From a virus (lineage: Duplodnaviria; Heunggongvirae; Uroviricota; Caudoviricetes), in IMG/VR virus record IMGVR_UViG_3300031998_000001, positions 109,064 through 173,063 of that record: a DNA stretch of 64,000 bases; one strand, given 5' to 3'. How positions within the stretch are numbered: position 1 is the stretch's first letter; the number at the start of each line of letters is the position of its first letter. The notes below the pieces were generated by a model. It was not told the DNA's origin, searched no databases, and saw nothing but the letters and a program-made list of their open reading frames with translations. The position numbers were made by a program, and so were the translations under genes. Positions 1-64,000 of the stretch are shown in pieces.

Positions 1-330
1 GAACTTGCATACTGGGAGAAGTGGCTTGAACTGACGGGGCATAAGGTAGGCGATGAGGTGAAGTGCGCGTTCAGGCACGATATGGGCGATATGCTCCATT
101 CATACACGACGGTTACTATCGGCAAGGGTGTCATAGTCAGGCGGGACGAGGGCTTGTTCGTGGAGAGCGTGCAGAAGTACCGCAAGAGCCACGAGGTAAG
201 GGTGAACCCGAAGAGCAAGGTCGATTACAGCGTACAGTGGAAGTACAGGTACGAGCACATACTTGCGCGGATTGACGAGATAGAGGACGAGTATGCGGAG
301 GAAAGGAACGACAGGATAGTGGAGAAATAA
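1..330 (+). CDS. hypothetical protein, C-terminal part (reading frame open to window edge)
   Basis: Frame 1 has no stop from position 1 to the stop at 328-330. It is co-directional with the downstream genes. Confidence 0.45.
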   Translation, partial: ELAYWEKWLELTGHKVGDEVKCAFRHDMGDMLHSYTTVTIGKGVIVRRDEGLFVESVQKYRKSHEVRVNPKSKVDYSVQWKYRYEHILARIDEIEDEYAEERNDRIVEK

Positions 331-354
331 ACAATAAACAAAAAAAAATAAAAG

Positions 355-1254
355 ATGTACATTCAGTATTCGGAACAGATAAGCAATGACGCGAAGACGG
401 TCAAGGAGAAGTTGTCCGAAGCGGACTTGGCACTTGTGATAAAGGACATAACCAAGCGTGTTGTGTTCGGGTGCGTGTGCCTTGTTTCGGAAAGGGAACT
501 CGACGGTGTTGCGGGCGACAGCCTGTGGCGCAATTCGGCAAGGGAACTCATCTCGTACGACAACATAGGCGACTATCTGGGCTACTTTGCGAAGGGCAAA
601 ATCCGTATGCTTCCGTACCTCCGCCCTATGGAGAGTATGACGGAGGACGAGAGGGCGGAAATCCGCGTACTCATTCAGGAGAACTACAAGGAGCCGTACG
701 GGGAAGTGAAGATGTCGGGGGCGGACAATTTGTTGCTTTCGGTTTCGCTTTCGACGGAGGTCGTTTCCGACTACCTCGACTCACGGCAGTTCGACTGGCG
801 CGGGCTTATACCGAAGGGGCTTGCGGTTAAAATGGACGATGAGGTCTATGACAACTACAAGAGGCTATTCAAGGCATCGTACGCAGTCGGCTCGGAGTTC
901 CTGAAGAACGGTGGTAAGGAAACGGAAGCCGACAGCAAATACACGGACACCGTGCTTCTTTTCGGGGGAATCAATCCCGATGGCAAGCCCGACTACGAGT
1001 GGGGCTGTGTGCGAGGCTGGAGGGAGGCTGGCGCAATCTGCGTGACCATTCCCGCTTGCATTGCGGAATATGCGTTCGCGAACAGGGAACGGAAGGATTT
1101 TGCGAAATTCGTTGCCGACCTGAAGGAGCATATTGATTGTGCGTACAAGTCGTTCCCTTTGGACTTGCAGACAGTACACGACATAGATGCGAGCGTAAAT
1201 GCGTATTGCAAGGTGTTCAAGGACACGGACAAGTATTTGATTGTTAAGAAATAA
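355..1254 (+). CDS. hypothetical protein (299 aa)
   Basis: ATG-initiated ORF, packed tightly against its neighbours. No motif recognised. Confidence 0.6.
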   Translation: MYIQYSEQISNDAKTVKEKLSEADLALVIKDITKRVVFGCVCLVSERELDGVAGDSLWRNSARELISYDNIGDYLGYFAKGKIRMLPYLRPMESMTEDERAEIRVLIQENYKEPYGEVKMSGADNLLLSVSLSTEVVSDYLDSRQFDWRGLIPKGLAVKMDDEVYDNYKRLFKASYAVGSEFLKNGGKETEADSKYTDTVLLFGGINPDGKPDYEWGCVRGWREAGAICVTIPACIAEYAFANRERKDFAKFVADLKEHIDCAYKSFPLDLQTVHDIDASVNAYCKVFKDTDKYLIVKK

Positions 1255-1269
1255 AAATTTATAAGATAT

Positions 1270-2679
1270 ATGAGCGATACATTTAGCAAATCAAGTGAGA
1301 TGAGTGCGGAATATTGCTGCACTATTGTAAAGATAGGGGCGTTGAAGCCGATAGAGGGTTCGGATTTCCTCGCAACTACGGAGATAAACGGGCGCACGAT
1401 AGTAGTGCGCAAAGACCAAGTGAACGAGGGCGATGTTATGTTCTATGCGTCCAACGAGTCCCAGATTGACGCGGAGTTCCTCCGTGCCAACTCATTGTTC
1501 GAGGACAGGACTATGAACGCAGACCAAGAGCACAAGGGCTACTTCAACAAGTACGGGCGTGTCCGTATGGTCAAGTTGCGCGGAGTGCTTTCGATGGGGT
1601 ACATATTCTCCCTTGAGGAACTCGAAAGGTACGACCACATCGACATTACCCAGAGTGAACTCGAACACTTTGTCGGGGTGGACTTCGACGAGGTGAACGG
1701 CAAGTTGTTCATCAAGGCTTTCGTACCGCCTATGGCGTGCAACGGACACGGGAGCAGGGGTGCTGGCGGAAAGCCGATTAAGAGGGTGAACAGGCTTATT
1801 GCTGGCGAGTTGAGGTTTCATTATGACACGAACCAGTTGGAGCGCAACCCAGAGAAGTTGCAACCGTTCGATAGTGTGGCTATTTCGGTAAAAATGCACG
1901 GAACTTCGGGAATCTTTGCTAACATACCAGTCAAAGTTCCGTTGTTCGGAGGGTGGTATGCACGCAAGTTCAACCGACTCCCGAAGTGGCTTCGCTTTAT
2001 GAAGAAGGGCTATGACACGATATATTCTTCGAGGAAGATTATCCAGAACCCGTTTGTTGACTATGACACCGAGTTCAAGGTCAAGTCGGAGTATGACGAG
2101 TGGTACTCGATACTCAACGGGTGCATACCCCGCAACATTACAATCTACGGCGAGATAGTCGGCTACAAGCCGAGCGGGAAGGCTATACAGAAGAACTTCG
2201 ACTACGGTTGCAGGCAGGGAGAATCTGCCCTTATGATATACAGGGTGAAGTACCGCGACAAGCATACATCGCGCGAGTTCAGCGTGAACGAGGTCGTTGA
2301 CTTTACCCTTGACCTCCGCGACAGGCTCGAAGCGACGAAGAGTGCGGAGGTCGCATCAAGGCTCATTGCCTTGCCAGTGCTTTTCCACGGCTCGCTCGCG
2401 GACTTCTATCCCGACATACCGAAGGACGGGAACTGGGGGGCGAATGTCCTCGAAAGGCTCAAGACGGAAAAGAAGTTCGGTATGGAGCAGAACGAGCCTC
2501 TGTGCAGGAACAAAGTTCCGCGCGAGGGCATAGTCGTCCGCATAGACGGGGACTGCATTGCCGAAGCCTTCAAGTTGAAATGCCTGAAGTTCTTGGGCAA
2601 GGAGGCGGAGATGATTGACAAGGGTGAGATAGATGATGACGAGATGCTCTCCCGCTACGGCGATGGCGGTGAAATCTGA
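1270..2679 (+). CDS. ATP-dependent RNA ligase, Rnl2/Rnl5-like nucleotidyltransferase
   Basis: Covalent nucleotidyltransferase motifs are all present and in order. Motif I is KMHGTSG (compare T4 Rnl2 KIHGTN). Motif III is IYGEIVG. Motif IV is EGIVVR. Motif V is FKLKCLK. About 200 aa of N-terminal extension precede motif I. Confidence 0.7.
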   Translation: MSDTFSKSSEMSAEYCCTIVKIGALKPIEGSDFLATTEINGRTIVVRKDQVNEGDVMFYASNESQIDAEFLRANSLFEDRTMNADQEHKGYFNKYGRVRMVKLRGVLSMGYIFSLEELERYDHIDITQSELEHFVGVDFDEVNGKLFIKAFVPPMACNGHGSRGAGGKPIKRVNRLIAGELRFHYDTNQLERNPEKLQPFDSVAISVKMHGTSGIFANIPVKVPLFGGWYARKFNRLPKWLRFMKKGYDTIYSSRKIIQNPFVDYDTEFKVKSEYDEWYSILNGCIPRNITIYGEIVGYKPSGKAIQKNFDYGCRQGESALMIYRVKYRDKHTSREFSVNEVVDFTLDLRDRLEATKSAEVASRLIALPVLFHGSLADFYPDIPKDGNWGANVLERLKTEKKFGMEQNEPLCRNKVPREGIVVRIDGDCIAEAFKLKCLKFLGKEAEMIDKGEIDDDEMLSRYGDGGEI

Positions 2680-2708
2680 CATATCTTTTATTGCTTGTTG
2701 TTATTTTT

Positions 2709-2742
2709 CGGCGGGGCTGCCTTCTGGTTGCCCCGCCTTTCG
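2709..2742 (+). terminator. rho-independent terminator
   Basis: GC stem GGCGGGGC...GCCCCGCC followed by TTTCGC, right after the ligase stop. Confidence 0.55.
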
Positions 2743-2784
2743 CTATATATAAATAATTTATAATAGCATATTTCTAACGGCATT

Positions 2785-3495
2785 ATGAAGGTACTTGTTC
2801 TACTTGACAACGGACACGGGATAGACACTGCGGGGAAGAGAAGCCCGAAGTTGCCAGACGGCAGGCAGTTGCTCGAATACAAGTGGTGTCGGGAAACCGT
2901 AGCCCTTATAGCGAAACGGCTCGAAGTACTCGGCATAGAGTATAGGCTCGTAGCACCAGAGGAAAAGGACACCCCCCTCTCGACAAGGGTTTCGAGGGCG
3001 AACAAGTATTATGCCGATGCGAAGAAGGATGGCAAACTCGTTATGTTCATTTCAGTCCACGTGAACGCGAAGGGAATGGGGAACTGGGAGAATGCGCGGG
3101 GCTGGTCAACTTGGACTTCAAAGGGGGTTACGAAGGGCGATGCCCTTGCCCAGTGCCTCTGCGACGAGGCGAAGGAAATACTCCCGAAGCACAACCTCCG
3201 CTTCCGTAGCGACCGCTCGGACGGTGACGATGACTACGAGGCTAACTACTATGTCCTCGTCAATACGAATATGCCAGCCACATTGAGCGAGAACTTCTTT
3301 ATGGACAACAGGGAGGACTGCGAGTTCCTGCTCGACAGGAAGAGCAACGAACTCTGCGCCGACATACACACGGGGGGCATAGTCAGGTACATAAGGAAGT
3401 GCGGTTACTGGCAGGAGGGGGCGACAGAGGCGAGCGGGAGCACCCTTGTTATGAACACCCTCGAAGGCATATTCCACAAGTGCAGGCTCGTGTAG
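2785..3495 (+). CDS. N-acetylmuramoyl-L-alanine amidase (Amidase_3 family, endolysin-type)
   Basis: Amidase_3 signatures: LDNGHGIDTAG, FISVHVNA, ENFFMDNREDCEF. Confidence 0.75.
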   Translation: MKVLVLLDNGHGIDTAGKRSPKLPDGRQLLEYKWCRETVALIAKRLEVLGIEYRLVAPEEKDTPLSTRVSRANKYYADAKKDGKLVMFISVHVNAKGMGNWENARGWSTWTSKGVTKGDALAQCLCDEAKEILPKHNLRFRSDRSDGDDDYEANYYVLVNTNMPATLSENFFMDNREDCEFLLDRKSNELCADIHTGGIVRYIRKCGYWQEGATEASGSTLVMNTLEGIFHKCRLV

Positions 3496-3566
3496 GGGGC
3501 TGAAGCCCCAGAGAGAAGGCTATCGGGGGACACTCCGAAACGCCATCATAATATATCGTTATTGCT

Positions 3567-3740
3567 ATGGCGACATTCCAAGAAGTGTTTGACGAGATGC
3601 TCGCACGGCTTGAAAAGGCTGACGCGGAGATAAAGGAGAAAGACCTGATAATACACGACCTCGAATGCCGTGTAGCCGACTTGGAGAAACGGCTTGGGCG
3701 CATAACGAAGAAGAAACCGAAGAAGAAATCCGAAATTTAG
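3567..3740 (+). CDS. small coiled-coil protein with basic tail (57 aa)
   Basis: ATG ORF verified codon by codon. It is below the 60-aa track cutoff and sits in an otherwise empty 280-bp gap. Heptad-like pattern (LEKADAEIKEKDL...LEKRL) followed by KKKPKKK. Confidence 0.35.
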   Translation: MATFQEVFDEMLARLEKADAEIKEKDLIIHDLECRVADLEKRLGRITKKKPKKKSEI

Positions 3741-3778
3741 GATACGGACTTGCCCTTCGGTCTTGTGTTAGGCACACA

Positions 3779-5038
3779 TTAAAAGATTTTCTCGATTTCC
3801 TCTATGTATTTTCTACCGAACAGCGTATCGACAATCTTCCTTGCGAACGCCTCCTGCCTCTTGTCAACATCTGGTCTGTCGAGTTCTTTGTCTGAAATGT
3901 AATAGTTGATGCAAACTTCGACATCCCCGTCCAGATGCTTCCAATTTTCTTCGTCCATATATTGAACTGCAAACTCCACATTGCCTGCTCTGGTTCTTTC
4001 TTTTGAATACGGCTCAAACCTGCCCCTCTTCCAAACCGTGCCCCACGAGCATTCGTATCCGTTGCGCTTGAAATCCTCTTCATATGTATCTTCCATATCA
4101 TCTTGCCCTATTACCTCTACATCAAAATACTCACTCATAATTTTTCCAACGTAGATGCACATATCGTAAGGGTGTACACAAAACGGATAGCATACACCGT
4201 TGTCTTTGTATTCGTCATATAGGGGGGAACGCCCTCTATCTAAATTTGGTAGTGCGCGATACCCAAATTGCTTCAAAGCATTGTTAAATTTTCTTATGGT
4301 ATTTTCACCTGAAAATGATTTGTATTTTTCAACACCGTCCCAGTCGGTATTGTAGAAGTCAAAGTGCTTTTCCCACAACGGATAGAGGAAAGCGTCGATG
4401 TCTATGTGTATTGTTATTTTGTTTTCCTTTTCGGAGTGCGGGTCATACACCCGTTCAACATCCCAGTCGTTGACGATGCCTTGCTTGCGGTATTTGTCTG
4501 GCGCATTTGTAATGCCCCGTTCCAGTTTGTCCGACATAATCTTCCTGACATACCTGCTTCCGTCCCCATTGTAGAGTTTACCGTCCTTGCCGAGCAGGAG
4601 TTTGCTCCCGTCAACAACCACGCTTGCTATGATTGTGACACTCGACCTTGTGTCTGGTGTCTTGATTAGGTACGGGGTGAGGGGTGTCAAGTCAACCACC
4701 TCTACGCCTTTCGGCAATATAGCACCGTCAAGCATATCGCTCTGTACTTTGGCGCACGCCTCAAAGTCCTTTACACCAGAATATGTTACTGTGTGCTCGT
4801 GGTCTTTTCTGTCTTTCGATACAGCCTTTATACCAGCGTTCTTGTCCTTTGTGATTTCCTCGAACCAGATGTCGCTTATCAGGTTTCCGTTCCTGTCGGT
4901 CAGGTTGTAAAGCCCGTTCCTGTTCTTCACAATAAAATATGTCGAATCAAATATGTCGAACTCTTCATAGTCCTTGAACATATTTGGTCTCACCGCCATT
5001 TCATTGATAAATTCTTCAACTTTCAATATGCGTATCAT
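3779..5038 (-). CDS. hypothetical protein (about 419 aa), opposite orientation to flanking genes
   Basis: Long minus-strand ORF. The track start at 5044 is TTG; the first ATG is at 5038. No motif recognised. Confidence 0.55.
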   Translation of the reverse strand: MIRILKVEEFINEMAVRPNMFKDYEEFDIFDSTYFIVKNRNGLYNLTDRNGNLISDIWFEEITKDKNAGIKAVSKDRKDHEHTVTYSGVKDFEACAKVQSDMLDGAILPKGVEVVDLTPLTPYLIKTPDTRSSVTIIASVVVDGSKLLLGKDGKLYNGDGSRYVRKIMSDKLERGITNAPDKYRKQGIVNDWDVERVYDPHSEKENKITIHIDIDAFLYPLWEKHFDFYNTDWDGVEKYKSFSGENTIRKFNNALKQFGYRALPNLDRGRSPLYDEYKDNGVCYPFCVHPYDMCIYVGKIMSEYFDVEVIGQDDMEDTYEEDFKRNGYECSWGTVWKRGRFEPYSKERTRAGNVEFAVQYMDEENWKHLDGDVEVCINYYISDKELDRPDVDKRQEAFARKIVDTLFGRKYIEEIEKIF

Positions 5039-5126
5039 AATCAATATAGTTTATATGCTATCTTATTTATATTCTATGCTGGGCTTAAATATATAAATAA
5101 GTTGATTACAAATTATTTACATTCTT

Positions 5127-7508
5127 ATGGGAGAGAAAGAACAGGCTAACACGACCGTCTGGTCGTCGAAGTCGGTGGCGAAATATACCGATGACATAGA
5201 CTCTGGCGTTGAGCGCAAGGGAGAGTCCCCGTTCTTTATGGGCAACAAGAAGTATCGCAAGGCAAATCTATTGTTTGAATATACGCAGGAGGAGGTTGCC
5301 GAACTGCTCAAGTGCAAGAATGATGTCCGTTACTTCGCCAACCACTATGCGTGGGTCAAGAACGCTGCCGAGGGTGGTGCCGTCGCGCAGATAACATTGA
5401 GGGACTATCAGGAGGATGTCCTCAATGTCATTGATGAAAACAGGTTCTCAATTATTCTCGCAAGTAGGCAGTCGGGGAAATGCTCGATACATTCGACTAT
5501 AATTGATACGGAGAACGGCGAGAAACGGGCGATTGGCGAATTGTTCGATGACGGTGATACATTCCTGTCAAGGGTTAAACGCTTCTTATATAAGTTGCAC
5601 GGCATACGCTTCATCAAAAATATCACAGGGCATTTGATACAGTTCATTGAACACATCGAGAACAGGGGCAAGGCGGTTTATGACGGCAAGTTCATTGATG
5701 AGCAGGACATATCGCTTATGGTGAAAAGTGATACGGGGTTCGTGCCCGCCACGAAGGTATATAAGACAAAGCCGTACAATGTGTACGAGGTCTTTTTTAC
5801 GGACGGCACTAAAATAGAGTGTGCGGACACCCATATATTCTTTACAGGTGAACTTGCGGAGGTATTCTGCAAGGACTTGAAGTCAGGCGACCGCTTGTTC
5901 GGGGACGGGTGCATAAAGACCGTAAAGAGTGTCAGACGACATAACTACAAGTTCTGTATGTACGATGTGTCAGTTGACGATGACACGCACAGGTACTATA
6001 CCAACGGGGTGCTGTCCCATAACACTATCAGTTCTTCGATATACTTGGCTTGGTATCTCCTGTTCAACTATGACAAGAATGTCTTTCTTACCGCGAACAA
6101 GGAGCGCACCGCCCGCGATGTGCTGTCGAAAGTTCAGGAGATAATAGAGAATGTGCCGTTCTTTATGAAACCGGGCATATTGAAGTGGGGTGCGCTCGAC
6201 CTGAAGTTCGACAACGGTTGCAAGTGCATTGCCGAATCGACAACGCCCCGCTCTGGTATCGGCTTCACAATCAACCTGCTCTACTTGGACGAGTTCGCCC
6301 ACGTCGAGAAAGGCATCATAGACGAGTTCTACTCCAACATTATGCCTACCGTAACATCACTCCCAGACAGCAAGATTATCATCACTTCGACACCGAACGG
6401 AATGAACCTGTTTTATGAAATCTACTCGGCTGCGGAGAAGGGGCTTAACGGCTTCAAGCCGTACAGGATAGACTGGTGGCAAGTTCCCGACTGGGACAAG
6501 AACCAGCGCAAGTGGGTGAAGCGAGACGAGGAGTGGATGGAAAGGACGATAGCGATACTCGGAGGCGAGGACAGGGAACTCGGTCTTGAACGCTTCGGTG
6601 CGCAGTACGGCAACTCGTTCTTGGCTACGGGCAACCTGCTCATATCCCCGAACGGCTTGAAGCGTATGGAGGAGAGCAAGGTGCAGTTCGTTCAGGACGA
6701 GAGCGACATATTCGACAGGTACGAGATAGAGGAGGCGAAGTACCTGCGGTGGCATCCAGATATTGATGTGCCGTCGCTGAAAACCAACACGAAGGACTTT
6801 TTCCTCATAAGCGTTGACCTCTCGGAAGGCAACGGGGGCGACTTCCTCGTGTCGGACATTTTCCGCGCTGGGGTTATGTCCCGCGAGGATGTTGAGGCAT
6901 TGCACACCCCGAACAAGATTTCCGACTATGTGTGCTTGGAGCAGGTCGGGGTATGGGCGCACAACTATATGTCCCTGAAGAACTTTGCGAAGTTCCTCTA
7001 TGTGCTGACGCACAAGTTGATGAACCCAGAGAATTTGAAGATAATCCTCGAATGGAACGCATTTGGCGGGGAGGTTATGTCGGAACTCGGATATGTGTTC
7101 GGGGACAGGAACGACTTCTCGAAGGATGTCATACTCAAATTCAAGCACAGCATAGACAGCGACATATACAAGTACGGCTTGAAGGTCAATGCCGAGAACA
7201 AGAAGATACACTGCCAGATGATGCGCACCAACACGGCTTGCGGGCGTATGATAGTCCACGACATACCGACCATAAAGGAGTTCAACCTGTTCGGGCTACG
7301 GAAGAACAGTTATGCCGCCATAACGGGGCACGACGACTTGGCGATGACCTGCGTGAACGCAAACGCCTTCTTCGAGACGAGGGCTTTCGGGTGGATTTCC
7401 GACAATGTGATTGCGGAGAGCGGGCGTATGCAGGAACTGCTCGATGCGATGAAGGTCAACGGTGACCCCGATGTCGAGTACGGGAGCATATATTCGGCGG
7501 CATTCTGA
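5127..7508 (+). CDS. terL: terminase large subunit, intein-containing
   Basis: Walker A ASRQSGK|T is interrupted by an intein. Walker B-like LLYLDEFAHV is present. The C-terminal nuclease-like half is present. The size fits once the intein is removed. Confidence 0.85.
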   Translation: MGEKEQANTTVWSSKSVAKYTDDIDSGVERKGESPFFMGNKKYRKANLLFEYTQEEVAELLKCKNDVRYFANHYAWVKNAAEGGAVAQITLRDYQEDVLNVIDENRFSIILASRQSGKCSIHSTIIDTENGEKRAIGELFDDGDTFLSRVKRFLYKLHGIRFIKNITGHLIQFIEHIENRGKAVYDGKFIDEQDISLMVKSDTGFVPATKVYKTKPYNVYEVFFTDGTKIECADTHIFFTGELAEVFCKDLKSGDRLFGDGCIKTVKSVRRHNYKFCMYDVSVDDDTHRYYTNGVLSHNTISSSIYLAWYLLFNYDKNVFLTANKERTARDVLSKVQEIIENVPFFMKPGILKWGALDLKFDNGCKCIAESTTPRSGIGFTINLLYLDEFAHVEKGIIDEFYSNIMPTVTSLPDSKIIITSTPNGMNLFYEIYSAAEKGLNGFKPYRIDWWQVPDWDKNQRKWVKRDEEWMERTIAILGGEDRELGLERFGAQYGNSFLATGNLLISPNGLKRMEESKVQFVQDESDIFDRYEIEEAKYLRWHPDIDVPSLKTNTKDFFLISVDLSEGNGGDFLVSDIFRAGVMSREDVEALHTPNKISDYVCLEQVGVWAHNYMSLKNFAKFLYVLTHKLMNPENLKIILEWNAFGGEVMSELGYVFGDRNDFSKDVILKFKHSIDSDIYKYGLKVNAENKKIHCQMMRTNTACGRMIVHDIPTIKEFNLFGLRKNSYAAITGHDDLAMTCVNANAFFETRAFGWISDNVIAESGRMQELLDAMKVNGDPDVEYGSIYSAAF
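5481..6023 (+). other. mini-intein (181 aa, Hint domain, no homing-endonuclease domain) inside terL P-loop
   Basis: Starts with Cys immediately after the Walker A lysine (CSIHSTIIDT, block A). Block B is ECADTHIFFT. Blocks F/G are MYDVSVDDDTHRYYTNGVLSHN followed by the extein Thr. Confidence 0.8.
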
Positions 7509-7702
7509 CAGGCATTATAAATAGGTTATATATAGCATATTTGTTGCGGAACAAACTCTTAAAAACAACTTGGCAACGGGGCATACGAACCAAAGAAGAT
7601 GTCGAAGGACAGGGTGAAGGAAGTTCTGTTGTCGTATCGTACAGACAACCAAACGGTTGGAGAGAATGTATGAAAATAGTTCACTTTCTTCTAAATAATA
7701 AA

Positions 7703-7740
7703 TCCCGCCATAATGACGGGCTTTGCTTTTTCATATTTTT
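7703..7740 (+). terminator. weak terminator candidate
   Basis: Short stem CCCG...CGGG followed by a T-rich run (CTTTGCTTTTTCATATTTTT). Confidence 0.3.
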
Positions 7741-7796
7741 TCTGAAATCATTATTTATTAACTATATATTAGTTATGGAAAGAAAAACATAACACT
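7735..7796 (+). promoter_or_regulatory. conserved promoter/5'-UTR cassette, copy a
   Basis: TTTTCTGAAAT-N-CTATATATTAG...GGAAAG..ACA ending at the ATG of 7797. See the cassette finding for consensus. Confidence 0.55.
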
Positions 7797-8207
7797 ATGG
7801 ATAACAACAGCAACAGCAGAGAGAGATTTGGGGTGGCACTTGTAAAGTACGCCTGCCCGATTTGCGGAAAGGTCAACGAGGACGCAACCGCAGTAGCAGT
7901 GAACAGAAGGTTGACGAAGCCCTGCGCGGACAAGGTTCGTGAACTCAACGGACAATGCGTGGGCTTTTCGGAGAAGCCCTGCAAGGAGTGCCAGTCCTAT
8001 ATAGACAAGGGCGCATTCTTCATCATAGGCGTTGACGGGGAGAAGTCAACCGATATGCGCAACCCGTACCGTTCGGGACACCTTGTGGGCATAAGCAAGA
8101 AGTCCGACTTCTATGCCAGCCTGCCAGAAGAATACAAGAGGAAGCCAGCGGTGTTTATGGACTACCGCGAGATGATGGCTTTGAAAATGATAGCCGAAAA
8201 CAAGTAA
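7797..8207 (+). CDS. hypothetical Cys-rich protein (CPICG...CKEC)
   Basis: ORF directly after the cassette. Zinc-ribbon-like Cys pairs. Confidence 0.55.
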   Translation: MDNNSNSRERFGVALVKYACPICGKVNEDATAVAVNRRLTKPCADKVRELNGQCVGFSEKPCKECQSYIDKGAFFIIGVDGEKSTDMRNPYRSGHLVGISKKSDFYASLPEEYKRKPAVFMDYREMMALKMIAENK

Positions 8208-8211
8208 GCAT

Positions 8212-9090
8212 ATGGAGAAGCAACAGAGACCAGTCAGGCACTTCGAGTGGAACGACCTGATACTTACCGCAAAGGGCTGGTATGAATCGACTGACAGCCT
8301 TGCGCTCGACTTTGCATACGGCATTTCCGCCAACACGAACCGAAGCATTGTCACTTGGGACAGCGACGAGAGGATAGCGGGGATACTTATGAACTGCGTT
8401 ATGCCGACGATATGGAAACTTCTCACGGAGAATGAGTTGAAAAGTCCGTGCTGGCTCTACCGTGCAGACGACTTCTATCGGATTGTCGCGGACAATATGA
8501 GACTCTACAAGTGCGACTTCAACCACGCGGTGCTGCTCGCAGTCCACAATGTCCTGTGCAACTGCATAACGAGGGAGCATATCATACTCGACAAGCCTGT
8601 TTACAAGAGGGGTGGCAGAAGGCTGGGAAGCATTTTCCACAAGTACCCGAAGTCAATGACATACAAGCAGATGAACAGGATTGCGGAAAAGCATTTCGGA
8701 CGCGGGGACGAAGCCGAAGGCACGGAAAGGAAGGTGCGCTTCTTTACCCGTGACGGGAGGTGGTATGCCGATGTGAATGGCAGGACGCTTGAGGAGAACG
8801 AAATGGTTATGGGTGCGGACACGCTTCTCGGCTGTATTGCGGACGGGCGAAGCGAAATCACGCTTACTCTCGAAACGGAAGAGCCGAAACGCCACCTGCT
8901 TCACCTGCATATGGCATCGCACGATGGTGAGGGGGCGACATACGCCCCGACTGGAAGCCTGTATAACTCGCTTGCCGACAAGATGGCTGGCGGGGAGATA
9001 CAGCCGTTCTCGGAAGTCTGGCTGTGCAATGTGGTTCACGACATATTCGGAGACCACCCGAAGGACATATATGTAACGAAGATAGAATAG
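8212..9090 (+). CDS. hypothetical protein (292 aa)
   Basis: Tightly packed ORF. Confidence 0.55.
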   Translation: MEKQQRPVRHFEWNDLILTAKGWYESTDSLALDFAYGISANTNRSIVTWDSDERIAGILMNCVMPTIWKLLTENELKSPCWLYRADDFYRIVADNMRLYKCDFNHAVLLAVHNVLCNCITREHIILDKPVYKRGGRRLGSIFHKYPKSMTYKQMNRIAEKHFGRGDEAEGTERKVRFFTRDGRWYADVNGRTLEENEMVMGADTLLGCIADGRSEITLTLETEEPKRHLLHLHMASHDGEGATYAPTGSLYNSLADKMAGGEIQPFSEVWLCNVVHDIFGDHPKDIYVTKIE

Positions 9091-9097
9091 AGGAACT

Positions 9098-9523
9098 ATG
9101 ATAACGATAGAATACAACGAGAGGAAATCCACCGTGAAGGTGGTCGGGGAAGCGGGCGAGATGTACTCGTTCTCCAGAGTGAAGGTAAGCGATGAGACGC
9201 ACTATTACAGGCTCTACTACATCGGGAAGGACGGCAACCTTATGAGGTGCATAGCCAGATACCCGAAGGACGCGACCGCAGTCGTGTACTGCGATGTCGA
9301 TGTTACGGTGGAAGTTTCCCCGAACGGAGGCGGGACGGCAACTGGCGGAGGCTTCTACCCCTGCGGTGCGGGCGTGGTGCTCTCGGCAAAGGCTCGCGAG
9401 AACTATGCGTTCAGGAGGTGGGCGGACAGGGACGGCAAGACCATAGGCACTGTGCCGAATATGACGCTGGTCGCCGACACCGACACCTATGCCTGTGCGG
9501 AGTTTGTTTCTGAAAAGCAGTAG
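9098..9523 (+). CDS. InlB B-repeat-like (Bacteroidetes Ig-like repeat) domain protein
   Basis: The C-terminal half is NGGGTATGGGFYPCGAGVVLSAKARENYAFRRWADRDG...MTLVADTDTYACAEF. This fits the GGxVxGxGxY...VxLxAxP..GYxFxxW...TAxF repeat signature. Confidence 0.5.
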   Translation: MITIEYNERKSTVKVVGEAGEMYSFSRVKVSDETHYYRLYYIGKDGNLMRCIARYPKDATAVVYCDVDVTVEVSPNGGGTATGGGFYPCGAGVVLSAKARENYAFRRWADRDGKTIGTVPNMTLVADTDTYACAEFVSEKQ

Positions 9524-9528
9524 GCGGT

Positions 9529-9849
9529 ATGGGAAAGTTTGTTGTCATAGAGAGAGTGCCGAACAGGGAGGCTGAACTCCGTTTCGGGGGCGTGGACTTC
9601 CACAATGAACTCGTGCAGAGCGGGGAGAAGTGCCTCGGCGGTGGGTTGTTCGAGATAAGGGACACCGACAGGGCTGTGGTTATGTGGGACACCTCCTTCG
9701 AGTTCGGAGCACCGAGGTTCTGCGAGGTCAACATAGTCGATTCGTTCGCCTGCGAGGAGTGGGAGGACTACAGGTTCTACTATGTCGGCGACCCGCTTAT
9801 GCCAATTCGGGATGAGTATGAGGTCAATGTGCAACTTGAAGAATTGTAG
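9529..9849 (+). CDS. hypothetical protein
   Basis: Packed ORF. Confidence 0.5.
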   Translation: MGKFVVIERVPNREAELRFGGVDFHNELVQSGEKCLGGGLFEIRDTDRAVVMWDTSFEFGAPRFCEVNIVDSFACEEWEDYRFYYVGDPLMPIRDEYEVNVQLEEL

Positions 9850-9851
9850 GA

Positions 9852-10367
9852 ATGGACGGTGACAAGAAGAAATATGTCCTTCTTTCCCCAGTCGAATGGT
9901 GCGAGGACAATGAGGGCAACCTCGCTGAAACTCCCGCCTGCGCGGTGGTGGACGAGCAGCCCAGAGTCGTATATTCTAACCTATGGGACGAATATGTCGC
10001 GGAGATTGACGGGAGCAGGCACTTGTCCTTATGCACGGACACGGAGTTCAGGATTGCATACAAGCCCCTTCTGCAAGATGATGACGACTACTTCCCGTTG
10101 CCACAACTGTCCGCTCCAGACAACCCAGTGCGAAAGGAGCAGGGGATATACGAGGTCGATGAGGAGACTGCGGAACTGCTCGAAGGCATATATTCGGAGG
10201 GGAAGGAAACCCTCACTGGCATAGAGGATGAAATCAAGTTGCTCTTGGAGAAGCACCTGAAGGTCGCCCTTATGACGAACAAGTCGGTGGCTGGACTCGT
10301 GAAGGCGAAAGGACGGAAACTCACCGACGAGGAACTGATGGCGAGCATTGACGAACGATTTTTCTGA
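9852..10367 (+). CDS. hypothetical acidic protein
   Basis: Packed ORF. Confidence 0.5.
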   Translation: MDGDKKKYVLLSPVEWCEDNEGNLAETPACAVVDEQPRVVYSNLWDEYVAEIDGSRHLSLCTDTEFRIAYKPLLQDDDDYFPLPQLSAPDNPVRKEQGIYEVDEETAELLEGIYSEGKETLTGIEDEIKLLLEKHLKVALMTNKSVAGLVKAKGRKLTDEELMASIDERFF

Positions 10368-10416
10368 AATTACAATAGATAGACTATATATTAGTGTTGG
10401 AAAGGAGATAAATGTT
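10358..10416 (+). promoter_or_regulatory. conserved promoter/5'-UTR cassette, copy b
   Basis: TTTTTCTGAAATTACAATAGATAGACTATATATTAGTGTTGGAAAGGAGATAAATGTT, then ATG. Confidence 0.55.
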
Positions 10417-10932
10417 ATGGCAGAGAGAAGATATATGAACGGACACGCTTGGTCGGACGAATACTGCCCGTACAAGTTGAGTATGCAACTCAAGCGCAGG
10501 GGCTACGACGAGCCGAGCCACTCTATGTACTACACTGCGGTCACGCACGACGGCGAAAGCATATCGTATGACGAGGAACTTGACCTGAAGGGCGAGGGCA
10601 GGGGCAAGGAGATAGTCTATGTCGATGGCGGTGCGGTATGGGACACATACAACTACAACTCGGAGCACCGCTCCGCGAAGGTATGCTCCCGTCCGACGAT
10701 GTACGAGGCGGCGAGGTGGCTTCGCGAGGAGCACGGCATACTCATATCGGTTGACTACGACAGCCTTGAAACGAGGACATACATATACTGCATCACAATG
10801 GTCAACGACAGGGGCGTGAAGATAATCGCTTCGAGACCGAAGTGCTACGCCACATACGAGGAGGCGTTCCTTTCATCAGTGGAGAGGGCGGTCAAACTGG
10901 TAAGGACTGTAAAGAAACAGAAGAAACAATAA
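10417..10932 (+). CDS. hypothetical protein
   Basis: Start placed at the in-frame ATG right after the cassette. The track start at 10348 lies inside the cassette. Confidence 0.55.
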   Translation: MAERRYMNGHAWSDEYCPYKLSMQLKRRGYDEPSHSMYYTAVTHDGESISYDEELDLKGEGRGKEIVYVDGGAVWDTYNYNSEHRSAKVCSRPTMYEAARWLREEHGILISVDYDSLETRTYIYCITMVNDRGVKIIASRPKCYATYEEAFLSSVERAVKLVRTVKKQKKQ

Positions 10933-10937
10933 CGCTT

Positions 10938-11207
10938 ATGAGAAAGATATTTTTGGTACTAATGGTGTTTATGGGACTCATAGCCTGCGTATCCTGCTCC
11001 GACTGCGATTGCGCGGGCTGTGGCAAGTCCGACTACAAGGCAATCAAGGCGCACGGTACAATGAAACTTATTGATGATAGTTTCCGCCACGAGGTATGGA
11101 GGGACACGGAAACGGGTTGTGAATATTTTGTACGCAACACATCGCAAGGCGTAGCCGTGATACAGTTGACCGACAGGGAAGGCAGACCAAAGGTTACGGA
11201 GGAATAG
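10938..11207 (+). CDS. putative lipoprotein
   Basis: MRKIFLVLMVFMGLIAC: signal peptide with an L-I-A-C lipobox. The in-frame upstream track start is discarded. Confidence 0.5.
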   Translation: MRKIFLVLMVFMGLIACVSCSDCDCAGCGKSDYKAIKAHGTMKLIDDSFRHEVWRDTETGCEYFVRNTSQGVAVIQLTDREGRPKVTEE

Positions 11208-11209
11208 TT

Positions 11210-11506
11210 ATGGAACGGGGAATACTTAAATATCACCTGCTTGCGTTCATTACGGTATGCGTGCTTGTGTGGGGAGGCTGTCAGGAGATGAGCGACAGCG
11301 AGGTGCAGAAGGAGTTCAATATGTCGAGGACGGACAGGCTTGAACTCACGGGCTACGGTAAACTCGTTGACACGCTCCACATCGGGGAGACTTTCTATTC
11401 ATACGCCATAATGCACGACAAGGAGAGCGACCGCGAGTTCGCGGTGATATGGTTCAGAGGTGGCAATCCAGAGATAGTGTATCTCGGAAAGGACGAGGGG
11501 GAATAG
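11210..11506 (+). CDS. putative secreted/lipoprotein
   Basis: N-terminal hydrophobic signal ending VWGGC. Confidence 0.5.
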   Translation: MERGILKYHLLAFITVCVLVWGGCQEMSDSEVQKEFNMSRTDRLELTGYGKLVDTLHIGETFYSYAIMHDKESDREFAVIWFRGGNPEIVYLGKDEGE

Positions 11507-11508
11507 TT

Positions 11509-11970
11509 ATGGGAAGGAAGTACACGAACTTATTGCAGGAAACACTGGAGGCGGCTGGCTACAAGAGCGTCACCGAGTTCGCCCGAAAGATAATGTTCGC
11601 CCGCGTGGGTATTGACACGACAGTACCGCAGGAAAGGGCATACCTGAAGGAGAATGCGGTTGACGAGTACGGGCATACGAGGTTGTTCCTCACGCTTCCG
11701 CCATATCATATGGAGGAGGATGCCCACCTGTTCGCCAATATGCTTGATGTCCTCTACTACAACGGATTCGGGACGCAGGAAGTGTTCGGGGAGATTGCAC
11801 TTGCGGACGGGCAGTGGCTCTCCCGCAAGGAGTATGACGGAAGCGAGGAGTGGGAGTTGTGCTATTATCCGTCTTGGAACGATATGTGCAACGCCAACTG
11901 GAACGACGAGTTCAGGGACTGCAAGTTAAAAATAAATGAAAGCGATGAAAGCGAAGAAGAACATAGTTGA
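11509..11970 (+). CDS. hypothetical protein
   Basis: ATG MGRKYTNLL after an RBS-like GGGGGAATAG. In-frame with track ORF 11449. Confidence 0.5.
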   Translation: MGRKYTNLLQETLEAAGYKSVTEFARKIMFARVGIDTTVPQERAYLKENAVDEYGHTRLFLTLPPYHMEEDAHLFANMLDVLYYNGFGTQEVFGEIALADGQWLSRKEYDGSEEWELCYYPSWNDMCNANWNDEFRDCKLKINESDESEEEHS

Positions 11971-12472
11971 GAGGGGCAAGGAGTTGTCCTTCCTGTTGAG
12001 GCACGACAAGGAATATGCCTTTGACGAGCACGGCTGGCGCGAGGTCGCCGACCTGATTGAAAGGCACGGTTACACGATGGATGAACTCGAAGAGATAGTT
12101 GCGACCAACGACAAGAAGCGGTACGAGTTCTCGGATGACAGAAAGCGCATACGCGCCCGTCAGGGGCATAGCGTCGATGTCGATGTGGAATTGAAGGAGT
12201 GCGTACCGCCCGATACATTGTATCACGGGACTGCCGCAAGGTTCGTTGACCAGATACTCCGCGAGGGCATTACGAAGCAGTCGAGGCTTTATGTGCATTT
12301 GTCTGCGGATGTTTCGACAGCGTTCAAGGTCGGAAAGCGTCACGGGACACCATCGGTGCTTGCGGTGGATGCTATGGAAATGGTGGCGGACGGGCATAAG
12401 TTCTATTTGAGCAACAACGGTGTCTGGCTCACGGAGTATGTGCCGACCAGATACCTCAATGTCGTGATGTGA
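11936..12472 (+). CDS. RNA 2'-phosphotransferase Tpt1/KptA family
   Basis: Family motifs present: LSFLLRH (Arg-His), IRARQGHS, LYHGT, LYVHLS, VGKRHG, NNGVWLTEYVP. Confidence 0.75.
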   Translation: MKAMKAKKNIVERGKELSFLLRHDKEYAFDEHGWREVADLIERHGYTMDELEEIVATNDKKRYEFSDDRKRIRARQGHSVDVDVELKECVPPDTLYHGTAARFVDQILREGITKQSRLYVHLSADVSTAFKVGKRHGTPSVLAVDAMEMVADGHKFYLSNNGVWLTEYVPTRYLNVVM

Positions 12473-12474
12473 GA

Positions 12475-12536
12475 TTTTTCTGAAATTCCTATTTATTCAC
12501 TATATATTAGTGATGAAAGGAAAAACATCAGGAACA
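12475..12536 (+). promoter_or_regulatory. conserved promoter/5'-UTR cassette, copy c
   Basis: TTTTTCTGAAATTCCTATTTATTCACTATATATTAGTGATGAAAGGAAAAACATCAGGAACA, then ATG. Confidence 0.55.
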
Positions 12537-13163
12537 ATGGAAAGCAACAGGACATACAAGTTCGTAAGGATACACAGGAAGAACAGCGGCGAGTACGGCA
12601 CTTGGTATTTCAAGCCCCGCACCCGCGAGGATATGGAACTCCACTGGAAGGAGATTTGCGGTGCGCAGATGCGCCAGCACTGTCGGGAGCGTTTCGGTGG
12701 AATGACGGTTGCGGAAGGCAGGGACGGTAAAGCCTCCGTCCATTTCCCTCACCCCACGACAGAGTTCGGTATGGGCGTTGACGCTTTCGTTTCCGCCACG
12801 AACGCTATGTATGTGGAGGGTATGCTCAATGTGGAGAACGAGGCTTACAATTCCCGTATGCGTTCTTTTGACAGGGGCGAGGAAATCTACCTTGCCGAAG
12901 GTATGGTGGTGTTCAGCCTTGACGAGCGTTTCTGCGAGATTGCGGAGGAGGTCGAGAGCGAGAAGTTCGCATATCCGACAAAGAAGGCTTGGGACTTGGG
13001 TGATGTCCGCTATATGCAGTGGAATATGCTCGGCAATGTCGGTACGCACTGGTACGCAAAGGTGGGCAACCGAGACATTGTTGACAGGGACGGCAATATG
13101 AAGTGGAACACCCGCGTGGAGGCGGAGAGCGCAGCGAAGTATTTTCTGGAAACACTTGCATAA
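12537..13163 (+). CDS. hypothetical protein
   Basis: First ATG after the cassette, in-frame with track ORF 12510. Confidence 0.55.
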   Translation: MESNRTYKFVRIHRKNSGEYGTWYFKPRTREDMELHWKEICGAQMRQHCRERFGGMTVAEGRDGKASVHFPHPTTEFGMGVDAFVSATNAMYVEGMLNVENEAYNSRMRSFDRGEEIYLAEGMVVFSLDERFCEIAEEVESEKFAYPTKKAWDLGDVRYMQWNMLGNVGTHWYAKVGNRDIVDRDGNMKWNTRVEAESAAKYFLETLA

Positions 13164-13167
13164 GAGT

Positions 13168-13389
13168 ATGATAGTAAAAAGTACAAATCCATATCATTAT
13201 ATATTCGGAGAAATCAACGAGAATGAAGGCGTTGTTCATATCTTCGGCAACCGCCCTTTGAGTGAAAATGAAATCGAGAAGATTGAAAACGACATACAGA
13301 AGGCGATTGATGTGGAAGTGGAAGGGATGACCAATGAAATAAACAGTAGAATATTAAAACGAATGCTTAATGGAAAAGAAAGTATCTGA
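13168..13389 (+). CDS. hypothetical small protein
   Basis: The track start 13156 is TTG; the first ATG is 13168. Confidence 0.4.
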   Translation: MIVKSTNPYHYIFGEINENEGVVHIFGNRPLSENEIEKIENDIQKAIDVEVEGMTNEINSRILKRMLNGKESI

Positions 13390-13753
13390 AGCGAAGATTG
13401 CAGACAAGATAATGGAAGATGCCAAGCGCATTATGCGTAATTCGGCTGAATTGAGGCGTATGTGCGAACCGTATCTATATTCGGTATCCAGTGAGGCAAG
13501 CGACAGAATCGGAAGGACAATATTCGAGTTCAACCGCAAGTTGAGGAACAATTCTTCAAGGGACGAAGCATACGCTTGGCTTGAAAGGCAGAAAGATGAA
13601 ATTCTGTCAAAGTACGGGCAGGCACATTCGTATTCGTTTCTGTATCCCGAATTGCTGGGGGATATTCCAGAGACATACGAGGAGTGGAGGAATCAAATCA
13701 AAGGGCATTGCATTGACGGTGCGACAGTTTCGGAAGTACCGACTGGTGAATAA
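13370..13753 (+). CDS. hypothetical protein
   Basis: Packed ORF. Confidence 0.5.
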   Translation: MEKKVSEAKIADKIMEDAKRIMRNSAELRRMCEPYLYSVSSEASDRIGRTIFEFNRKLRNNSSRDEAYAWLERQKDEILSKYGQAHSYSFLYPELLGDIPETYEEWRNQIKGHCIDGATVSEVPTGE

Positions 13754-13772
13754 TTAAAAAAACAGAACAACA

Positions 13773-13922
13773 ATGGAAAGGAACAATCAAAAACTGATGG
13801 AAGAGATGTACCAGAGTATGCAAAGAAGGTACAATGTGCAAATCGCAGTGAATATCATTGGTGCGATAATCGGCGTGGCGTTTGTGGTCGGCGCGGTTAT
13901 AGCGTTGGTTAAACTCATTTAG
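13773..13922 (+). CDS. small C-terminal transmembrane protein (49 aa)
   Basis: ORF below the track cutoff. C-terminal hydrophobic helix IAVNIIGAIIGVAFVVGAVIALV. Confidence 0.35.
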   Translation: MERNNQKLMEEMYQSMQRRYNVQIAVNIIGAIIGVAFVVGAVIALVKLI

Positions 13923-13936
13923 ACGGAGGAAGCGCA

Positions 13937-14377
13937 ATGGACGACAGGATTAAGGCGTACATAGAAAGGGTGAAACTGGAAACCAAATGGGATATGGATG
14001 TTTACCGTGCCGTTATGGACAAGTGTTCGGGAAACAAGTACATAGACGAATGGCTTGGACATTATCTCCGCAAGAACGAACTTGTGGAGGAAAACTATGA
14101 TTTCGAGCACGCGGAAGTGTACGAGGAGAATGTGGACGGGCATACCCGTATAGAAATCCAAGCGCACAACGACGCGGAGTGCGGTACTATGTATTTCCGC
14201 ATTGCCGACCTTGAAAGGAGCGAGGCGGAATACAAGAAGCGCAAGGTCGCGCTCGTAGGCAAGATGTTTATGGACTTGTATAAGAAAAATCTTGATGCGA
14301 TTGATGCGTGTACGGAAAGGAACAATGTCTTGCTTCTGGCGAACAATGCGTTGTATCATACCGAAGGATTAAAATAG
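13937..14377 (+). CDS. hypothetical protein
   Basis: Packed ORF. Confidence 0.55.
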   Translation: MDDRIKAYIERVKLETKWDMDVYRAVMDKCSGNKYIDEWLGHYLRKNELVEENYDFEHAEVYEENVDGHTRIEIQAHNDAECGTMYFRIADLERSEAEYKKRKVALVGKMFMDLYKKNLDAIDACTERNNVLLLANNALYHTEGLK

Positions 14378-14404
14378 AATGACAGCGGAAAGGGGAGCAA
14401 TACT

Positions 14405-14701
14405 ATGGCATACTATAAGTTTAAAATAAAGAAAGTAACTTGGGAGAACGGAGATGTCCGCTATTTCGGGGTTGTGCGCAGCGGCTTGCTCGGACGGCTT
14501 GGCGTATGGCGTTACATCGAGGAGGGCGTGGAGGTTCTTTTGAACAACTACAACGGAAGGCACACGAAAGATGGCGCACTTGCCGACATTCGTGAGTACA
14601 AGCAGTTTCACGGCTTGATGCCGAGCGACGGGATGATTGACACGCACCACTTGTTCGAGAAGCCCGTCGAAGTCGAATACATAGACATTGAAGATGATTA
14701 A
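14405..14701 (+). CDS. GLLGRLGVWRY-motif family protein, member 1
   Basis: RYFGVVRSGLLGRLGVWRYIE. Shares the motif with 15897 and 34751. Confidence 0.55.
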   Translation: MAYYKFKIKKVTWENGDVRYFGVVRSGLLGRLGVWRYIEEGVEVLLNNYNGRHTKDGALADIREYKQFHGLMPSDGMIDTHHLFEKPVEVEYIDIEDD

Positions 14702-15095
14702 GGAAGTTATCAAATATTACACGGACATAGATTGCGCATACACCTTTGACAAGAGGGAGGACGCGGAGAAGTTTGAAAGGACATTCAAGCCGTTCTATGA
14801 CCTCAATGAAGAGGCGGAGCAGGTCTATGACAATGTTGTCGCCAACAGGGACAAGACCGACTGTGGCAGGATGAAACTGGCGGAGGAACTGTTTAACAAG
14901 GCAAAGCCGTTGCTCATAGCCTATGTCAAGGAAAGCGGAATGTTCAGGGACAAAACGGAGAAGGAACTTTGCAACCTTACATTCTGCAAGAGGGATGTGG
15001 GGCGCGTGGTTGACATATTCTTCCACGAGGACTTGGAGGACTGCATAATAGGACAGTTGTTCGATACGATTTACACGATAGTAATTGGCTGGTAG
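14694..15095 (+). CDS. tandem paralogue family B, member 1
   Basis: MIKEVIKYYTDID...AEKFERTFKPFYDLN. The track start 14688 is TTG. Confidence 0.55.
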   Translation: MIKEVIKYYTDIDCAYTFDKREDAEKFERTFKPFYDLNEEAEQVYDNVVANRDKTDCGRMKLAEELFNKAKPLLIAYVKESGMFRDKTEKELCNLTFCKRDVGRVVDIFFHEDLEDCIIGQLFDTIYTIVIGW

Positions 15096-15097
15096 TT

Positions 15098-15478
15098 ATG
15101 ATAGAGGAAATTAAAAAATACCGCACGGACATTGACCGCTCGTACATCTTTGAGACGAAGGATGAGGCGGAGAAGTTTGAAAGGACATTCAAGCCGTTCT
15201 ACGACCTTAACAGAGAGGCGGAGGATGAGCGGGTTCGTTGTGGCGATGACAGAATGGAGAAGGCGCAGGACTTGTTCGACAGGGCAAAGCCACTGCTTGC
15301 CGCCTATGTGAATGAAAACAGAATGTTCGATGACAATACCAAGAAGGAACTTTGTGGCATTGCCTTTTGTAGAACCGACATTGCGCGTGTGATTGGCATA
15401 TTCTTCCACGAGGATAAGAAGGATTGCATCATAGGGAGGTTGTTTGATACGATTTTTGCAATAATAGTTGGATGGTAG
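15098..15478 (+). CDS. tandem paralogue family B, member 2
   Basis: MIEEIKKYRTDID...AEKFERTFKPFYDLN. Confidence 0.6.
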   Translation: MIEEIKKYRTDIDRSYIFETKDEAEKFERTFKPFYDLNREAEDERVRCGDDRMEKAQDLFDRAKPLLAAYVNENRMFDDNTKKELCGIAFCRTDIARVIGIFFHEDKKDCIIGRLFDTIFAIIVGW

Positions 15479-15480
15479 TT

Positions 15481-15918
15481 ATGATAGAGGAAATTAAGAA
15501 AACGGTTTACCGCTCGGACATTGACGGGCAGTTTGAGTTCGATACTCTGGAGAAGGCGGAGAAGTTCGAGAGGACATTCAAGCCGTTCTACGACCTTCTC
15601 AAAGTAGCCAGACAGGAGTACGACTACATAAGCACATATTCGGAGGACAGTTCGATAGACAATGTGAAGATTGCCCGCGACTTGTTCAACAAGGCTATGC
15701 CGTTGCTTGCCGACTATGTGGCAAAAGTCGAGCCAGACCACTGTATGCCAGAAGATGTGGAGCACCACGGCAAGTTCTGCCCCGACAATGTGATGTGGCT
15801 TTCCAACGCCTTTGCCAATGTTGGCTTTGACGACAATGTAATCGGCGAACTCTTCAACGAGATATATGACATAATGAAATTTAGAAACTTCGGGATATGG
15901 ATATACAAAAAGGAATAA
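15481..15918 (+). CDS. tandem paralogue family B, member 3
   Basis: MIEEIKKTVYRSDID...AEKFERTFKPFYDL. Confidence 0.6.
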   Translation: MIEEIKKTVYRSDIDGQFEFDTLEKAEKFERTFKPFYDLLKVARQEYDYISTYSEDSSIDNVKIARDLFNKAMPLLADYVAKVEPDHCMPEDVEHHGKFCPDNVMWLSNAFANVGFDDNVIGELFNEIYDIMKFRNFGIWIYKKE

Positions 15919-16220
15919 GGTTCAAGATAGTCACCAAGACATACGATGACGGCAGGGTGCGGTATGTGCCGATGGCGAAGTGCGGGCTGTTGGGCTTGCT
16001 TGGTGTGTGGCGCAACATAATCTATGATACTCCGTACTTGGGCAACGATTACGGCTATCCGATAAAGGCGGACGCGGAAGAGGCTATACGGAGGTGCTGG
16101 AGGGAACTCAATCCAGCCCCAGAGCCGAAGTGCATATCGACGGAGGAAGAGGAAGTGATGTTAAGGTGCTGGAGGGAACTCAATCCAGCCCCAGAGTCGA
16201 AGCGCATATCAGCGGAATAA
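15897..16220 (+). CDS. GLLG-motif family protein, member 2, with internal 24-aa tandem repeat
   Basis: RYVPMAKCGLLGLLGVWRNI. The C-terminus has RCWRELNPAPEPK twice. Confidence 0.55.
   Translation: MDIQKGIRFKIVTKTYDDGRVRYVPMAKCGLLGLLGVWRNIIYDTPYLGNDYGYPIKADAEEAIRRCWRELNPAPEPKCISTEEEEVMLRCWRELNPAPESKRISAE
16094..16213 (+). repeat. in-frame direct repeat (2 copies, period 72 nt)
   Basis: GGTGCTGGAGGGAACTCAATCCAGCCCCAGAG occurs at 16094 and again at 16166. Confidence 0.7.
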
Positions 16221-16250
16221 ACAGAAGTGCTTGTTTCATAGGATTGGGGA

Positions 16251-16745
16251 ATGGAGACGGAGATTCACACATATTACAGGATTGAGAACGGCAGGTCGAG
16301 GATTTTCGGGCAACTCGCGGAGCAACTCAAGGACGAGTTCCTGAAACAGCCGACGGGCAACCCGTACAGCACGCCCGAAGGGTGCAGGTTTCTGCACACC
16401 GTCCGTTCGAGCGACCTCATCGGCTGGTCACCGCAGGGCATAAGGTGCGAAGGCGAACTCACTCCCGCCGAGAGCAGTATGGTGGAGAAAGTCCTGTATA
16501 TGAGGGGCACTCGCCACACTTCGTTTTCCGATGCGGTCAATATGCTCAAGAGGATTGCCACGAAGGGGGCGAGGGGCTGTCTGAACGGCAAGCGCAAGTA
16601 TCCCGAAAGGCGCGAGGGTGAAACCGCACAGGACTTCATCCGCAGGTCAACGGGACACTTCTACCACAACTTCAAGGTCTGGAAACTGACCGAGCAGGAT
16701 GTGGCGAGCATAAGGAATGTGCTGGTGAAAAACAATTTGCTTTAA
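16251..16745 (+). CDS. hypothetical protein
   Basis: Packed ORF. Confidence 0.55.
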   Translation: METEIHTYYRIENGRSRIFGQLAEQLKDEFLKQPTGNPYSTPEGCRFLHTVRSSDLIGWSPQGIRCEGELTPAESSMVEKVLYMRGTRHTSFSDAVNMLKRIATKGARGCLNGKRKYPERREGETAQDFIRRSTGHFYHNFKVWKLTEQDVASIRNVLVKNNLL

Positions 16746-16766
16746 ATATAGGCTATATATTATATT

Positions 16767-17531
16767 ATGGAAAACATATACGACATACTGAAAGGCGCAC
16801 CGAGAGGACTTGAACTCTGGTCATCGCTCTGCGGGGAGTGCAAACTGGTAAGCGTGTACGACAATGCCGAGAGGACGAATATGCGTACACCGAAAGGAAT
16901 CATAGTTCGAGGCAAGTATGCCGACATTACGGACTACGACTTTACATTCGACGAGTTCGGCAGGTTCAGTGAGCGTGGCGCGTGTCTGCTCTATCCGAGC
17001 AAGACGACAAGCACTTGGGAGTTCTGGCAGAATAGGCTTCTCCGCAGGGGCGACATAGTTACGGACGGGGACACGCTTTATCTTATAAAGGCTGAACCCA
17101 ATGAACTTATATGCGCTGACGGAAATCTTGGCGCATCGACACCTTACCGAGACCTTTCGTATGCAACAAGGGAGCAGGCGGAGAACTTCTGGAGGGAGTT
17201 CCGCGCCAACGGCTTCGAGTTCGATGAAGGCACTGGCGAAGTCCGCAGGAAGAAGAAGCCGAGCCTCCGTATGTTCTCGTTGAGCGAAAGCGAGTATCCC
17301 GAAAACAGGATGCGCATACTCGTATGGGACAGGGTTCGCGGAAGATGGGAGATAAGGCGTTACCTTGACGGAAGGCTGTGGGAGGACGACCGCTCGCGCG
17401 GAAGCGAGGATATGAGGGAACTCATACACCCAGACCGCACGGGCTTGCCGATATTCCGATTCCCGTACTGGATGCCGATGAGGGAAATCCCGATACCAAG
17501 TGGCGAGGAGAAATACTTTGGAGAATATTAA
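16767..17531 (+). CDS. tandem paralogue family C, member 1
   Basis: N-terminal APRGLELWSSLCGECKL and GACLLYP...WEFWQ are shared with the next two large ORFs. Confidence 0.6.
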   Translation: MENIYDILKGAPRGLELWSSLCGECKLVSVYDNAERTNMRTPKGIIVRGKYADITDYDFTFDEFGRFSERGACLLYPSKTTSTWEFWQNRLLRRGDIVTDGDTLYLIKAEPNELICADGNLGASTPYRDLSYATREQAENFWREFRANGFEFDEGTGEVRRKKKPSLRMFSLSESEYPENRMRILVWDRVRGRWEIRRYLDGRLWEDDRSRGSEDMRELIHPDRTGLPIFRFPYWMPMREIPIPSGEEKYFGEY

Positions 17532-17543
17532 ACAGGTTATGTG

Positions 17544-18533
17544 ATGAGAGATATAGTCGAGATATTGAGATACGCACCAGAGGGAACTACACTTTATTCC
17601 CCGCTGTGCGGAAAGGTGAAACTCGTGAAGGTAACGCCGAACATTGATGACAAGTTCGGCAAGATTGACGGGAGCATAAGGATACGCACGATAAAGGACC
17701 CGCACCCGTCCGAGCATACATTCGACCGCTACGGGCGGTATATGCTTTCGGACAATGTGGCGAGCGAGGAGTGTATGCTCTTCCCGCAGATACTTCACCG
17801 CACTTGGGACAACTGGCAGGATATACTCATACCGAAGGCTGTCGGGTGCGTGGTAAAGGACAACGATGCGGGCGAGTGCTATTTCGTGCCGAAGGTGAAG
17901 CGCATAGTCAATGTGAAGGGGGCGGAGGTCAAGTTCCCAGACGGATTCGGTTCATTGTGCTACGCATCGCCCGAAGATACAATCGCCTTTATTACCGCGC
18001 TCAACTGCAACCATATCAAGTGGTGCAAGGAGACTGGGGAGATGGTTGCGGATGTGAAGGGCTATGTGGAGGAAGTCGAAAGAAAGGCTTGCGCAGTCGA
18101 GTGCCTTTCACAGCACAGGTACAGTCGTGGTGACAAGGTGGTATGTATGGCGAAAGGTGACGGCAAGTGGCTCGATACCATACAGGAAGTTGATACTGCT
18201 TCCCGCGTGTACAGACTCGAAAGCGGTTTCGTCGTCCCGTTCGATACGCTCGACGACGAGGACGGAAACTTCCGCCCAGCCGAACTTGACAACAGAAAGC
18301 CGTTCACGGAGGACGACTTGCACCCGTTCGATGAGGTTCTTGTAAGGAAGGACAAATGGGACAGGTGGGTGGCAAGGCACTATTCCCACTTGGGTTGTAC
18401 GGAATATGTATGCACGGACGGGGAGCAGTACGAACAGTGCGTGCCGTACAACGAGGAGACGAAGCACTTGTTCCTCACCACCGACAACTATGCTGGCAGG
18501 TACAAGACTTGGTATGACGATGTTGAATATTAA
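17544..18533 (+). CDS. tandem paralogue family C, member 2
   Basis: APEGTTLYSPLCGKVKL, ECMLFP...WDNWQ, and C-terminal CVPYNEET. The track start 17541 is GTG. Confidence 0.6.
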   Translation: MRDIVEILRYAPEGTTLYSPLCGKVKLVKVTPNIDDKFGKIDGSIRIRTIKDPHPSEHTFDRYGRYMLSDNVASEECMLFPQILHRTWDNWQDILIPKAVGCVVKDNDAGECYFVPKVKRIVNVKGAEVKFPDGFGSLCYASPEDTIAFITALNCNHIKWCKETGEMVADVKGYVEEVERKACAVECLSQHRYSRGDKVVCMAKGDGKWLDTIQEVDTASRVYRLESGFVVPFDTLDDEDGNFRPAELDNRKPFTEDDLHPFDEVLVRKDKWDRWVARHYSHLGCTEYVCTDGEQYEQCVPYNEETKHLFLTTDNYAGRYKTWYDDVEY

Positions 18534-18543
18534 GCCGTGCGAT

Positions 18544-18735
18544 ATGAAGTTCAGGATAAGCAAGGAATCAAAGGAAAGGCTCGAAAGCATTATGAGCAAT
18601 GCGATGTGCGATTTCGTCAACGGCGAGGAGGACGACATTATGGTTGGCAGGATACGCAGGGCGACCGTCGAACTTACTGTCGAGTACGAGGGTAACAACC
18701 AGTGGATAACGGCAAAGTTGGTTAAATATGAATAA
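18544..18735 (+). CDS. hypothetical small protein (63 aa)
   Basis: ATG MKFRISKESKERLE, in-frame with the tail of track ORF 18406. Confidence 0.4.
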   Translation: MKFRISKESKERLESIMSNAMCDFVNGEEDDIMVGRIRRATVELTVEYEGNNQWITAKLVKYE

Positions 18736-18756
18736 TAACATAAAAAATATAATAGT

Positions 18757-19884
18757 ATGAATTACGATGTAAATATTGCAAGGGACTTGGTGAACGCTCC
18801 GAAGGGACTTCGCCTCTGGTCGCCCCTTTTCGGTCAGTGCCGACTTGAAGAGTTGGTAATACCCGCGCAGGGTGGGTATAATGTAAAGGTGTCAACGGTA
18901 AGGGACAACGGGGAGGTGATAGAGCACTTCTTCGAGAATGACGGAAGGTATTTTAACGGCTACACGAAAGGCGAGTGTATGTTGTTCCCAGACGAATACA
19001 AGCGTTGGGAGGAGTGGCAGTATTCGTGCTTCCGCAGGAGCATAGGGTATGTGATAGTTCCGATTGAGGGGAGCGCGGTAAACCACACTTTCCTTATCAC
19101 GAGCCAAGACTCGTGCGTAAGGTCGAAGAACCCGACATTCAACTTTGAACTCGAATACAAGTGCAAGGGATACCGCTACGCCACGCCCGCAGAGACGGAG
19201 GATTTCTTCCGAGAACTTGTGCAGGCTGGCTACGAGTGGGACACCAACGCTATGAAACTCGTGAAACTCCCGTCAAGGGAAAAGGCTGACTTCGAGAAAA
19301 TTATGGAGCGCAGGGGGACTTGCAACTCGATGTTGAGCCGTGATGTTGTTTCTGACCGTAGCAACGGTGGTGTTGACAATGACGAATCCAGCAAGGGCGT
19401 TGATGTATCAGACCGCAAATACGGCAACTCGGTCTATACGAAGGTGCTTCACCCGAAGTACAATGTGGGCGAGTACATAGTTGCCGAGCACTGTGGGGAA
19501 ATCCTCGTCGGACCCGAAATGATAACGGAAGTGCTTGCCGACAAGTATGTGCTTGGCGACGACATATACCCGATACTCCTCGTTGACAGCGACAGCGACT
19601 TCCGCCTTGCTACCGACAGGGAGATTGCCGAAGTTACCGACAACGCAGGCGAGGGCTTCGGGCTTCCGCCCTTCAAGCCCTTCCTCAAGGTTCTCGTAAG
19701 GGACACGGACGGCGACCCTTGGGACATAGCGATATTCAAGTATTACAATAATCGAGAGAAGAACCACTACAAGTACGCCTGTATGGACGACGACTGGGCG
19801 CAGTGCATACCCTACAACGAGGAGACGGAGAAACTGCTCCGCACCACCGACAAGCCAGACGAGAAATATGTAACTTGGAGATAA
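18757..19884 (+). CDS. tandem paralogue family C, member 3
   Basis: APKGLRLWSPLFGQCRL, ECMLFP...WEEWQ, and C-terminal CIPYNEET. Confidence 0.6.
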   Translation: MNYDVNIARDLVNAPKGLRLWSPLFGQCRLEELVIPAQGGYNVKVSTVRDNGEVIEHFFENDGRYFNGYTKGECMLFPDEYKRWEEWQYSCFRRSIGYVIVPIEGSAVNHTFLITSQDSCVRSKNPTFNFELEYKCKGYRYATPAETEDFFRELVQAGYEWDTNAMKLVKLPSREKADFEKIMERRGTCNSMLSRDVVSDRSNGGVDNDESSKGVDVSDRKYGNSVYTKVLHPKYNVGEYIVAEHCGEILVGPEMITEVLADKYVLGDDIYPILLVDSDSDFRLATDREIAEVTDNAGEGFGLPPFKPFLKVLVRDTDGDPWDIAIFKYYNNREKNHYKYACMDDDWAQCIPYNEETEKLLRTTDKPDEKYVTWR

Positions 19885-19889
19885 AGACG

Positions 19890-20306
19890 ATGGAGGCGAA
19901 GGGCGAAGTCAACAGCATAATACCGACGCTTATGGTCGGGGACATTGTTTCCGTGCCAGAGCAAGGCGTAGTGAGAGTGGATGAGATTGCAATGGACGAA
20001 AACAGGCAATGGTACATTTCATTCGCCTGCTCCGCCACACTGTTCCGTTCGTACAATCCAAGCGAAATACCTGTAACCCCGCAGTTGCTTGACCTGAACT
20101 TTGTTCGGGGCTGGGGCAGGGAGACTTGGGTGCTTCCGGAAGGTGCGATACTGAAGCGGATGGAACACGCAAACGGCAATACGGACTACCTGTACGAAGG
20201 CACTCCGATATTCCTCTGCGCGGTGGACGAACTCCAGCACCTGCTCCGTATGTTTGGTCAGGACGGAATAGAGAAGGCTAACAATATTAAACTTTCGGAA
20301 AAATAA
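19890..20306 (+). CDS. hypothetical protein
   Basis: ATG MEAKGEVNS, in-frame with track ORF 19803. Confidence 0.5.
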   Translation: MEAKGEVNSIIPTLMVGDIVSVPEQGVVRVDEIAMDENRQWYISFACSATLFRSYNPSEIPVTPQLLDLNFVRGWGRETWVLPEGAILKRMEHANGNTDYLYEGTPIFLCAVDELQHLLRMFGQDGIEKANNIKLSEK

Positions 20307-20315
20307 CATTAGGCT

Positions 20316-20696
20316 ATGGAAGAAAAAGTAAACACAAAGGAAGCGTTCTGGTGGGACGGGAAGAAGTTCGAGCAGTTCGACGATTTGTTCCGCCGTTGCA
20401 CCGACCTTGCGAAGAAAAGGCGCACGGAAAAGAAGGCTGTCGAGATGTTCAACGGCTACGCCAAGTACATAGGCGAGGTCAACGGCTTGTCGGATGAAAA
20501 GGCTATGGAGTGCGCGAAGCACAACTTCGGCTACCACGCTGGTCGGTACGACAGGGAGACGGAGGATGCGGTCAATAGGGTGCTCGGTGCTTTCCACCCG
20601 TACTTCGGGGGGAGGAACTCCCACGATGTAACGCCAGAGGAGGCGATGAACGCTGGAATGAGGTATTTCACGGAATTGCATAACGAAAACAAATAG
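20316..20696 (+). CDS. hypothetical protein
   Basis: Packed ORF. Confidence 0.5.
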   Translation: MEEKVNTKEAFWWDGKKFEQFDDLFRRCTDLAKKRRTEKKAVEMFNGYAKYIGEVNGLSDEKAMECAKHNFGYHAGRYDRETEDAVNRVLGAFHPYFGGRNSHDVTPEEAMNAGMRYFTELHNENK

Positions 20697-20701
20697 GAAC
20701 T

Positions 20702-21502
20702 ATGAAGGACGCATTAGGCGACAGGATGAAAAGGTACGAGGCGAACGCGGACATAAGGCTTGTCCGCAGGACACCCGTGATAATAAGGATTGACGGCAAG
20801 GCTTTCCACACATTCACAAAGAAGTTCGACAAGCCGTTCGACCAAGTTTTTATGAAGGCTATGTTCGGGACGGCTCTGACATTGTGCGAGAACATACAGG
20901 GCTGTCGGCTCGGCTATACCCAGAGCGACGAGATTTCGCTCCTGCTGACCGACTACGAGAAACTGAACACAGACCCGTGGTTCGACAACCGCATACAGAA
21001 GATGTGCTCGATAGCCGCCTCGATAGCGACGCTCGCATTCAATCGGGCTTTCGAGCGTGCGGTAAGGGAGATTTCGGGGGAATATCCAGCCGAAAAGGTT
21101 GCGACATACAAGAGGAGCATTGCAATGGGCGGGATTTTCGATGCACGCGCATACAATGTCCCGAAGGACGATGTTACCAACTACTTCCTGTGGAGGCAGA
21201 ACGATGCCACCCGCAACTCGATACTTGGGGTAGGTCAGAGCGAGTTTACGCGCAAGAGGCTGATGAACAAGTCGTGCGACGAGATACAGGAGATGCTCTT
21301 TTTGGAGAAGGGCATAAACTGGAACGACTACGACACACCTCTCAAGAGGGGCGTGTGCATAAGGAAGGTCGGCAAGGAGGTCAACGGCACAGTGAGGAAC
21401 TTCTGGGAGATAGACTACGATATTCCGATATTCAGGGGCGAAGGTCGGGAGTATGTCGAGCAACTTGTGTTTCCAAACATTGACGAAAATGGAAGGGAAT
21501 AA
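20702..21502 (+). CDS. Thg1-like protein (tRNA-His guanylyltransferase family; 3'-5' nucleotide addition enzyme)
   Basis: MKRYEAN...RTPVIIRIDGKAFHTFTKKFDKPFDQ...GYTQSDEISLLL. This matches the Thg1/TLP core VVRIDGRAFHKF..KP.D...AYGQSDEISF. Confidence 0.7.
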   Translation: MKDALGDRMKRYEANADIRLVRRTPVIIRIDGKAFHTFTKKFDKPFDQVFMKAMFGTALTLCENIQGCRLGYTQSDEISLLLTDYEKLNTDPWFDNRIQKMCSIAASIATLAFNRAFERAVREISGEYPAEKVATYKRSIAMGGIFDARAYNVPKDDVTNYFLWRQNDATRNSILGVGQSEFTRKRLMNKSCDEIQEMLFLEKGINWNDYDTPLKRGVCIRKVGKEVNGTVRNFWEIDYDIPIFRGEGREYVEQLVFPNIDENGRE

Positions 21503-21710
21503 CTACTTGGACGAAAAGAGGAAGTTGTCGAAGGACACATACCGATGCGAGTGGAAACCCGCCTGTCGGGAGTGTGCCTTCTTCAACCACTCGATACTGA
21601 TATGCAGGCTGAACGAAATGCCCGTCAGGGCTGACATCGGTATCTGCGACGCATTCGAGCAGAATACCCGTATGGACGGTATTCCGTTTTCGGACGGGCG
21701 AAGTTTGTGA
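21489..21710 (+). CDS. hypothetical small Cys-rich protein
   Basis: ATG MEGNNYLDEKRK; four CxxC-like cysteines. Confidence 0.35.
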   Translation: MEGNNYLDEKRKLSKDTYRCEWKPACRECAFFNHSILICRLNEMPVRADIGICDAFEQNTRMDGIPFSDGRSL

Positions 21711-21742
21711 TTTTTCTGAAATTATAATAAATAGCCTATATA
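21710..21742 (+). promoter_or_regulatory. conserved promoter cassette, short copy d
   Basis: TTTTTCTGAAATTATAATAAATAGCCTATATATTGGTC. Confidence 0.45.
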
Positions 21743-22399
21743 TTGGTCTTGATGAAGAAGTCGGAGGACAGGATAATGTTTCGGAGCGGTGACAGGTACG
21801 GGATAGCGGACGGCTATGACATTGACGGAAGGTACATATACCCGAAGTCGGCGCAGGTTACAATGGACACCAACGGCAATACGGGCGTGTACTTCACCGA
21901 CAAGTTGTGGACACCGCCGAGCGCAACGGCAGTCCTTTCGGATGATGAGTATGTTGCTTTGAATCGGGAGTTTATGAAGTTGAGGAAACTTACGGATATA
22001 CAGCGAAGCACGCTTGACGCTATGGTAACTGCGAAACTGCGCAGGTCGGAGTCGAAGGAAGGTGACGGCATCGTGTTCGGCAGGAAGGTGCTTGTCCGCG
22101 ACATAGGCGGGGACAGGAACACACGTTACGGGATAGCGGAAAGTTGCACGGTGTCGGAGAACGGACGCACACTCAATCCGAAGTCACCGAAGACAGTGAT
22201 GGAAAGTCTCGGTATTACGGGCACATTCTTCGACAGCAGGTACTGGATTGTGCCAGAAACAATGTTTGTTCTTACGGATAGTGAATACGATATGCTTGAA
22301 GCAGGCTTCACGGAGATAAGGGAGATTATGGGCGCACAGCGCAATGCGCTTGTCGCGCTCGGAGAATTAAAGTTAAGGGGTGAAACGAATGAAAACTAA
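21743..22399 (+). CDS. hypothetical protein with twofold internal duplication
   Basis: DRYGIADGYDIDG...YFTDKLW...LSDDEY...L is repeated later as TRYGIAESCTVSENG...FFDSRYW...LTDSEYDML. Confidence 0.55.
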   Translation: MVLMKKSEDRIMFRSGDRYGIADGYDIDGRYIYPKSAQVTMDTNGNTGVYFTDKLWTPPSATAVLSDDEYVALNREFMKLRKLTDIQRSTLDAMVTAKLRRSESKEGDGIVFGRKVLVRDIGGDRNTRYGIAESCTVSENGRTLNPKSPKTVMESLGITGTFFDSRYWIVPETMFVLTDSEYDMLEAGFTEIREIMGAQRNALVALGELKLRGETNEN

Positions 22400-23291
22400 A
22401 ACGAACAATAACGGACTGAAGATGGTCATATTGCAGGGTGTTCCCGCAAGTGGCAAGACGACTTGGGCGAAGGAGTTCACCAAGAAGAAAAAGAACTGGG
22501 TGATTGTTTCCCGCGATGCCCTCGAAGAAGCGTCTGGCGGTTGCAAGGGCGTAAACCAGAACGGCTATGTGAACCAACTCGTGAAGTTCTCGATTATGAG
22601 TGCTTTCGAGAGGGGGCTTAATGTCGTGGTTGACGGTATGAACCTTGCCACAGACGAGGTGCAGGTGCTTCAGGACATCGCAAGGGACTACGGCGCGGAG
22701 GCGGAGCGCAGGGAGTTCCGCATAAGCCTGCCCGATGCGCTCGAACGGAACGCCAAGCGCACGGACAAGCACATATCGCCCGACAAAATAAAGGAGTTGT
22801 ATCGGGAGTACATCCCAGAGGAGTACAGGTATTACAACACCGACCACCGCAGGATAATGAATGCCAACCCAGACCTCCCGCCAGCCGTGATATGCGACAT
22901 AGACGGGACTGTGGCGTTGAGGAACGGGCGTTATGTGTTCGACAACCAGAAGGCGATAGAGGATACTTTCGACCCGCGTATGAAAAGACTGCTCTCGTTG
23001 CTCGAAAAGTCGGGCGTTGAAATCATATTCCTTTCTGGTCGGGAGGGGACGGATGAGTGCAGGGATGTAACGGAACGCTGGCTTGCGCTTCACGGCTTCG
23101 GGCATTGCAAACTCCTTATGCGCCCGAAGGGTGACAGCAGAGGCGACGAGGATGTCAAGTACAGCCTGTGGCATACGCTCGTAGCACCCAACTATGATGT
23201 GGTTGCGGTGTTCGACGACAGGGACTGCGTGGTGAAGATGTGGAGAAGTCTTGGGCTTCTGTGCAATCAGGTCTATTACGGAAACTTTTAG
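22389..23291 (+). CDS. pnk: polynucleotide 5'-kinase / 3'-phosphatase (T4 Pnk-like, Pnkp)
   Basis: N-terminal P-loop VILQGVPASGKTTW. C-terminal HAD-type phosphatase DIDGT (DxDxT) with SGREG and FDDRD. The track start 22380 is GTG; ATGs are at 22389 and 22422. Confidence 0.75.
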   Translation: MKTKTNNNGLKMVILQGVPASGKTTWAKEFTKKKKNWVIVSRDALEEASGGCKGVNQNGYVNQLVKFSIMSAFERGLNVVVDGMNLATDEVQVLQDIARDYGAEAERREFRISLPDALERNAKRTDKHISPDKIKELYREYIPEEYRYYNTDHRRIMNANPDLPPAVICDIDGTVALRNGRYVFDNQKAIEDTFDPRMKRLLSLLEKSGVEIIFLSGREGTDECRDVTERWLALHGFGHCKLLMRPKGDSRGDEDVKYSLWHTLVAPNYDVVAVFDDRDCVVKMWRSLGLLCNQVYYGNF

Positions 23292-23302
23292 CATTGATAA
23301 AT

Positions 23303-23587
23303 ATGAATGATAATAACAGCATCGCAAGGAAGATTGTGAAGGACGGCGCGAAGAAAAGGTGCTGTCCCGAACTCTCGGACGGTGATATGTTCGACGGGGC
23401 GTTGAGGATGGCGCAGTGGAAGGACAGGAGAGCCAAGACGGTGATAATGGACATCGTGTCGAACATACTCATAGACACCGAATATACGGAGGGCAAGGTT
23501 GATGCCTGCTCCGAAATCTACGAGAGGCTGTTCGGGGAGAAACTCATAATAAGGGGCGGCGCAATGGACAATAGCAAGGAGGAATAG
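23303..23587 (+). CDS. hypothetical protein
   Basis: ATG MNDNNSIARK, in-frame with track ORF 23240. Confidence 0.45.
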   Translation: MNDNNSIARKIVKDGAKKRCCPELSDGDMFDGALRMAQWKDRRAKTVIMDIVSNILIDTEYTEGKVDACSEIYERLFGEKLIIRGGAMDNSKEE

Positions 23588-23589
23588 TT

Positions 23590-24036
23590 ATGGCAAGGGA
23601 ATTATCGGCGGGAATAATAATAAAGTGCAAGAGTGGCTACCTTATGTGCCACCCGACAGGAAGGAAGTACGAGCGCGGGAACTACGACATACCGAAAGGT
23701 CACGTGGAGGGCGATGACAATACATACCTCGATGCCTGCCTGCGCGAACTCGAAGAGGAGACTGGCATAGTGCTCTCGGAGAACGATGCAAGGCAAATCA
23801 GGACGATAGGTCGCACGGACTACAACCCGAAGAAAGACCTCTACCTGTTCTACCTGTGGCTTCCGTACGACATAGACACGAGGAAACTCACCTGCAAGTC
23901 TATGTTCACCGCGAAGGACGGGCGGGAAGTCCCAGAGATGAACGGGTATATGCTCTCTATGGACATTGGCTGGCTCTATCCGAATATGAAGAAGGTGTTT
24001 GACCGGCTGCTCGACATTGACGGCAACCTGATTTAG
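23590..24036 (+). CDS. Nudix hydrolase
   Basis: Nudix box GHVEGDDNTYLDACLRELEEETGI (Gx5Ex7REUxEExGU). Confidence 0.75.
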   Translation: MARELSAGIIIKCKSGYLMCHPTGRKYERGNYDIPKGHVEGDDNTYLDACLRELEEETGIVLSENDARQIRTIGRTDYNPKKDLYLFYLWLPYDIDTRKLTCKSMFTAKDGREVPEMNGYMLSMDIGWLYPNMKKVFDRLLDIDGNLI

Positions 24037-24046
24037 AAAATCCGAT

Positions 24047-24112
24047 ATTTTCTGAAATCGCTATATATTTCCAATATATTAGTGATGGAAAGAAATAAAA
24101 GAATATAAGGAT
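24047..24112 (+). promoter_or_regulatory. conserved promoter/5'-UTR cassette, copy e (variant)
   Basis: TTTTCTGAAATCGCTATATATTTCCAATATATTAGTGATGGAAAGAAATAAAAG. Confidence 0.5.
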
Positions 24113-24703
24113 ATGGATAAGAAGAAAAGACAAAGCAAGTGCAAGTTCAGTGTTGATTATGAAATCTTGTACACCCCCGAAACCAACAACTACAACATCG
24201 TGAACCCATTGCTGGTGTTGCACAAGGCAAACGATTCGAGTTGCTACTTCATAAGTTTCGACACTTTAGAGAAGTGGGGCTTCCCGCGTGAAAGGGCAGA
24301 GAAATACGACAAGTTGCCGTTCACTTTTGTATGTGATGGCATTATAGTTTGCGCTCTTACCTTTGTCAAGTGCGTGGACGGCTTCAAGTACATACCGCAG
24401 GGCGACTACAAGAAGGGCTTGGCGAAGGCGCACATAACTTTGGAAAACTGCGACAAGTGGTGCAACAAGGACTGGAAGTTGTACGCGCTTGATGTCGAAC
24501 TTGACACGGAGGTCAAGAACCCGCTTGTCGGCAAGACATCGATTGCCTGTTACAGCAGTGGCAACGGAATCTGGCATACGGCAAAGACCGCGAACCGCCC
24601 GAACACCGCCCAACTGACGCTTGTGAACAGGCACTTCCTCTCGATGGACTGCAAGCAGCCTATGGCTGGCGGAAAGCGCATTAAAGATGTAATTGTATTA
24701 TAA
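24113..24703 (+). CDS. hypothetical protein
   Basis: ORF after the cassette. Confidence 0.55.
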   Translation: MDKKKRQSKCKFSVDYEILYTPETNNYNIVNPLLVLHKANDSSCYFISFDTLEKWGFPRERAEKYDKLPFTFVCDGIIVCALTFVKCVDGFKYIPQGDYKKGLAKAHITLENCDKWCNKDWKLYALDVELDTEVKNPLVGKTSIACYSSGNGIWHTAKTANRPNTAQLTLVNRHFLSMDCKQPMAGGKRIKDVIVL

Positions 24704-24718
24704 GCAAAAGCAACTGAA

Positions 24719-26050
24719 ATGAAAACAACTGAAAACAGCAAGAGTATCGATGCCACAGGCAACGAACTTGCAAGGAAATACAATCTGACGCTCAACCCGA
24801 CCACAGGTCTGTACGACTGCGACGGGGATGTTAAGGTCGGAAAGGATTTGGTTAAGGACGGAAGACTGGTCATTAGGTTCGGAACGGTTGATGGGGGATT
24901 TGATTGTAGCAAGAACAAACTGACATCTCTTGAAGGTTGCCCGCAGAAGGTTGATGGATTTTTTGATTGTAGTGTCAACAACCTGACTTCACTTGAAGGT
25001 GCGCCACAGAAGGTCGGCAAGGATTTCTATTGCGACCATAACTACTTGACATCACTCAAGGGTTGTCCGCAGGAGGTCGGCTGCGATTTCTACTGCGAGC
25101 AGAACATCCTGTCTTCACTTGAAGGCGCACCCCAGCGCATCGGCGGGTGGTTCTATTGCGCTAATAATCAACTGACATCTCTTGAAGGCGCACCACGGAA
25201 GGTTGGCGGGCAATTCTATTGCTGGGAAAACAAACTATCTTCCCTTGAAGGAGCACCGCAGAGCGTCGGTGGGGATTTCGATTGTAGCAACAATAACCTG
25301 ACCACCCTCGAAGGAGCACCGCAGGAAGTCGGCAGGAGTTTCGAGTGTAGCGGAAACAGCCTGACATCGCTTGAAGGCGCACCGCAGGAAGTCAGTGGAA
25401 GTTTTGATTGCAGTCATAACAACCTAACATCGCTCAAGGGAGCACCACGGAAGGTTGATAGTAATTTTAATTGCAGTAACAACAAGTTGACTTCCCTCGA
25501 AGGCGCACCAAAGGAAATCATCGGCTGGTTCGATTGCAGTTTTAACAACCTCCCCTCACTCGAAGGCGCACCGCAGGAAGTTGGTGAAGATTTTTATTGC
25601 GTCGGGAACAACCTCGCCACCCTCGAAGGAGCACCAAAGGAAGTCGGCGGGGATTTTTATTGCCAAGGAGATGTATTGGACGGCAAGGGCACGGCTACGG
25701 CTGGAAGCGATAAGGACGACAATGTGGCGTGTAATGCACCCAGCACTACGAAAACGAAAATCAATGTCATAGTCCGCACGGACGAAGGCTTCACGGTGGA
25801 AACCCACCACCCGCTTGTCGAGGCAAGACTCGCAAAGGAGTTCTGCGACAAGGTGGCGAAGGAAGGCGGGGAGCACAATGTCAATACCGTTTCCACGGAT
25901 GCGACGGATGTGTATTACACATACGCCACCGAAGTATTGGGCATTGAAGTCCACATTTATCTTGACGGGAAGGAAGTTACGATGCCTGAACTTTTTACAG
26001 ATTACAACAAGTCGATAGACTATTGCGCTGAAATTCTGGGGAGGGAATAA
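24719..26050 (+). CDS. tandem-repeat protein: about 14 copies of a 20-residue FxCSxNxLTSLEGAPQxVGG unit, plus a unique C-terminal domain
   Basis: Perfect 20-aa periodicity from residue 56 to about 315. LRR-like Leu/Asn spacing. Confidence 0.65.
   Translation: MKTTENSKSIDATGNELARKYNLTLNPTTGLYDCDGDVKVGKDLVKDGRLVIRFGTVDGGFDCSKNKLTSLEGCPQKVDGFFDCSVNNLTSLEGAPQKVGKDFYCDHNYLTSLKGCPQEVGCDFYCEQNILSSLEGAPQRIGGWFYCANNQLTSLEGAPRKVGGQFYCWENKLSSLEGAPQSVGGDFDCSNNNLTTLEGAPQEVGRSFECSGNSLTSLEGAPQEVSGSFDCSHNNLTSLKGAPRKVDSNFNCSNNKLTSLEGAPKEIIGWFDCSFNNLPSLEGAPQEVGEDFYCVGNNLATLEGAPKEVGGDFYCQGDVLDGKGTATAGSDKDDNVACNAPSTTKTKINVIVRTDEGFTVETHHPLVEARLAKEFCDKVAKEGGEHNVNTVSTDATDVYYTYATEVLGIEVHIYLDGKEVTMPELFTDYNKSIDYCAEILGRE
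24884..25663 (+). repeat. 60-nt-period coding tandem repeat array
   Basis: Repeated ...TTGATTGTAGCAACAACAACCTGAC..CTCGAAGGAGCACCGCAGGAAGTCGG... units. Confidence 0.7.
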
Positions 26051-26051
26051 T

Positions 26052-26432
26052 ATGGATGCAAACAAGGAATACGCACAAAGCCTAATGAAGTTTTGGGAGA
26101 AGAATTTTAACAAGTTGGACAGAACCCAGTTCGAGAAGGGCGATATGCCCAAATCACTCGGAAAGTGGCTGTATGAAATTGAGCATTACAAGGATGTAAG
26201 GCATTGGTCTGTAATGGAGGCTGCTTGGCTCGGTCTTGGGTGGTACAAGGGTGACAGGCAAAACCTTCCGTGCCGTTTCAATGAAGAGAACAAGAAAGTG
26301 CCAGAGGGCTATTTCCTATGGGACTATGACGGGGAGCAGTTCCTCGTTGATTGCGAGACGCACGATGCGTACCGCACGAGGAAAGTGGAGAAGGTGATAA
26401 GATACGAGGTGTATGAACCGATAAATGAATAA
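26052..26432 (+). CDS. tandem paralogue pair D, member 1
   Basis: KEYAQSLMKFWEKNF...GYFLWDYDGEQFLVD...YEVYEPI. Confidence 0.55.
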   Translation: MDANKEYAQSLMKFWEKNFNKLDRTQFEKGDMPKSLGKWLYEIEHYKDVRHWSVMEAAWLGLGWYKGDRQNLPCRFNEENKKVPEGYFLWDYDGEQFLVDCETHDAYRTRKVEKVIRYEVYEPINE

Positions 26433-26826
26433 GATTATGAAGAACGCTAATAAAGAGTATCTGGAGTGCCTTGTGAAGTTCTGGAAGGAGCACTTCGACG
26501 AGATTGACCAGACGAAATTCAGGGGCAACGAAATGCCGAGGACATACGAGGGGCTGTGCAAGTTTATGCGGGGCGACGAATACGCCTGCTACTGGCTTCT
26601 TTCGGAGGTCGCTTGGTGGGGAATGAAGGAGGAGTGTCCGAGAAACATAGCGCAACTCCTGTATAACGACGGAACGGACTTGTGCGCAGTCCCCGACGGC
26701 TACTGCCTGTGGGAGTATGACGGCAGGAAGTTCCTCATAGACTACGCGGGCGACTACGACGCATATCTCGTGAACGAGAGGGATGTGACCGTTACATATC
26801 ATATTTACGAACCGATTAAGGATTAG
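26425..26826 (+). CDS. tandem paralogue pair D, member 2
   Basis: KEYLECLVKFWKEHF...GYCLWEYDGRKFLID...YHIYEPI. Confidence 0.55.
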   Translation: MNKIMKNANKEYLECLVKFWKEHFDEIDQTKFRGNEMPRTYEGLCKFMRGDEYACYWLLSEVAWWGMKEECPRNIAQLLYNDGTDLCAVPDGYCLWEYDGRKFLIDYAGDYDAYLVNERDVTVTYHIYEPIKD

Positions 26827-26830
26827 AGTT

Positions 26831-27490
26831 ATGTTCATACCAGTACCTTTCATATATGGCAGCACATACCAGAAGTCGCCAGAGGAACTGAAGGCTGATG
26901 CCGAACTCCGTGCGTTCAACCAGCAGATGGAGAACGAGAAGTTCGAGAAAAAGAAAAGGGGCGAGTTCTGCGAGTTCCTGCGCACGAAGGGATTTACCCC
27001 GATATTGAAGTGCAACTACGGAGTACGCTTTATAAGCGACGAGTATCCGAACCTCTGGGGGGAGTACGACAACGGCGGGAATGTCAACCTCATCTGGTGG
27101 GCGCAGGGAGTAACATACAACTACAAGATATGGGAGGTGGAGTTCAGGCGATACGCCGACACTGCGGTCGAGGACATCATACGGGCTGTGTCGGCTGGCG
27201 GCATAGGCGGATGGGTGAAGCCGAATGTGCTGTATTTTCGGCTACCGAAGGAGAATATTGCCATAGATTTGGTGCGTGGCAATCCAGAGGATATGCACAG
27301 GGCATCGGAGATTATAGCGCACAACGGGAAGTGCGAGTGGTACACCACGGAGTACAAGACGAACGGCAGGCTCGAAGTCTATGCCCTCCCGAAGAAACAC
27401 AGGGTGATATTCGACAACGCGATGCTTATGCTTGCGCACGGCTTTGTCGGAAACCTGAAGAACATTGACCTTGAAAGTTATGACATTTAA
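26831..27490 (+). CDS. hypothetical protein
   Basis: Packed ORF. Confidence 0.55.
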   Translation: MFIPVPFIYGSTYQKSPEELKADAELRAFNQQMENEKFEKKKRGEFCEFLRTKGFTPILKCNYGVRFISDEYPNLWGEYDNGGNVNLIWWAQGVTYNYKIWEVEFRRYADTAVEDIIRAVSAGGIGGWVKPNVLYFRLPKENIAIDLVRGNPEDMHRASEIIAHNGKCEWYTTEYKTNGRLEVYALPKKHRVIFDNAMLMLAHGFVGNLKNIDLESYDI

Positions 27491-27520
27491 TATATGGACT
27501 ATAAATAATCAGAACGATAA

Positions 27521-28315
27521 ATGATGACGGCTATGGAAATTAAGAAAACGGAAGATTTTTTAACGGGACGGACGGAAGCCAGCGCAGTCGCGGGGCTTGC
27601 TGGAAGCCCTGTGTATGAAAGTTCAATCAACAGGATAACGCACTGGATTGAAAATCACGAAATTGCCCTGATTACAGCATTCAGGGGTAAAAAGGAGAAC
27701 ATAGAGAATGCCGATGCCGTAAAGGATGACGGCAAGCCGATGGGCTACAGGTACACGCATAAGGAGAACAGGGAAAGAAACCGTGAACTTGGGGCGGCAC
27801 TGCTCGGTCTTGGGTACGGCATAACGAAGGTGGGCGGCGTTTATGTCGAGAACTTCGGTATGGACAACGCACGCCTTTCCGACGAGGAGACACTGCTTGT
27901 CGTCAACAAGGACGGCAGGGACGGGTTCTACGACAATATATTCAGGCTGTCCGAATACTACGACCAAGACTGCTTCTGCTACAAGCCGAAGGACGATAAT
28001 GTCGGATATAACATCGGGACGAACTCGTCGGACTATCCCGGCTATGGAAACCGTGTACGCAACGGCAAGTTTACGGTCGGTGTCAAGAATATGTTTATGA
28101 CAAGGCTTGGAAACAAGGGGTTTGCTTTCACGGATGCCGAAGACCTTGGCAGTTTCTCGACGACACACAAAACGAGAAAGGCGGAGCGTATTTCAAAGCG
28201 GACGGAGAGCGCGATTAACGAAGTGTTCGATTATTTTTCCGACTACGGTCTCGGAGGAAAGCAGTCTATCTGGAACATAGCGAACCCGATTATGAAAATC
28301 TTGGAGAAGAAGTAG
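27521..28315 (+). CDS. hypothetical protein
   Basis: Packed ORF. Confidence 0.55.
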   Translation: MMTAMEIKKTEDFLTGRTEASAVAGLAGSPVYESSINRITHWIENHEIALITAFRGKKENIENADAVKDDGKPMGYRYTHKENRERNRELGAALLGLGYGITKVGGVYVENFGMDNARLSDEETLLVVNKDGRDGFYDNIFRLSEYYDQDCFCYKPKDDNVGYNIGTNSSDYPGYGNRVRNGKFTVGVKNMFMTRLGNKGFAFTDAEDLGSFSTTHKTRKAERISKRTESAINEVFDYFSDYGLGGKQSIWNIANPIMKILEKK

Positions 28316-28370
28316 GGGGGCAACCGCTTGTAATGCGTAAGATAAAATATTCATTTAAAACATATCGAAA

Positions 28371-28673
28371 ATGATGACGAACGGACAGAAAATGGACAAG
28401 AAGAGAAATGTACTTGCGGACGAGGATATGCTCCGTATGGAACTGTTCCTCCGTGCGAGGGAGGAAGGAAGAATAGTGTGGCTCGCGAAGGACGGAAGGG
28501 TGATTGACATCCGCGATATGAGCACGAACTATGTGGCTAATGCGCTCAATATGCTACGCAGGAAGGCTGGCACGAAGCGTTATGCGGAGGTGTGTACTCT
28601 CGGTGGCATAGGGAGAATCGAGGAGCAACCGCCAGTTGCGGAATGTGATGCGACCGAAGCCGACATATACTGA
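28371..28673 (+). CDS. hypothetical protein
   Basis: ORF. Confidence 0.5.
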   Translation: MMTNGQKMDKKRNVLADEDMLRMELFLRAREEGRIVWLAKDGRVIDIRDMSTNYVANALNMLRRKAGTKRYAEVCTLGGIGRIEEQPPVAECDATEADIY

Positions 28674-28717
28674 CATAATAGTTATCCATAATTATATTGT
28701 TTTTGATTTTTTCTTTT

Positions 28718-28751
28718 CCGCCCCGACGCTCGCCGCGCTGGGGCGGTTTTG
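28718..28751 (+). terminator. rho-independent terminator
   Basis: CCGCCCCGACGCTCGCCGCGCTGGGGCGG followed by TTTTGCTT. Confidence 0.6.
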
Positions 28752-28800
28752 CTTCGATAGGCGGCAAGATATAAATAATGAATAATATAATGTTTTTGTT

Positions 28801-29589
28801 ATGAGAAGAATTTGCAAGCAGGAACTGCTCGAAATGGCGAAAGCGAAGGGGGGGGGTGATTGGACTGAACAGTACAACAAAGTATTGGTTGAGTCGATAA
28901 GCGATTTGAACCGCATCCGCGACTACCTTATCAATGATTGCGGTGTTGACAGCGAGTGCATAAATGAGATTCTCGCGAAGTCAGACGTGGGAGGCTATCC
29001 GACATTATCGTATAAAGAATGTCAAGTCCCAGTGAATACCCTCGCTAACATATCATATTCATATTATCTTGTCTATGGTTTCCAGAGGGGAGAATTAAAA
29101 GACTTATACAATATGATAGTCGATGCAGTCGGGTGCGAGAATATCCACGAACCGTATGACGATTATATGTTTTATCTCCATACGCCACAGGACATATTCA
29201 ATGAATCATATTCGGGTTCACAATATTGGAACAACTGCGATAATGTTTTCACGGAGATATTCCGCCACTCGTTCGGAATAGAGGAAGTGTACCTTGCCTT
29301 CCTTCTGTGTGATGAAGATTTGGAAACATTCTACGAATTTGTGGGCTACGGTGCAGAGCCAGAGCCGTCGCCCGAACCAGAGCCAGAGCCAGAGCCATCA
29401 GACCTTCCAGCCGACAGGCAGGTGCTCATAGGCGACCTGTACGGCACAACCAACCCGATAGGCAGAATGTATGAAATCCTTAAATCAGACGAGCCGATTG
29501 ACAAGGCTGAATTGAGGAAGTGTATAACCCAGTTGGATATGAGGTGCAAGGCGTTGTCTGCGGACTTCGAGAACATACTCAATATGTAG
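28801..29589 (+). CDS. hypothetical acidic protein with (PE)n linker
   Basis: GAEPEPSPEPEPEPEPSD linker. Confidence 0.55.
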   Translation: MRRICKQELLEMAKAKGGGDWTEQYNKVLVESISDLNRIRDYLINDCGVDSECINEILAKSDVGGYPTLSYKECQVPVNTLANISYSYYLVYGFQRGELKDLYNMIVDAVGCENIHEPYDDYMFYLHTPQDIFNESYSGSQYWNNCDNVFTEIFRHSFGIEEVYLAFLLCDEDLETFYEFVGYGAEPEPSPEPEPEPEPSDLPADRQVLIGDLYGTTNPIGRMYEILKSDEPIDKAELRKCITQLDMRCKALSADFENILNM

Positions 29590-29612
29590 TGCCATATTCA
29601 AGTCAATATGTG

Positions 29613-29647
29613 GAAGCCCGAAAAACATTCGGGCTTTTTTATTTTTT
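29613..29647 (+). terminator. rho-independent terminator
   Basis: GAAGCCCGAAAAACATTCGGGCTTTTTTATTTTTT. Confidence 0.65.
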
Positions 29648-29709
29648 CTGAAATTATTATTTATTGACTATATATTAGTGTTGGAAAGGAAACATTAAAC
29701 TTAAAGACT
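29641..29709 (+). promoter_or_regulatory. conserved promoter/5'-UTR cassette, copy f
   Basis: TTTTTTCTGAAATTATTATTTATTGACTATATATTAGTGTTGGAAAGGAAACATTAAACTTAAAGACT, then ATG. Confidence 0.6.
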
Positions 29710-30006
29710 ATGAATACTACAGAAAAGAGAAACAGGGACGAGGTTATCAGGCTTATCCAGAGGGAGGAAAGCACAATAAAGGAATACAAGAGGCATCTCA
29801 AGGCTACGCACAAGTCGCACGACGAGTACGAGAAGATGCTGGTGGAAGTTCCGAAGGAGGTGTTCGGCGACAAGTATGACGAGATTGCCAGACTTGTGAA
29901 GGAGGACGCGGATTTGGTCAGCCAGATGGACACTAAACTCTCGGAGATGGAGAAGGCACTGGACGAGTTGAAGGCTTCAGTCGGGGACGAGGGCAACTGC
30001 AATTAA
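29710..30006 (+). CDS. coiled-coil protein
   Basis: ORF after the cassette. Confidence 0.5.
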   Translation: MNTTEKRNRDEVIRLIQREESTIKEYKRHLKATHKSHDEYEKMLVEVPKEVFGDKYDEIARLVKEDADLVSQMDTKLSEMEKALDELKASVGDEGNCN

Positions 30007-30024
30007 AATCAGGAGGGACTGGTT

Positions 30025-30822
30025 ATGGATAACAACAGCACGATATTCCCAGAGAGACTCTACAAGCACCGCTACTGCGCGGGCGATGCCGAGTATGTCC
30101 ACATCGAGGGCGACATATACGAGGACACGACCTGCTCACACTACGGGGGCAAGTGCCGTATCCGCGTGAAGAAGGTTGACGACCATTTCGAGTTTGTTGA
30201 GACGGCTAATAAAATTGCGAATGAGTATGTGTACTTCCACAGGTACGCGAAGGGGGACACCCACTACTTGACAAGCAAGACCCGCGTTTCGTTGCTTACC
30301 AACGAAAGCACAATAGAATCATACCGCAAGGAAGTAGAGAGTGCGAAAGCCGAACTCGCGAGCGCAGAGAAGTGCCTCGCCGTCTGCACGAAGCCAGAGA
30401 AACTCAACAACCAGAGCCTTGACGGGCTTGACTTCGGAAGCACGGTCTATGTGGTTGACGAGAACAAGAAGGTGTGCCAGCAGAAGGTCGAGTACAAGCG
30501 GTTCAGCAAGAACGGCATAGAGGACATCGAGACACCCGCGTACTATATCAGCAGGGACAAGGACAACAAGAAACGCCTCCGTGCGATATGCAAGTTCAAC
30601 AATGGGTATGACGAGGAGGGGTATGATGAGACGGAGTATGATGCTTTCACCTCATTGGATGACGCAAACAACTACCTCCTCGACACGAGTTACGAATATT
30701 TCAAGAAGAAGGTTGACGAGTGGAAGAATAAACTGGCGAAGGTCGAGACCTCGCTCGCCAATGCGCTTGCACGCAAGGCAGACCTCGAAAGGATTTTGAA
30801 GGAGGAGGAAGCAAATTCATAA
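30025..30822 (+). CDS. hypothetical protein
   Basis: ORF. Confidence 0.55.
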   Translation: MDNNSTIFPERLYKHRYCAGDAEYVHIEGDIYEDTTCSHYGGKCRIRVKKVDDHFEFVETANKIANEYVYFHRYAKGDTHYLTSKTRVSLLTNESTIESYRKEVESAKAELASAEKCLAVCTKPEKLNNQSLDGLDFGSTVYVVDENKKVCQQKVEYKRFSKNGIEDIETPAYYISRDKDNKKRLRAICKFNNGYDEEGYDETEYDAFTSLDDANNYLLDTSYEYFKKKVDEWKNKLAKVETSLANALARKADLERILKEEEANS

Positions 30823-30826
30823 CGCT

Positions 30827-31180
30827 ATGGAAACGATAGACGGCAAGACATACTATACGACCGATGAGGTTGCCGAGATGATGAGGCGGCACATTGCGGA
30901 GGAGTCGGAACGCAAGGACTGGTATATGTCCTTTCCAGAAGGCTCGGAGCAGAGGAACTTGATGGAAAGGCGCAACAAGGCACTCAACGACTACTTCTAT
31001 GTTCAGGCTCGGACTTCGGAGGTCGCCCTGCTCTATGAAACGGGGCTTGTTACAAGGGAACTTACCCCGCAGGAGCAGAAGGAGTATGAACGCTATATGT
31101 CTATGAAGGAGGCATACTACAAACTCAATGCGGAGTATGAGGAGATGCACCGCAGGGCAACACAAATTGACGAAAAATAA
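30827..31180 (+). CDS. hypothetical protein
   Basis: ORF. Confidence 0.5.
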   Translation: METIDGKTYYTTDEVAEMMRRHIAEESERKDWYMSFPEGSEQRNLMERRNKALNDYFYVQARTSEVALLYETGLVTRELTPQEQKEYERYMSMKEAYYKLNAEYEEMHRRATQIDEK

Positions 31181-31207
31181 TTGTATAACATATAAAATAT
31201 CAGGAAG

Positions 31208-31543
31208 ATGAAAGAGTTGATAGAAGCATTGCAGTATTTGCTCAAGTTTATAAAGAACCCAGAGGAGAACCTTGTGGCTTGCGAGCACGACATTATGCGT
31301 ATCTGGGATGTCGATGTGAAGTCGATGACGCTCGAAGATGTGAAGAAACTTTATGCTTTCGGCTTCTATGTCGGGGACATCGAGTATGACGACTATCACT
31401 TCTGGGACAAGGACGGCAAGCGCACCGACAGGGAGTTCGATGTTTCCCCCTATGCCGATGATGAGATGACCGAAGCCGACTGGGAGGCGATAAAAGACGA
31501 ACTTTCCGAATGCGTGTCGAGTTACCGCTACGGGAGTTGCTGA
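31208..31543 (+). CDS. hypothetical acidic protein
   Basis: ORF. Confidence 0.5.
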   Translation: MKELIEALQYLLKFIKNPEENLVACEHDIMRIWDVDVKSMTLEDVKKLYAFGFYVGDIEYDDYHFWDKDGKRTDREFDVSPYADDEMTEADWEAIKDELSECVSSYRYGSC

Positions 31544-31598
31544 CCGAATGTGAAAATTTAACGAATAAATAATAGTCAAACTTAAAATTCAAATTAGT

Positions 31599-32435
31599 AT
31601 GGAAAAAAGAACAAAAGTAATCGTAGGCGTAATAATCGCCGCATTGTTTATGTTAGTTATGTGCTTTGTAACCCGCTGCTCGAAGGTCGATACGGCGGAG
31701 GTCGGCATCAAGTTCAACAAGTTGAGCCTCACCGAGCAGGGGACGCTCGACGCGACAATAGTTTCGGGCTACACTTGGTACTGCCCGATAACGACAGACC
31801 TGCACACATACCCGACATTCGTGCAGAGAAAGAACTACCCGCCGTTTACCGTAAATACGAAGGATGCTGCCGAGTTCACTATGGACCCGAACATCGCATA
31901 CCAGATTAACCGAGACCGAGCGATAGACATATTCCAGAAATACCGCAAGGCACTTGAGGAGATAGAGGACGGGTATATGCTCACGGTCATAAAGGATGCG
32001 TACAGGATAACGGCAAACAGATATACATCCGACAGCATAATGGGAAACCGAGCAAGATTCGAGAGCGAGGTGCGGACAATGCTTGACACGGCACTCTCCA
32101 ACGAAGGCTTTATGGTGACGGAATTTACCTCCCAGATTACACCGCCAGCGTCCCTGCGTGCAATGATAGACTCGAAGAATGCAGCGATACAGTCGGCACT
32201 CAAAGCCGAAAATCAGGTGAAGGAGGCGGAAGCCAACGCCAAGATAGCCGTTGCAAAGGCGCAGGGGGAAGCGGAAGCCCTGAAGATAAAGGCTGACGGT
32301 GAGGCTTACTACAACCGAACCGTTGCTGCCTCGTTGAACCAGATACTCGTCCAGCAGTATGCGATAGAGAAGTGGAACGGCGTGATGCCACAGGTCACTG
32401 GCACTGGCTCTATGCCAATGATTGACCTCAAATAG
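31599..32435 (+). CDS. SPFH/band-7 (HflK/C- or prohibitin-like) membrane protein
   Basis: N-terminal TM helix VIVGVIIAALFMLVMCFV. SPFH-like core. C-terminal AENQVKEAEANAKIAVAKAQGEAEALKIKADGEA helix typical of HflK/C. Confidence 0.6.
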   Translation: MEKRTKVIVGVIIAALFMLVMCFVTRCSKVDTAEVGIKFNKLSLTEQGTLDATIVSGYTWYCPITTDLHTYPTFVQRKNYPPFTVNTKDAAEFTMDPNIAYQINRDRAIDIFQKYRKALEEIEDGYMLTVIKDAYRITANRYTSDSIMGNRARFESEVRTMLDTALSNEGFMVTEFTSQITPPASLRAMIDSKNAAIQSALKAENQVKEAEANAKIAVAKAQGEAEALKIKADGEAYYNRTVAASLNQILVQQYAIEKWNGVMPQVTGTGSMPMIDLK

Positions 32436-32484
32436 TTTCTTACGCAATCTGTAAATCTCATATTTAATTTTATTCATTGATTTG

Positions 32485-32520
32485 TCCCCTGCGTATTGTA
32501 CTGCGCGGGGGATTTTTTTT
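32485..32520 (+). terminator. rho-independent terminator
   Basis: TCCCCTGCGTATTGTACTGCGCGGGGGA followed by T8. Confidence 0.65.
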
Positions 32521-32582
32521 CTGAAATTCCTATTTATTAACTATATATTAGTGTTGGAAAGGAAACATTAAAACTTAAAGAT
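32513..32582 (+). promoter_or_regulatory. conserved promoter/5'-UTR cassette, copy g
   Basis: TTTTTTTTCTGAAATTCCTATTTATTAACTATATATTAGTGTTGGAAAGGAAACATTAAAACTTAAAGAT, then ATG. Confidence 0.6.
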
Positions 32583-33035
32583 ATGGCGAAACCGAACTGC
32601 ATAAAGATAGGCGACACGCTCGAATGCGACAGGGTGGTGGTGAAGCGCACGGACTGCAACGGCAGGGACTTGGGTGAAGTCAGGACGCTGGACGGGAGGG
32701 ACTTTATGTGCTACCCAGTGGAGCATCACCCGTTCACGGTAACATTCGTGGAGGACAAGAGATACGACTTGGAGAAGTGCGTGGAGATTGCCAAGAAAAC
32801 AAGGAAGGACAAGCGTGGCGAGAAGATACTCGCCGTAGGCGTAGCCACCGACTTTATGCCGAAGGAGGGCAGGTATGTGCGGGCGATGTGCGTGAGCGCG
32901 GAGGAGGTGCTCGACAGGGACTTGCTCGAAAGCCACATAAACGAGAAACCGCAGACTATGTGGTTTCGCACATACGGTATGTGCTCGGACACGGAGGACA
33001 TCCCCCGCTGCCCAGCACCAGCAAGCAACATTTAA
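32583..33035 (+). CDS. hypothetical protein
   Basis: ORF after the cassette. Confidence 0.5.
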   Translation: MAKPNCIKIGDTLECDRVVVKRTDCNGRDLGEVRTLDGRDFMCYPVEHHPFTVTFVEDKRYDLEKCVEIAKKTRKDKRGEKILAVGVATDFMPKEGRYVRAMCVSAEEVLDRDLLESHINEKPQTMWFRTYGMCSDTEDIPRCPAPASNI

Positions 33036-33046
33036 ACATAAAGGAT

Positions 33047-33472
33047 ATGAATGAAGAACTAAAATTCGATGAGGTGTTGAGGACGGTGTTCGGGGATATG
33101 GACGACCTGCTCCGCAACATAGACGGGCACGCATACAAGACTAACCTGTGGGTGCGCGAGTTCATAACTGACGGGGGCTGTGGCGTGTATGTCCTTGCGA
33201 ACTCATACGAAGCCTGCGGGCATACAATCATCTACAAGTATGTGTTCCCAGAGAACAGCGTGAAGGCTGTCCTTGACAGCACGGTTAAATGCGCGGACGA
33301 ACGCCATTTCAGCGACCTGCCGTATGAAACGGTCGGTGAGATGTATGTCAGTTCCATAAGGGACGGCTGGAAGGCGAAGGAAGCCGTGCTTAAAGTCCAC
33401 GAGGCTGAATTTGAACACCTGCTTCAGGACGCACAGGTGGAAATGTTAAGCAAGATGACATCCAAATTGTAA
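33047..33472 (+). CDS. hypothetical protein
   Basis: ATG MNEELKFDEV, in-frame with the tail of track ORF 32708. Confidence 0.5.
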   Translation: MNEELKFDEVLRTVFGDMDDLLRNIDGHAYKTNLWVREFITDGGCGVYVLANSYEACGHTIIYKYVFPENSVKAVLDSTVKCADERHFSDLPYETVGEMYVSSIRDGWKAKEAVLKVHEAEFEHLLQDAQVEMLSKMTSKL

Positions 33473-33477
33473 CGGCT

Positions 33478-33825
33478 ATGGACGAAAAGACAAAAAGGGA
33501 ATATATCGAAAGTTGCATAGACGACTTTCTCGAAGCGAAGAAGAAGAGTATGTGCGAACTTACCACGCAGGACATCGTTGAACTCTGCGGGGAGTTCCTC
33601 GATACGGTCATATTCAAGGATATGTCGCACATTGGCGTTGAGGGCGTATTCACTTGGAAACTGGGGTGCGTGCTTGACGCATTATCGAAGGCTGGTCAGC
33701 AGGGTGAGTATATGATAAGCAGGACGCACGAAGACCTTGACGACTTTCTGTTTTTCTCGGACAAGTTCTTCGGGCTTCATTTCGAGGACGGGCTTATGGT
33801 TGAATCAAAGGAAAAGGAGGAATAG
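33478..33825 (+). CDS. hypothetical protein
   Basis: ORF. Confidence 0.5.
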   Translation: MDEKTKREYIESCIDDFLEAKKKSMCELTTQDIVELCGEFLDTVIFKDMSHIGVEGVFTWKLGCVLDALSKAGQQGEYMISRTHEDLDDFLFFSDKFFGLHFEDGLMVESKEKEE

Positions 33826-33827
33826 GT

Positions 33828-34346
33828 ATGAAGTATAACGGGCACGACATCGCGGACAACGAGTTCCACTCCGAACTTGCATCCTCGCTGGTCGTTTCGG
33901 ACGGTTGCTGTATGGGAACGGAGGCGATTGAAAAGTTGTTCTCGGACGGCAGGGAGTATATCAGGCAGCACACGGAGGCTGGCAACAGGTATTCGGACAG
34001 GATGGACTTCCTGTGCAACATAAGGTCGGGCGATTCCGAATGGAGGGACGAGGGCGATATGGTCGAGATTTCGCTCATCGCCGAGAGGTACGAGACCGAA
34101 CTCGAAAGGGAAACCCGCATAGGCAGGGAGAAGGAATACTGGGACAGGGTTGATGCCAAGAAGCCCGACTACGAGGCGATGCGCAGGGCTGAAAGAAAGA
34201 TGATTGCGACAATGCGCAACGGGGACGAACTGTTCTGCCGATACGAGTACGAGCGCGAGATTATGAAGAAGAACGGGTGTACGAACATACCCTCGTTCAA
34301 CAAGTGGAAGAAGTGCAACGGGATAATTGAACAACCAAAAATTTAG
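33828..34346 (+). CDS. hypothetical protein
   Basis: ORF. Confidence 0.5.
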   Translation: MKYNGHDIADNEFHSELASSLVVSDGCCMGTEAIEKLFSDGREYIRQHTEAGNRYSDRMDFLCNIRSGDSEWRDEGDMVEISLIAERYETELERETRIGREKEYWDRVDAKKPDYEAMRRAERKMIATMRNGDELFCRYEYEREIMKKNGCTNIPSFNKWKKCNGIIEQPKI

Positions 34347-34351
34347 GAATT

Positions 34352-34735
34352 ATGAAGATATACAGCGGACAGGTTTGCTTGGGCGTATGCGGTACGCCGA
34401 CGAACCTTTATGACGACTATTGCAGTTACGAGGAAACGGACGGCGACGAAAACCTTGAGTTGAAGCCGATACCAAACCTGTTTGTCGGGGACATCGTGGT
34501 TGCGGTAACAACGGACACACTCACGAACAAGATTGAAAACATCAGCGGACTGTGCGTGGTCGTTGAAGATATGGACAGCGGAAAGCCGTTTGTGATGGGG
34601 CTGAAGTCGATAGACTTCTCGACGGAGAACGACGGGCGCAGCAAGTGGCTGATAAGAAAAGTCAAGGGCTGGGAGAATTGCATCCACGGCGAAATGGTAA
34701 CGGACAACGGACGAATGGTTTACAGGAACGAATAA
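34352..34735 (+). CDS. hypothetical protein
   Basis: ORF. Confidence 0.5.
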   Translation: MKIYSGQVCLGVCGTPTNLYDDYCSYEETDGDENLELKPIPNLFVGDIVVAVTTDTLTNKIENISGLCVVVEDMDSGKPFVMGLKSIDFSTENDGRSKWLIRKVKGWENCIHGEMVTDNGRMVYRNE

Positions 34736-34750
34736 TAAAGGCAGGGGATT

Positions 34751-35107
34751 ATGTTAGGCAGATTATTGAGATGGCTGCACTCCAATATGGAGTTCAGGAT
34801 ACGAGAGGAAAGACGGGGCAATTATGTGCTGTACTACCCGCAGGTCAGGGGCGGACTGCTCGGCAGGCTTGGCGTATGGAGATACTTCCACCCGATTGGA
34901 TTTAACAACAATAGATATACGATATGGGCGAAGAGCAGCATCGTAAAGGACTTTCCGTACAGGTCGGAGTTCAAGGACTTCGCGGAGGAGTCAATCGACA
35001 AGTTCGTCAAGTCATTGATACCGCTGGGGATGCCCAGATATGAGAAGAAGAGAGTTTCCTACAAGTACCGCACGGTCGGTTCGGACGGAACGGTAAGGTA
35101 CATTTAA
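34751..35107 (+). CDS. GLLG-motif family protein, member 3
   Basis: YYPQVRGGLLGRLGVWRYFH. Confidence 0.55.
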   Translation: MLGRLLRWLHSNMEFRIREERRGNYVLYYPQVRGGLLGRLGVWRYFHPIGFNNNRYTIWAKSSIVKDFPYRSEFKDFAEESIDKFVKSLIPLGMPRYEKKRVSYKYRTVGSDGTVRYI

Positions 35108-35120
35108 AGGCATAGCAGTT

Positions 35121-35999
35121 ATGGTGCATATCAAGAGAACGAACGAGATGGCTGGTTTCCAGCCAAGACACATAAAGGTTGATGACTTTTTTGACATCAG
35201 TTCAATATCCCGCAAGGACATCACATCAATATCGACGGACTTGCGCGTGTTTTTTCAAGTCAAATTATTTGACTCGAATATTGATTACTCCGACGGCGAG
35301 CATATCAACGAAAGCGTCGAAAGGACACTAACCATAAGCGAAATCAAAAGAGAGTTGAGGAAACTCAAGTTCAAGAGGTGGCAGATTTCATCAGAAATGG
35401 GTCAAAACGGAAACAGGATAGCCATCCTGTATGCGGACATAGCGATGAACACCGACATAATCAGCCAGAAGATGGAATCGTTCGGGTGGGAATGTGCGGA
35501 TATTTCCGATGCGATGGAAATATACGGCGTTATGTGCCGAGTTATGACATTCGACCCGTCGTATCCGCAGGAAATATCGGACTATGTGTTCGGATGCAGA
35601 TATATTTATCATTGGACACCGAAGGCAAGGGTTGCATCTATTCTTTCGGACGGCATAGAACCACGTAGCGAAAATGAATACTTGAAGTTCAAGCCCAAGG
35701 TGCATCTGATGAAAGAGAATGTCACGAAACGAGTTGCTTCAAATCTCGGATGGCAGTTATACAATAGGAAATCGGAATCGAATGAGGGTGAATACTGCCT
35801 GTTGAGAATAGCCGTGAACAAGATACCCAGCAATGTCAAGTTTTATGGAGATACGAGATGCGGTTGCGGAATTACCACGAAATGTACGATACCGCCCGAA
35901 GCGATAACGATATTCGGGAAGATAGAATACAGGGACAAGCAGAAATATCACAACGAGAAGATTATAGTGCTCGTGGATGACGATACAATGAACCAATAG
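35121..35999 (+). CDS. protein with divergent Tpt1/ADP-ribosyltransferase-fold C-terminal domain
   Basis: The C-terminal 100 aa align motif by motif with the window's Tpt1 gene (11936). IYHWTPKARVASILSDGI matches LYHGTAARFVDQILREGI. KVHLM matches YVHLS. KFYGD...ITT..IPPEAI matches KFYLSNNGVWLTEYVPTRYL. Confidence 0.4.
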   Translation: MVHIKRTNEMAGFQPRHIKVDDFFDISSISRKDITSISTDLRVFFQVKLFDSNIDYSDGEHINESVERTLTISEIKRELRKLKFKRWQISSEMGQNGNRIAILYADIAMNTDIISQKMESFGWECADISDAMEIYGVMCRVMTFDPSYPQEISDYVFGCRYIYHWTPKARVASILSDGIEPRSENEYLKFKPKVHLMKENVTKRVASNLGWQLYNRKSESNEGEYCLLRIAVNKIPSNVKFYGDTRCGCGITTKCTIPPEAITIFGKIEYRDKQKYHNEKIIVLVDDDTMNQ

Positions 36000-36017
36000 A
36001 ACATAAAATCATAAGTT

Positions 36018-36467
36018 ATGGACGACGAAAGAAAGTATATGGACGACGAGAAGTCGATGGCTAACACGCTCCCGTTTGATGCGGAGCAAGCCAAGCAGGG
36101 AAAGCCCGTGTGTACAAAGGACGGACGACCAGTAAGAATATTGTGCTACGACAGGGACAATGACCTTCCGATAGTTGCACTCATAAGGGAGTGGGACGGG
36201 GAACAGAGCGTGGCGACATACACAATGGAAGGCGTTGCGGGGACTGGTGATGCTATGGACAACCTCGCGATAATCGGGGTGGTGTGCAAGGGCTACACGG
36301 CAGTCCTGAAGGACGCACCGTACAACCCAGAAAAGTTGCCCTGCTATAATGACAGGTGCGTGAACGGCTTGATATTCGATAAGCCCGAAGATGTCATCGA
36401 AACTATGAAGAAGTTGGAACTCGCCGATTTGCTTGTGGGAGTTGCCGAAACCAAATGGATTGAATAA
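36018..36467 (+). CDS. hypothetical protein
   Basis: ORF. Confidence 0.5.
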   Translation: MDDERKYMDDEKSMANTLPFDAEQAKQGKPVCTKDGRPVRILCYDRDNDLPIVALIREWDGEQSVATYTMEGVAGTGDAMDNLAIIGVVCKGYTAVLKDAPYNPEKLPCYNDRCVNGLIFDKPEDVIETMKKLELADLLVGVAETKWIE

Positions 36468-36468
36468 A

Positions 36469-37320
36469 ATGCTGAAAGATATGGAAGGAAAGGAGTATAA
36501 AAACAGAGGCGTGGGTGTCGTAACGCTTGTTATGACATTCATAGGAGGCAAGGCTCACATACTTGCCAACCAGAGGGGCGACAAGACTTCCGAGCAGGGC
36601 TTGCTGTGGAACTTGCCGAGCGGATACCTCGACTGGAATGAAACTGCGGAGATGGCTGCGGCGAGGGAAATCAGGGAGGAGTGCGGTGTCGAAATTGCAC
36701 CGAGCGAACTCACGGAACTGGAACACTCGACAGACCCGGCGGAGAACAGGCAGAACATAATGTTCCGATACATTGCGGTCGTGGAAGCCGAACGCCTCCG
36801 CGACTTCAAGGCTATGGACGCGGACGAAGTTAGGGACATAAGGCTCATACCGCTTTCCGACATAGAGCAGTACAGGTGGGCTTGGGGGCAGAACCGCAAG
36901 ATATACCGCCTGATAAACAAGTACAACGAGTATGCGGAGAAGAAGGTTATGACATTCGGCAGGTTCAAGGGCTGTGTAATCGACGAAGCGTTTACAAGCC
37001 AGAATTGGGCATATCTCGAATGGGCTTATAAGAATGTCGGGGAAGTCGTAAAGTGGTTCAAGAACGGCTTGAAAAAGCCCCGTACGGCATATACGCCAAA
37101 GCCCGCTCCAAGCATCAGCCGATATTATGGCTCTGGACACGGCTACGGTGATGACGACGATGATGAGAACAGGCGTTGCGGGAACTGCCCGCACGGTGGC
37201 TACGACTCCTGTTCGGACTACTGCGATGCCTGTCGGCACGACCCAGACACGGGCTGGGGCGGGGAGACCGACCATAGCCTGTGCAGTGATAGCGAGGAGA
37301 CGGGCTGGGGTGGGGATTAG
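36469..37320 (+). CDS. Nudix hydrolase fused to DUF3820-like segment and Cys-rich acidic tail
   Basis: Nudix box GYLDWNETAEMAAAREIREECGV. Middle segment is FGRFKGCVIDE...YLEWAYKN. The tail is CGNCPHGGYDSCSDYCDACRHD plus two GWGG motifs. Confidence 0.65.
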   Translation: MLKDMEGKEYKNRGVGVVTLVMTFIGGKAHILANQRGDKTSEQGLLWNLPSGYLDWNETAEMAAAREIREECGVEIAPSELTELEHSTDPAENRQNIMFRYIAVVEAERLRDFKAMDADEVRDIRLIPLSDIEQYRWAWGQNRKIYRLINKYNEYAEKKVMTFGRFKGCVIDEAFTSQNWAYLEWAYKNVGEVVKWFKNGLKKPRTAYTPKPAPSISRYYGSGHGYGDDDDDENRRCGNCPHGGYDSCSDYCDACRHDPDTGWGGETDHSLCSDSEETGWGGD

Positions 37321-37323
37321 GAC

Positions 37324-37381
37324 TTTTTTCTGAAATCCCTATTTATTAACTATATATTAGTGTTGGAAAGGAAACAAAGAT
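37324..37381 (+). promoter_or_regulatory. conserved promoter/5'-UTR cassette, copy h
   Basis: TTTTTTCTGAAATCCCTATTTATTAACTATATATTAGTGTTGGAAAGGAAACAAAGAT, then ATG. Confidence 0.6.
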
Positions 37382-37624
37382 ATGATGACATTCAAGCAGA
37401 TAGAACAGAAGGGACGCTCGATGACACGCAAGGGCGAGTGCCAGCACATAGGCGATGCGGAACTCAACGGGCGCATATACCATTGCTACCTGTGCGACAA
37501 CTTCTGCCTCGCCAAGTACCGCTACAAGGTGATTTGCGAGGGTTGTGTGGTTTACACCTCGCACTTCGACATCGAACTTGTGGAGAAAGTTGAACAGAGA
37601 TTAAAGGAAAGGGATGCGGAATGA
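37382..37624 (+). CDS. small Cys-rich protein
   Basis: CQH...CYLC...C..C zinc-ribbon-like. Confidence 0.45.
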   Translation: MMTFKQIEQKGRSMTRKGECQHIGDAELNGRIYHCYLCDNFCLAKYRYKVICEGCVVYTSHFDIELVEKVEQRLKERDAE

Positions 37625-37875
37625 CTGGGAAAGAAATAGAAACGAACGGGCAGACTATGCGGGAGACGATAGCAGTCCTCGAAGCGCAGGTCAAGGCGAA
37701 GGACAAGGCAATCGCTCACCTTACCAATATGCTTCTCAAGGCGGAGGCTGCCCACAAGGAGCATTTCGGGGAAACGGAGAACTTCCGAGATGCCCTTTTC
37801 GAGTTCCTGTGGAAGCGCATAGAGCAACGGCTCTACGAGGTTGTCCCGAAGATTGTACAGGAAATGAACAAATAA
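37621..37875 (+). CDS. small coiled-coil protein
   Basis: ATGA start/stop overlap with the previous gene. Confidence 0.45.
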   Translation: MTGKEIETNGQTMRETIAVLEAQVKAKDKAIAHLTNMLLKAEAAHKEHFGETENFRDALFEFLWKRIEQRLYEVVPKIVQEMNK

Positions 37876-37895
37876 CATTTATAAGGACAAAGGAT

Positions 37896-38090
37896 ATGGC
37901 AAAGGTTGTATTAAGCGAAAAGATAAGCGATGCGGATAATTGCCCGTTTGCAAAGTTTGATTACCAGAAGGATGTGCATATGTGCCTCTTCGGGCTGTAC
38001 CAGCGCAGGTGTATGGCGGAGGACGCATACAGCGGCGGCTTCAACTTGGGAATGTGTGATTTTGTGGATAACGAAAATCAGGAGGATTGA
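37896..38090 (+). CDS. small Cys protein, tandem pair member 1
   Basis: MAKVVLSEK..CPFAKFDYQKD...MCDFVDNE. Paralogue of 38094. Confidence 0.4.
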   Translation: MAKVVLSEKISDADNCPFAKFDYQKDVHMCLFGLYQRRCMAEDAYSGGFNLGMCDFVDNENQED

Positions 38091-38093
38091 CAA

Positions 38094-38282
38094 ATGGCAA
38101 AACTTTTGTTGGACGGAAAACTGAAATGTGCGGTCGAGTGCCCGTTCGAGAACTATGACCGCACGCTCGACAGGACATTCTGCAAGTTGAGCACGAAGGA
38201 ATGTACTGCCGAATCTGCGCTCAACCATAGTTTCGATATAACTATGTGCGACTATGTTACTGACAATATAAAATATAAATGA
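38094..38282 (+). CDS. small Cys protein, tandem pair member 2
   Basis: MAKLLLDGK..CPFENYDRTLD...MCDYVTDN. Confidence 0.4.
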   Translation: MAKLLLDGKLKCAVECPFENYDRTLDRTFCKLSTKECTAESALNHSFDITMCDYVTDNIKYK

Positions 38283-38283
38283 T

Positions 38284-38562
38284 ATGGCACAGAAATTTTA
38301 TTTTACATTCGGGTGCGGGATTGACGCACCGCACCGCAACTGCTACACGGTGATAGAGGCTGGTAGTTTTATGGAGGCAAGGAACATAATGATTGAACGC
38401 TTCGGCAGGGAATGGGCTTTCCAGTACGACGAGAAGTCGTGGTACATCGACCCCAAGACGGACGAAAATTTTAAGTTCAAGGCGCGTATGCACGGCATCG
38501 ACGCAAATCGCACCGAGCCTATTTCGCAGGCGGAACTTTACGGTTTGAGGGAAATAAAATAG
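38284..38562 (+). CDS. hypothetical protein
   Basis: ORF. Confidence 0.45.
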   Translation: MAQKFYFTFGCGIDAPHRNCYTVIEAGSFMEARNIMIERFGREWAFQYDEKSWYIDPKTDENFKFKARMHGIDANRTEPISQAELYGLREIK

Positions 38563-38566
38563 GCGT

Positions 38567-38863
38567 ATGAGAAAGTATATCATAACATATTGGATTAGGA
38601 ATGTCGGTGAGAACTACTCGAAGTTCTACGAGGCGATAAAGGCGAACTTCCCCGACCATACGCATCCGCAGGAAAACCTGTGGGTTGTTCGGAGCGATGA
38701 CACGGCAAGGCGCATAGCGGACAAAATAAAGCCGTTTATGAAGGATAATGATTCGCTGTTCGTCTCGGAGATAACCGACGACCACGCTGGCTGGATGCCG
38801 AAGACTATGTGGGAATGGATGTTGGAATGTACAACAAAGGAAATAAAGGAACGCCGTGGATAA
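38567..38863 (+). CDS. hypothetical protein
   Basis: ORF. Confidence 0.45.
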   Translation: MRKYIITYWIRNVGENYSKFYEAIKANFPDHTHPQENLWVVRSDDTARRIADKIKPFMKDNDSLFVSEITDDHAGWMPKTMWEWMLECTTKEIKERRG

Positions 38864-39311
38864 CAAGTTTGAAATAAACAGGACGGACAACGGGCTTGAG
38901 TTCCTTACGAGGAAGGACGCGCCAGAGTACATATTGTGCGCAGCGATACACTATGACAACGGCATAGAGTACAAGTTCCAGAAGTTGTACGGCATAAGCA
39001 CTGGCTTCGTGCTGTGCGGTTTCCGACACCCGTACATAATAGATGTGCTTCCGACCAACCCGTACTTCCTGAAAAGGCTTTACGAGGACGAGGAGATAGA
39101 CGAGGCGGAGAGGCAGAAGTACGAGGAACTCAAATACAAGTACGGCTGGCAGGAAAAGGACTTGCTACGATGCGAGACCACGCAGGGCTTCCTCACGAGC
39201 AAGGGGCGTTTCGTCAACCGCGAGGAAGCGTTGGCTATCGCCCGCAAGGTCGGTCAGGTGAAGGACGACGCTGGCTACAAGGGCGAACTTTTTTCGGAGG
39301 ACTTGTACTGA
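38856..39311 (+). CDS. hypothetical protein (GTG start)
   Basis: There is no in-frame ATG in the whole ORF. GTG at 38856 overlaps the upstream stop. Confidence 0.4.
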   Translation: MDNKFEINRTDNGLEFLTRKDAPEYILCAAIHYDNGIEYKFQKLYGISTGFVLCGFRHPYIIDVLPTNPYFLKRLYEDEEIDEAERQKYEELKYKYGWQEKDLLRCETTQGFLTSKGRFVNREEALAIARKVGQVKDDAGYKGELFSEDLY

Positions 39312-39373
39312 AATCATCATATATTTCCAATATATTATGTACGGAAAGATATATGCAATAAACGGACAAGGAA
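39307..39373 (+). promoter_or_regulatory. promoter cassette variant, copy i
   Basis: ACTGAAATCATCATATATTTCCAATATATTATGTACGGAAAGATATATGCAA. Confidence 0.45.
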
Positions 39374-39904
39374 ATGCTTGATGTGATATACATACAATCG
39401 ACACCCGACACCCTTGAATTTGAAGAAATGTTCAGGGGGCTGGATGCCAGCATCCTCGTAAATCCGACTTATGGACGGATAAACGACTTTCTGGCATCGT
39501 CGAGCAACAGGCTGCTTATCTGCGGTCACGGGACGGAGTTCGGGCTGTTCAACCCGTCTATGGACGACTATTGCATAGACAGGAGCAATGTCCACCTTCT
39601 TTCGGGAAGGGAAGTAATCGGGATATGGTGCTTCGCTGGGAACTTCGCCGACAGGTACAACCTGCACGGGTTCTTTACCTCTATGTTCGTTTCCAATGTG
39701 AACGAGGCGTTGGACTTGGGCTTCACGGCGGACGCGGAAACAATATCGAGGGAAAACACATTCTTCTCGGCGCAGGTGCGGAGGCTCATAGAGGATAATG
39801 TCCCGCTGTCGCAATGGGCGGGGATACTTCGGGGCAACGCCCACGCGGACATACCTTTTGTGAGGTACAACTACGAGGCGTTGGCATACTATCCAGAACA
39901 ATGA
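39374..39904 (+). CDS. hypothetical protein (HGT...VHL motif pair)
   Basis: ORF after the cassette. See finding for the motif pair. Confidence 0.5.
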   Translation: MLDVIYIQSTPDTLEFEEMFRGLDASILVNPTYGRINDFLASSSNRLLICGHGTEFGLFNPSMDDYCIDRSNVHLLSGREVIGIWCFAGNFADRYNLHGFFTSMFVSNVNEALDLGFTADAETISRENTFFSAQVRRLIEDNVPLSQWAGILRGNAHADIPFVRYNYEALAYYPEQ

Positions 39905-39920
39905 CTTAAAGGCAAAAAAT

Positions 39921-40490
39921 ATGGAAAGGAAGAGAGTGGAATACTATATTAACGGAAAGTTCTTCAAGTCCTGCGCATACTCGAAGTGGGACAAACTTGA
40001 CACGCAAATCGACAACCTCATCGACAGGAAGGGCTATGTCTATGTTTACAGTGACCACTTCAAGGGGATAAGCCACAAGGCGAAGGTCTATGCCAACCCC
40101 TCGAAGGGAAGGTGCATAACGGTCGAGTACAAGATTTTCACGGGCTACACGGATGCACGCAAGAACAGGCTCTACGAGGGCGACTATGTGAAGAACATAG
40201 GTTTATGGAACTCAATGGAGGGCGAACTCAACCACAGGGCACTGGTGACCGGGGATTCGGGCGGCTACTATGTCAGGAACTATGAGTCTGGCTACGACTA
40301 CGACTTGGAGGATAGCGTGTTCGGGGACTTGGTTAAGGTGAAGGATGTCAACGGCACTCCGAAGAAATACTGGAAGAATCCGCAGGCGGAAAAGGACAAG
40401 CCCAAGAAGGCGGAGGAAACGGTCGTCGTGTATGGGGGCTTGGACGACATTGTGTTTTCAAAATGTTCAACTGAAAAATCCTTACTATGA
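39921..40490 (+). CDS. hypothetical protein
   Basis: ORF. Confidence 0.5.
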   Translation: MERKRVEYYINGKFFKSCAYSKWDKLDTQIDNLIDRKGYVYVYSDHFKGISHKAKVYANPSKGRCITVEYKIFTGYTDARKNRLYEGDYVKNIGLWNSMEGELNHRALVTGDSGGYYVRNYESGYDYDLEDSVFGDLVKVKDVNGTPKKYWKNPQAEKDKPKKAEETVVVYGGLDDIVFSKCSTEKSLL

Positions 40491-40954
40491 TAGACGAGAG
40501 TAAATTTAAGAAATTTGAGAAGAGCGAGCGCAGTTCGTTCGCGTACTGGTTCAACCACTGGCGGGCGTTCAACGCGGTCGCCCGCGACCTCGGTGCTTGG
40601 AGGTTCAAGTACCTGTTCCACGACTTCGGCAAGCCGTGGCTCAAACTCCTCTGGGGCGACTACTCCCGCGTGCAGAAGTGGCACAGGGAGCACAACGACC
40701 ACCACATAGAGTACAAGGGCGGAAAGATTGACTGGGAGGCACTCGTTATTGACTGGGAGTGTTCAAGGTACACGAAGAAGGCATCACCTCTCACCGCGAG
40801 GGAGGAGGCTTGGATGCAGTACACGCACGGGGAACTCTCACCAATGGACTACGAGATGATACTGGCTACTGCGGACAAACTCGGTCTTGACAAGAGTTAC
40901 AGGTCGCTGCCGTTGCACAAGGAGTTCTTGCACAAGCATCAAAATGTTGAATAG
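40487..40954 (+). CDS. hypothetical protein, possible HD-motif phosphohydrolase
   Basis: NHW...LFHDFGKP...HREHNDHH gives an H..HD..H..H pattern. Weak. Confidence 0.45.
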   Translation: MIDESKFKKFEKSERSSFAYWFNHWRAFNAVARDLGAWRFKYLFHDFGKPWLKLLWGDYSRVQKWHREHNDHHIEYKGGKIDWEALVIDWECSRYTKKASPLTAREEAWMQYTHGELSPMDYEMILATADKLGLDKSYRSLPLHKEFLHKHQNVE

Positions 40955-40956
40955 AT

Positions 40957-41337
40957 ATGGCTACGGAAATGGATGGCAGGATAGGCAGTCCGCTGGCGAA
41001 AGGGACGAAAGTCCGCAAGGTGTCGGGCAAGCCGTTCAAGTCGCATAAATGGGTGAACACCATAAGGGGGGTTGAAGAAATCACCAATCCCGCAGGCAAG
41101 ACGGTTACGGCGTATGTGTTCGACGAGGACGACAGTTTCGTGGCTTGCGACCTGTGCGTTGAAGATACAACGAAAGAGCAGGACATTACGCAACGGGAGA
41201 AAGAGATATGTCAGGCTGCCGACGACTTGGGACTTTGGCGAGCAGGCAAGGCGTTGTTCATACTTGGCGCAAAGTGGGCTGATGAACACCCGAAGTTCGC
41301 TTCTCCAGATATTGATAGCAATAATGAGAAAGGATAG
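40957..41337 (+). CDS. hypothetical protein
   Basis: ORF. Confidence 0.5.
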   Translation: MATEMDGRIGSPLAKGTKVRKVSGKPFKSHKWVNTIRGVEEITNPAGKTVTAYVFDEDDSFVACDLCVEDTTKEQDITQREKEICQAADDLGLWRAGKALFILGAKWADEHPKFASPDIDSNNEKG

Positions 41338-41339
41338 TT

Positions 41340-41849
41340 ATGGAAAAGGAAAGGAAAGAAACATTAAAGGATATGTTCGCCGACCGCAAGTGCATAGCGG
41401 TGGGGCAGGAAAACCCGAATGTGTGCATTGACTTCAGCGACCTGTGCAGGTGCATCGACGAGATATTCGAGAAGGCATCGGAGAACGAGCGGATGAAGAA
41501 GGACGGGCGGTTGCTCGCCGAAGTCCTCGCTGGGAAGAAGAAGGAGATGTTCGATATGTGCCTCGCCTTCGTGAAGAACTATGTCAGGGAACACGGGCTT
41601 AAAAGGAACAGGAACAATACGCTCTCGGTTGATGTGGGCAAGTGGGACATCCTGTACCGTTTCGGGTACAACGAGGACGGCTGGTGTACGCTCGACTATG
41701 TGGAGTATGTTCCCGACAAGGACGAACTCCGCTACCTGATAATCGACGAGGAGACTGGCAACCCGTTCAGGAACGAGAAGTTCGAGGTGGGCGACTACGC
41801 CTTGCTCGAACAGGTATTCGATATGATGGTTAGATTAAATAATGATTAG
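41340..41849 (+). CDS. hypothetical protein
   Basis: ORF. Confidence 0.5.
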   Translation: MEKERKETLKDMFADRKCIAVGQENPNVCIDFSDLCRCIDEIFEKASENERMKKDGRLLAEVLAGKKKEMFDMCLAFVKNYVREHGLKRNRNNTLSVDVGKWDILYRFGYNEDGWCTLDYVEYVPDKDELRYLIIDEETGNPFRNEKFEVGDYALLEQVFDMMVRLNND

Positions 41850-41852
41850 TAT

Positions 41853-42284
41853 ATGGACACACATATCAAGAAAGTAAATGAAATGGAGCAGTCGGAGTTC
41901 ATTGACGACTGCGAGATACGCGAGAAGGTGTGCCAGATGGCGGGGATAGACGACATCGGCGAGTTCTCGGACGGCTTCCATACATTCAATTCGCTCTATC
42001 GGCAGAGGTGCGTGCTTTTCGCCGCGCTCGTGAACTCGTACCCGCAGATAAGTTGGAAGTCGAAACGGCACGATGACGGCGAACTGTGCTTCGGCGGGGG
42101 CTGGTTCATAGTGGGCATAGACACGCCCGAAGGCTCGTACACATACCACTACGAGTTGAAGGACTGGGATATGTTCAGGTGCAAGGAACTTGAAAGGGGC
42201 AAGAAGTGGGACGGACACACGGATGCCGATGTGGAACGCCTGCTCTCGCTCGATGCGTATAACAAATATGCGAAGGTATGGTAA
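41853..42284 (+). CDS. hypothetical protein
   Basis: ORF. Confidence 0.5.
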   Translation: MDTHIKKVNEMEQSEFIDDCEIREKVCQMAGIDDIGEFSDGFHTFNSLYRQRCVLFAALVNSYPQISWKSKRHDDGELCFGGGWFIVGIDTPEGSYTYHYELKDWDMFRCKELERGKKWDGHTDADVERLLSLDAYNKYAKVW

Positions 42285-43078
42285 GGGAAAGGATAGTTGA
42301 CTACGAACTTGCGTCAATGCTGAAGGACGCTGGCTTTGATGCCCCTGTGGAAAGGGTGATATACCCAGACGGGACTGTTATGTTCATTGATGAGAACAGC
42401 GTGTCGAGGGACAAGCACATTGAACTCCCGAACTCGAAACTCAATATATGGGACTCCTGCGTCTCCGCGCCCACGCTCGATATGGCGTGCGAGTGGATGC
42501 TCTCGGAGAAGGGGCTGTTCGTCGCGGTGTTCTGCTCGACTGACGGGCGGTGGTTCTCGTACAGGCTCTACTCGGACAAGGGCGAGAGGTTCGTCCTGCT
42601 CGGCGACTACGGGGACGAGTACAAGGCGACAGACCCAGTTGCTGCGAGGGCAATGGGCTTGCGCAATGCGCTTATGCTCGAACTCCCGACGAGGGATAAC
42701 GGTGATGGATGTTTAACTGAAAATGGCAATACGATGAAAGACAACGAAAAGAACTTTGGCAAGTACGCTCTTGCCTTCAATACGGAGGGCAAGGAGGGTT
42801 CACCCGAAACCGTTGTGATGAAGAGGGAATTGCAGATGGATTGCAAGACCGTCGGCAACTGCACGGACGAGCGTCCGAGCGACGAGTGGATACGGAGGTT
42901 CATAACGGCTTCCTGTGGCTGGCTGAAGAAGAACTCCGTAGGCTTCGTGATGGAGGATGAGAAAGGCAACGAGGTGATGTTCAACGGCTGCCACCTTGTT
43001 GACGGGGATGCGCTCGCCAATGCGTATCGGGAATACTTCGAGAAGCACTGGCTCGGCAGACCGAAGTCGGAAAAATAA
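42278..43078 (+). CDS. hypothetical protein
   Basis: ORF. Confidence 0.5.
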   Translation: MVRERIVDYELASMLKDAGFDAPVERVIYPDGTVMFIDENSVSRDKHIELPNSKLNIWDSCVSAPTLDMACEWMLSEKGLFVAVFCSTDGRWFSYRLYSDKGERFVLLGDYGDEYKATDPVAARAMGLRNALMLELPTRDNGDGCLTENGNTMKDNEKNFGKYALAFNTEGKEGSPETVVMKRELQMDCKTVGNCTDERPSDEWIRRFITASCGWLKKNSVGFVMEDEKGNEVMFNGCHLVDGDALANAYREYFEKHWLGRPKSEK

Positions 43079-43107
43079 TATAAATAGGTTATATATAATG
43101 ATTTGCT

Positions 43108-43425
43108 ATGGACAATACCAACGGAAACACGGACAAGAGGATAGTGTGCAGGATTGATGTACGCAGGTACGGCTGGAATATTGATGCAGGGATGGAGTGC
43201 GAACTGTGCCTCCGCTCGCTTGGCTTCGACTATGTGTCGCTCGACAAGCGCAAAGGCTCCCACGGGGCTGAACTCTACATACCAGAAGAGGACAGGGAAC
43301 GCTTCGAGAAGGAGGTGGTCAACAGGACGCTCGTGGGCGAGTGGCGCACTTTCCACATCAGCCAGATGTCTGGCTTCGGTATGGCACGCTGGGGGTTGTA
43401 CTATGTGAGTTACGGACGCAAGTAA
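43108..43425 (+). CDS. hypothetical protein
   Basis: ORF. Confidence 0.45.
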   Translation: MDNTNGNTDKRIVCRIDVRRYGWNIDAGMECELCLRSLGFDYVSLDKRKGSHGAELYIPEEDRERFEKEVVNRTLVGEWRTFHISQMSGFGMARWGLYYVSYGRK

Positions 43426-43436
43426 ACCGAAACAAA

Positions 43437-43763
43437 ATGGCATACTATATTGCGAAGGAGGCTGGGCTGTACATTCTCTTCACGGGGAAATACAGGCGCA
43501 TCGATACCGTCCACCTGTTCGACAGGTACTACAACTATCGGGCGGAGATTGACGGCGACCGCTGGTACGGTGCTTTCGGGGAGCAGGAAATCAAGGGGAA
43601 GTGGCACTACTTCAGCGAAGCACCCGTGAGGGTCAAAAAGAAGGAGTGGGATGCGCTCTATGACAGCATAGTGAAGATAGGGAGGATGAAGGACTTGTAT
43701 ATGACAACAGCAAAAATATTGTATTCAAACCATAAAAGGAAAGGAAGTAAGAATGGCAAGTAG
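43437..43763 (+). CDS. hypothetical protein
   Basis: ATG MAYYIAKEAG, in-frame with track ORF 43341. Confidence 0.45.
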   Translation: MAYYIAKEAGLYILFTGKYRRIDTVHLFDRYYNYRAEIDGDRWYGAFGEQEIKGKWHYFSEAPVRVKKKEWDALYDSIVKIGRMKDLYMTTAKILYSNHKRKGSKNGK

Positions 43764-44019
43764 CAAGGAAGAGAAAGGAAAATACTCGGTGGTGCTTTTC
43801 TTCGAGAGAAACCAATGCAGGACATTCACCTGCACAGGGCATTCGCCGATATTCGAGGAATACTGGCAGGCACTGGAAACATACGCGAACACCCCGAACC
43901 CAGCCTCTCGGCTCATATCGGCTGACGATATGAAGACGCTCACATTGAGGATGAACGAGACGAAGGCGGAGATGAGTAACATTTTGTTCGTGAAGGAACA
44001 TATTGACCCGTATCTCTAA
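43753..44019 (+). CDS. hypothetical protein
   Basis: ORF. Confidence 0.4.
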   Translation: MASSKEEKGKYSVVLFFERNQCRTFTCTGHSPIFEEYWQALETYANTPNPASRLISADDMKTLTLRMNETKAEMSNILFVKEHIDPYL

Positions 44020-44031
44020 ACAGGCTGGACT

Positions 44032-44238
44032 ATGGACGGAAGGAAAGTTATGCGGGAGGTGGTGCTGTGCAGGGACTGCAAGCACCGCGCGAAGTATGCG
44101 GAGGGAAGGGAGGACGACTGCACGGGATTCGCCCTCGACTTTCCAGACAGCGTTTGCCCGTGCCAGTGCGAGGACGGGTGGTACTCGTGGCGACCAGCCG
44201 ACGACTGGTTCTGCCCGAAAGGTGAACTTGACGACTGA
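44032..44238 (+). CDS. small Cys-rich protein
   Basis: CRDCKH...CPCQCEDG...C. Confidence 0.4.
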   Translation: MDGRKVMREVVLCRDCKHRAKYAEGREDDCTGFALDFPDSVCPCQCEDGWYSWRPADDWFCPKGELDD

Positions 44239-44263
44239 TATAAATATTTTGTGAACTATACGA

Positions 44264-44316
44264 TTTTTCTGAAATCACAATAGATAAACTATATATTAGT
44301 GTTGGAAAGAAATTCA
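44264..44316 (+). promoter_or_regulatory. conserved promoter/5'-UTR cassette, copy j
   Basis: TTTTTCTGAAATCACAATAGATAAACTATATATTAGTGTTGGAAAGAAATTCA, then ATG. Confidence 0.6.
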
Positions 44317-44754
44317 ATGGCTATGTTTCTACAGAAGTGCGGATTGAGAAGATACACGGGGAAGTCGGTTGACGGGCTTCGTAAAATCGGGTATGAGACC
44401 GATGTGTTGCAGGGCGAACCCTGCCTTATGACGCTCTGCCTCCGACAGCCACAGCCGATGGCGGTTTCGTGCGAGAACGACAAACTCACGCTGGAGAGGG
44501 ACGCAATCGACTGCAACGGCAACGAGGACTTGTTCCTCGCTCTGGCTGCCCTCAACGACGAGACGGACTATATGCAGTGGTTCGTTTCGAGCGGTCAGTT
44601 GCCAGAGTGGATACGCCACGAAGAGAGGGGCAGGAGGTTCAAGGACTGCGCTGGATACTACCGCAACCTTGCGGGCATAGCCGACATAGCGAAGTTCCAC
44701 AAGGCTTCGGTTTCCGAACTTGTGGTTCACTTCGGAGGCACGCAGGACAAATGA
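44317..44754 (+). CDS. hypothetical protein
   Basis: ATG right after the cassette, in-frame with track ORF 44299. Confidence 0.5.
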   Translation: MAMFLQKCGLRRYTGKSVDGLRKIGYETDVLQGEPCLMTLCLRQPQPMAVSCENDKLTLERDAIDCNGNEDLFLALAALNDETDYMQWFVSSGQLPEWIRHEERGRRFKDCAGYYRNLAGIADIAKFHKASVSELVVHFGGTQDK

Positions 44755-44773
44755 TAATTAAACATTTACCGAT

Positions 44774-44995
44774 ATGAACAGTATGTATATTGCAAGGGAC
44801 GAAGACGGGTCGCTGAACCTATACAGGGGGAAGCCCGCAAGAAATGACAGCGAATGGTATCCAGTGGATGTTGACGGGAAGTTCTCGGAATGCTTCTTTG
44901 AACTCAACGAGAGCCTGTTCCCCGAAGTCAAGTGGACGGACAAAGAGCCGACAATGGTTGAACTTCACATAGTCGGGGATAAGATAGCGGAATAG
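44774..44995 (+). CDS. hypothetical small protein
   Basis: ORF. Confidence 0.4.
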   Translation: MNSMYIARDEDGSLNLYRGKPARNDSEWYPVDVDGKFSECFFELNESLFPEVKWTDKEPTMVELHIVGDKIAE

Positions 44996-44999
44996 CGAA

Positions 45000-45575
45000 A
45001 TGTCATTATTGAGCAGGATAATCGGGTTTTTTAACAAAAGCAAGGACAAGATGGAAGATTACAGGGAAGAATATCAGGCGGAGCATCCAGACATAGACTT
45101 GGAGGCGAAGCGTTTTGAGCAGGAGCACGCGGAGGAGATAGCGAATATGCCGATAAAGGTCGAGGTCGTCTCCCACACCGAGCCGAAGATTTACGAGAGC
45201 AACACTGGTCGGGATGTAACGCCAGACAGGAGTTCGGGAAGGAAGCCGAAGTCCTCGCAGGCGGTAGCAACACAGGACAACGGCTCGTTTGACGAGGGCT
45301 ACCAGCAGGGCTACGCAGCGGGGTTTGCGGACGGTCAGGAGAGCGTGCCGAAGCCGAAGGCTGTGTCGGGCGAAGTTCAGGAAAGGGACGAGGCGGTATG
45401 CACGAAGCCCGTGCCGAAGGACATAAAGGTCTTCCGCATAGAGTTCAAGGGCGGAAGAAAGTTGTCGTGCATAGCGGAGTCCATAGGGCAGGCAATCGCA
45501 CGCATAGGCAGGGACAGCGACATCAGCGAGGTGGTGTCGATAGGCGAGGACACGGAGATAATAAACGCACTGTAG
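45000..45575 (+). CDS. hypothetical protein
   Basis: ORF. Confidence 0.5.
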   Translation: MSLLSRIIGFFNKSKDKMEDYREEYQAEHPDIDLEAKRFEQEHAEEIANMPIKVEVVSHTEPKIYESNTGRDVTPDRSSGRKPKSSQAVATQDNGSFDEGYQQGYAAGFADGQESVPKPKAVSGEVQERDEAVCTKPVPKDIKVFRIEFKGGRKLSCIAESIGQAIARIGRDSDISEVVSIGEDTEIINAL

Positions 45576-45578
45576 GGT

Positions 45579-46421
45579 ATGAACACGGAGAATGAACTCG
45601 TATATGCAAGCAAGCACGACCTCGAAGGGAAGGTCGGGGAGGTCGTAGTCGAGAGGTACGGCGGGAAGAAGGCGTACATCGGCAACGACAAGGTGATATT
45701 CGTGGCGTATCGGAACAACATATACAAGGGGGTGTTCGGGAACGACCCGCTCTCGCTTGTAACGCCTATGACCACATTCACCCTCGACAGCCAAGAAGAG
45801 GTCGATATGTTCAACAAGTTGCAGGAGTATGTGAAGGCTAACGGCAAGCCGTACCACGAGACAATCATACTCGAAAGGGAGGACGAACGCTACAAGGACA
45901 ACAGGGGCGGGGTGCTCCTTGACGAGCAACTCGGATGGTCTTTCGGGGCTGACTTGGACGGGGAGGTATGCGAACTCTACTCCAACCTTCGGGCGATTGA
46001 GGAACTCGAAGCGAAGGGTGCGGTTGACACCCGCTTCGCGAGCAATTCGGAAGCAATAAACTTCTCGATAGGAAGTTCGGAAGCCGACCTGCGTGCAGAG
46101 TACAAGAGGCAGAGGCTCGAACGGGGCTTCGATGATACGGAGATTTGGAATCTCGACTACACATTCGCGAAATTCGTGCTTCCGAGGCTCAAACGCTTCA
46201 AGGAGGTAAATCAGGGATACCCCGCGACAATAACATACGATGTGTGGGACGAATACCTCGACAAGATGATATACGCATTCGAGAACATAGACTATGACGA
46301 CAAGTCGTACGATGGTGTCGAATGGTTCGATATGCCGCAGGAGGCGCGTGATGCGGTCGTGGAGAAGGTCAACGAAGGTCTTGACCTGTTCCGCAGGCAC
46401 TACTTCTCGCTGTGGTGGTGA
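45579..46421 (+). CDS. hypothetical protein
   Basis: ORF. Confidence 0.5.
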   Translation: MNTENELVYASKHDLEGKVGEVVVERYGGKKAYIGNDKVIFVAYRNNIYKGVFGNDPLSLVTPMTTFTLDSQEEVDMFNKLQEYVKANGKPYHETIILEREDERYKDNRGGVLLDEQLGWSFGADLDGEVCELYSNLRAIEELEAKGAVDTRFASNSEAINFSIGSSEADLRAEYKRQRLERGFDDTEIWNLDYTFAKFVLPRLKRFKEVNQGYPATITYDVWDEYLDKMIYAFENIDYDDKSYDGVEWFDMPQEARDAVVEKVNEGLDLFRRHYFSLWW

Positions 46422-46449
46422 TGCACACTTAATTCATTCCATATCTTTT

Positions 46450-46491
46450 GCCCGCCCGAAAGGAACTCAATCCGACTGGGCGGGCTTTTTG
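46450..46491 (+). terminator. rho-independent terminator
   Basis: GCCCGCCC..(20-nt loop)..GGGCGGGC followed by TTTTT. Confidence 0.55.
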
Positions 46492-46533
46492 CTGTCTTAT
46501 AAATAATCTATATATAACATAATTTAAGGAACT

Positions 46534-47733
46534 ATGTATATCGCACCGTCGGATGTATTCATATTCGAGAACTACGGGGACGACCTGTTGAGGCTCACCC
46601 CCGAAACAAAGGGCGCACTCCTCCGCTGTGACAGGCGTTTCCACAAGTTGATGGAGGAGTATGAGAGGGAACACGTGCATTTCGCAAATGTGAAGAATGT
46701 CCGTTCCGAGATAGACAAGTACCTTGAAGCGAGGAAGAAGGGCAAGAGCCACAGGTTGAGGCTCGAATACGAGGACAGCAAGTTCTCGGACGACAAGTGG
46801 TGCGACGGGATGATTGGGAAACTCGGAGAACTCAAGAACGATTTGATAACCGTTGACTGCTACCTCACGAAGTTCTACATATACAGGATTGACCGAACGA
46901 TAGACAGCATAATGTTCCTCAACGAATACTCGCACGATGAAAACGCCTTCCCGAAGAACATAAAGCGTCCTTCGGAGAAACTCTACCGCAAGGCACTCGA
47001 ATACCTCGTGAAGTACAAGTACCAGAGCGTACAGGAACTCGCGGACAAGGACGAGGACTACAGGAGGGTGTTCACCCCAGAGGAGAGCAGGAAGCGTTTA
47101 CAGAAAATCATCGACAAACTCGGCTACGGCTGGAAGGTCATCATAGACGACAATATGGTTCCGAGAATGAGCGTGAGACCGTATCGGGAGTTCAGGATAA
47201 ATGCGAAAAACAACTTCAGCGAGGTTGACCTCCGCTCCCTCGAAGTCCACGAGATAGAAGTCCACACGGCTCGCAAGGCGAATGCGTTGAAAACAGGGCT
47301 GTACCTGTTCCTATACGGGCTTGAGGGGGACAACATATATGACGAGGGGCTTGCAATCTACAACTCCCTCAACAAGGCGGAGAAGCCGAAGCCGAACATA
47401 ATCTTCTTCATAGCGATAAAGATTGCCATACTCTACAACCTCTACATTATGGACACGGACGCTCTGTACGAGATGCTACTCGGCTTGACCGAAGCACCAG
47501 AGGAGGTCGTGGTGTACGCAATCATAAGGGCGATGAGGGTGTTCTCGTTCACGACGACCGAGACGGCATACACGGACACCGACTACCTTGACGGGTACGA
47601 GAGGGTTAAGGAGATGGACTCGGCACTCAAGAAAGACCTCCTGCTCTACACGATAGGACCCGACCAGTTGTATGAACTCCCGATAATAAAGAAGTTTATG
47701 CAGGTAAACAAGTTCAAGCCTCTGGAGGTGTAG
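46534..47733 (+). CDS. DUF1704/QEGLA-motif (MATCAP-like) putative metallo-carboxypeptidase
   Basis: HEIEVH (HExxxH spacing), then DEGLA about 30 residues later. Size about 400 aa is typical of the family. Confidence 0.4.
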   Translation: MYIAPSDVFIFENYGDDLLRLTPETKGALLRCDRRFHKLMEEYEREHVHFANVKNVRSEIDKYLEARKKGKSHRLRLEYEDSKFSDDKWCDGMIGKLGELKNDLITVDCYLTKFYIYRIDRTIDSIMFLNEYSHDENAFPKNIKRPSEKLYRKALEYLVKYKYQSVQELADKDEDYRRVFTPEESRKRLQKIIDKLGYGWKVIIDDNMVPRMSVRPYREFRINAKNNFSEVDLRSLEVHEIEVHTARKANALKTGLYLFLYGLEGDNIYDEGLAIYNSLNKAEKPKPNIIFFIAIKIAILYNLYIMDTDALYEMLLGLTEAPEEVVVYAIIRAMRVFSFTTTETAYTDTDYLDGYERVKEMDSALKKDLLLYTIGPDQLYELPIIKKFMQVNKFKPLEV

Positions 47734-47752
47734 GAATATAAAAATCAATTTT

Positions 47753-47818
47753 AAACGGAATTATCCCTTTTAGTCTTGTAGTCGTCATCCCGATATAACG
47801 GCATACCGTCATAACGAA
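47753..47818 (+). repeat. left terminal inverted repeat
   Basis: AAACGGAATTATCCCTTTTAGTCTTGTAGTCGTCATCCCGATATAACGGCATACCGTCATAACGA. Confidence 0.65.
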
Positions 47819-47894
47819 TTTTCTGCTACTCGCAGAATTTACACCTGCATTATTATAGTCCCTACCTTTGCGATGTAACCAAAGGCAACGGACT

Positions 47895-48827
47895 ATGAAC
47901 CAGTTTGAATTTTTTGAGAAGTTTCCTACGGAGGACGACGCAATCGACTTCATCGTGGAAACGAAGTACAGGGACGGATATGTCTGCCCCAAGTGCGGAT
48001 GCGTGCATCACAAAATCTATCATCAGAAGTACAACCGCAGAAATCTTTATTGCAACAACTGCAAGAGCGAGTTCTCGGCATTGTCTGGAACTATCTTTGA
48101 ACACACCCATCTTGACCTGCGTATGTGGCTCTTTGCAATAAACTTGGTGCTTATTGCACGCAAGGGCATAAGCGGATTGCAGTTGCAAAGGGAACTCGGT
48201 ATGGTGTCCTACAAGGGTGCTTTCCGTATGCTCAAACTGATAAGGCAAGCGATGGGGACGGAAGCCCATAAAGATACATTCGAGGCAATCGTTGAAATAG
48301 ATGAAACCTATGTCGGTGGGAAGCCACGCAAGGAAAACAGACACAAGGGCAAGGTGTCCAAAAAGTCAAAGCGAGGACGAGGAACAAGCAAGACACCAGT
48401 CGTGGGCGTGGTCGAACGCAGTAGCGGGCGCATATACGCCAAAGTTGCACTGCCGAACAAGGAAGGCAAGAAGTTAAGCGGAAAGCAACTGCTGTCCATA
48501 CTGGACGAGGTGTGCAAGTCGAACACTACCGTTATGACCGACCAGTTGAGCAGTTACGGGATTCTGGACGGCAAGACCGACAGGAAGTACATACACATAA
48601 AGATTGACCATAGTATGACTTATTCGCTTGGGGACGGCAAGCATACGAACACCATCGAATCCTGCTGGGCGATATTGAAGCGCGGTGTATATGGTATCTA
48701 CCACCACATATCAACAAGGCACTTGCAGGAGTATGTGGACGAGTTCTGCTACCGCCTTAACCACCGCCAGCCCGATGATGCTTGGAAGCATCTGGTCGGG
48801 CTGGGGATAGGGTGTATGGCGGTGTGA
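47895..48827 (+). CDS. IS1595-family (ISXO2-like) DDE transposase
   Basis: N-terminal transposase zinc-ribbon (FPTEDDAIDFIVETKYRDGYVCPKCGC...CNNC). DDE_Tnp_IS1595-like core (IDETYVGG...MTDQLSSY...HTNTIESCW). Confidence 0.8.
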   Translation: MNQFEFFEKFPTEDDAIDFIVETKYRDGYVCPKCGCVHHKIYHQKYNRRNLYCNNCKSEFSALSGTIFEHTHLDLRMWLFAINLVLIARKGISGLQLQRELGMVSYKGAFRMLKLIRQAMGTEAHKDTFEAIVEIDETYVGGKPRKENRHKGKVSKKSKRGRGTSKTPVVGVVERSSGRIYAKVALPNKEGKKLSGKQLLSILDEVCKSNTTVMTDQLSSYGILDGKTDRKYIHIKIDHSMTYSLGDGKHTNTIESCWAILKRGVYGIYHHISTRHLQEYVDEFCYRLNHRQPDDAWKHLVGLGIGCMAV

Positions 48828-48830
48828 CTA

Positions 48831-49697
48831 TTATTTGCTGAAATCAACAAAGTTTCTTATTTCTTCCGCCCATTGCTTATATTGGGAATTGTCGAAGTGC
48901 TCGCCGTTCTTCATAGTGTAGAACACATTTCGATTCGTGTTTTTCAAAAACTTTCCACTTTCAACGATTTCGATGAACTGTTCAGCGTTTATCTTTTCTA
49001 AAATTTTGTCAATGAAAAACCATTTGACAAAATCGGTAGAACACGGTAACAATCCAGAAATATCAGTAAAGGCATAATCATAACATTCTTTAAAAAGAGT
49101 CGTGTCTGAATGATTTGGCAATGTTTCATATACGGCAACAAGTCCTTCTACTGTCATAGAATACTTGTTATAGTCATTATAAGAATCAAGTTGGTTTCTC
49201 AATATATCTTTTAACGAATATTTTTTATTAGGGTCTAAATCAAAATCCTCATATCCGTCATCATATTGACCATCTTCAATCGCTCCTTCTGCTTCATTGA
49301 TTGCCCTGAAGCCTCTGCGCGAAGCACGGCTTTCGATTGTGCGTCCCGACAATAACTGTCTGACATAACTCATAACGGGTGTCAAGTCAACTATCCAACT
49401 TCCCCAACTGCCTTCTTCCTCTTGTTTTATATCCATCATATAGTAAACACCGTCTTTTTCGTAAATTTCAGTATCACCATCGGAAAAATCGTAAATGTGC
49501 GTATAACCCTCGTTTTTCAAATAATTTAACACATCATTCCAAGTGTCACCCATAAGTTCCCAAAATGAATCGTCTGTATTTTTATGCAAACCATTAACAC
49601 CATCGGCATAATAAGTTTGAAGTTTATTTTCAGCGGGAGATGTATATACCTCGTTAACTTTCATTTCGTTTAATCTTCTAATATGTACCATATTCAA
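48831..49697 (-). CDS. cargo gene, hypothetical (288 aa), AT-rich
   Basis: Minus-strand ORF inside the IR-bounded unit. Confidence 0.5.
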   Translation of the reverse strand: MNMVHIRRLNEMKVNEVYTSPAENKLQTYYADGVNGLHKNTDDSFWELMGDTWNDVLNYLKNEGYTHIYDFSDGDTEIYEKDGVYYMMDIKQEEEGSWGSWIVDLTPVMSYVRQLLSGRTIESRASRRGFRAINEAEGAIEDGQYDDGYEDFDLDPNKKYSLKDILRNQLDSYNDYNKYSMTVEGLVAVYETLPNHSDTTLFKECYDYAFTDISGLLPCSTDFVKWFFIDKILEKINAEQFIEIVESGKFLKNTNRNVFYTMKNGEHFDNSQYKQWAEEIRNFVDFSK

Positions 49698-49812
49698 ATC
49701 AATTATATTATTCTACTATTATTTATATTTTGTGCTTCCGCTGGGATTTGTTACCTTTGCCGATGAAAAGATGGAAAGTTTCCAATATATTATATAGTAA
49801 ATAATTCCGACT

Positions 49813-50289
49813 ATGAAGTACAAGAATATGGAAGTTGAATACATAACGAAGGACAACTTGCCGAAAGTCGCGGAACTGCTTGGCGACGAATCGCTGCTTG
49901 CCTACGATGACATCTGCTTTGAGCATAGTATGTACAGTATGAATAAAAAAGGTGAAATAACATCGGTAGTCATATTACGCCGAAATTCGTTGTTTGACTA
50001 TTATGGCGGGGAGATTCCAGACGACATAAATTTCGATGAACACAAGGATGTTATCAGGCAGAGTTTGAATGATTTGTACCCAGATGGCAATGTCCATTAT
50101 GAAATGGTCTGTTGCTATATGAAAAGCAGAAATTATTTCATTCATATCCACGAACTCTATAATTTGATTGGCATTCTGCCAACGGGAATAGTCTGGTGTA
50201 AATATCAAATGGACAAAGAATTTCCGTTACATTGCGTATTTTATAACTTTAACAATGACATTTGGATTCATTTGAGTATCGAGGATTGA
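49813..50289 (+). CDS. cargo gene, hypothetical (158 aa)
   Basis: ORF inside the unit, preceded by a promoter-cassette-like variant. Confidence 0.45.
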   Translation: MKYKNMEVEYITKDNLPKVAELLGDESLLAYDDICFEHSMYSMNKKGEITSVVILRRNSLFDYYGGEIPDDINFDEHKDVIRQSLNDLYPDGNVHYEMVCCYMKSRNYFIHIHELYNLIGILPTGIVWCKYQMDKEFPLHCVFYNFNNDIWIHLSIED

Positions 50290-50333
50290 TACTATAATAT
50301 CCATATAAATATTACATAAGATATTTGTAATGG

Positions 50334-51023
50334 ATGAAACGACTTAATTTTTCAAAAGTAGAACCATACGCCGTTGCTGATTGGATAGAAAGCAATAAAA
50401 ACGGTAATCGACTTGACTATATCAAAGGGAAGGAAGATACAAAAGAGGTAATCAGAAGACTGGGAAGATTGCCGTATGGTATGTTTAATGATATTGAGAA
50501 ACTGAAGGGGTGGTTTCTAAAGAACTTGGAAATGAGAGCGGCACAAACCAATTCATTGTATCGTGCATTTCTTTCTATAAAGAATGACAAAATCATTAAC
50601 TTGAGGGTTGCCGACCATTTTTCGACAATGAACTCCGCTACAAAGGCATTTGGATTATATGGCAAATCGGATTACGAATACCACATTTCCCCAGAACAGT
50701 CGGGAAATGCAAATGGCGATAGCATTGATGACGATTGCATTATTAACTATAAAGGGAAACGCATTGAAATAATCGTTGCGACAATTTGGTTGGATGAATT
50801 TATTGTAGATGGAAACGAAAACTGCAAAAAGATAATAGACGACTTAATATTTCTGCTTCAAAAAGGTCGAAAGCGCAATAGTACACAAGAGAATTTTACA
50901 TTTGTGGTTTCAAATGGGGATGTTTTTGAAAATGCAAATGTATATAATATAGCCAAATTGAACACGAATCACATTTTAACCATTGACGAATTTCTTGCGG
51001 AAAGTAGTAATGATGGATTGTGA
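50334..51023 (+). CDS. cargo gene, hypothetical (229 aa)
   Basis: ORF inside the unit. Confidence 0.45.
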   Translation: MKRLNFSKVEPYAVADWIESNKNGNRLDYIKGKEDTKEVIRRLGRLPYGMFNDIEKLKGWFLKNLEMRAAQTNSLYRAFLSIKNDKIINLRVADHFSTMNSATKAFGLYGKSDYEYHISPEQSGNANGDSIDDDCIINYKGKRIEIIVATIWLDEFIVDGNENCKKIIDDLIFLLQKGRKRNSTQENFTFVVSNGDVFENANVYNIAKLNTNHILTIDEFLAESSNDGL

Positions 51024-51081
51024 TAATCCCAGCCTATGACATTCCGTCCTACCCCGATTTGCGGTGGGCGAGTACACCATA

Positions 51082-51148
51082 TCGTTATGACGGTATTCCG
51101 TTATGTCGGGATGTCGGCTACAAGACTAAAAGGGATAATTCCGATTTT
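51082..51148 (-). repeat. right terminal inverted repeat
   Basis: TCGTTATGACGGTATTCCGTTATGTCGGGATGTCGGCTACAAGACTAAAAGGGATAATTCCGATTTT is the reverse complement of the left IR. Confidence 0.65.
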
Positions 51149-51154
51149 AAATAT

Positions 51155-51183
51155 GAAAAAGCCCGATATGAAATCGGGCTTGC
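51155..51183 (-). terminator. terminator for minus-strand gene 51235-51768
   Basis: On the minus strand: CAAGCCCGATTTCATATCGGGCTTTTTCATATTT. Confidence 0.55.
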
Positions 51184-51234
51184 AAGTGTCGCCCTGACGA
51201 CACCGTAACTCCTTCTACATCTTGGTAGGCGAGC

Positions 51235-51768
51235 CTATTTCTTCACATTCTCCGTGTAGTTCCTGAAGAACTCCTGACGATAGACCTCCCCGTAGTAGCC
51301 CTCTTTCGCCATAACAGCGAGTGCCTTGCTGCCAGTCCACTCTCCGAGCACGGCATAGTTCCTGTCGGAGAGGTCGTCATTGAGGGCGAGTTCGAGGGTT
51401 ATATCGACATACACCCCGTCAACCTTGTTGAAGGCGTGCTCTATCGGAAGCCCGAACACCGTAACGAAGCCCTCGCAGTAGAGTATCTCCCTGCCGAGTT
51501 CACCGAGCCTTGACGAGAAGTGGAATGCGTTTTCATAGCAAGCCTTCTGCTTCGGGTGAACCGCACGCCTTATGCGCCCTATCTCGTCCTCCGTGAATAT
51601 TTCCCGCAGGGGGTGTACGACCACTGGCTTGATGTCCTTGAGCATCTGGGAGTAGTAGTCCTTGCCAGCCCCGCTCGATATGCTGGCTATCTCGGAGACA
51701 TACCTTACAATCGGGTTATCTCCGCCCGCGCTTTCAAGAAGCCTGTATTCGTTGTATTTCCTGACCAT
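51235..51768 (-). CDS. hypothetical protein
   Basis: First gene of the minus-strand block. Confidence 0.5.
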   Translation of the reverse strand: MVRKYNEYRLLESAGGDNPIVRYVSEIASISSGAGKDYYSQMLKDIKPVVVHPLREIFTEDEIGRIRRAVHPKQKACYENAFHFSSRLGELGREILYCEGFVTVFGLPIEHAFNKVDGVYVDITLELALNDDLSDRNYAVLGEWTGSKALAVMAKEGYYGEVYRQEFFRNYTENVKK

Positions 51769-51788
51769 ACCCGTCCTGTCCTATTATC

Positions 51789-52532
51789 CTACATTTCGTC
51801 CATATAGCAGTTGAGGGACGGATTCCATACCCTTGTTCCGCTCACCTTTCCCTTCGGTGCATTGTTCACCGCCACAGCCTTCTTCGTTTCGGGCTTGACC
51901 TCCTCCGCAGGTGTTTCTGGCTCTGGTTCGGGTGTCGCTTCGGGTGTCGGCTCTGGCAATGGCACTTCGGCTGGTGCTTCGGCTTCCACCTCCGCTTCGG
52001 GAACTGGCTCTGGCTCTGGTTCGGGCAGAGGCTCTGCAATCGGCTCTTCCGCCACCTTGTCCTTCTTCGGCTGTAACACATTGACCATAGTCCTTACGAA
52101 GCCGAGCGCGACAAGAGGAAGTATCGCGCCAGATATGCAGGCGAGCACCCGCTTCTGCGCAATCGGTTCGAGTTCCTCAAGCCCGAAGAGTTCTATCCAG
52201 CCCTGAAAGTTGTCGAGGGCGGAGTAGGCTGCGTATGTGTTGCCCATCATCTGGAAGAGGGTAAGCAACACGAACATAAGCCAGACGAGTGCCTGCTTCT
52301 CCTTCGGAAGTATGAGCGTGCTCAATAGGCAGCACATCGCACCGAGTTCAAAGCCTATGGCAAGCACCCAAGACATAGTTCCTGCGTGCGCAAGGCGGAA
52401 GAACTCCACCGAGCAGATAAGGCTTATGCACGCCACGAGGACATAGAGAAGCCCGAAAGCCGAGCAACTCACATACTTTATTATGTTATGCCTGTCAATC
52501 TTCATAGTTGTATTTGTTAAAGTTAGACACAT
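51789..52532 (-). CDS. polytopic membrane protein with Pro/Glu-rich tail
   Basis: Four or more hydrophobic helices, then PEPEPEPVPEAEVEAEAPAEVPLPEPTPEATPEPEPETPAEE. Confidence 0.55.
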   Translation of the reverse strand: MCLTLTNTTMKIDRHNIIKYVSCSAFGLLYVLVACISLICSVEFFRLAHAGTMSWVLAIGFELGAMCCLLSTLILPKEKQALVWLMFVLLTLFQMMGNTYAAYSALDNFQGWIELFGLEELEPIAQKRVLACISGAILPLVALGFVRTMVNVLQPKKDKVAEEPIAEPLPEPEPEPVPEAEVEAEAPAEVPLPEPTPEATPEPEPETPAEEVKPETKKAVAVNNAPKGKVSGTRVWNPSLNCYMDEM

Positions 52533-52609
52533 TATTTATATGAGTGCGGAAAGGCGGGCACGGGGACAATCCCCAGCCCGCCTTGCGAGTATCGGAAAAG
52601 AGTTGCACA

Positions 52610-53596
52610 TTAGTCGCACCCGTTCTCGCGGAGAGTATCGCCGAAACGCCTTATGATGCGTTCCATAGTAGCGACGCAATCGTGCAACGGACGGATTTTG
52701 TTCTCCATTAAGAGTGTTTCCATCTTATCAAATTGGAGCCCAATGTTTCGGTACATTTCCGAAACAGCAGTGTATATCGCCTTCTGTGTCGGTGTCAAGC
52801 CCTTCTCCCTGTCCTTCTCGGCTTCATCCCAGTCATATCGGGTTTCATAGTAAACGAGGTTGAACACTGGATTGTTTTCGGTGTTGTAGTCGGCATCTGT
52901 CGAATACTCCGTGAGGTCTCCGCTCCAGTCATCGTACACATCCTCATAATTTCTTCTTACCGCCGCTATCTTGTTGTACTTGCCAGATACGGACACTATG
53001 ACCTCCGTGGTGTACTTGTCTGGTATCACACGCCTTTCGACCTCCTGCGGCTCTATCGGGGTGTCGCCTCCGTTGTAGTCGTTGAACCTGCCCGCGATGT
53101 ACGCCACCGTCGGGTATGTCGGGTTGAAGTTTACGCTCTTCCAGACGTTGAAAGGCTCTTCTCCGTGGGCGGTTCTCCATTGGTTTATTGCATCTAACGA
53201 TTGTGCATCATCCCAGCCTTTGTATGTTCGGTTGCACTCCACATACGAGTACAACTGGTATTCATTGTCAAAATCCGAGATGTTTCCGTTGCTATACTTT
53301 TTCATAGTATCAGCATACTCCCTCCCTTCAATCTTCCAAGCACCGAACAGGTCGGTGGTCATTGTTTCCTGACTGAAACCGCAAAGGTAGGCGAGCATTA
53401 CGAACATTCTTGGGTCGTTACCGACTATTTCGGTCATCGTCAATATCCTCTCCCCGTCAATACCCTTGCTTGAAAGGTAAGCCTTTACTTCATCAAAGCC
53501 CCCCCCCTCTCCGAAAGGAGCAAGTTCATTGTCTATGAACCCATCAAACCTGCCGTTCAGTTCGGCAAGCAGTTCAGATAAACTGTTCATTCCCAT
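52610..53596 (-). CDS. paralogue family E, member 1
   Basis: C-terminus LTPTQKAIYTAV...LHDCVATMERIIRRFGDTLRENG is shared with 53631. Confidence 0.55.
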   Translation of the reverse strand: MGMNSLSELLAELNGRFDGFIDNELAPFGEGGGFDEVKAYLSSKGIDGERILTMTEIVGNDPRMFVMLAYLCGFSQETMTTDLFGAWKIEGREYADTMKKYSNGNISDFDNEYQLYSYVECNRTYKGWDDAQSLDAINQWRTAHGEEPFNVWKSVNFNPTYPTVAYIAGRFNDYNGGDTPIEPQEVERRVIPDKYTTEVIVSVSGKYNKIAAVRRNYEDVYDDWSGDLTEYSTDADYNTENNPVFNLVYYETRYDWDEAEKDREKGLTPTQKAIYTAVSEMYRNIGLQFDKMETLLMENKIRPLHDCVATMERIIRRFGDTLRENGCD

Positions 53597-53630
53597 AATT
53601 AAAAAATCTTATATTATATCAAATTAAATT

Positions 53631-54728
53631 CTAATATACTCCGTTTTCGCGCAATGCGGTTTCGAGCCTGTTCAACGCCATCTGCATAGCCGAGACAGAC
53701 CTGTGGAGCGTGCCGTAGTTCCCGCCAGATAATATGGTTCCCATACCTTTCTCGAACGGTACATTCAGGCTTTCCGCGAAAGAGTTGAACGCATAGTACA
53801 AAGCCTTGCCAGTGGGCGAGAGCCTGTCGAGAGCCTCTTCCTCATAGTCCTTGTAGTATTCCGCGCTCACCACGCATATATGGGGGTTATAATAAAAGGG
53901 AGTATTGAACTTGACATCAAAGGTGAATGTCTTGTCACCCTCTTCAACCCAGTAGTCCATACCCGGCAGTGCCTGATTGCCGTTGTAGTCGCACTCCACG
54001 CTCCGCAGGTAGCAATACTTGGGGGCTACTATGTTCACGGTAATCGGGTTCGGTTCGCTGTTGTCGAAGTACGGCACGAAGTCGGTAAGGAGCACGGAAG
54101 TTTCGGGCGGATAGTCTGGCTGACCGTCTCCGTCCTTGTCATCGATGTTTCCGTTGCTCAAAAGGACATAATCCCTTATCATCGCATCATACTCGTCGAG
54201 CAAGTGTATTCCATCCCTTCCGCAGGAATCCAGATAGTCGTTGACAAAATCAACGGCAGCCAAATTACCAGCCTGCCTGTGTGAAATCGCGTACATCTCG
54301 ACCACATATCTTGGGAACACATATTCCCTGCTTTCGTCGAATGCGAACGATTCGTCTTGGGAGATGCGGTCTGTTATCTCATACAGCCAACCCCAATATT
54401 GCGGCTCTGATTCTGCTGTCTGTGCAAGTCCGACACACAGGGCTTCGAGCATCTGTTCCCAGTTGCCACCGCAGAAAAAGTATAATGACGGGGAATAGTG
54501 GTTTATCATTTCACCGTTGTTCCCAGCGAATACGCTTATCACGGATGGCGGAAAATTCTGTGCGCCATAGAAACTTTGAAGAAACTCCTTTTTGGCTTCT
54601 TCACCGTCATTGTTAGACCAGCGTTCCTGTATGCCGTATTGCTTCGCAAGTTCATTCAGCCTGCGCTCGATGTAATTGTCGTGTGTGCTTTTCCATTGTC
54701 CCAAACAACCAAAGAAATCCATAATCAC
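53631..54728 (-). CDS. paralogue family E, member 2
   Basis: C-terminus LSPTGKALYYAF...LHRSVSAMQMALNRLETALRENG. Confidence 0.55.
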   Translation of the reverse strand: MIMDFFGCLGQWKSTHDNYIERRLNELAKQYGIQERWSNNDGEEAKKEFLQSFYGAQNFPPSVISVFAGNNGEMINHYSPSLYFFCGGNWEQMLEALCVGLAQTAESEPQYWGWLYEITDRISQDESFAFDESREYVFPRYVVEMYAISHRQAGNLAAVDFVNDYLDSCGRDGIHLLDEYDAMIRDYVLLSNGNIDDKDGDGQPDYPPETSVLLTDFVPYFDNSEPNPITVNIVAPKYCYLRSVECDYNGNQALPGMDYWVEEGDKTFTFDVKFNTPFYYNPHICVVSAEYYKDYEEEALDRLSPTGKALYYAFNSFAESLNVPFEKGMGTILSGGNYGTLHRSVSAMQMALNRLETALRENGVY

Positions 54729-54738
54729 AAATATTATA

Positions 54739-55128
54739 TTATATCATTTCATTTTTCCTTGCTTCGAGAAGCCGAAAGGCTGACTCGAAGGCTATGCCGT
54801 GCGCGAACACCCCGACCAGTGCGACCACCCAGCAGGACAGAGCCACACCGAGTGCCGACCAGAGAAGCGCAATCTTCACGGCTTTCATAAAGTGCCAGAA
54901 GTCCGTGAGCCAGACGAGGAATGTCGAACTCCCGAAGAAGCGTTCACCCTTGCCCGCGTCACCGTCCTTCCACTTGTTCCGCCAACTTATTGACGGGTCG
55001 AACCACTGCCTGCGCTTCACATTTCGGAACACGGATGTATCATAGTGGTAAGCCACCGTGTCCTGCATCGCGTCACAGACAACCCAAGCGAGCATAAGCG
55101 CGGATATTGAAACGAGCGTCCAGACCAT
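54739..55128 (-). CDS. small membrane protein (about 129 aa)
   Basis: Start moved to the internal Met MVWTLVSISALMLAWVV. This creates a TAATG overlap with the upstream gene. Confidence 0.4.
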   Translation of the reverse strand: MVWTLVSISALMLAWVVCDAMQDTVAYHYDTSVFRNVKRRQWFDPSISWRNKWKDGDAGKGERFFGSSTFLVWLTDFWHFMKAVKIALLWSALGVALSCWVVALVGVFAHGIAFESAFRLLEARKNEMI

Positions 55129-55418
55129 TACTCGACCTTCTCCCTTATCGAATTTACTATCCCGCTCACGAGCCACGGCACATAGACCGCACCCGTTATG
55201 CAGAGGCTCACCCAGAAGAATGTCGAGCAGTCCTCGCTGAAGTTCCAAGCGACTGCCGATGCAAGCAGAAGCGCAAGCGACAACGCCATAGGTATCCAGT
55301 TGACGAACATCACCCACCAGAGCAACTTCCCGAAGAAGCCGAGCGTCTCATACGAGTCGTAAAAATTCGCAATCTTTCCGACCTTGTTCCTATCCTTTAA
55401 CCAGTTGAATATTACCAT
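55128..55418 (-). CDS. small membrane protein (96 aa)
   Basis: Two hydrophobic helices. Confidence 0.45.
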   Translation of the reverse strand: MVIFNWLKDRNKVGKIANFYDSYETLGFFGKLLWWVMFVNWIPMALSLALLLASAVAWNFSEDCSTFFWVSLCITGAVYVPWLVSGIVNSIREKVE

Positions 55419-55430
55419 AATACTAATGTT

Positions 55431-55769
55431 TTAATATACATATACAGCCCCAGCGGTCGGGGTGTCGAACTTCACCGAGAGTGTGTTGCCGTCGATGTAC
55501 CTGACCGTGCAGCCCACCTTCTCGCCGTCCTTGTTCTCCACGAGGACATTCGGTTCTCCGCCAAGCCCGTGCCTTACAGTCCACTCCGCGCTCGGCTCTG
55601 CGAACGACTCCTCGTAGTGTCCTCCGCTTGTCGGGCATTCCGCCACCTTCTCCGCCATTATGTCGAGAGCGTCCTGATAGTTGTCCGCGACCTGCCCGTC
55701 CGAGAACACTATGTTGCAGGCGATGTCCTTTGCCGAAGCCCCGTCGCAGGGGTATATCTTCCTTGCCAT
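55431..55769 (-). CDS. hypothetical protein
   Basis: ORF. Confidence 0.45.
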   Translation of the reverse strand: MARKIYPCDGASAKDIACNIVFSDGQVADNYQDALDIMAEKVAECPTSGGHYEESFAEPSAEWTVRHGLGGEPNVLVENKDGEKVGCTVRYIDGNTLSVKFDTPTAGAVYVY

Positions 55770-55807
55770 ATTCCTATTGTGTTATATATAGATTATTTAT
55801 ATCTCGG

Positions 55808-55840
55808 CAAAAAAGGAAGGGCGGGACGGTAAGCCCGCCC
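55808..55840 (-). terminator. rho-independent terminator for gene 55875-56984
   Basis: On the minus strand: GGGCGGGCTTACCGTCCCGCCCTTCCTTTTTT. Confidence 0.6.
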
Positions 55841-55874
55841 AGCCCTTCGCGTGGGTGTATCGCACGGGGAACTC

Positions 55875-56984
55875 CTACTGGAGCATATCCCTTATCGAAT
55901 CAACCATAGACTTGTACGCGATGTCAATCGAGGAGAGAACCTTGCCAGCCTTGCGAAGCCCGTTCCTTTCCGTGAGGACTGCCGAGAGCCTCGACATCAT
56001 AGACGACATCCTGACCGAATACTCGTCAACCTTCTGGGCGACCAGTTCGGCTGGGGTGATGTCATTGCCAGAATATTCAATGGTGTAGTTGCCTCTTGTA
56101 ACACCAAACGCCAACGCGACATAGCCTACGCTAACCCACATACCATTTATGTATAAGAACATCTCGTCGGGATTGGTCGTGGTACGGCTCTTGAAGTAGC
56201 ACCTGCCGTCGTCTATCAAGCATACGGGTTCGCAGTATTCGCGAACCACCGTGTTCGGCAACGGATTTTCATTTTCCCTTTCGTATGTGCGCCACCCATA
56301 GTTCTCCGTTACATCCACAACATAGTAACTTACTCCGTCGATTACGGCTTTCTCTCCGCTGAAACCGCCCTTGAGGTGGAACTCATAGAAGTTCTGTTTG
56401 TCTCCGCTTATGGCAGTAGTCCCGTTTATCTCCACATACCTCCCGTATGTCTTCCCGCTGTTCCGTATGCGGTTGAATGTGTATTCCAACCCTGTCATAC
56501 CGCCCGCATACTCCCAGACCGTCATTATGTCCAAATGAGTGTACCCGTCCGACAGGAGTCCGTTTATATAGTCGGCGTTCAAATCGTCGCCCCTGCCCCA
56601 GAAATCATTTATGAACCATTCCGCGAAGTCGGGCGAGCCTGCTTCGATATAACTGTCATAATCAACAAGTGCCTTCTGGTAGATTTCATTGAAGTCGTCC
56701 CTTGCCGAGATGTACTCGACTATCGCTTCCGTACACTGCGTCTGGTCGCCATCGTTGCTTGGAGCGTCTGGTGTCGGTTCTTCTGGTTTCGGCGGGTCGC
56801 TCGGCTCTGATGGGTTTGACGGATTGTCATTTCCACCGTTGCCATTGTCTTCATCATACGGAGTGTTGGTGATTGTGATTGTCGGGTTATCGCCCAAAAC
56901 GGCTTCGTATTGAGCACCACCCAACGAAAGTTTTACATTGTTCGGTTTGTTGCTGTCTGGCTCTGAATAATAGTACGCATACAT
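55875..56984 (-). CDS. paralogue family E-related protein, member 3
   Basis: Large Asp/Tyr/Asn-rich protein with Pro-rich NPSEPSDPPKPEEPTPD N-terminus. The C-terminal helical segment resembles 52610 and 53631. Confidence 0.5.
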   Translation of the reverse strand: MYAYYYSEPDSNKPNNVKLSLGGAQYEAVLGDNPTITITNTPYDEDNGNGGNDNPSNPSEPSDPPKPEEPTPDAPSNDGDQTQCTEAIVEYISARDDFNEIYQKALVDYDSYIEAGSPDFAEWFINDFWGRGDDLNADYINGLLSDGYTHLDIMTVWEYAGGMTGLEYTFNRIRNSGKTYGRYVEINGTTAISGDKQNFYEFHLKGGFSGEKAVIDGVSYYVVDVTENYGWRTYERENENPLPNTVVREYCEPVCLIDDGRCYFKSRTTTNPDEMFLYINGMWVSVGYVALAFGVTRGNYTIEYSGNDITPAELVAQKVDEYSVRMSSMMSRLSAVLTERNGLRKAGKVLSSIDIAYKSMVDSIRDMLQ

Positions 56985-56990
56985 TTTATA

Positions 56991-57051
56991 TTTTTTCTGA
57001 AATCATTATTTATTAACTATATATTAGTGTTGAACACAAAACAAACTTACG
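56991..57051 (+). promoter_or_regulatory. conserved promoter/5'-UTR cassette, copy k
   Basis: TTTTTTCTGAAATCATTATTTATTAACTATATATTAGTGTTGAACACAAAACAAACTTACG, then ATG. Confidence 0.6.
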
Positions 57052-57726
57052 ATGAAAAGATTTATTATTATTGACGGACAGAACTATATGCAGAAGTTTG
57101 CAATATCAAAGGCACTGGCGATAGCAACGGCGATATTCGTCGTCCTTGTTGTCGCATCGGCTACTGGGGGAGTGGCGTTCGCGCTCCGCAAGGCGGAACA
57201 GGCACGCTACGAGAGGGCGATGGACGAACTCGACAGCCTGCGGGCGCAGAATGCGGAACTCGCGGGTGCGCTTTCAGCCTTCGAGGACTTGGAGAGGGAC
57301 TACAGCATAAACTCCCTCATTGGTGAACTCACCCTCCTGCACAGCACTGAAGTCCCGCAGAGGGACACCCTCGTAGCCTTCACAAAGTCGATAGGCTTGT
57401 GGTATCCCGACATCACCCTCGCCCAGTTCCGACAGGAGACGGGTATGGGCACGAACCCGCAGTCGATATACGGCAAGTCCAACAACCTTATGAATATGAA
57501 GCGGGTGTCGAAGCGTCCGACCACGCAGTGCGGGGAGTACAACGGCTACGGCACATACCACAACTGGAAACTCGCGGTCATTGATATGTACCTGTGGGAA
57601 CGCTTCGTGTTCGGCGGAGTGAAGCCGACAAAGGAGCAATACTTCGAGAAGTTGAAAGGCTTTGCGGAGGACGGGGAGTATATAAATAGGATTACAGTGT
57701 TTTCAAAGCAATATACCGATGAGTAA
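57052..57726 (+). CDS. peptidoglycan hydrolase, glucosaminidase/FlgJ-type muramidase domain with N-terminal signal-anchor
   Basis: TM helix AIATAIFVVLVVA. LAQFRQETGMGTNPQSIYGKSNNLMNMK matches the AQAxLESGWGxS...NNLFGIK glucosaminidase signature. Confidence 0.65.
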   Translation: MKRFIIIDGQNYMQKFAISKALAIATAIFVVLVVASATGGVAFALRKAEQARYERAMDELDSLRAQNAELAGALSAFEDLERDYSINSLIGELTLLHSTEVPQRDTLVAFTKSIGLWYPDITLAQFRQETGMGTNPQSIYGKSNNLMNMKRVSKRPTTQCGEYNGYGTYHNWKLAVIDMYLWERFVFGGVKPTKEQYFEKLKGFAEDGEYINRITVFSKQYTDE

Positions 57727-58414
57727 CATAATATCAAGCAACGAGCATATCCTCTTCAAGTATGTGCTCGAAAAGCCAGAATACTACGGGTACATAAAGA
57801 GGGGCTTCTTCAAGAGCAAGGAACTGGACGAACTTATGGGGCTTGCCGAAAGGCACTACGAAACCTACAAGAGCATACCGAGTTCGGCGCAGATGTGTGC
57901 GCTTGTCACGGAGAGCGAGTCGGACATACCCAGAGATGTGATAACCACGATATACTCGATTGACACGAGGGAGTATGACGGGGAGTGGATGGAGCGCACC
58001 GTTCAGGCGTGGATTCGGTGGAGGCAGTTGCAGACAGACCTCGTGAAGTCGGTGGAGATTTCAAAACTCGCGGAGGTCAACTTCGAGAATGTGGAGAGCG
58101 TCATAAACGACATAACGGGGCGCATAGCGACGGTCAACACGATAACATTCGACGAGGACGACGGGCTTGACTTCTTCGATGCGACCTCGCACAACCAGTT
58201 GCAGACCGAGAAGGTCAAGAGCGGATACTCGTATGTTGACCAGTGCCTCGGCGGTGGCTATGACAAGAAGGAACTCATATTCTATATGGGGCAGTCCAAC
58301 ATCGGAAAGTGCGTCTGCGGGGATATGAAGGTCACGGTGAGGAACAAGCGCACTGGCGAGGTCAGGACTATGCCGATAAGGGAGTTCTACGAAACGGTGT
58401 CGGCTGGAAGATAG
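57719..58414 (+). CDS. DnaB/gp4-like replicative helicase N-terminal fragment ending in a 34-aa intein N-fragment
   Basis: Helicase N-domain plus P-loop ELIFYMGQSNIGK, then CVCGDMKVTVRNKRTGEVRTMPIREFYETVSAGR, then stop. No continuation in any frame. Confidence 0.6.
   Translation: MSNIISSNEHILFKYVLEKPEYYGYIKRGFFKSKELDELMGLAERHYETYKSIPSSAQMCALVTESESDIPRDVITTIYSIDTREYDGEWMERTVQAWIRWRQLQTDLVKSVEISKLAEVNFENVESVINDITGRIATVNTITFDEDDGLDFFDATSHNQLQTEKVKSGYSYVDQCLGGGYDKKELIFYMGQSNIGKCVCGDMKVTVRNKRTGEVRTMPIREFYETVSAGR
58310..58411 (+). other. intein N-terminal fragment (candidate atypically split intein IntN)
   Basis: Cys after the Walker A lysine. Block A CVCGDMKV. The two beta strands GEVRTMPIREFY resemble the IntN of DnaB inteins (CISGDSLISLASTGKRVSIKDLL). 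Confidence 0.55.
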
Positions 58415-58638
58415 CGGGAAAGGGAAGCGTTATGAAGGTCGAGAGGATAACGGGCGGTATGATATTCGTAGGCAGGAAGAGATATGCCGAAGTCTCCGTC
58501 TCCCTGCGGGACACATCCGCAGTGCGCCTGCTTCCGAGCATAGAGGTCTGTCGCGGGCGTATCGTGCTCGCATTCGCCTGCTTCTGGCTCGCAATCGCTT
58601 TCGGCAGGAGGTATGATGCCCGAAAAAAATCCAGAAAA

Positions 58639-58698
58639 ATCTGAAATGTTCGGCAGACCACTATATATTAGTAATGTATTGGGAATAAAAACTAAAAT
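58639..58698 (+). promoter_or_regulatory. promoter cassette variant, copy l
   Basis: ATCTGAAATGTTCGGCAGACCACTATATATTAGTAATGTATTGGGAATAAAAACTAAAAT, then ATG. Confidence 0.5.
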
Positions 58699-58974
58699 AT
58701 GGCAACACTATACAAGACGGACGGGACGAAGGTTGAAGTAAGCCCCGTGAACGGAAAGGACTTCAAGTACGACGAGTTGAAGAATTTTGTCGGGGGCTAC
58801 ATCGAGATAGTCAACCTCGGCAAGAAGAAGGTGATGGTCGTGAACGAGGAGGGCAAACTTATGGGGCTTCCCGCCAACAACGAGGCGACAAGGATAATGG
58901 CTGAAATGCTCCCTATGGTACGCGACTATATTGTGGGCAACGCCCTCGTGTGCAAGACAAGTGAAATCAAATAG
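58699..58974 (+). CDS. hypothetical protein
   Basis: ORF after the cassette. Confidence 0.45.
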   Translation: MATLYKTDGTKVEVSPVNGKDFKYDELKNFVGGYIEIVNLGKKKVMVVNEEGKLMGLPANNEATRIMAEMLPMVRDYIVGNALVCKTSEIK

Positions 58975-58983
58975 GCTGGGGAT

Positions 58984-59613
58984 ATGAAAGGAACTATGCT
59001 TGACACTGGCTATCTTGGGACTTGGCTTGAGCACAAGTACCCCTGCACTATATTGCGCGACAGGTACTCTGGGACATATTCGGGCGGACTGTTCGTGGCG
59101 TTCCCGCTTTCCCCGAACGACATCCCTGCGGATGCCGACGGAAGCGATGCGGACTGCGCATCGTTCTACGGTCGGGAAGACATAATCTTCGGCAAGGGCG
59201 ACTCGCCAGACGGCGCATACTGGAATATGGTGGACAATGTTCGGAAAAGATATGTCGAACTCTCGAAGTCGGAAGAAAGCGAAAGGAACGGGACGAAACT
59301 CCTCACGATAAGGAAGCGTCCAGACTTCGTTGATTTTAACTTCAGCCCAGAGCACTCGTACACGATAGCGATGAATGTGTACCGCGACGGGGCGGAGATG
59401 GAGGTCGAGATATACCAAGAGCCTCTCGGTGATGTGAAATGGTGCGCGGGGGATACGCTCAATCGCCCGCTGGTATGTTCAGAGCCTGTTCTGGAACGCC
59501 TGAAACGGACATTCGGAAGCGTGTTCACTGGTTGCAGGCTTGCAACGGAGAATGGCGGGGAATATGTGCTGAAGTATGACAATGCGTTCCGCAAGGAGAA
59601 ACAGAACTATTAA
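58984..59613 (+). CDS. hypothetical protein
   Basis: ORF. Confidence 0.5.
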   Translation: MKGTMLDTGYLGTWLEHKYPCTILRDRYSGTYSGGLFVAFPLSPNDIPADADGSDADCASFYGREDIIFGKGDSPDGAYWNMVDNVRKRYVELSKSEESERNGTKLLTIRKRPDFVDFNFSPEHSYTIAMNVYRDGAEMEVEIYQEPLGDVKWCAGDTLNRPLVCSEPVLERLKRTFGSVFTGCRLATENGGEYVLKYDNAFRKEKQNY

Positions 59614-59630
59614 CAAAAAAGATACGGATT

Positions 59631-59888
59631 ATGGTAAAGCAGGGTGACAAGATACACTTCCGCGCATATCTCGCAAAGGACGACAACGGGTATGCGAAGG
59701 GCGACCTGACATTGTTCGGAAATCCGAAGCCGATACATATGGGCGAGGGCAAGGTGTGGTCTAACGGAGGGAACGGGCTTGTAGTCAACCGACTCGACGA
59801 TGTGTATATAACGGGTGTCGATTCGAGGAAACTCTACCGCGTGAATGTGGAAGTGACAATAGAGGAGGAGATGGAGTATGACAGGTAG
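59631..59888 (+). CDS. hypothetical protein
   Basis: ORF. Confidence 0.4.
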   Translation: MVKQGDKIHFRAYLAKDDNGYAKGDLTLFGNPKPIHMGEGKVWSNGGNGLVVNRLDDVYITGVDSRKLYRVNVEVTIEEEMEYDR

Positions 59889-60249
59889 CATCAATCCAGC
59901 GGAGAACTGGTACTTCGAGGACATAGTGAACAATGTAAATGCGCTCATACTGCGCGATATGTACTATAACGGTTGCTGGCACTCTGGCAATATGTCGGAG
60001 TGGAGGAAGTGGCGCAGGTACAAGCACTGGGAGAGAAAGGCTGAACGCTATCAGGAGAAACTCCGCCTGCCCAACACGATAGTACGCGGGCACGGGGACT
60101 TCCAGAACTACTTTGAGGAATATTCGTGGAAACCGTGCGACTGGTTGGACGACATAAGGCTCTTCGTAAGCCGATGCCTGTTCCGCTACGCCAAGCACCT
60201 CGAAGGCAATCTGAAGAACTTTAACGAATTTAAACAAAATAATTTTTAG
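59878..60249 (+). CDS. hypothetical protein
   Basis: ORF. Confidence 0.45.
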   Translation: MTGSINPAENWYFEDIVNNVNALILRDMYYNGCWHSGNMSEWRKWRRYKHWERKAERYQEKLRLPNTIVRGHGDFQNYFEEYSWKPCDWLDDIRLFVSRCLFRYAKHLEGNLKNFNEFKQNNF

Positions 60250-60250
60250 T

Positions 60251-61366
60251 ATGTGTAATTATATCGTAAGAAGTGCCGTCGTCGAGAACTCCGACGGCAA
60301 TGTGATTGGCGGGACGATAGAGCCTATGGGCGAGGTTTCCGTTGAAGAGGGAACAAAGAAAGTGTTTAACATCAAGGTGTCGAATCCGGGTGCGTATATG
60401 GTCGAGAAGGTCATAGTGGACGGTGTGATTGACAAGACAAAGGAGGCTATAGAAACAAACTCCGTTGAGTTGTTCGGAGATGCAGACCACACCATAAGCG
60501 TTTCTTTCAAGGAAAGGCAGAGCGTAGAGGTCATCACCCCAGAACTTGCAAAGATGTACCTTTCCAATATGGTGTCAAACCGCAAGCCGAACCAGAACAG
60601 GATACACGCATACGCAAAGATTATGGCAAGCGGAAAGTGGCGTGCGAACGATGAGAGCATAAAGTTCAACACCGACGGGCAGTTGTGTGATGGTCAGCAC
60701 AGGCTTCTTGCGGCGATAGTTGCCAATACAAGTGTCCCTATGTCTGTGATAAGGGGTTGCAACAAGTTAGATATGAAGACATACGACACTGGCAAGCCAA
60801 AGAGTGCAAGGGATGCGCTTTACGCAAACGGTGGGAACGGTGATTGTGCGACTGGCATAGTGTCGTATCTCGGCATTTCCACAGGTTATTCCGTAGATAA
60901 TACCAACCCAGTATCCATAAGGGTTTCAAATGAAACAATCTGCGATGTGTACAATTCGGACAGCGAATATTGGAATGACTTGTGCAAGTTTGCGAAGAAG
61001 TTAAGGAATCCAGACCAGCACGGGTCAATGATGATGCCCGACAAGAACCGTATGATAGGCGTGATAGCGTTCCTTGAAAGGACAAGGAAATACGAAAGCG
61101 ACTTCGTAAGGTGGTTCTTTGAGTCACTTGCCGATTTCAGGGACAGCAGCAACAAGGCAATCTCGGTGTTAAGGGAAAATATACGCAAGGAGTTCGAGAG
61201 GGGTGTGAAAAAGACCAATATTGAACGCTGGGCGGACATACTGTATGTGCTCAACAAGGTATATAGCGGGGTGAATAGGATAGCGGCTTCATCATTGCCC
61301 GTTGAAGAACCCACAGAGGTAAAGAGCATCAGAAAACCAAGCGTGTGCAAATGGCAAAGACAGTAA
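60251..61366 (+). CDS. ParB-like nuclease domain protein (DGQHR motif)
   Basis: IHAYAKIMASGKW...IKFNTDGQLCDGQHRLLAAI is ParB-N/DUF262-like. Confidence 0.5.
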   Translation: MCNYIVRSAVVENSDGNVIGGTIEPMGEVSVEEGTKKVFNIKVSNPGAYMVEKVIVDGVIDKTKEAIETNSVELFGDADHTISVSFKERQSVEVITPELAKMYLSNMVSNRKPNQNRIHAYAKIMASGKWRANDESIKFNTDGQLCDGQHRLLAAIVANTSVPMSVIRGCNKLDMKTYDTGKPKSARDALYANGGNGDCATGIVSYLGISTGYSVDNTNPVSIRVSNETICDVYNSDSEYWNDLCKFAKKLRNPDQHGSMMMPDKNRMIGVIAFLERTRKYESDFVRWFFESLADFRDSSNKAISVLRENIRKEFERGVKKTNIERWADILYVLNKVYSGVNRIAASSLPVEEPTEVKSIRKPSVCKWQRQ

Positions 61367-61611
61367 TTTTCATAATGACCGTCATAGTGGCTGTGGTGCT
61401 TATTACCGCAGTCACGCTTGTCGCGTCATACTTCGAGTACAAGGGCTGGAACGGTGGCGTGTGCCCGAAGTGCGGGAAGCCGTTGAGATACTTCGACACC
61501 GACTCGCAGGGAGGCGAGGGCTGGACTTGCGACGGGTGCGACTACACGGCTTGGGTTTCATATCACACGATGGTCTATCGTTTCTGGAACAGGAGAAAAA
61601 GAGCAAAGTAA
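61345..61611 (+). CDS. small membrane-anchored zinc-ribbon protein
   Basis: TM helix VIFIMTVIVAVVLITAVTLVA, then CPKCG...CDGC. Confidence 0.45.
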   Translation: MQMAKTVIFIMTVIVAVVLITAVTLVASYFEYKGWNGGVCPKCGKPLRYFDTDSQGGEGWTCDGCDYTAWVSYHTMVYRFWNRRKRAK

Positions 61612-61628
61612 CTTAATTAAAAATACAA

Positions 61629-62165
61629 ATGAAAAAACCAACATTCAAGATTATCAACAAGAGCAAGGAGGGTGCTACGGTCATTTCGCACGGACAGAAG
61701 GTCGTGATACCGTGGGACGAGTTCAACAGGCTTTACATTATGGCGGAGGACAAGGTGCATTGCACCCTGACGGACGAGGAGTTCGAGAAGTGGAAGAAGG
61801 CGGACGACATACTTTCGGCAATAGTCGTGGAGATGTTCGCGAGCAACGGGAACGATGCGGTATTGAAACTCTCGGCACTCTCGAAATTGCCAGCACTCGT
61901 GTCGAAACTTGCGGAGACAATGGGCATATCGGAAGGCGATGCGCTTGAACTTGCCCGCACCAGATACCAGTCGGCAAAGAACATATTTGCTGGGGACGGG
62001 GGGAAGCGTTCGTACAGGTCGAGCGTAAAGCCTTCGGGCGACAGGAAGCAAAAGCCGAGGTCGGAAAGCGTAACTTCGCACAGCGGGGAATGTCTTGGCG
62101 ACAACCCCCTGCTCCAGCAGTTGAAGAAAGAGATGCAGGCGACGGATAACAAGCAACCGAAATAA
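61629..62165 (+). CDS. hypothetical protein
   Basis: ORF. Confidence 0.5.
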   Translation: MKKPTFKIINKSKEGATVISHGQKVVIPWDEFNRLYIMAEDKVHCTLTDEEFEKWKKADDILSAIVVEMFASNGNDAVLKLSALSKLPALVSKLAETMGISEGDALELARTRYQSAKNIFAGDGGKRSYRSSVKPSGDRKQKPRSESVTSHSGECLGDNPLLQQLKKEMQATDNKQPK

Positions 62166-62176
62166 ATGCGCGAGTT

Positions 62177-62548
62177 ATGAAACCAGATGAAGCACAGGTG
62201 AATCCGTACATACGGAAGGACGAACTCGAAAGGGGCAAGATTGCGGAGATTATCGAAAGCAACGGCTTGGGCGGTGTCCCGCAGGACATCCGCGAGCGTG
62301 TGTTCAATGCGTGCCGAGAGGTCTTGAAGTGGAAGAACGAGCAGGTGCAAGGCTTCCTGTTCTCCGACACTATATACACCGCACCGACGGGGATGCTCGA
62401 AGGGCTGGGCGCACTGAACGACAAGGTGAACTCGCGGTGGATAGACTACCAAGCGGGCATCATAAAGGACTACAACGACTGCGACGGGCACATAATGGCG
62501 GTCAGGCGTGCGAACGCAACCATTTCTACGGACGGGAAATTCTTTTAG
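62177..62548 (+). CDS. hypothetical protein
   Basis: ORF. Confidence 0.45.
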   Translation: MKPDEAQVNPYIRKDELERGKIAEIIESNGLGGVPQDIRERVFNACREVLKWKNEQVQGFLFSDTIYTAPTGMLEGLGALNDKVNSRWIDYQAGIIKDYNDCDGHIMAVRRANATISTDGKFF

Positions 62549-62723
62549 CGATGCTCGAATGCAAGTGGTGCATATATTTTCAGCCAGCCGACCAGTACAA
62601 CTGGAACGGAAGGTGCGGTCTGCTCGGCAGGGAGAGGGAGGTCAACCCAAGCGGTGAGGCGTGCGCCTCGTTTGCAAATGCGATAGGTGGCTTCCCGTTT
62701 ACAAGCGGGATAGGAGGAAGCGT

Positions 62724-63194
62724 ATGATATATCTCTATGACTTGGACGGAAAGGCGGATGCGTACACTGCGGAGAGCGTGCCCATTGTGCTTATGTACGA
62801 TGTGATAGCCTATGTCGCGAGCGGAGGTCGGATAGACTTTCAGGAGGCGGAGTTTCCGAGCAGGGATGTGTACGCAAGACCGATTGGCGGGGAATACCAC
62901 TCCGACTACAAGCCGTATCACTTCGGTGCGTACATCGCCTGCCCCGACATCGGATATGCGGAGGAATGGGCGAGAAGGCACGAGTGGAAGGACGAGAAGG
63001 GCAGGACATTCGTTGACCTTATGTTCGAGGGACTGCTCGGCATAGCGCAATGCGTACCCGTGATGCCAGCGTTGCTCTACGGGCAGAGGATAATAACGAA
63101 GATAAATCCCAACAAGGACTATCACTTCTACGCGGACAGCCCGTTGGAAAGAAACCGAGTGGTCGGCAGAATAACCGATATTATTAACAGGTGA
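62724..63194 (+). CDS. hypothetical protein
   Basis: ATG after an AGGAGG RBS, in-frame with track ORF 62661. Confidence 0.45.
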   Translation: MIYLYDLDGKADAYTAESVPIVLMYDVIAYVASGGRIDFQEAEFPSRDVYARPIGGEYHSDYKPYHFGAYIACPDIGYAEEWARRHEWKDEKGRTFVDLMFEGLLGIAQCVPVMPALLYGQRIITKINPNKDYHFYADSPLERNRVVGRITDIINR

Positions 63195-63589
63195 AAGATA
63201 TGGAAGATAAATTCTTATTAAGGCATAGACTTAATGATGTTGCGACAATTTCACGCCCGACGGATAACATACCAAGAAACGCAAGGTTAATCGTATATGG
63301 TGAGAATGATGAGCAAGGTATGGAAACGCCTCATTTTCACATTCAAATAGTTGATGGTGACATTGAACTGGAGGTCAAGTTTGAGCACATCAAGGATATG
63401 GACATCTGGAGAACCAAGAACGATTATCCGAAAAACTGGAACGGCATCGCCGATGTCAGGGATAGAATCAAAGAATGGCTCGACGAAGCACCAAAGAAAA
63501 ATTTTGGAGTTAGCAACCTAAATAGAATGATAATGGCGTGGAATGATGGAAACCCCACAAATGAAATCGATGAACATTTTACTGAATAA
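63191..63589 (+). CDS. hypothetical protein (DUF4160-like HFHI motif)
   Basis: ETPHFHIQIVDGDIELEVKF. Confidence 0.45.
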   Translation: MKDMEDKFLLRHRLNDVATISRPTDNIPRNARLIVYGENDEQGMETPHFHIQIVDGDIELEVKFEHIKDMDIWRTKNDYPKNWNGIADVRDRIKEWLDEAPKKNFGVSNLNRMIMAWNDGNPTNEIDEHFTE

Positions 63590-63612
63590 TTTACGAAACT
63601 AAAATTATTGCA

Positions 63613-64000
63613 ATGAAAGGAATGGACGAGATTGTAAACGAGATAGACAGCCTTCACCCGTGCATACAGGGGAAGATTGTGTTCAAGTTCAACTGGAAGT
63701 TCGCTGATACGGCTACACCGCAGGAGAAGAAGGACGAAATTAACTTCCTGCGCTGGACAATCCACGAAGCCGTTATGAAGCACTTGGAGCATTTCGACAG
63801 GAAAAGGACGGAGGAATACTACATAGACCTTCCGTACGAGCCAGACGGGGAAGCCGAAGCAAAGCCCGACGGGACTGCGAATGATGAGATAATTGCGTGC
63901 GGTTCGGCGGAGGAACTTCGCGCGGAGTATGAAGCGGAGTGCAAAAGCGGTCGCTCGATACTTCCGTATTCCGAATGGCTTGTGGCAAGGGGACACGGCT
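63613..64000 (+). CDS. hypothetical protein, N-terminal part (runs off window)
   Basis: ORF open to the window end. Confidence 0.45.
   Translation, partial: MKGMDEIVNEIDSLHPCIQGKIVFKFNWKFADTATPQEKKDEINFLRWTIHEAVMKHLEHFDRKRTEEYYIDLPYEPDGEAEAKPDGTANDEIIACGSAEELRAEYEAECKSGRSILPYSEWLVARGHG

Follow-up and report, generated by a model that had tools for sequence, protein, structure and literature searches.

An intact Thg1-like protein gene next to a polynucleotide kinase-phosphatase in a large tailed phage: a candidate for tRNA 5'-end repair

We analysed a 64-kb stretch of phage DNA (64,000 nucleotides, hereafter the window), and found in it an open reading frame that is almost certainly an intact gene for a Thg1-like protein (TLP):

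Positions 20702..21502, + strand: Thg1-like protein (TLP), ATG start, 266 aa

As judged from its conserved residues, the product is a catalytically competent TLP of the bacterial type, encoded by an auxiliary gene of a large tailed phage. To our knowledge, no polymerases outside the Thg1 family build nucleic acids in the 3'-to-5' direction. From the company the gene keeps, we lean slightly towards a role in the templated refilling of 5'-truncated tRNAs, as part of a phage RNA-repair kit.

A sequence-only reading had placed the ORF in the Thg1/TLP family on the strength of the peptides VIIRIDGKAFHTFTKKFDKPFDQ and GYTQSDEISLLL, both of which are present in it, and profile and structure searches bore this out. 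The ORF matched the Pfam Thg1 profile (PF04446) with 116.1 bits (cut-off 29.2), in an alignment that takes in positions 2-130 of the 130 in the profile, and PHROG 4717, 'tRNA-His guanylyltransferase', with E=5.7e-91. The TLP of Bacillus thuringiensis (BtTLP, PDB 4kgk) aligned with residues 3-259 at 50% identity (E=3.2e-67), while E-values were 5e-16 for the archaeal TLP 5axk and about 1e-12 to 1e-8 for eukaryotic Thg1. Taken alone, the Pfam Thg1C profile was below threshold (17.8 for 26.3); the alignment with BtTLP nonetheless reaches residue 259. The HINNLYN motif is a marker of tRNA-His/anticodon-specific Thg1 enzymes. When the ORF was aligned with Candida albicans Thg1, TRNSILG was found opposite HINNLYN, and from the absence of this motif we conclude that the gene encodes a TLP rather than a tRNA-His-specific Thg1.

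The AF2 model of the protein (pLDDT 87.4, pTM 0.86) shows the Thg1 fold, with an RRM-like palm and a C-terminal domain. The catalytic palm spans approximately residues 7-154, and the C-terminal domain carries a beta-hairpin (E218-238). A better match to some other family was looked for, and none was found: the best 32 matches of the model in a Foldseek search of the PDB were all Thg1/TLP structures, the next one having E=0.01. A GGDEF or mini-Cas10-type palm enzyme was ruled out in the same way, as GGDEF and Cas10 structures gave E>=0.02 in the fold search, versus 1e-27 for TLPs. Compared with BtTLP, some 17 extra residues (~121-143) follow the long palm helix of the phage protein; this insertion is modelled as helical and varies among members of the clade.

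The metal-binding acidic residues, whose verification had been proposed together with the family assignment, are in place. D31, D76 and E77 align with the two-metal carboxylates of human THG1 (D29/D76/E77) and BtTLP (D30/D75/E76). Residues of the activation step are kept as well (K44 and S75, corresponding to K44 and S75 in yeast ScThg1 and to K43/S74 in BtTLP), as are those of nucleotidyl transfer and NTP binding (R29, R149 and E13, for BtTLP R28/R131 and E12). H36 (BtTLP H35) and R165 are likewise conserved. The importance in BtTLP and Thg1 of the carboxylates, of the activation and NTP-binding residues and of H35 is known from mutagenesis or crystallography, and their counterparts are invariant in 38 homologues, the carboxylates also in close relatives. 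Two base-stacking positions of the activation site differ from BtTLP: G176 stands for BtTLP M158 (ScThg1 N161), and F50 for BtTLP L49. The first of these is a position at which TLPs and Thg1 differ according to the BtTLP paper. The gene is under purifying selection, with a pN/pS of 0.19-0.25 that is still about 0.2 in comparisons at 73% identity.

That the carrier is a phage, as the sequence-only reading had it, was confirmed by the large-phage hallmarks of the window (an intein-bearing large terminase of the T4 type, an Amidase_3 endolysin, close packing of co-directional genes) and by the IMG/VR contigs of 90-330 kb on which relatives of the TLP reside. A megablast search of GenBank phages with the 12-32 kb part of the window gave no match, hence there is no annotated close relative among them; the best identity of the TLP to a GenBank phage protein was 59%. 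We rejected a host assignment from the nearest matches in genome collections, which were MAG contigs of 150-186 kb scattered over unrelated bins (Bacteroides, Clostridium, Mollicutes) and are probably mis-binned phage.

The TLP gene belongs to a co-directional block (20316-24036, + strand), and two further RNA-repair genes lie upstream of it. The features concerned, besides the TLP itself, are:

Positions 20316..20696, + strand: 126-aa ORF, ending 5 nt before the TLP start
Positions 21489..21710, + strand: small Cys-rich protein, 73 aa, sharing 14 nt with the TLP 3' end
Positions 21743..22399, + strand: 218-aa protein made of two tandem units of ~100 aa each
Positions 22380..23291, + strand: T4-type PNKP (polynucleotide 5'-kinase / 3'-phosphatase), from Pfam, PHROG and PDB matches
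Positions 23240..23587, + strand: small ORF between PNKP and Nudix, 98% identical to a 90-aa gene of relative L086
Positions 23590..24036, + strand: Nudix hydrolase, 148 aa, catalytic helix RELEEETGI intact
Positions 11936..12472, + strand: Tpt1/KptA RNA 2'-phosphotransferase, ~8 kb upstream of the TLP
Positions 1270..2679, + strand: ATP-dependent RNA ligase with an N-terminal OB domain, ~18 kb upstream of the TLP

PNKP and Nudix start 0.9 kb and 2.1 kb downstream of the TLP, respectively, on the same strand and with short gaps or overlaps between genes. None of these four RNA-repair neighbours (PNKP, Nudix, Tpt1, RNA ligase) had been noticed in the sequence-only reading. The PNKP, whose true start is likely the ATG at 22389, giving the 300 aa found in relatives, has a P-loop, GVPASGKT, at residue 20 and a HAD motif, DIDGT, at residue 173. 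It scored 140 bits with Pfam HAD_PNKP, 54 bits with AAA_33 and E=4e-74 with PHROG 505, and was matched over its full length by Pnkp1 (PDB 4xrp, E=2e-35) and T4 Pnkp (1ltq, E=3e-34). The Nudix hydrolase scored 41 bits with Pfam NUDIX (cut-off 21) and E=1e-26 with PHROG 1185. Outside the operon, Tpt1 was recognised by Pfam PTS_2-RNA (148 bits), PHROG 5470 (E=5e-62) and PDB 7kw8 (E=7e-48), and its position is unchanged in L086. The RNA ligase has the PHA02142 / Naegleria-Deinococcus Rnl5-like architecture: its PHA02142 OB domain scored above the cut-off (37.9 bits), its RNA_ligase domain just below (26.0 bits for 27), PHROG 968 'RNA ligase' gave E=5e-44, and a weak match to the NgrRnl N-terminal domain (5cot/6vt5) was also seen.

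The overlap of the TLP gene with a Cys-rich ORF at 21489-21710, pointed out earlier, is real, as the ATG at 21489 precedes the end of the TLP gene by 14 nt. With a start at another ATG, at 21453, the product would have 85 aa and the overlap 50 nt; in relatives, gene callers choose this longer form. The Cys-rich ORF is a real, lineage-specific gene: in frame, its pN/pS is 0.21, as against an excess of pN over pS (ratio >1.5) in both shifted frames, and it is always found directly 3' of the TLP, with an identity of 90% in L086-L089 and ~70% in L081. It was not found in relative L082. Its conserved core reads DTYRCEWKPxCxECxFFNHSILICxLNEMPVRADIGICDAF. A homologue search over 5.8 billion proteins returned a single cluster and no functional clue; one contig that carries the ORF is 231 kb long. 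The gene may be translationally coupled to the TLP. On the other side, the 126-aa ORF is 92% identical in L086, where it holds the same position, and is probably co-transcribed with the TLP. The two halves of the 218-aa protein share 38% identity (E=7e-19), and the whole is 86% identical to two adjoining ORFs of L086 (149 + 76 aa). As for the small ORF that follows PNKP, the 90-aa gene call is the one made in relatives. Neither Pfam nor PHROGs gave a match for the 126-aa, Cys-rich, 218-aa, 115-aa and 196-aa neighbours.

The association of the TLP with repair genes was followed through its relatives. Those with 72-73% TLP identity keep PNKP and Nudix within 3 kb of the TLP, despite an inversion of the block, and all three diverged relatives of the lineage (3/3) have Nudix beside PNKP or close to it. 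Over IMG/VR, the raw count was 44 loci out of 80 with a PNKP near the TLP. We rejected this figure as a sign of strong linkage, since 48 of the loci collapsed into one lineage upon de-replication. With loci de-replicated at 80% TLP identity into 20 clusters, a T4-type PNKP was detectable within 8 kb of the TLP in 3/20, and the TLP-PNKP linkage across IMG/VR was therefore downgraded to suggestive. A ligase of the same type as that of the window is found within 8 kb of the TLP in 6 of the 20 clusters (19 loci), and at 1.1 kb in a contig of GCA_016648615.1. No annotated repair gene (PNKP, ligase) was seen beside the TLP of two Bacillus phages. In 51 genome loci, tblastn detected no T4-type PNKP near the TLP, and cellular relatives likewise showed none; the sole query was the PNKP of the window, so that other kinase families would escape this search. 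Large phages tend to cluster auxiliary genes anyway, and proximity alone is thus weak evidence.

It is reasonable to suppose that the TLP deals with tRNA 5'-end damage, and the presence nearby of PNKP, Nudix, Tpt1 and RNA ligase strengthens this supposition. By homology with BtTLP, the enzyme would use ATP or GTP to activate an RNA that ends in a 5'-monophosphate, or take a 5'-triphosphate directly. It would then extend the RNA 3'-to-5' by Watson-Crick-templated addition of nucleotides, with the other strand of a helix, for instance that of the acceptor stem in a tRNA, as template. 5'-truncated tRNAs could be rebuilt in this manner. PNKP would convert 5'-OH ends into the 5'-phosphate needed by the TLP and clear 3' or 2',3'-cyclic phosphates, RNA ligase would seal nicks, and Tpt1 and Nudix may remove end groups such as 2'-phosphate or those of the ADP-ribose or App/ppp type. 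Such a toolkit would keep the tRNA pool usable under damage by host ribonucleases or toxins. We infer, then, a tRNA substrate, a functional coupling of the TLP to PNKP, RNA ligase, Tpt1 and Nudix, and a counter-defence purpose, although we know of no host nuclease removing tRNA 5' nucleotides as a phage defence. Bacterial and archaeal TLPs prefer repairing 5'-truncated tRNAs in vitro, whatever the anticodon (PMC6471195).

A dedicated tRNA-His enzyme, adding or restoring G-1 opposite C73 of a host or phage tRNA-His, is the function implied by the name 'tRNA-His guanylyltransferase', which is given in most of the 164 GenBank phage records with TLPs and in PHROG 4717. In bacteria, G-1 is normally part of the tRNA-His gene and is left in place by RNase P, which would make such an activity redundant. 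No tRNA gene was detected in the window, and no Rfam match either, hence no local link to tRNA-His. tRNA arrays do lie near the TLP in some related phages (L068, L078, L071, L051), but no tRNA-His came up in tRNA scans of 38 related loci, out to 8-10 kb from the TLP. Addition of G-1 opposite C73 is possible in vitro for bacterial and archaeal TLPs; these nevertheless act without regard to the GUG anticodon and favour truncated tRNAs over tRNA-His of full length (PMC6471195). With the HINNLYN region of bona fide Thg1 not conserved in addition, we consider this role unlikely.

It is similarly doubtful that the TLP acts on substrates other than tRNA, in a module for 5'-end remodelling or regulation rather than repair. 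The 5' ends of phage or host small RNAs or mRNAs would be extended or re-triphosphorylated, for example, and the 5'-App/ppp ends passed on to the adjoining Nudix. The tight pairing of PNKP and Nudix in the lineage would suit such end-group chemistry, and no in-vivo substrate is established for any prokaryotic-type TLP. On the other hand, all biochemically characterised prokaryotic TLPs that we know of work on tRNA-like helices, and the window offered no specific non-tRNA target, its Rfam scan being negative. Non-tRNA substrates are deemed possible for some TLPs, such as DdiTLP4 (PMC6471195), but the model of the phage protein retains the C-terminal beta-hairpin with which an archaeal TLP touches the T-arm of tRNA (PMC6471195).

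A narrower version of the repair role, in which the whole block 20316-24036 is a dedicated pathway rebuilding tRNA 5' ends against an undescribed host nuclease that attacks the 5' nucleotides of the acceptor stem, seems improbable to us. The Cys-rich protein would serve as a TLP accessory subunit, with Nudix removing the 5'-ppp or App end that reverse polymerisation leaves behind. If true, this pathway would be the first one described, with its physiological substrate, for any prokaryotic-type TLP. Finally, a decaying or functionless passenger gene of bacterial origin is highly improbable: the TLP of the close relative L087 is broken by an insertion of ~61 nt and a frameshift, and TLPs are sporadically distributed among phages (PMC7824862), but the catalytic residues are all intact and invariant, pN/pS remains low even between distant copies, and the gene is retained in many phage lineages.

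The templated refilling of truncated tRNAs, which we favour, is not a new idea, and phage TLPs, their coupling to a kinase and their repair role are all already known or predicted. The Thg1-PNK-ligase linkage was described by Anantharaman, Iyer & Aravind in 2010, who predicted the kinase-to-TLP logic and a repair role from bacterial neighbourhoods (PMC2904730), and Thg1 was listed among the repair enzymes of jumbo phages by Iyer et al. in 2021, again with a predicted repair role for the TLP (PMC7824862). With this hypothesis published twice, the many GenBank records and a PHROG family of its own, the novelty of the gene was overrated in the sequence-only reading. Its value is that of a clean, intact TLP from an abundant gut-phage lineage, usable for biochemistry. 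Where phage TLPs lie beside PNKP, Nudix, Tpt1 and RNA ligase, they offer a good chance of identifying the natural substrate, and may perhaps lead to a host defence in which the 5' ends of tRNAs are damaged.

BtTLP (PDB 4kgk/4kgm) is among the closest known systems: carboxylates, activation Lys/Ser, NTP-binding Arg and fold are all the same, and by sequence kinship templated 3'-5' addition and repair of 5'-truncated tRNAs are expected of the phage TLP too. It differs from BtTLP in being phage-encoded, in its ~17-residue insertion, in G176 and F50, and in the overlap of its 3' end with the Cys-rich ORF. Eukaryotic Thg1 (yeast, human, C. albicans) shares the fold and the two-metal palm active site, but identity is only ~22-26%, HINNLYN is not conserved, and of the phage enzyme one expects dependence on a template but not on the anticodon. 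Other phage genes of PHROG 4717, such as those of Bacillus phages BSP36, TsarBomba and Bc431v3 and of Pseudomonas phage 201phi2-1, belong to the same family and are likewise carried by large tailed phages; unlike the two Bacillus phage copies examined, which adjoin no annotated PNKP or ligase, the TLP of the window lies beside PNKP and Nudix.

T4 Pnkp-Rnl1 tRNA repair counters the PrrC anticodon nuclease. As in this system and in Capnocytophaga Pnkp1-Rnl-Pnkp2, a PNKP homologous over its full length and a phage-encoded ligase are present here, and the purpose, restoring cleaved tRNAs, is presumed to be common. T4 has no TLP, however, and the ligase of the window is OB-domain (Rnl5-like) rather than Rnl1. 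A TLP added to the T4 scheme implies that lost 5' nucleotides may be refilled, beyond healing and sealing. The bacterial Thg1-PNK(-Macro, -RNA ligase) neighbourhoods and the jumbo-phage repertoire are similar in gene content, with a TLP in the company of kinase and RNA ligase, KptA/Tpt1 and PNK-HAD in the same genome, and the same predicted logic of a kinase supplying the 5'-phosphate for the TLP. Compared with these, the version in the window has a T4-type bifunctional kinase-phosphatase, a Nudix in place of the Macro domain, two conserved unassigned ORFs interleaved, and a Tpt1 and a ligase that are distal rather than operonic.

The ORF read from sequence alone as a phage Thg1-like protein (TLP) was found as described, starting 5 nt after the stop of a 126-aa ORF, and the peptides quoted for it are present in its translation.

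20702..21502, + strand: TLP, ATG start, 266 aa

It matched the Pfam Thg1 profile (PF04446) with 116.1 bits (cut-off 29.2), all 130 profile positions being covered, and PHROG 4717 'tRNA-His guanylyltransferase' at E=5.7e-91. The top match among PDB sequences was the Bacillus thuringiensis TLP (BtTLP, 4kgk/4kgm; E=3.2e-67, residues 3-259), with 50% identity (121/239 aligned positions); archaeal TLP 5axk (E=5e-16) and eukaryotic Thg1 (E=6e-12 to 1e-8) ranked lower. An AlphaFold2 model built with 38 homologues was confident (pLDDT 87.4, pTM 0.86), and the best 32 Foldseek matches to it in the PDB were all Thg1/TLP chains, the following match having E=0.01. With no better non-Thg1 match in the profile, PDB-sequence or fold comparisons, membership of the Thg1 family is borne out. 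A GGDEF or Cas10 palm identity was rejected, such structures surfacing in Foldseek only at E>=0.02.

In BtTLP, the conserved carboxylates are D30, D75 and E76 (D29/D76/E77 in hTHG1), the K43 and S74 equivalents act in 5'-end activation, R28 and R131, with E12, bind the incoming NTP, and H35 contacts the ribose; R147 is important in the yeast enzyme (PMC3701042). Phage residues were matched to BtTLP numbering by HMMER alignment, and E13, R29, D31, H36, K44, S75, D76, E77, R149 and R165 were identical to the BtTLP set in 10 cases out of 10. Of these ten positions, nine are invariant across the 38-homologue alignment, and all ten, together with K100, are kept in three close relatives (loci L086, L089 and L081). 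The catalytic acidic residues, which the sequence-only reading had left to be checked, are thus present, D31, D76 and E77 aligning to the BtTLP carboxylates. The pN/pS ratio of the gene was 0.19-0.25 against relatives with 96% and 73% amino-acid identity, from which we conclude that it is under purifying selection. In one close relative, L087 (4829-5687), the TLP gene is broken by a frame-shifting insertion of about 61 nt between flanks 99.8-100% identical to L088; either the gene became a pseudogene recently or the assembly is at fault here.

In sequence, the phage protein is much nearer to the TLPs of bacteria and archaea than to the Thg1 enzymes of eukaryotes. Compared with BtTLP it has some 17 extra residues (about 121-143), helical in the model and variable within the clade. 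The model also contains a C-terminal beta-hairpin (E218-238), and the equivalent element of an archaeal TLP acts on the tRNA T-arm (PMC6471195).

The window belongs to a large tailed phage. Its genes are close-packed, nearly all on the + strand and in majority without family match, and its terminase is closest to those in 460-640 kb records of uncultured huge phages. Close relatives, whose nucleotide identity is about 92%, come from metagenomes, on contigs 143 kb and up to 231 kb long.

2785..3495: Amidase_3 endolysin
5127..7508, + strand: T4-type large terminase with intein, 793 aa
27521-28315, + strand: weak SAM-lyase-like match, 25.1 bits, below the cut-off of 28
31599-32435, + strand: SPFH/Band_7 protein, 68 bits
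36433-37320, + strand: second Nudix protein, 295 aa, NUDIX 55.7 bits, weak ExoX-like C-terminal match
46534-47733, + strand: MATCAP (microtubule-associated tyrosine carboxypeptidase) metallopeptidase, 399 aa, 44 bits, exceeding the cut-off
47868-48827, + strand: IS1595-family transposase, DDE_Tnp_IS1595 115 bits plus zinc ribbon

In the terminase, Pfam Intein_splicing (residues 187-257) lies N-terminal to the Terminase_6N match (304-437). MATCAP proteins are unusual in phages. Both L086 and the GCA_016648615.1 contig, a diverged relative with a 73% identical TLP, have the SPFH/Band_7 gene at the corresponding position. The transposase adjoins the sole minus-strand gene block (about 48.8-57 kb), and GC is 0.41-0.44 at 48000-52000 versus about 0.50; the region has the look of an inserted IS or of a boundary between modules. 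Near its TLP, the GCA_016648615.1 contig encodes a SAM synthetase and at least 7 N6_N4 DNA methyltransferases, which, with the sub-threshold SAM-lyase-like match, is a hint that these phages invest heavily in anti-restriction and methylation.

Around the TLP gene, we detected four RNA-repair genes absent from the sequence-only reading (PNKP, Nudix, Tpt1 and RNA ligase), listed here with the Cys-rich ORF and a 218-aa protein.

1270..2679, + strand: OB-domain RNA ligase
11936..12472, + strand: RNA 2'-phosphotransferase (Tpt1/KptA), 148 bits, PDB 7kw8 E=7e-48
21489..21710, + strand: Cys-rich ORF, ATG start, with an in-frame alternative ATG at 21453 giving an 85-aa form
21743-22399, + strand: tandem-duplicated 218-aa protein, unit of ~100 aa twice, 38% identity, E=7e-19
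22380/22389..23291, + strand: T4-type polynucleotide 5'-kinase/3'-phosphatase (PNKP), full-length match to T4 Pnkp and Capnocytophaga Pnkp1, P-loop and DxDxT
23590..24036, + strand: Nudix hydrolase

The overlap reported between the TLP 3' end and the Cys-rich ORF is real, the last 14 nt of TLP being shared. Outside the overlap, comparison with four relatives gave pS 0.22 and pN 0.047 in frame, whereas pN exceeded pS in both shifted frames of the region; given this substitution pattern, the Cys-rich ORF is a real gene. Its five-cysteine core is kept even in L081 (TLP 73% identical), and the ORF is not present in the L082 relative. No Pfam or PHROG match was found for it, and its homologues form only one cluster in a 5.8-billion-protein collection. 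Since it overlaps the TLP stop, translational coupling to TLP is suggested.

In loci L086-L089, the gene order is TLP, Cys ORF, 149+76 aa, PNKP, 90 aa, Nudix, and Tpt1 lies upstream; in L086, the 149-aa and 76-aa ORFs are the split counterpart of the 218-aa gene. Two relatives with 72-73% TLP identity carry PNKP and Nudix less than 3 kb from TLP, on the opposite strand, and in one of the two a ligase of the same type lies at 1.1 kb. The TLP-PNKP-Nudix linkage is therefore meaningful inside the window lineage. Among 80 IMG/VR TLP loci, a PNKP homologue lies within 8 kb of TLP in 44 and a ligase in 19, a single lineage making up 48 of the 80; after clustering at 80% TLP identity, these figures became 3/20 and 6/20 clusters. 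Neither in two Bacillus phages nor in 51 loci from a genome collection, most of them Paenibacillus, was a T4-type PNKP found beside TLP. Adding three clusters, one for the window lineage and two for the relatives with 72-73% TLP identity, we roughly estimate that PNKP lies within about 3 kb of TLP in about six of roughly 23 lineages, versus a chance expectation of about 4% per lineage if one PNKP is placed randomly in about 150 kb. On this comparison, the linkage recurs and is suggestive, though it is not universal. In the cellular genome of Paenibacillus azoreducens (L114), a Tpt1/KptA homologue (7336-7836), 38% identical to that of the window, is adjacent to the bacterial TLP, about 0.6 kb downstream. 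Several IMG/VR lineages (L044, L047, L053, L060, L070) have a tRNA-Ser(UGA) 4-8.5 kb downstream of TLP, and 11-tRNA arrays are near TLP in L068 and L078.

An intact TLP under selection is thus carried by a phage and physically grouped with end-healing enzymes, and we lean towards tRNA repair as its role, in support of the sequence-only interpretation. tRNAs would be damaged by host or competitor ribonucleases; PNKP would convert 5'-OH to 5'-phosphate and clear 3' or cyclic phosphates; TLP would activate the 5'-phosphate and rebuild the lost 5' nucleotides on the acceptor-stem 3' strand as template; and the ligase would close nicks. Tpt1 and Nudix may take off 2'-phosphate, ADP-ribose-type or pyrophosphate-linked end groups. 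As nucleoside-diphosphate-X linkages are what Nudix enzymes act on, ppp or App 5' ends from reverse polymerisation are plausible, if speculative, substrates. The alternative that the TLP serves tRNA-His G-1 addition is, we think, unlikely: in a pairwise alignment, TRNSILG stands where C. albicans Thg1 has HINNLYN, a motif typical of tRNA-His-specific eukaryotic Thg1 enzymes, and no tRNA-His was found among the tRNAs near TLP in related IMG/VR loci. The bacterial and archaeal homologues tested all favour Watson-Crick-templated repair of 5'-truncated tRNAs (2019 review, PMC6471195), independently of a GUG anticodon (PMC6471195). No tRNA gene or Rfam family was found within the 64-kb window. Work on non-tRNA substrates seems to us about as improbable as the G-1 role. 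That this selected gene is a functionless passenger hardly deserves credence.

Phage TLPs are already known. With tblastn, 164 GenBank phage records with a TLP were found (Bacillus 46, Prevotella 15, Caulobacter 13, Mycobacterium 11, others), usually annotated as tRNA-His guanylyltransferase; the window TLP is at most 59% identical to any of them. More than 8000 TLP homologues were recovered, and 178 IMG/VR loci. We found no experimental report on any phage TLP in the literature. Gene neighbourhoods that pair Thg1 with a polynucleotide kinase, in some cases along with Macro or RNA ligase, have been described as conserved, the kinase being argued to provide the 5'-phosphate substrate for Thg1; a Thg1 copy was noted in Pseudomonas phage 201phi2-1, and RNA repair against host defences was suggested (Anantharaman, Iyer and Aravind 2010, PMC2904730). 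The RNA-repair components of jumbo phages include Thg1, KptA and PNK-HAD (Iyer et al. 2021, PMC7824862). To a specialist, neither phage carriage of a TLP nor the proposed repair logic would come as a surprise; the window TLP is a well-preserved specimen whose neighbourhood is informative.

Follow-up and report, generated by a model that had tools for sequence, protein, structure and literature searches.

The window analysed here, a stretch of DNA of 64 kb, encodes a bona fide RNA 2'-phosphotransferase of the Tpt1/KptA family together with a second protein that resembles it in its C-terminal part. This raised the question of whether the second gene is another Tpt1, an ADP-ribosyltransferase (ART) acting on a different target, or an ART fold that has lost its activity. 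An earlier note, made from the sequence alone, had proposed either an NAD-dependent ART effector for host takeover or anti-defence, or a regulatory paralogue of Tpt1.

Gene content of the window

The window is DNA of a huge gut/rumen phage, and the products of its genes include a T4-type large terminase, two NUDIX proteins, an amidase, Thg1 and an RNA ligase. The terminase (5127-7508, +; 793 aa) contains an intein-like insert (Intein_splicing E 2e-8, below the Pfam cut-off) and its nearest relatives come from uncultured huge phages of 460-640 kb (LR756500, LR745206, LR756502 and LR756504). An RNA-repair set is encoded on the + strand and comprises the RNA ligase (1270-2679; PHA02142 OB domain plus RNA_ligase), Tpt1/KptA (11936-12472) and a Thg1-like tRNA-His guanylyltransferase (20702-21502). 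Paralogous ORFs were found as a tandem triplet (16767-17531, 17541-18533 and 18757-19884, all +; BLASTP E 1e-10 to 1e-16) and as a tandem pair (52610-53596 and 53631-54728, both -; BLASTP E 6e-10). The window also encodes an SPFH/Band-7 membrane protein (31599-32435, +; E 1e-18) and a protein with a weak S-adenosylmethionine-lyase-like match (27521-28315, +; E 1.8e-5, below cut-off) that is possibly anti-restriction. GC and AT skew were strongly positive along with + strand genes (1-47000 and 58000-64000) and flat or reversed across the minus-strand block (48000-57000). Long antisense ORFs that longest-ORF calling produced in the skewed regions (for example 45006-46400 and 42607-43443, within about 41.8-46.5 kb) are probably spurious.

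A two-domain protein with an ADP-ribosyltransferase fold

The gene was assigned to a phage ART-fold family from the ORF list, its homologs and the profile search. It lies at 35121-35999 (+), as the earlier note gave it, and the reading frame starts with ATG, ends with TAG and encodes a two-domain protein of 292 aa. The gene sits within a long co-directional run of small genes with gaps of 13 and 18 nt to its neighbours, and scans of the region for tRNAs, Rfam families, promoters and terminators returned no relevant match. The 118-aa ORF just upstream (34751-35107, +) has a paralogue 19 kb away (15897-16220, +; E 6e-7, GLLGxLGVWR motif).

Structure prediction against ART folds, which the earlier note had named as a check on its reading, yielded an ART fold for the C-terminal domain. 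This predicted NAD-binding domain covers residues ~155-283 (35583-35969, +) and has the split beta-sheet of the ART fold. It follows a family-specific N-terminal alpha/beta domain (residues ~68-150; 35322-35570, +) predicted to form a five-stranded sheet with two helices on one face, the elements being helix 72-80, strands 89-93 and 98-105, helix 110-120 and strands 123-128, 132-134 and 137-146. The model of the 292-aa protein had a pTM of 0.79, suggesting a fixed packing between the N-domain and the ART domain.

Size and distribution of the family

Ten close homologs were recovered at full length, and a second homolog search with a deep alignment added one extra protein. An exhaustive profile search of 1.84 billion representatives, counted as clusters at 50% identity, returned 831 family clusters at E<=1e-3, 372 at E<=1e-10 and 59 at E<=1e-30. 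Among the 150 matches listed, most were 250-340 aa long and aligned across both domains. The column counts and the profile used below were taken from a 129-sequence family alignment. A related-locus search with a shallow alignment identified three loci with close relatives, one on a Bacteroidales MAG contig and the others on IMG/VR contigs of 344 and 363 kb.

Family members are metagenome-derived, without names or NCBI or UniProt accessions, and the contigs that carry several of them measure 160-363 kb. The ART-fold protein gave no Megablast or tblastn match to GenBank phages; the only deposited phage genomes that match are those of the Prevotella Lak megaphages, reached through a distant family member (P0058). 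Lak phages are known to read through TAG codons, and once TAG is read through the Lak-B5 locus encodes a complete two-domain member of 320 aa (E 3e-22). As far as can be seen, the family is confined to huge phages, Lak among them, that infect gut and rumen Bacteroidales and have not been cultivated.

Scans of the ART-fold protein and of family members with Pfam, NCBIfam, PHROGs and PADLOC assigned them to no family at threshold. Relative to these four HMM libraries we rate the family as new, as is its domain partner, and its pocket is of the H-(Y/H)-Y-D type. No link to a named viral ART family emerged. The family may already fall under unpublished or uncurated profiles of the Aravind group, with N4-like, p0068-like and ORF28 of Iyer et al. 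2022 among the candidates; a scan of phage N4 with the family HMM, covering the initial 50 kb of its genome, was negative. Because ARTs are common in jumbo phages, being present in more than 40% of them and drawn from 16 families (Iyer et al.), it is not surprising in kind that a huge phage encodes a divergent one.

Relationship to Tpt1

The window's Tpt1/KptA (11936-12472, +; PF01885 E 3e-43, PHROG 5470 E 5e-62) was used as comparator only. The earlier note had described a motif-by-motif match between the two proteins. Four of these pairs, IYHWT/LYHGT, SILSDGI/QILREGI, VHL/VHL and FY/FY, are collinear, but the IPP motif belongs to the ART-fold protein only and Tpt1 has VPT instead. Direct BLASTP between the two aligned 22 aa (E 0.048), which is weak on its own, and the best non-self match of the family HMM among the window ORFs was the Tpt1 gene, again weakly (E 0.031). 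Comparison of the 129-sequence family profile with a 28-sequence Tpt1 profile using hhalign gave a probability of 81.8% and an E of 1.1e-5 over 88 columns. The alignment spans the whole NAD lobe (residues 159-268 of the ART-fold protein against Tpt1 92-178), across which the two proteins are about 20% identical. A search of PDB sequences with the family profile matched Tpt1 at E 2.2e-4 and E. coli DarT1 at E 2.4e-3. The objection that the similarity is compositional chance, which the earlier note had raised itself, fails on these profile matches, and the C-terminal domain of the 292-aa protein is a minimal ART fold and a distant but real relative of Tpt1.

The catalytic apparatus of Tpt1 is a winged-helix lobe with an Arg-His...Arg...Arg tetrad (PMC8120803). 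The LRH and RARQGHS motifs of the window Tpt1 have no counterpart in the ART-fold protein, bearing out the earlier observation that the phosphotransferase motifs are missing, and both the winged-helix RNA lobe and the tetrad (LRH, RxQGHS) are absent from the protein and from its family. The sole Arg-His of the protein, R16-H17, lies in the non-conserved leader, and the family N-domain has no conserved Arg, His or Lys. PF01885 gave no match to the ART-fold protein at E<=10 and matched 4/129 family members (best E 0.025), none of which reaches threshold.

These results bear on the possibility that the gene encodes a second Tpt1, either an RNA 2'-phosphotransferase that has diverged or a paralogue with a regulatory part in phage RNA repair. 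The homologous NAD lobe, the presence of RNA ligase, Tpt1 and Thg1 in the same window and Arg/Lys193, which may match the fourth Arg of the tetrad (Tpt1 R117), would fit such a role. We nevertheless consider it very improbable given the missing lobe and motifs, an N-domain with no conserved basic residue, the failure of any member to reach the PF01885 threshold and the position of the gene 23 kb from the repair genes in a variable context. The origin of the window Tpt1 also speaks against it. This Tpt1 is about 67% identical to Prevotella-type KptA and was therefore probably acquired recently from the host lineage. Because of this recent acquisition and the low identity across the lobe, the two genes are ancient superfamily-level homologs and not paralogues within this genome.

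The predicted NAD pocket

The triad of ARTs sits on beta1, beta2 and beta5, and the clades are described as H-H-h, H-Y-[EDQ] and R-S-E (PMC9825190; PMC9503650). The triad of mouse TRPT1 is His125-His149-Val193 (PMC10415124), equivalent to H97-H121-V163 in the window Tpt1. On beta1 the ART-fold protein carries H164-W165-T166 (35610-35618, +), an 'H-x-T' version of the Tpt1/DT 'HGT' that aligns with Tpt1 H97-G98-T99. H164 is found in 129/129 family sequences and T/S166 in 127/129, so that the His and Thr of HGT are kept and Gly is replaced by W, I, L or V at position 165. The HGT of TRPT1 binds the adenosine ribose and the nicotinamide amide, with the Gly contact made via the backbone (PMC10415124). 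Since this contact runs through the backbone, the function of the motif may survive the loss of Gly, and His164 and Thr166 are predicted to hold the same two groups.

On beta2, K193-V194-H195 (35697-35705, +) supplies a predicted diphosphate contact at 193, where 96% of the family has Arg or Lys, and the second triad position at 195, which among the 129 members is Tyr in 73, His in 42 and Phe in 8. K193 and H195 correspond to Tpt1 R117 and H121, with a register that is ambiguous by 2 residues between the hhalign alignment and the VHL/VHL match. The beta5 strand starts with I251 (35871-35873, +), for which the aligned Tpt1 residue is Val163, the 'h' of H-H-h; family members have V, I, Y or L there. 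By alignment the protein can thus be read as H-H-h (H164-H195-I251), with the same ambiguity in beta2, and the canonical beta5 Glu is missing because the catalytic position is hydrophobic.

Two further positions set the family apart from Tpt1. Y225 at the start of beta3 (35793-35795, +) would correspond to the second Tyr of DT-like H-Y-Y-E enzymes; its column is Tyr in 123/129 sequences and aromatic in 98%, and Tpt1 has an invariant Pro there. D244 (35850-35852, +), Asp in 127/129, is the candidate catalytic acid. It ends beta4 at the base of the beta4-beta5 hairpin and should therefore, judging from the secondary structure, adjoin the start of beta5 where the canonical Glu is found. Position 248 was considered as a catalytic Glu covarying with Tyr/His195 and was rejected, as only 63% of the family has an acid there, no covariation was seen, and the window protein has Gly; the acid is missing in its two closest relatives as well. 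The beta1 His is accompanied by T/S166, R/K193, Y/H/F195 and Y225, further residues of an ART pocket. The family consensus H-(Y/H)-Y-D is a variant of the diphtheria-toxin-type H-Y-Y-E pocket, with H-H-Y-D in the window protein.

The missing beta5 Glu might point to an inert ART fold, serving as an NAD or ADP-ribose sponge or sensor or as a structural or cargo protein, or to an enzyme that the N-domain holds off in cis as a lid until delivery. A comparable N-domain layout has been described for the TriTu immunity lid (PMC9825190), the fixed inter-domain packing suggested by the pTM would suit a lid, and the leader of the protein is common to unrelated proteins. Even so, His164 and Asp244 are near-invariant at 20-30% identity, as expected of a catalytic site and not of a scaffold, and ARTs that lack the beta5 Glu are known to be active, including TreTu (R-H-W), PARP10-type enzymes (H-Y-I) and Tpt1 itself (PMC10415124; PMC9825190). 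We regard the inert and lid readings as highly improbable.

The N-terminal leader

The protein begins with the leader MVHIKRTNEM (35121-35150, +), which is kept in close homologs and lies inside predicted disordered residues 1-13 (pLDDT <50). Eight of its ten residues recur in MVHIRRLNEM (49662-49691, -), which belongs to an unrelated ORF (48831-49691, -) that abuts an IS1595-type transposase. This ORF was also evaluated as a cryptic ART paralogue and was rejected (hhalign E 0.35, hmmsearch E 3.5). Distant family members have a longer N-terminal motif, (K/R)-h-I-(K/R)-L-T-E-S-x-L-(K/R)-x-I-I-(K/R)-E (..IKLTESxLKxIIKE..), and the profile of this motif also matches the N-terminus of an unrelated phosphoribosyltransferase-like protein (L007 4277-5179, E 4e-4). 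Related phages encode a T4 gp21-type prohead protease (Peptidase_S77; L012 17809-19800).

Phage T4 packages Alt and internal proteins by means of an N-terminal capsid-targeting sequence (CTS) of about 10 residues that is cleaved after L/I-x-E. Because the motif is common to unrelated proteins, related phages have a prohead protease and T4 offers this parallel, the leader may be a modular targeting or processing signal resembling the T4 capsid-targeting sequence. A more specific proposal is a class of injected or early counter-defence ARTs with an H-(Y/H)-Y-D pocket, in which the N-domain would dock one host target and the leader would act as a T4-CTS-like signal for delivery with the DNA. By analogy the target might be, for example, a defence complex, as Csy is for AcrIF11, or a translation or transcription factor. 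We consider this combination tentative and, as a whole, rather unlikely.

Genomic context

The genes next to the ART gene differ in every locus examined, and because this holds even for an 84%-identical homolog, which lies beside SbcCD-like genes, the context gives no functional clue. At other family loci the gene is surrounded by unrelated small ORFs, and at one locus it is 6-10 kb from NAD-salvage genes. At this locus, on the 363-kb relative, nicotinamidase/isochorismatase, NAMPT/NAPRTase, NAD synthase and PRPP-synthetase-like genes (L001 165-3802) lie upstream of the ART-family gene; no NAD-salvage genes were found in the 64-kb window. The sole ADP-ribose-related neighbour in the window is a NUDIX gene two ORFs downstream, which is not conserved elsewhere. 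The two NUDIX genes of the window are at 23590-24036 and 36433-37320 (+), and the product of 36433-37320 has an ExoX-like C-terminal segment and a Cys/Asp/Gly-rich tail, with a TTG start that overlaps the preceding ORF.

The scan of window ORFs >=100 aa detected no Macro, NADAR or ARH gene, and no adjacent conserved antitoxin or immunity gene was found in the loci examined. Since the neighbours are not conserved and the scanned window ORFs include no Macro, NADAR or ARH gene, the ART gene is an accessory gene that stands alone and does not form a toxin-antitoxin or toxin-immunity pair with another.

A conserved gene neighbourhood was rejected, as the only genes in common were one for a MATCAP-like protein, whose distance varies, and, in L005 and L006, an IS1595-type transposase adjoining the ART-family gene. 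Transposase aside, the MATCAP-like protein (tyrosine carboxypeptidase family; 46534-47733, +) is the only one whose gene is common to the window and the related loci examined. It is 36% identical to a MATCAP+DUF285 protein of the 363-kb contig (L001 5757-7676), whose gene lies about 2.3 kb upstream of the ART homolog there. The transposase of the window (47868-48827, +; DDE_Tnp_IS1595 E 5e-33) is located at the edge of a low-GC island of 41-44% GC (~48000-52000), where gene orientation switches. In L005 and L006 its homologs lie immediately upstream of the ART-family gene, an arrangement suggesting that mobile or variable DNA carries the ART gene.

These linkages also bear on a role in small-molecule or NAD processing, in which the protein would be an NADase, an NAD phosphorylase or an ART that makes or destroys a soluble ADP-ribose compound such as a host immune signal. 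Such a role suits the H-H-h clade, whose known members act on RNA-end phosphates, small molecules and soluble ADP-ribose derivatives. The NUDIX and NAD-salvage linkages are not kept across loci, however, and most members have Tyr at 195 together with Tyr225 and the near-invariant Asp, a DT/PARP-like pattern typical of enzymes that modify macromolecules. A dedicated and conserved partner domain of 80 residues is likewise more typical of macromolecular target recognition. We judge this role unlikely, though still worth entertaining.

Proposed activity

We favour, with moderate confidence, the reading that the gene encodes a stand-alone phage NAD-dependent ADP-ribosyltransferase of a previously unnamed family that targets a macromolecule; that the protein has an ART fold with a predicted functional NAD pocket is much more certain than that it is an active transferase. 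Within this pocket we infer that NAD would be bound with His164 and Thr166 placed as the HGT motif is in TRPT1 and Lys/Arg193 on the diphosphate, while the nicotinamide and distal ribose would be in contact with His195 (mostly Tyr in relatives) and Tyr225. Asp244 would stand in for the catalytic Glu that DT/PARP-type enzymes use, like Asp115 in AcrIF11. The N-domain, which is always fused to the ART domain, would most likely pick or present the substrate in place of the RNA lobe of Tpt1. When huge phages of Prevotella/Bacteroidales infect their hosts, the enzyme would attach ADP-ribose to a macromolecule of the host (or the phage), serving host takeover or counter-defence. Because beta5 is hydrophobic (I251) and there is no acid at 248, non-transferase chemistry (a phosphate nucleophile or NAD hydrolysis) or a binding-only role is possible.

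The macromolecule could be a nucleic acid, the protein then being a DarT-like ART of ssDNA bases or a Tpt1/TRPT1-like enzyme capping 5'-phosphates on host or phage DNA or RNA. We find this improbable. The similarity to DarT1 is restricted to the first motif, the N-domain has no conserved basic residues, the R-H-R-R tetrad of Tpt1 is absent, and no DarG-like macrodomain or NADAR partner was present among the window ORFs scanned. The acidity of the whole protein (pI 5.9) is a weak argument, as the N-lobe of the window Tpt1 has a pI of 6.1; for the same reason the acidic N-domain (pI 5.2) was set aside as proof against nucleic-acid binding.

The family can be tested directly, as it offers a defined fold, candidate catalytic residues (H164, K/R193, H/Y195, Y225 and D244) and a separable domain predicted to recognise the target. 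It illustrates how a Tpt1-like NAD lobe can be re-used with a different partner domain. Its study could bring to light an ADP-ribosylation target, or a way of countering defence, that is new for Prevotella and relatives.

Comparison with known ADP-ribosyltransferases

The ART-fold family differs from Tpt1/KptA/TRPT1 (PF01885; H-H-h clade) in the loss of the winged-helix lobe, the tetrad and RxQGHS. The beta2 position is His in Tpt1 whereas it is Tyr in most family members, and Tpt1 has Pro139 and Ser159 where the family has the conserved Tyr225 and the near-invariant Asp244.

The DarT (DUF4433) ssDNA toxins align significantly at the first motif only, over 28 residues of PDB DarT1. They are without the extra N-terminal domain of the ART-fold family, and the family in turn has no conserved beta5 Glu. 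No DarT Pfam match was obtained for the ART-fold protein or its family, and no DarG macrodomain among the window ORFs scanned.

The family consensus of His-Tyr-Tyr plus an acid resembles DT/PARP-type ARTD enzymes (H-Y-[EDQ]; PARP10-like H-Y-h, Tox-ART-HYD), and the SILSDGI of the ART-fold protein resembles the PARP GILSQGL. PF00644 (PARP catalytic) matched 10/129 family members below threshold (best E 1.7e-3) and gave no match to the ART-fold protein. Unlike in PARPs, the acid of the family, Asp244, ends beta4 and is not at the start of beta5, and the PARP regulatory and helical domains are absent.

The T4 enzymes Alt, ModA and ModB belong to the R-S-E clade, whose signature (Arg on beta1, Ser-Thr-Ser on beta2, E-x-E on beta5) is not found in the family, which has an invariant beta1 His and no conserved ExE. 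Their role, reprogramming of the host early in infection, is likely similar, and Alt is packaged in the head.

AcrIF11 (6KYF/8DWQ) has no detectable sequence similarity or top-ranking structural similarity to the ART-fold protein. This anti-CRISPR of phages and plasmids is described as H-H-D or H-F-H-D, with the catalytic Asp115 on a conserved loop (PMC8120803; PMC12421852). Both it and the ART-fold protein are small, carried by phages and DT-like, with His in each of the first two key positions, and AcrIF11 uses a loop Asp instead of the beta5 Glu. It is likewise encoded by a stand-alone gene without an antitoxin and gives a precedent for a highly specific counter-defence ART. AcrIF11 is the closest precedent for the H-(Y/H)-Y-D pattern.

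Follow-up and report, generated by a model that had tools for sequence, protein, structure and literature searches.

The IS1595 family includes transporter insertion sequences (tIS), a concept that covers passenger-carrying subgroups such as ISNha5 and ISNwi1 (Siguier, Gagnevin & Chandler 2009, as cited in PMC11891212). Other members, tISCpe8 of Clostridium perfringens and MTnSag1 of Streptococcus agalactiae, carry lincomycin resistance (PMC5704250), and an 8-bp duplication of the target is the norm for the family (PMC8101967; PMC5704250). Insertion sequences are rare in phages, where they are thought to be poorly tolerated (PMC3429520).

The element described here adds a new example to the already known transporter-IS kind. 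In the window (the whole 64,000-nucleotide stretch of phage DNA that was analysed, with genes for terminase, endolysin and RNA ligase), positions 47756-51143 are very probably one intact IS1595 tIS, native to rumen and gut Bacteroidales, that has inserted into the phage. Like ISNha5 and ISNwi1, it has a single zinc-ribbon/DDE transposase, terminal inverted repeats (IRs), an 8-bp duplication and passengers unrelated to transposition between the transposase and one IR, but it differs from them in its Bacteroidales host clade, its phage carrier and its passengers, which are orphans rather than regulators. With tISCpe8 and MTnSag1 it has in common the IS1595 DDE transposase, 25-bp terminal IRs, 8-bp direct repeats and a cargo mobilised as a unit; those two are found in Firmicutes, with an antibiotic-resistance gene, an oriT and conjugative mobilisation (PMC5704250), whereas the phage element has no resistance gene and no oriT, has a 62-bp IR and lies in a phage. 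Tn7-like elements (PMC8649781) and the Bacteroidales family described below both combine conserved machinery and ends with a variable cargo enriched in restriction-modification (RM), toxin-antitoxin and other defence genes, but the Bacteroidales elements, of 2-4 kb and with 1-4 cargo genes, are much smaller, rely on one transposase, show no target-site selector and insert at A/T-rich sequences rather than att sites. The locus also resembles phage morons and accessory islands in being an AT-rich foreign cluster with its own putative promoter, placed between transcription units beside a terminator; unlike these, it still has its acquisition vehicle attached and intact (transposase, IRs, duplication), so that the route of entry is visible. 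ISNha5-type elements reportedly end in CGGnnTT and are from ~3.4 kb long, with passenger genes; the present element, with ends CGGAATT and 3,388 bp, is consistent with the ISNha5 subgroup in its ends and length. The locus comprises, in window coordinates:

47748-47755, no strand: left copy of the target-site duplication, ATTTTAAA, 8 bp, same as 51144-51151
47756-47817, + strand: left terminal inverted repeat (IRL), 62 bp, tip CGGAATTATCCCTTTTAGTCTTGTAG
47863-47870, + strand: TACCTTTG, putative Bacteroidota-type -7 element (TAnnTTTG), 25 bp before the transposase start codon
47895-48827, + strand: intact IS1595-family transposase gene (tnp), 310 aa, from Pfam and NCBIfam profiles
48831-49691, - strand: orfA, 286 aa, N-terminus MVHIRRLNEM, from the ORF listing, GC 0.354
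49711-49796, no strand: conserved intergenic block between the divergent orfA and orfB, holding TACCTTTG at 49752-49759 (+)
49813-50289, + strand: orfB, 158 aa, first gene of the B-C pair
50334-51023, + strand: orfC, 229 aa, second gene of the B-C pair
51082-51143, - strand: right terminal inverted repeat (IRR), 62 bp
51144-51151, no strand: right copy of the target-site duplication, ATTTTAAA
51159-51181, - strand: terminator-like hairpin and T-run outside the element, a 9-bp stem with 5 GC pairs followed by TTTCATATTT

The ends of the transposon were read directly from the sequence. The original prediction of a 3.4-kb unit bounded by inverted repeats of about 65 bp was right as to the long terminal repeats and the size of the unit, but the repeats are 62 bp long and not 65: a repeat search of the window gave arms 47753-47817 and 51082-51146 (65 nt, 92% complementary), whose outer 3-4 matching bases lie beyond the IR and match because the 8-bp duplication is partly palindromic. 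IRL and the reverse complement of IRR start with CGGAATTATCC and are identical at 58 of 62 positions, the first 26 bp perfectly. The window contains the 25-nt IR tip at exactly two places, and none of 100 shuffles gave a match of any kind. The 8-bp duplication, for which the prediction had proposed a search, is perfect on both sides. It was also borne out that the transposase starts 77 bp inside the left IR (ATG at 47895), that no second IR follows it (the window search gave one 3-mismatch match, at chance level) and that the surrounding phage is about 50% GC (whole window 0.498, transposase 0.496, cargo 0.356). Three AT-rich ORFs had been placed at 48831-49697, 49813-50289 and 50334-51023, coordinates that hold except that the ATG at 49691 is the likelier start of orfA within its open frame. 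A composite transposon would have two IS copies, but the transposase gene and the pair of IR tips each occur once in the window; the three ORFs lie between the tnp stop codon and IRR, and the duplication encloses the whole unit, as in a tIS. The Rfam scan gave sub-threshold matches only, all outside the element. IRR is 95% identical over 61 bp to the left end of a relative (L011), whose own right end has only 25 bp, and a long right IR is also present in L072. As IRR resembles a left end, the right end of this lineage may derive from a second, inverted copy and perhaps not from a canonical IRR.

The predicted family of the transposase was confirmed by Pfam PF12762 (DDE_Tnp_IS1595, ISXO2-like; 4.9e-33, 114.7 bits, cut-off 27) and by a full-length match to the NCBIfam profile NF033547 (1.8e-53, 181.6 bits, cut-off 75). 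The N-terminal Zn_ribbon_IS1595 (PF12760) scored slightly below its 25.4-bit cut-off (E=2.4e-5, 24.6 bits), and the zinc ribbon is present, with cysteines C31-x2-C34 ... C53-x2-C56 invariant in the relatives; to our knowledge, only the IS1016 group lacks it within the family. The candidate catalytic residues D136, D216, E255 and K262 are invariant in a sequence alignment with 66%-identical relatives. By its transposase domain, zinc ribbon, IRs and 8-bp duplication, the element is a member of the IS1595 family. The protein is 97% identical to that of L011, from a Bacteroidales MAG of buffalo rumen. Indirect indications that the element can transpose are the many family copies found at separate sites with duplications, the intact ORF and the solely synonymous differences between copies.

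We found 41 loci of this family, from Bacteroidota MAGs. Besides the phage copy, 17 complete elements with a transposase gene, 2.1-4.2 kb long, could be delimited, and each has this IR tip at its ends, as expected if the repeats bound the unit; perfect A/T-rich 8-bp duplications surround 13 of these 17. Across the family only the outer ~25 bp (25-26) of the IR are conserved, at both ends. In the closest relatives, DNA homology (83-88%) covers IRL and tnp and ends within ~20 bp of the tnp stop codon, and the slot that follows holds a different cargo in each family member. Sister cargoes include a Type IIG RM system (PADLOC 1.6e-40; N6_Mtase), a C5 methylase (7e-94) with a partner gene (Type II), an N6_Mtase with Methylase_S (M+S restriction-modification) and SocA_Panacea (Panacea toxin-antitoxin), and other members carry unknowns. 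The layout tnp-A'-B-C-long IRR was found in L072, an unrelated contig, and tnp-B-C-IRR in L055. The closest relatives reside in bacteria: L016 lies beside DnaK, and L011 and L015 lie with cellular genes. Cargo without the transposase, which would have spoken against the predicted unit, was not found in this phage.

TAnnTTTG is the published Bacteroides promoter consensus. In 17 of 19 family members it stands 28-37 bp before the start codon of the transposase gene, and by analogy with that consensus we regard it as a putative promoter. The block at 49711-49796 has counterparts of 84-90% identity in L011, L012 and L013, although their flanking cargo genes differ, and it is a probable promoter region for the cargo. 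TAnnTTTG is found 2.07 times per kb in the element and 0.25 times per kb elsewhere in the phage, but against a composition-matched model the enrichment in the element is only marginal (7 observed, 3.6 expected, P~0.07); positional conservation is the stronger argument.

As predicted, the insertion lies at a strand switch of the phage, which is convergent: genes on the + strand run to 47733, and the - strand block has its 3' end at 51235. The hairpin that closes this minus-strand block stands 7 bp (51152-51158) beyond the right copy of the duplication. The element therefore lies in a spacer between convergent units, just past a terminator, and disrupts no phage gene. Identical left and/or right junctions were found in 7 samples. 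Compared with L061, there are 0 differences in 3,388 bp and 3.6% divergence in the DNA further right; in L005 the left flank is 0.94% diverged and tnp has 6 differences, all synonymous. Three independent contigs from three samples (L063, L066 and L068) end exactly at 51144. The identical cargo, the diverged flanks and these breaks at the junction suggest that the insertion is young and possibly still polymorphic. The predicted empty-site junction had no exact match in viral_contigs or metagenome_contigs, which is uninformative because a control with the right flank also failed in the metagenome collection, although this flank is present in JGI contigs, and because the phage has no close INPHARED relative: megablast against INPHARED gave no match, and searches with the flanking proteins led to relatives at too great a distance (40-44% identity) or to none.

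Judged by sequence, orfA is almost an orphan: its single homologue (P0001) among 5.8 billion proteins is chimeric and shares only the C-terminal ~170 aa. orfA shares the N-terminal peptide M-x-H-I-K-R-x-[ND]-E-M with several further tIS cargo proteins and with native genes of the phage, at least three in number, among them two of lower GC (35121-35999 and 3779-5038); no degraded IS ends were found near these two, and a full-text literature search for the motif returned nothing. For orfC, a word-indexed search gave 4 homologues and a full profile search 32 cluster representatives among 1.84 billion. Its core reads S-x-Y-R-A-F ... L-R-x-S-x-H-x-S-T ... E-Y-H, with S74, Y76 and H95 invariant; none of 26 members has a Pfam domain, no PDB relative was found, and the structure prediction has a pLDDT of 31. 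None of the three cargo proteins had a match in PADLOC (0 families at E<=0.1), Pfam, PHROGs, NCBIfam or PDB. B lies directly upstream of C in five diverged instances (the window, L055, L014, L074 and L072), where the two genes diverge in parallel (30-56% identity), and orfB-orfC is a conserved two-gene module, extremely rare and without a recognisable domain. It shows the conserved adjacency of a toxin-antitoxin pair, but Pfam, PADLOC and NCBIfam gave no recognisable toxin or antitoxin domain. A low-confidence model suggests that orfB may fold in a GNAT-like way, and toxins of the GNAT type have been described; Pfam, NCBIfam and PDB-sequence searches gave no GNAT match for it, and on inspection the acetyl-CoA pyrophosphate-binding motif Q/R-x-x-G-x-G/A is absent from its alignment. 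A 4-sequence orfB profile matched the catalytic domain of the CNF1 toxin (E=0.004), a reading that we rejected, as the match reaches only 19 bits, lies outside the catalytic Cys/His region and was gone with a broader 6-sequence profile.

The locus can be accounted for as follows. The transposase, expressed from the host-type TAnnTTTG promoter inside IRL, would recognise the ~25-bp CGGAATTATC... termini, move everything between them as a unit and integrate at A/T-rich 8-bp targets, which would be duplicated (here ATTTTAAA). The segment from the tnp stop codon to IRR is a cargo slot whose contents vary among members, and here it holds orfA on the opposite strand and the co-oriented orfB-orfC, probably served by the conserved block between orfA and orfB, where a further host-type promoter motif lies. 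The insertion fell between two transcription units of the phage that converge on each other. Presumably the phage picked up the element from its host while infecting it, and a role of the cargo is likewise conjectural.

Alternatively, an ordinary ~1.1-kb IS could lie beside a native AT-rich phage island, the right repeat being the solo relic of a decayed composite transposon. This would suit the likeness of IRR to a relative's left end in a family where most relatives have only 25-bp IRs, and the presence of native lower-GC phage genes with the same N-terminal motif. However, the perfect duplication encloses the whole 3,388-bp unit and not the transposase part, nothing IR-like beyond the chance-level match stands behind the transposase, 13 other elements show the same order of tnp, cargo and IRR together with duplications, and the two layouts of L072 and L055 repeat it with B-C; we consider this explanation largely refuted and highly improbable. 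A mis-assembly joining the IS to the phage would be favoured by the multi-copy nature of the family in rumen MAGs (contig L012 consists of exactly one element) and by the tendency of repeats to provoke chimeras, but the same junctions are present in independent JGI, ENA and Logan assemblies, from 7 samples and different assemblers, around a perfect target duplication, which makes it the least probable account of all.

Within the preferred reading of one intact transposon, the question is what the cargo does for the phage. The element may be a neutral, recent hitch-hiker from the host chromosome, persisting only through a harmless spacer and with a cargo that has no role in the phage, a view to which we give somewhat less than even credence. 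Zero sequence divergence in the cargo among all phage copies against 1-3.6% in the flanks, three contigs that break where the IS meets the flank, as they would in a mixture of genomes with and without the insertion, host-type promoters that differ from the ~45-bp upstream motif of the phage's own genes, the convergent intergenic site and the rarity of IS elements in phages (PMC3429520), with 2 distant transposase relatives among 50,697 deposited phage records, all agree with it. On the other hand, the cargo ORFs are intact, sister elements are also found inside prophage-like or integrative elements (L007 and L008), and the site is occupied in all 7 samples with a junction-spanning contig, so that the insertion is at least common in the population. 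By analogy, orfB-orfC could instead be a two-gene conflict module (toxin-antitoxin or addiction, abortive-infection-type defence, or counter-defence) that benefits any carrier replicon; a phage carrying it might use it to shut out competitors or to withstand host immunity. The original prediction had proposed defence, anti-defence or host-modulating genes as possible cargo, a suggestion that the results neither establish nor refute. The fixed order of B and C in five instances with parallel divergence, the RM systems and Panacea pairs in the same slot of sister elements, the AT-rich foreign composition, the hypervariable C-terminal modules in orfC relatives and the possible GNAT-like fold of orfB point this way; no library, PADLOC included, had a match, the orfB model is of low confidence, the canonical acetyl-CoA motif is absent on inspection, the orfC model has a pLDDT of 31, a B-like gene occurs without C and without a transposase in L052/L053, and guilt by association is weak evidence. 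We hold this idea as a tentative best guess, and neutral hitch-hiking may equally explain the locus. In a wider picture, which we think unlikely, this tIS family would be a small shuttle of conflict genes among bacterial chromosomes, integrated elements and lytic phages, orfB-orfC would be a new two-component defence or counter-defence system, and the shared N-terminal peptide could be a targeting or processing signal, for example for virion packaging like the capsid-targeting sequence of T4 internal proteins.

The mechanistic knowledge of IS1595 elements is unchanged by these results. Nevertheless, with both junctions, the duplication and bacterial sister copies visible, the locus is a clean example of one-step acquisition of an accessory island by a phage. 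The family-level picture of one backbone with a swappable slot (RM, Panacea toxin-antitoxin, orphan pairs) is perhaps more useful than the single insertion. Furthermore, the cargo slot deserves a search for new conflict systems of Bacteroidales, with orfB-orfC nominated as a candidate.

The DNA between positions 47756 and 51143 of the window is a real, well-bounded and complete IS1595-type unit, with matching ends, a target-site duplication and an intact transposase. Its components are the following:

47756-47817: left terminal inverted repeat (IRL)
47895-48827: transposase gene (310 aa)
48831-49691, minus strand: orfA, cargo gene
49813-50289, plus strand: orfB, cargo gene
50334-51023, plus strand: orfC, cargo gene
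51082-51143: right terminal inverted repeat (IRR)

ORF calling placed the open reading frames at the positions of the original prediction, which had also described inverted repeats of about 65 bp. A repeat finder returned a single long inverted repeat in 47000-52000 (arms 47753-47817 and 51082-51146, 65 nt, 92% complementary). When the ends were read and aligned from the outside, the repeat proper was 62 bp (47756-47817 against the reverse complement of 51082-51143), with 58 of 62 positions identical and the outermost 26 bp perfect (CGGAATTATCCCTTTTAGTCTTGTAG). The long repeat is therefore real but its length was overestimated, the extra 3-4 bases being part of a partly palindromic 8-bp duplication. 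This duplication, which the earlier reading had proposed to look for, is a perfect direct repeat (ATTTTAAA) at 47748-47755 and 51144-51151, flanking the repeat pair, and the element is therefore 3,388 bp long. The 25-nt tip occurs exactly twice in the 64 kb, and none of 100 shuffles contained a match. The GC content is 0.496 in the transposase gene, 0.356 in the remaining 2.25 kb of the element and 0.498 in the whole window, in agreement with the AT-rich cargo and the phage background of about 50% GC initially reported. The right end is 95% identical to the left end of a relative, and L072, a contig with a related element, likewise has a long IRR. From these alignments, the right end in the 62-bp lineage seems to have once derived from an inverted left end.

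The transposase was correctly attributed to the IS1595 family, as it matches DDE_Tnp_IS1595 (4.9e-33), the IS1595 zinc ribbon and NCBIfam NF033547 (181.6 bits, cut-off 75). Two CxxC pairs and residues D136, D216, E255 and K262 are invariant across relatives only 66% identical, and the family-defining features that we tested, namely transposase domain, zinc ribbon, terminal inverted repeats and 8-bp duplication, are present in the element. The ends of the ISNha5-like IS1595 subgroup are CGGnnTT. The standard of the family is 8-bp duplications, a zinc finger and a single transposase (PMC8101967), and tISCpe8 and MTnSag1 have 25-bp inverted repeats and 8-bp repeats (PMC5704250). Passenger-carrying IS1595 elements were defined as 'transporter IS' by Siguier et al. 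2009, in the form in which PMC11891212 cites that work. The transposon itself is without mechanistic novelty, and what sets it apart is its phage carrier and its cargo of orphan genes.

The carrier is identified as a phage by genes of the window for a large terminase (PHROG, 1.8e-41), an Amidase_3 endolysin and an RNA ligase. The plus-strand genes extend to 47733, the first phage gene beyond the element (51235-51768, minus strand) has its 3' end toward it, and a terminator-like hairpin lies at 51159-51181, 7 bp outside the right copy of the duplication. The strand-switch point at which the insertion had been placed is thus confirmed, and it is a convergent intergenic spacer. The insertion site is harmless, and no phage ORF is interrupted there. 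Phages have been described as tolerating IS elements poorly (PMC3429520), and a search of 50,697 phage records gave only two distant hits. Several other phage genes deserve mention. The large terminase (5127-7508, plus strand, 793 aa) may contain an intein, judging from a sub-threshold Intein_splicing match at residues 187-257, ahead of the ATPase domain (E 2.2e-8; 34.5 bits, cut-off 35.8). The gene immediately preceding the element (46534-47733, plus strand, 399 aa) matches Pfam MATCAP (1.7e-11; microtubule-associated tyrosine carboxypeptidase), a metallopeptidase-like family unexpected in a phage. Two plus-strand regions each contain three tandem paralogous ORFs, 14694-15918 (N-termini MIKEVIKYYTDIDCAYTF, MIEEIKKYRTDIDRSYIF and ...MIEEIKKTVYRSDIDGQF) and 16767-19884 (...LKGAPRGLELWSSLCGEC, LRYAPEGTTLYSPLCGKV and LVNAPKGLRLWSPLF).

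Several observations together suggest a young insertion that may still be polymorphic. Database records of the exact transposase protein come only from copies of this phage, at the same site, and one or both junctions are crossed, with identical sequence, by contigs from seven samples and three data sources. Compared with the phage copy L061, there are no differences over the 3,388-bp element and about 1.4 kb to its right is also identical, while the DNA beyond differs by 3.6%; compared with L005, another phage copy, divergence is 0.94% in the left flank, and the element has only six changes, all synonymous and in the transposase gene. Furthermore, three contigs from three samples and three pipelines (SRR11060108, ERZ27256849 and JGI 3300028832) stop exactly at 51144, given for these breaks as the last base of the duplication. 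An assembly graph would branch at this position if occupied and unoccupied genomes coexist, whereas a repeat-induced break would instead reach k-1 bases into the IS. The empty site (predicted junction ...AAAAATCAATTTTAAATATGAAAAAGCCCG...) was recovered neither in viral_contigs nor in a metagenome collection (metagenome_contigs) in which this phage is lacking, as a 24-nt exact pattern known in JGI contig Ga0265299_10000864 (L004) had no match there; negative scans of the metagenome collection are therefore uninformative for this locus.

A transposase-alignment scan covering one genome per prokaryotic species revealed 41 loci, many of them from ruminant guts, with protein identities of up to 97% (L011, a buffalo-rumen Bacteroidales MAG). 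All but one are in Bacteroidota MAGs, the exception (L034) being binned as Clostridia, and relatives of 64-66% identity were found in four IMG/VR viral contigs. The tips marked out 17 additional complete elements with a transposase gene, 2.1-4.2 kb in length. Perfect 8-bp duplications, in every case A/T-rich, flank 13 of them, and boundaries were also established for two shorter, decayed copies (L042 and L050). As no delimited element has the ∼1.1 kb expected of a bare IS, passengers are the normal state of this lineage. DNA homology to the nearest relatives is 83-88% over IRL and the transposase gene, ends within ∼20 bp of the transposase stop codon and returns only over the terminal 25 bp, so that the cargo slot is sharply defined. 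The family as a whole has a fixed backbone with a variable cargo slot. Close relatives reside in the ordinary chromosome (L016 adjoins DnaK, and L011 and L015 lie among cellular genes); the neighbours of L007 are an integrase, an anti-restriction protein and a RecE-like exonuclease, and those of L008 belong to PHROG families. The entire L012 contig (JAGCNN010000307.1, 2,687 bp) is one element from tip to tip, and L013 is a second copy in the same yak MAG; presumably, several copies exist in that genome and interrupt its assembly. Viral contigs L002 and L003 contain non-autonomous derivatives that have these tips. The former is a ∼120-bp MITE-like element (∼9262-9379) without clear duplication; the latter (3409-4441) is a 1-kb transposase-less element whose single 298-aa product (MAHIKKTEEL..., C-terminal VLVLDDVMASGST) looks phosphoribosyltransferase-like by eye.

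None of the products of orfA, orfB and orfC matched Pfam, PADLOC, PHROGs, NCBIfam or PDB sequences. Among 5.8 billion proteins, OrfA is related to just one, which shares only the C-terminal ∼170 residues and is encoded in L072, a contig with the same layout (transposase, orfA relative, orfB, orfC, long IRR). A word-indexed search gave three relatives for OrfB and four for OrfC, and a full profile search with OrfC gave only 32 cluster representatives among 1.84 billion. An orfB homolog lies directly upstream of an orfC homolog in four related loci (orfB/orfC identities: L055, 56%/53%; L014, 29%/32%; L074, 31%/39%; L072, 35%/30%), and the pair is therefore a conserved unit. The OrfC core is S-x-Y-R-A-F ... 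L-R-x-S-x-H-x-S-T ... E-Y-H, with S74, Y76 and H95 invariant, followed in its relatives by unrelated C-terminal modules; none of 26 OrfC family members has a Pfam domain, and the AlphaFold model failed (pLDDT 31). An orfB homolog (72% identity) is also found at L052:4970-5458 and L053:5015-5503 without orfC, transposase or tips, among HigB/HTH, NYN, glycosyltransferase and LRR_5 protein genes; a short piece of its N-terminal part is repeated after it.

In sister elements the slot carries other genes. Four of these elements (L007, L009, L016 and L023) encode a 741-747-aa protein matching Type IIG restriction-methyltransferases (PADLOC, 1.6e-40; N6_Mtase), L020 a C5 cytosine methylase (7e-94) with a 366-aa partner, L026-L028 an N6_Mtase with a Methylase_S specificity protein, L031 and L041 SocA_Panacea antitoxin-domain proteins with partners, and L033 a 1,024-aa protein related to methylases; several of the remaining ones have unrecognised cargo. 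We found no precedent in the literature searched for swappable defence-type cargo across a Bacteroidales family. By analogy with this restriction-modification and toxin-antitoxin cargo, orfB-orfC could tentatively be considered a conflict-function module. That the element is a neutral hitch-hiker is at least as likely, with a probability approaching even.

The motif TAnnTTTG, which corresponds to the Bacteroides -7 promoter consensus, precedes the transposase ATG by 28-37 bp in 17 of 19 family members. In the window element, TACCTTTG is found at 47863, upstream of the transposase gene, and at 49752, the latter within an 86-bp intergenic block common to L011, L012 and L013, whose adjacent cargo genes differ. 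The density of TAnnTTTG in the element is ∼8 times that in the remaining phage sequence, an enrichment only marginal against a composition-matched model (P∼0.07). The phage has eight plus-strand copies of a ∼45-bp conserved sequence (TTTTCTGAAAT...ATTTATTAACTATATATTAGTGTTGGAAAG; ∼7737, 10355, 24040, 29643, 32516, 37325, 44260 and 56992), most of them ending 10-25 bp upstream of a plus-strand start codon, and this is probably its own promoter or leader. The sequence is absent from the IS, where TAnnTTTG occurs instead.

We also observed that a peptide, M-x(1,2)-H-I-[KR]-[KR]-x-[NDE]-E-[MFL] (variant MEKIKKFNEF), forms the N-terminus of many proteins that are otherwise unrelated. In the window these start at:

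49691, minus strand: orfA
35121, plus strand: native phage gene
41853, plus strand: native phage gene
5038, minus strand: native phage gene

One of the native genes encodes a Pfam WDGH protein. Elsewhere, the peptide is present in cargo proteins of many sister elements (loci L003, L012, L013, L015, L017, L018, L050, L055 and L072); its position is internal in OrfC relatives and in a 363-aa protein of L012, at the junction of conserved and variable domains. Synonymous codon differences and unrelated upstream DNA indicate that conservation is at the peptide level. The peptide may resemble the T4 capsid-targeting sequence; a literature search gave no match. Two of the native genes (35121-35999, plus strand, and 3779-5038, minus strand and the only such gene in its block) have lower GC (0.44) and are related to sister-element cargo: the 285-aa L015 cargo protein is 26% identical to the product of the former (1e-12), and the L042 remnant resembles the latter. 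No IS ends were found near either gene.

Finally, we propose that the transposase would bind the ∼25-bp tips and insert the entire unit at A/T-rich 8-bp targets; many of these targets may resemble terminator tails. The phage copy would have been acquired from a Bacteroidales host during infection, and the host sigma factor would drive transcription of transposase and cargo from TAnnTTTG promoters. The element is a clear example of a phage gaining accessory genes in one step, and it points to a candidate two-gene module, orfB-orfC.
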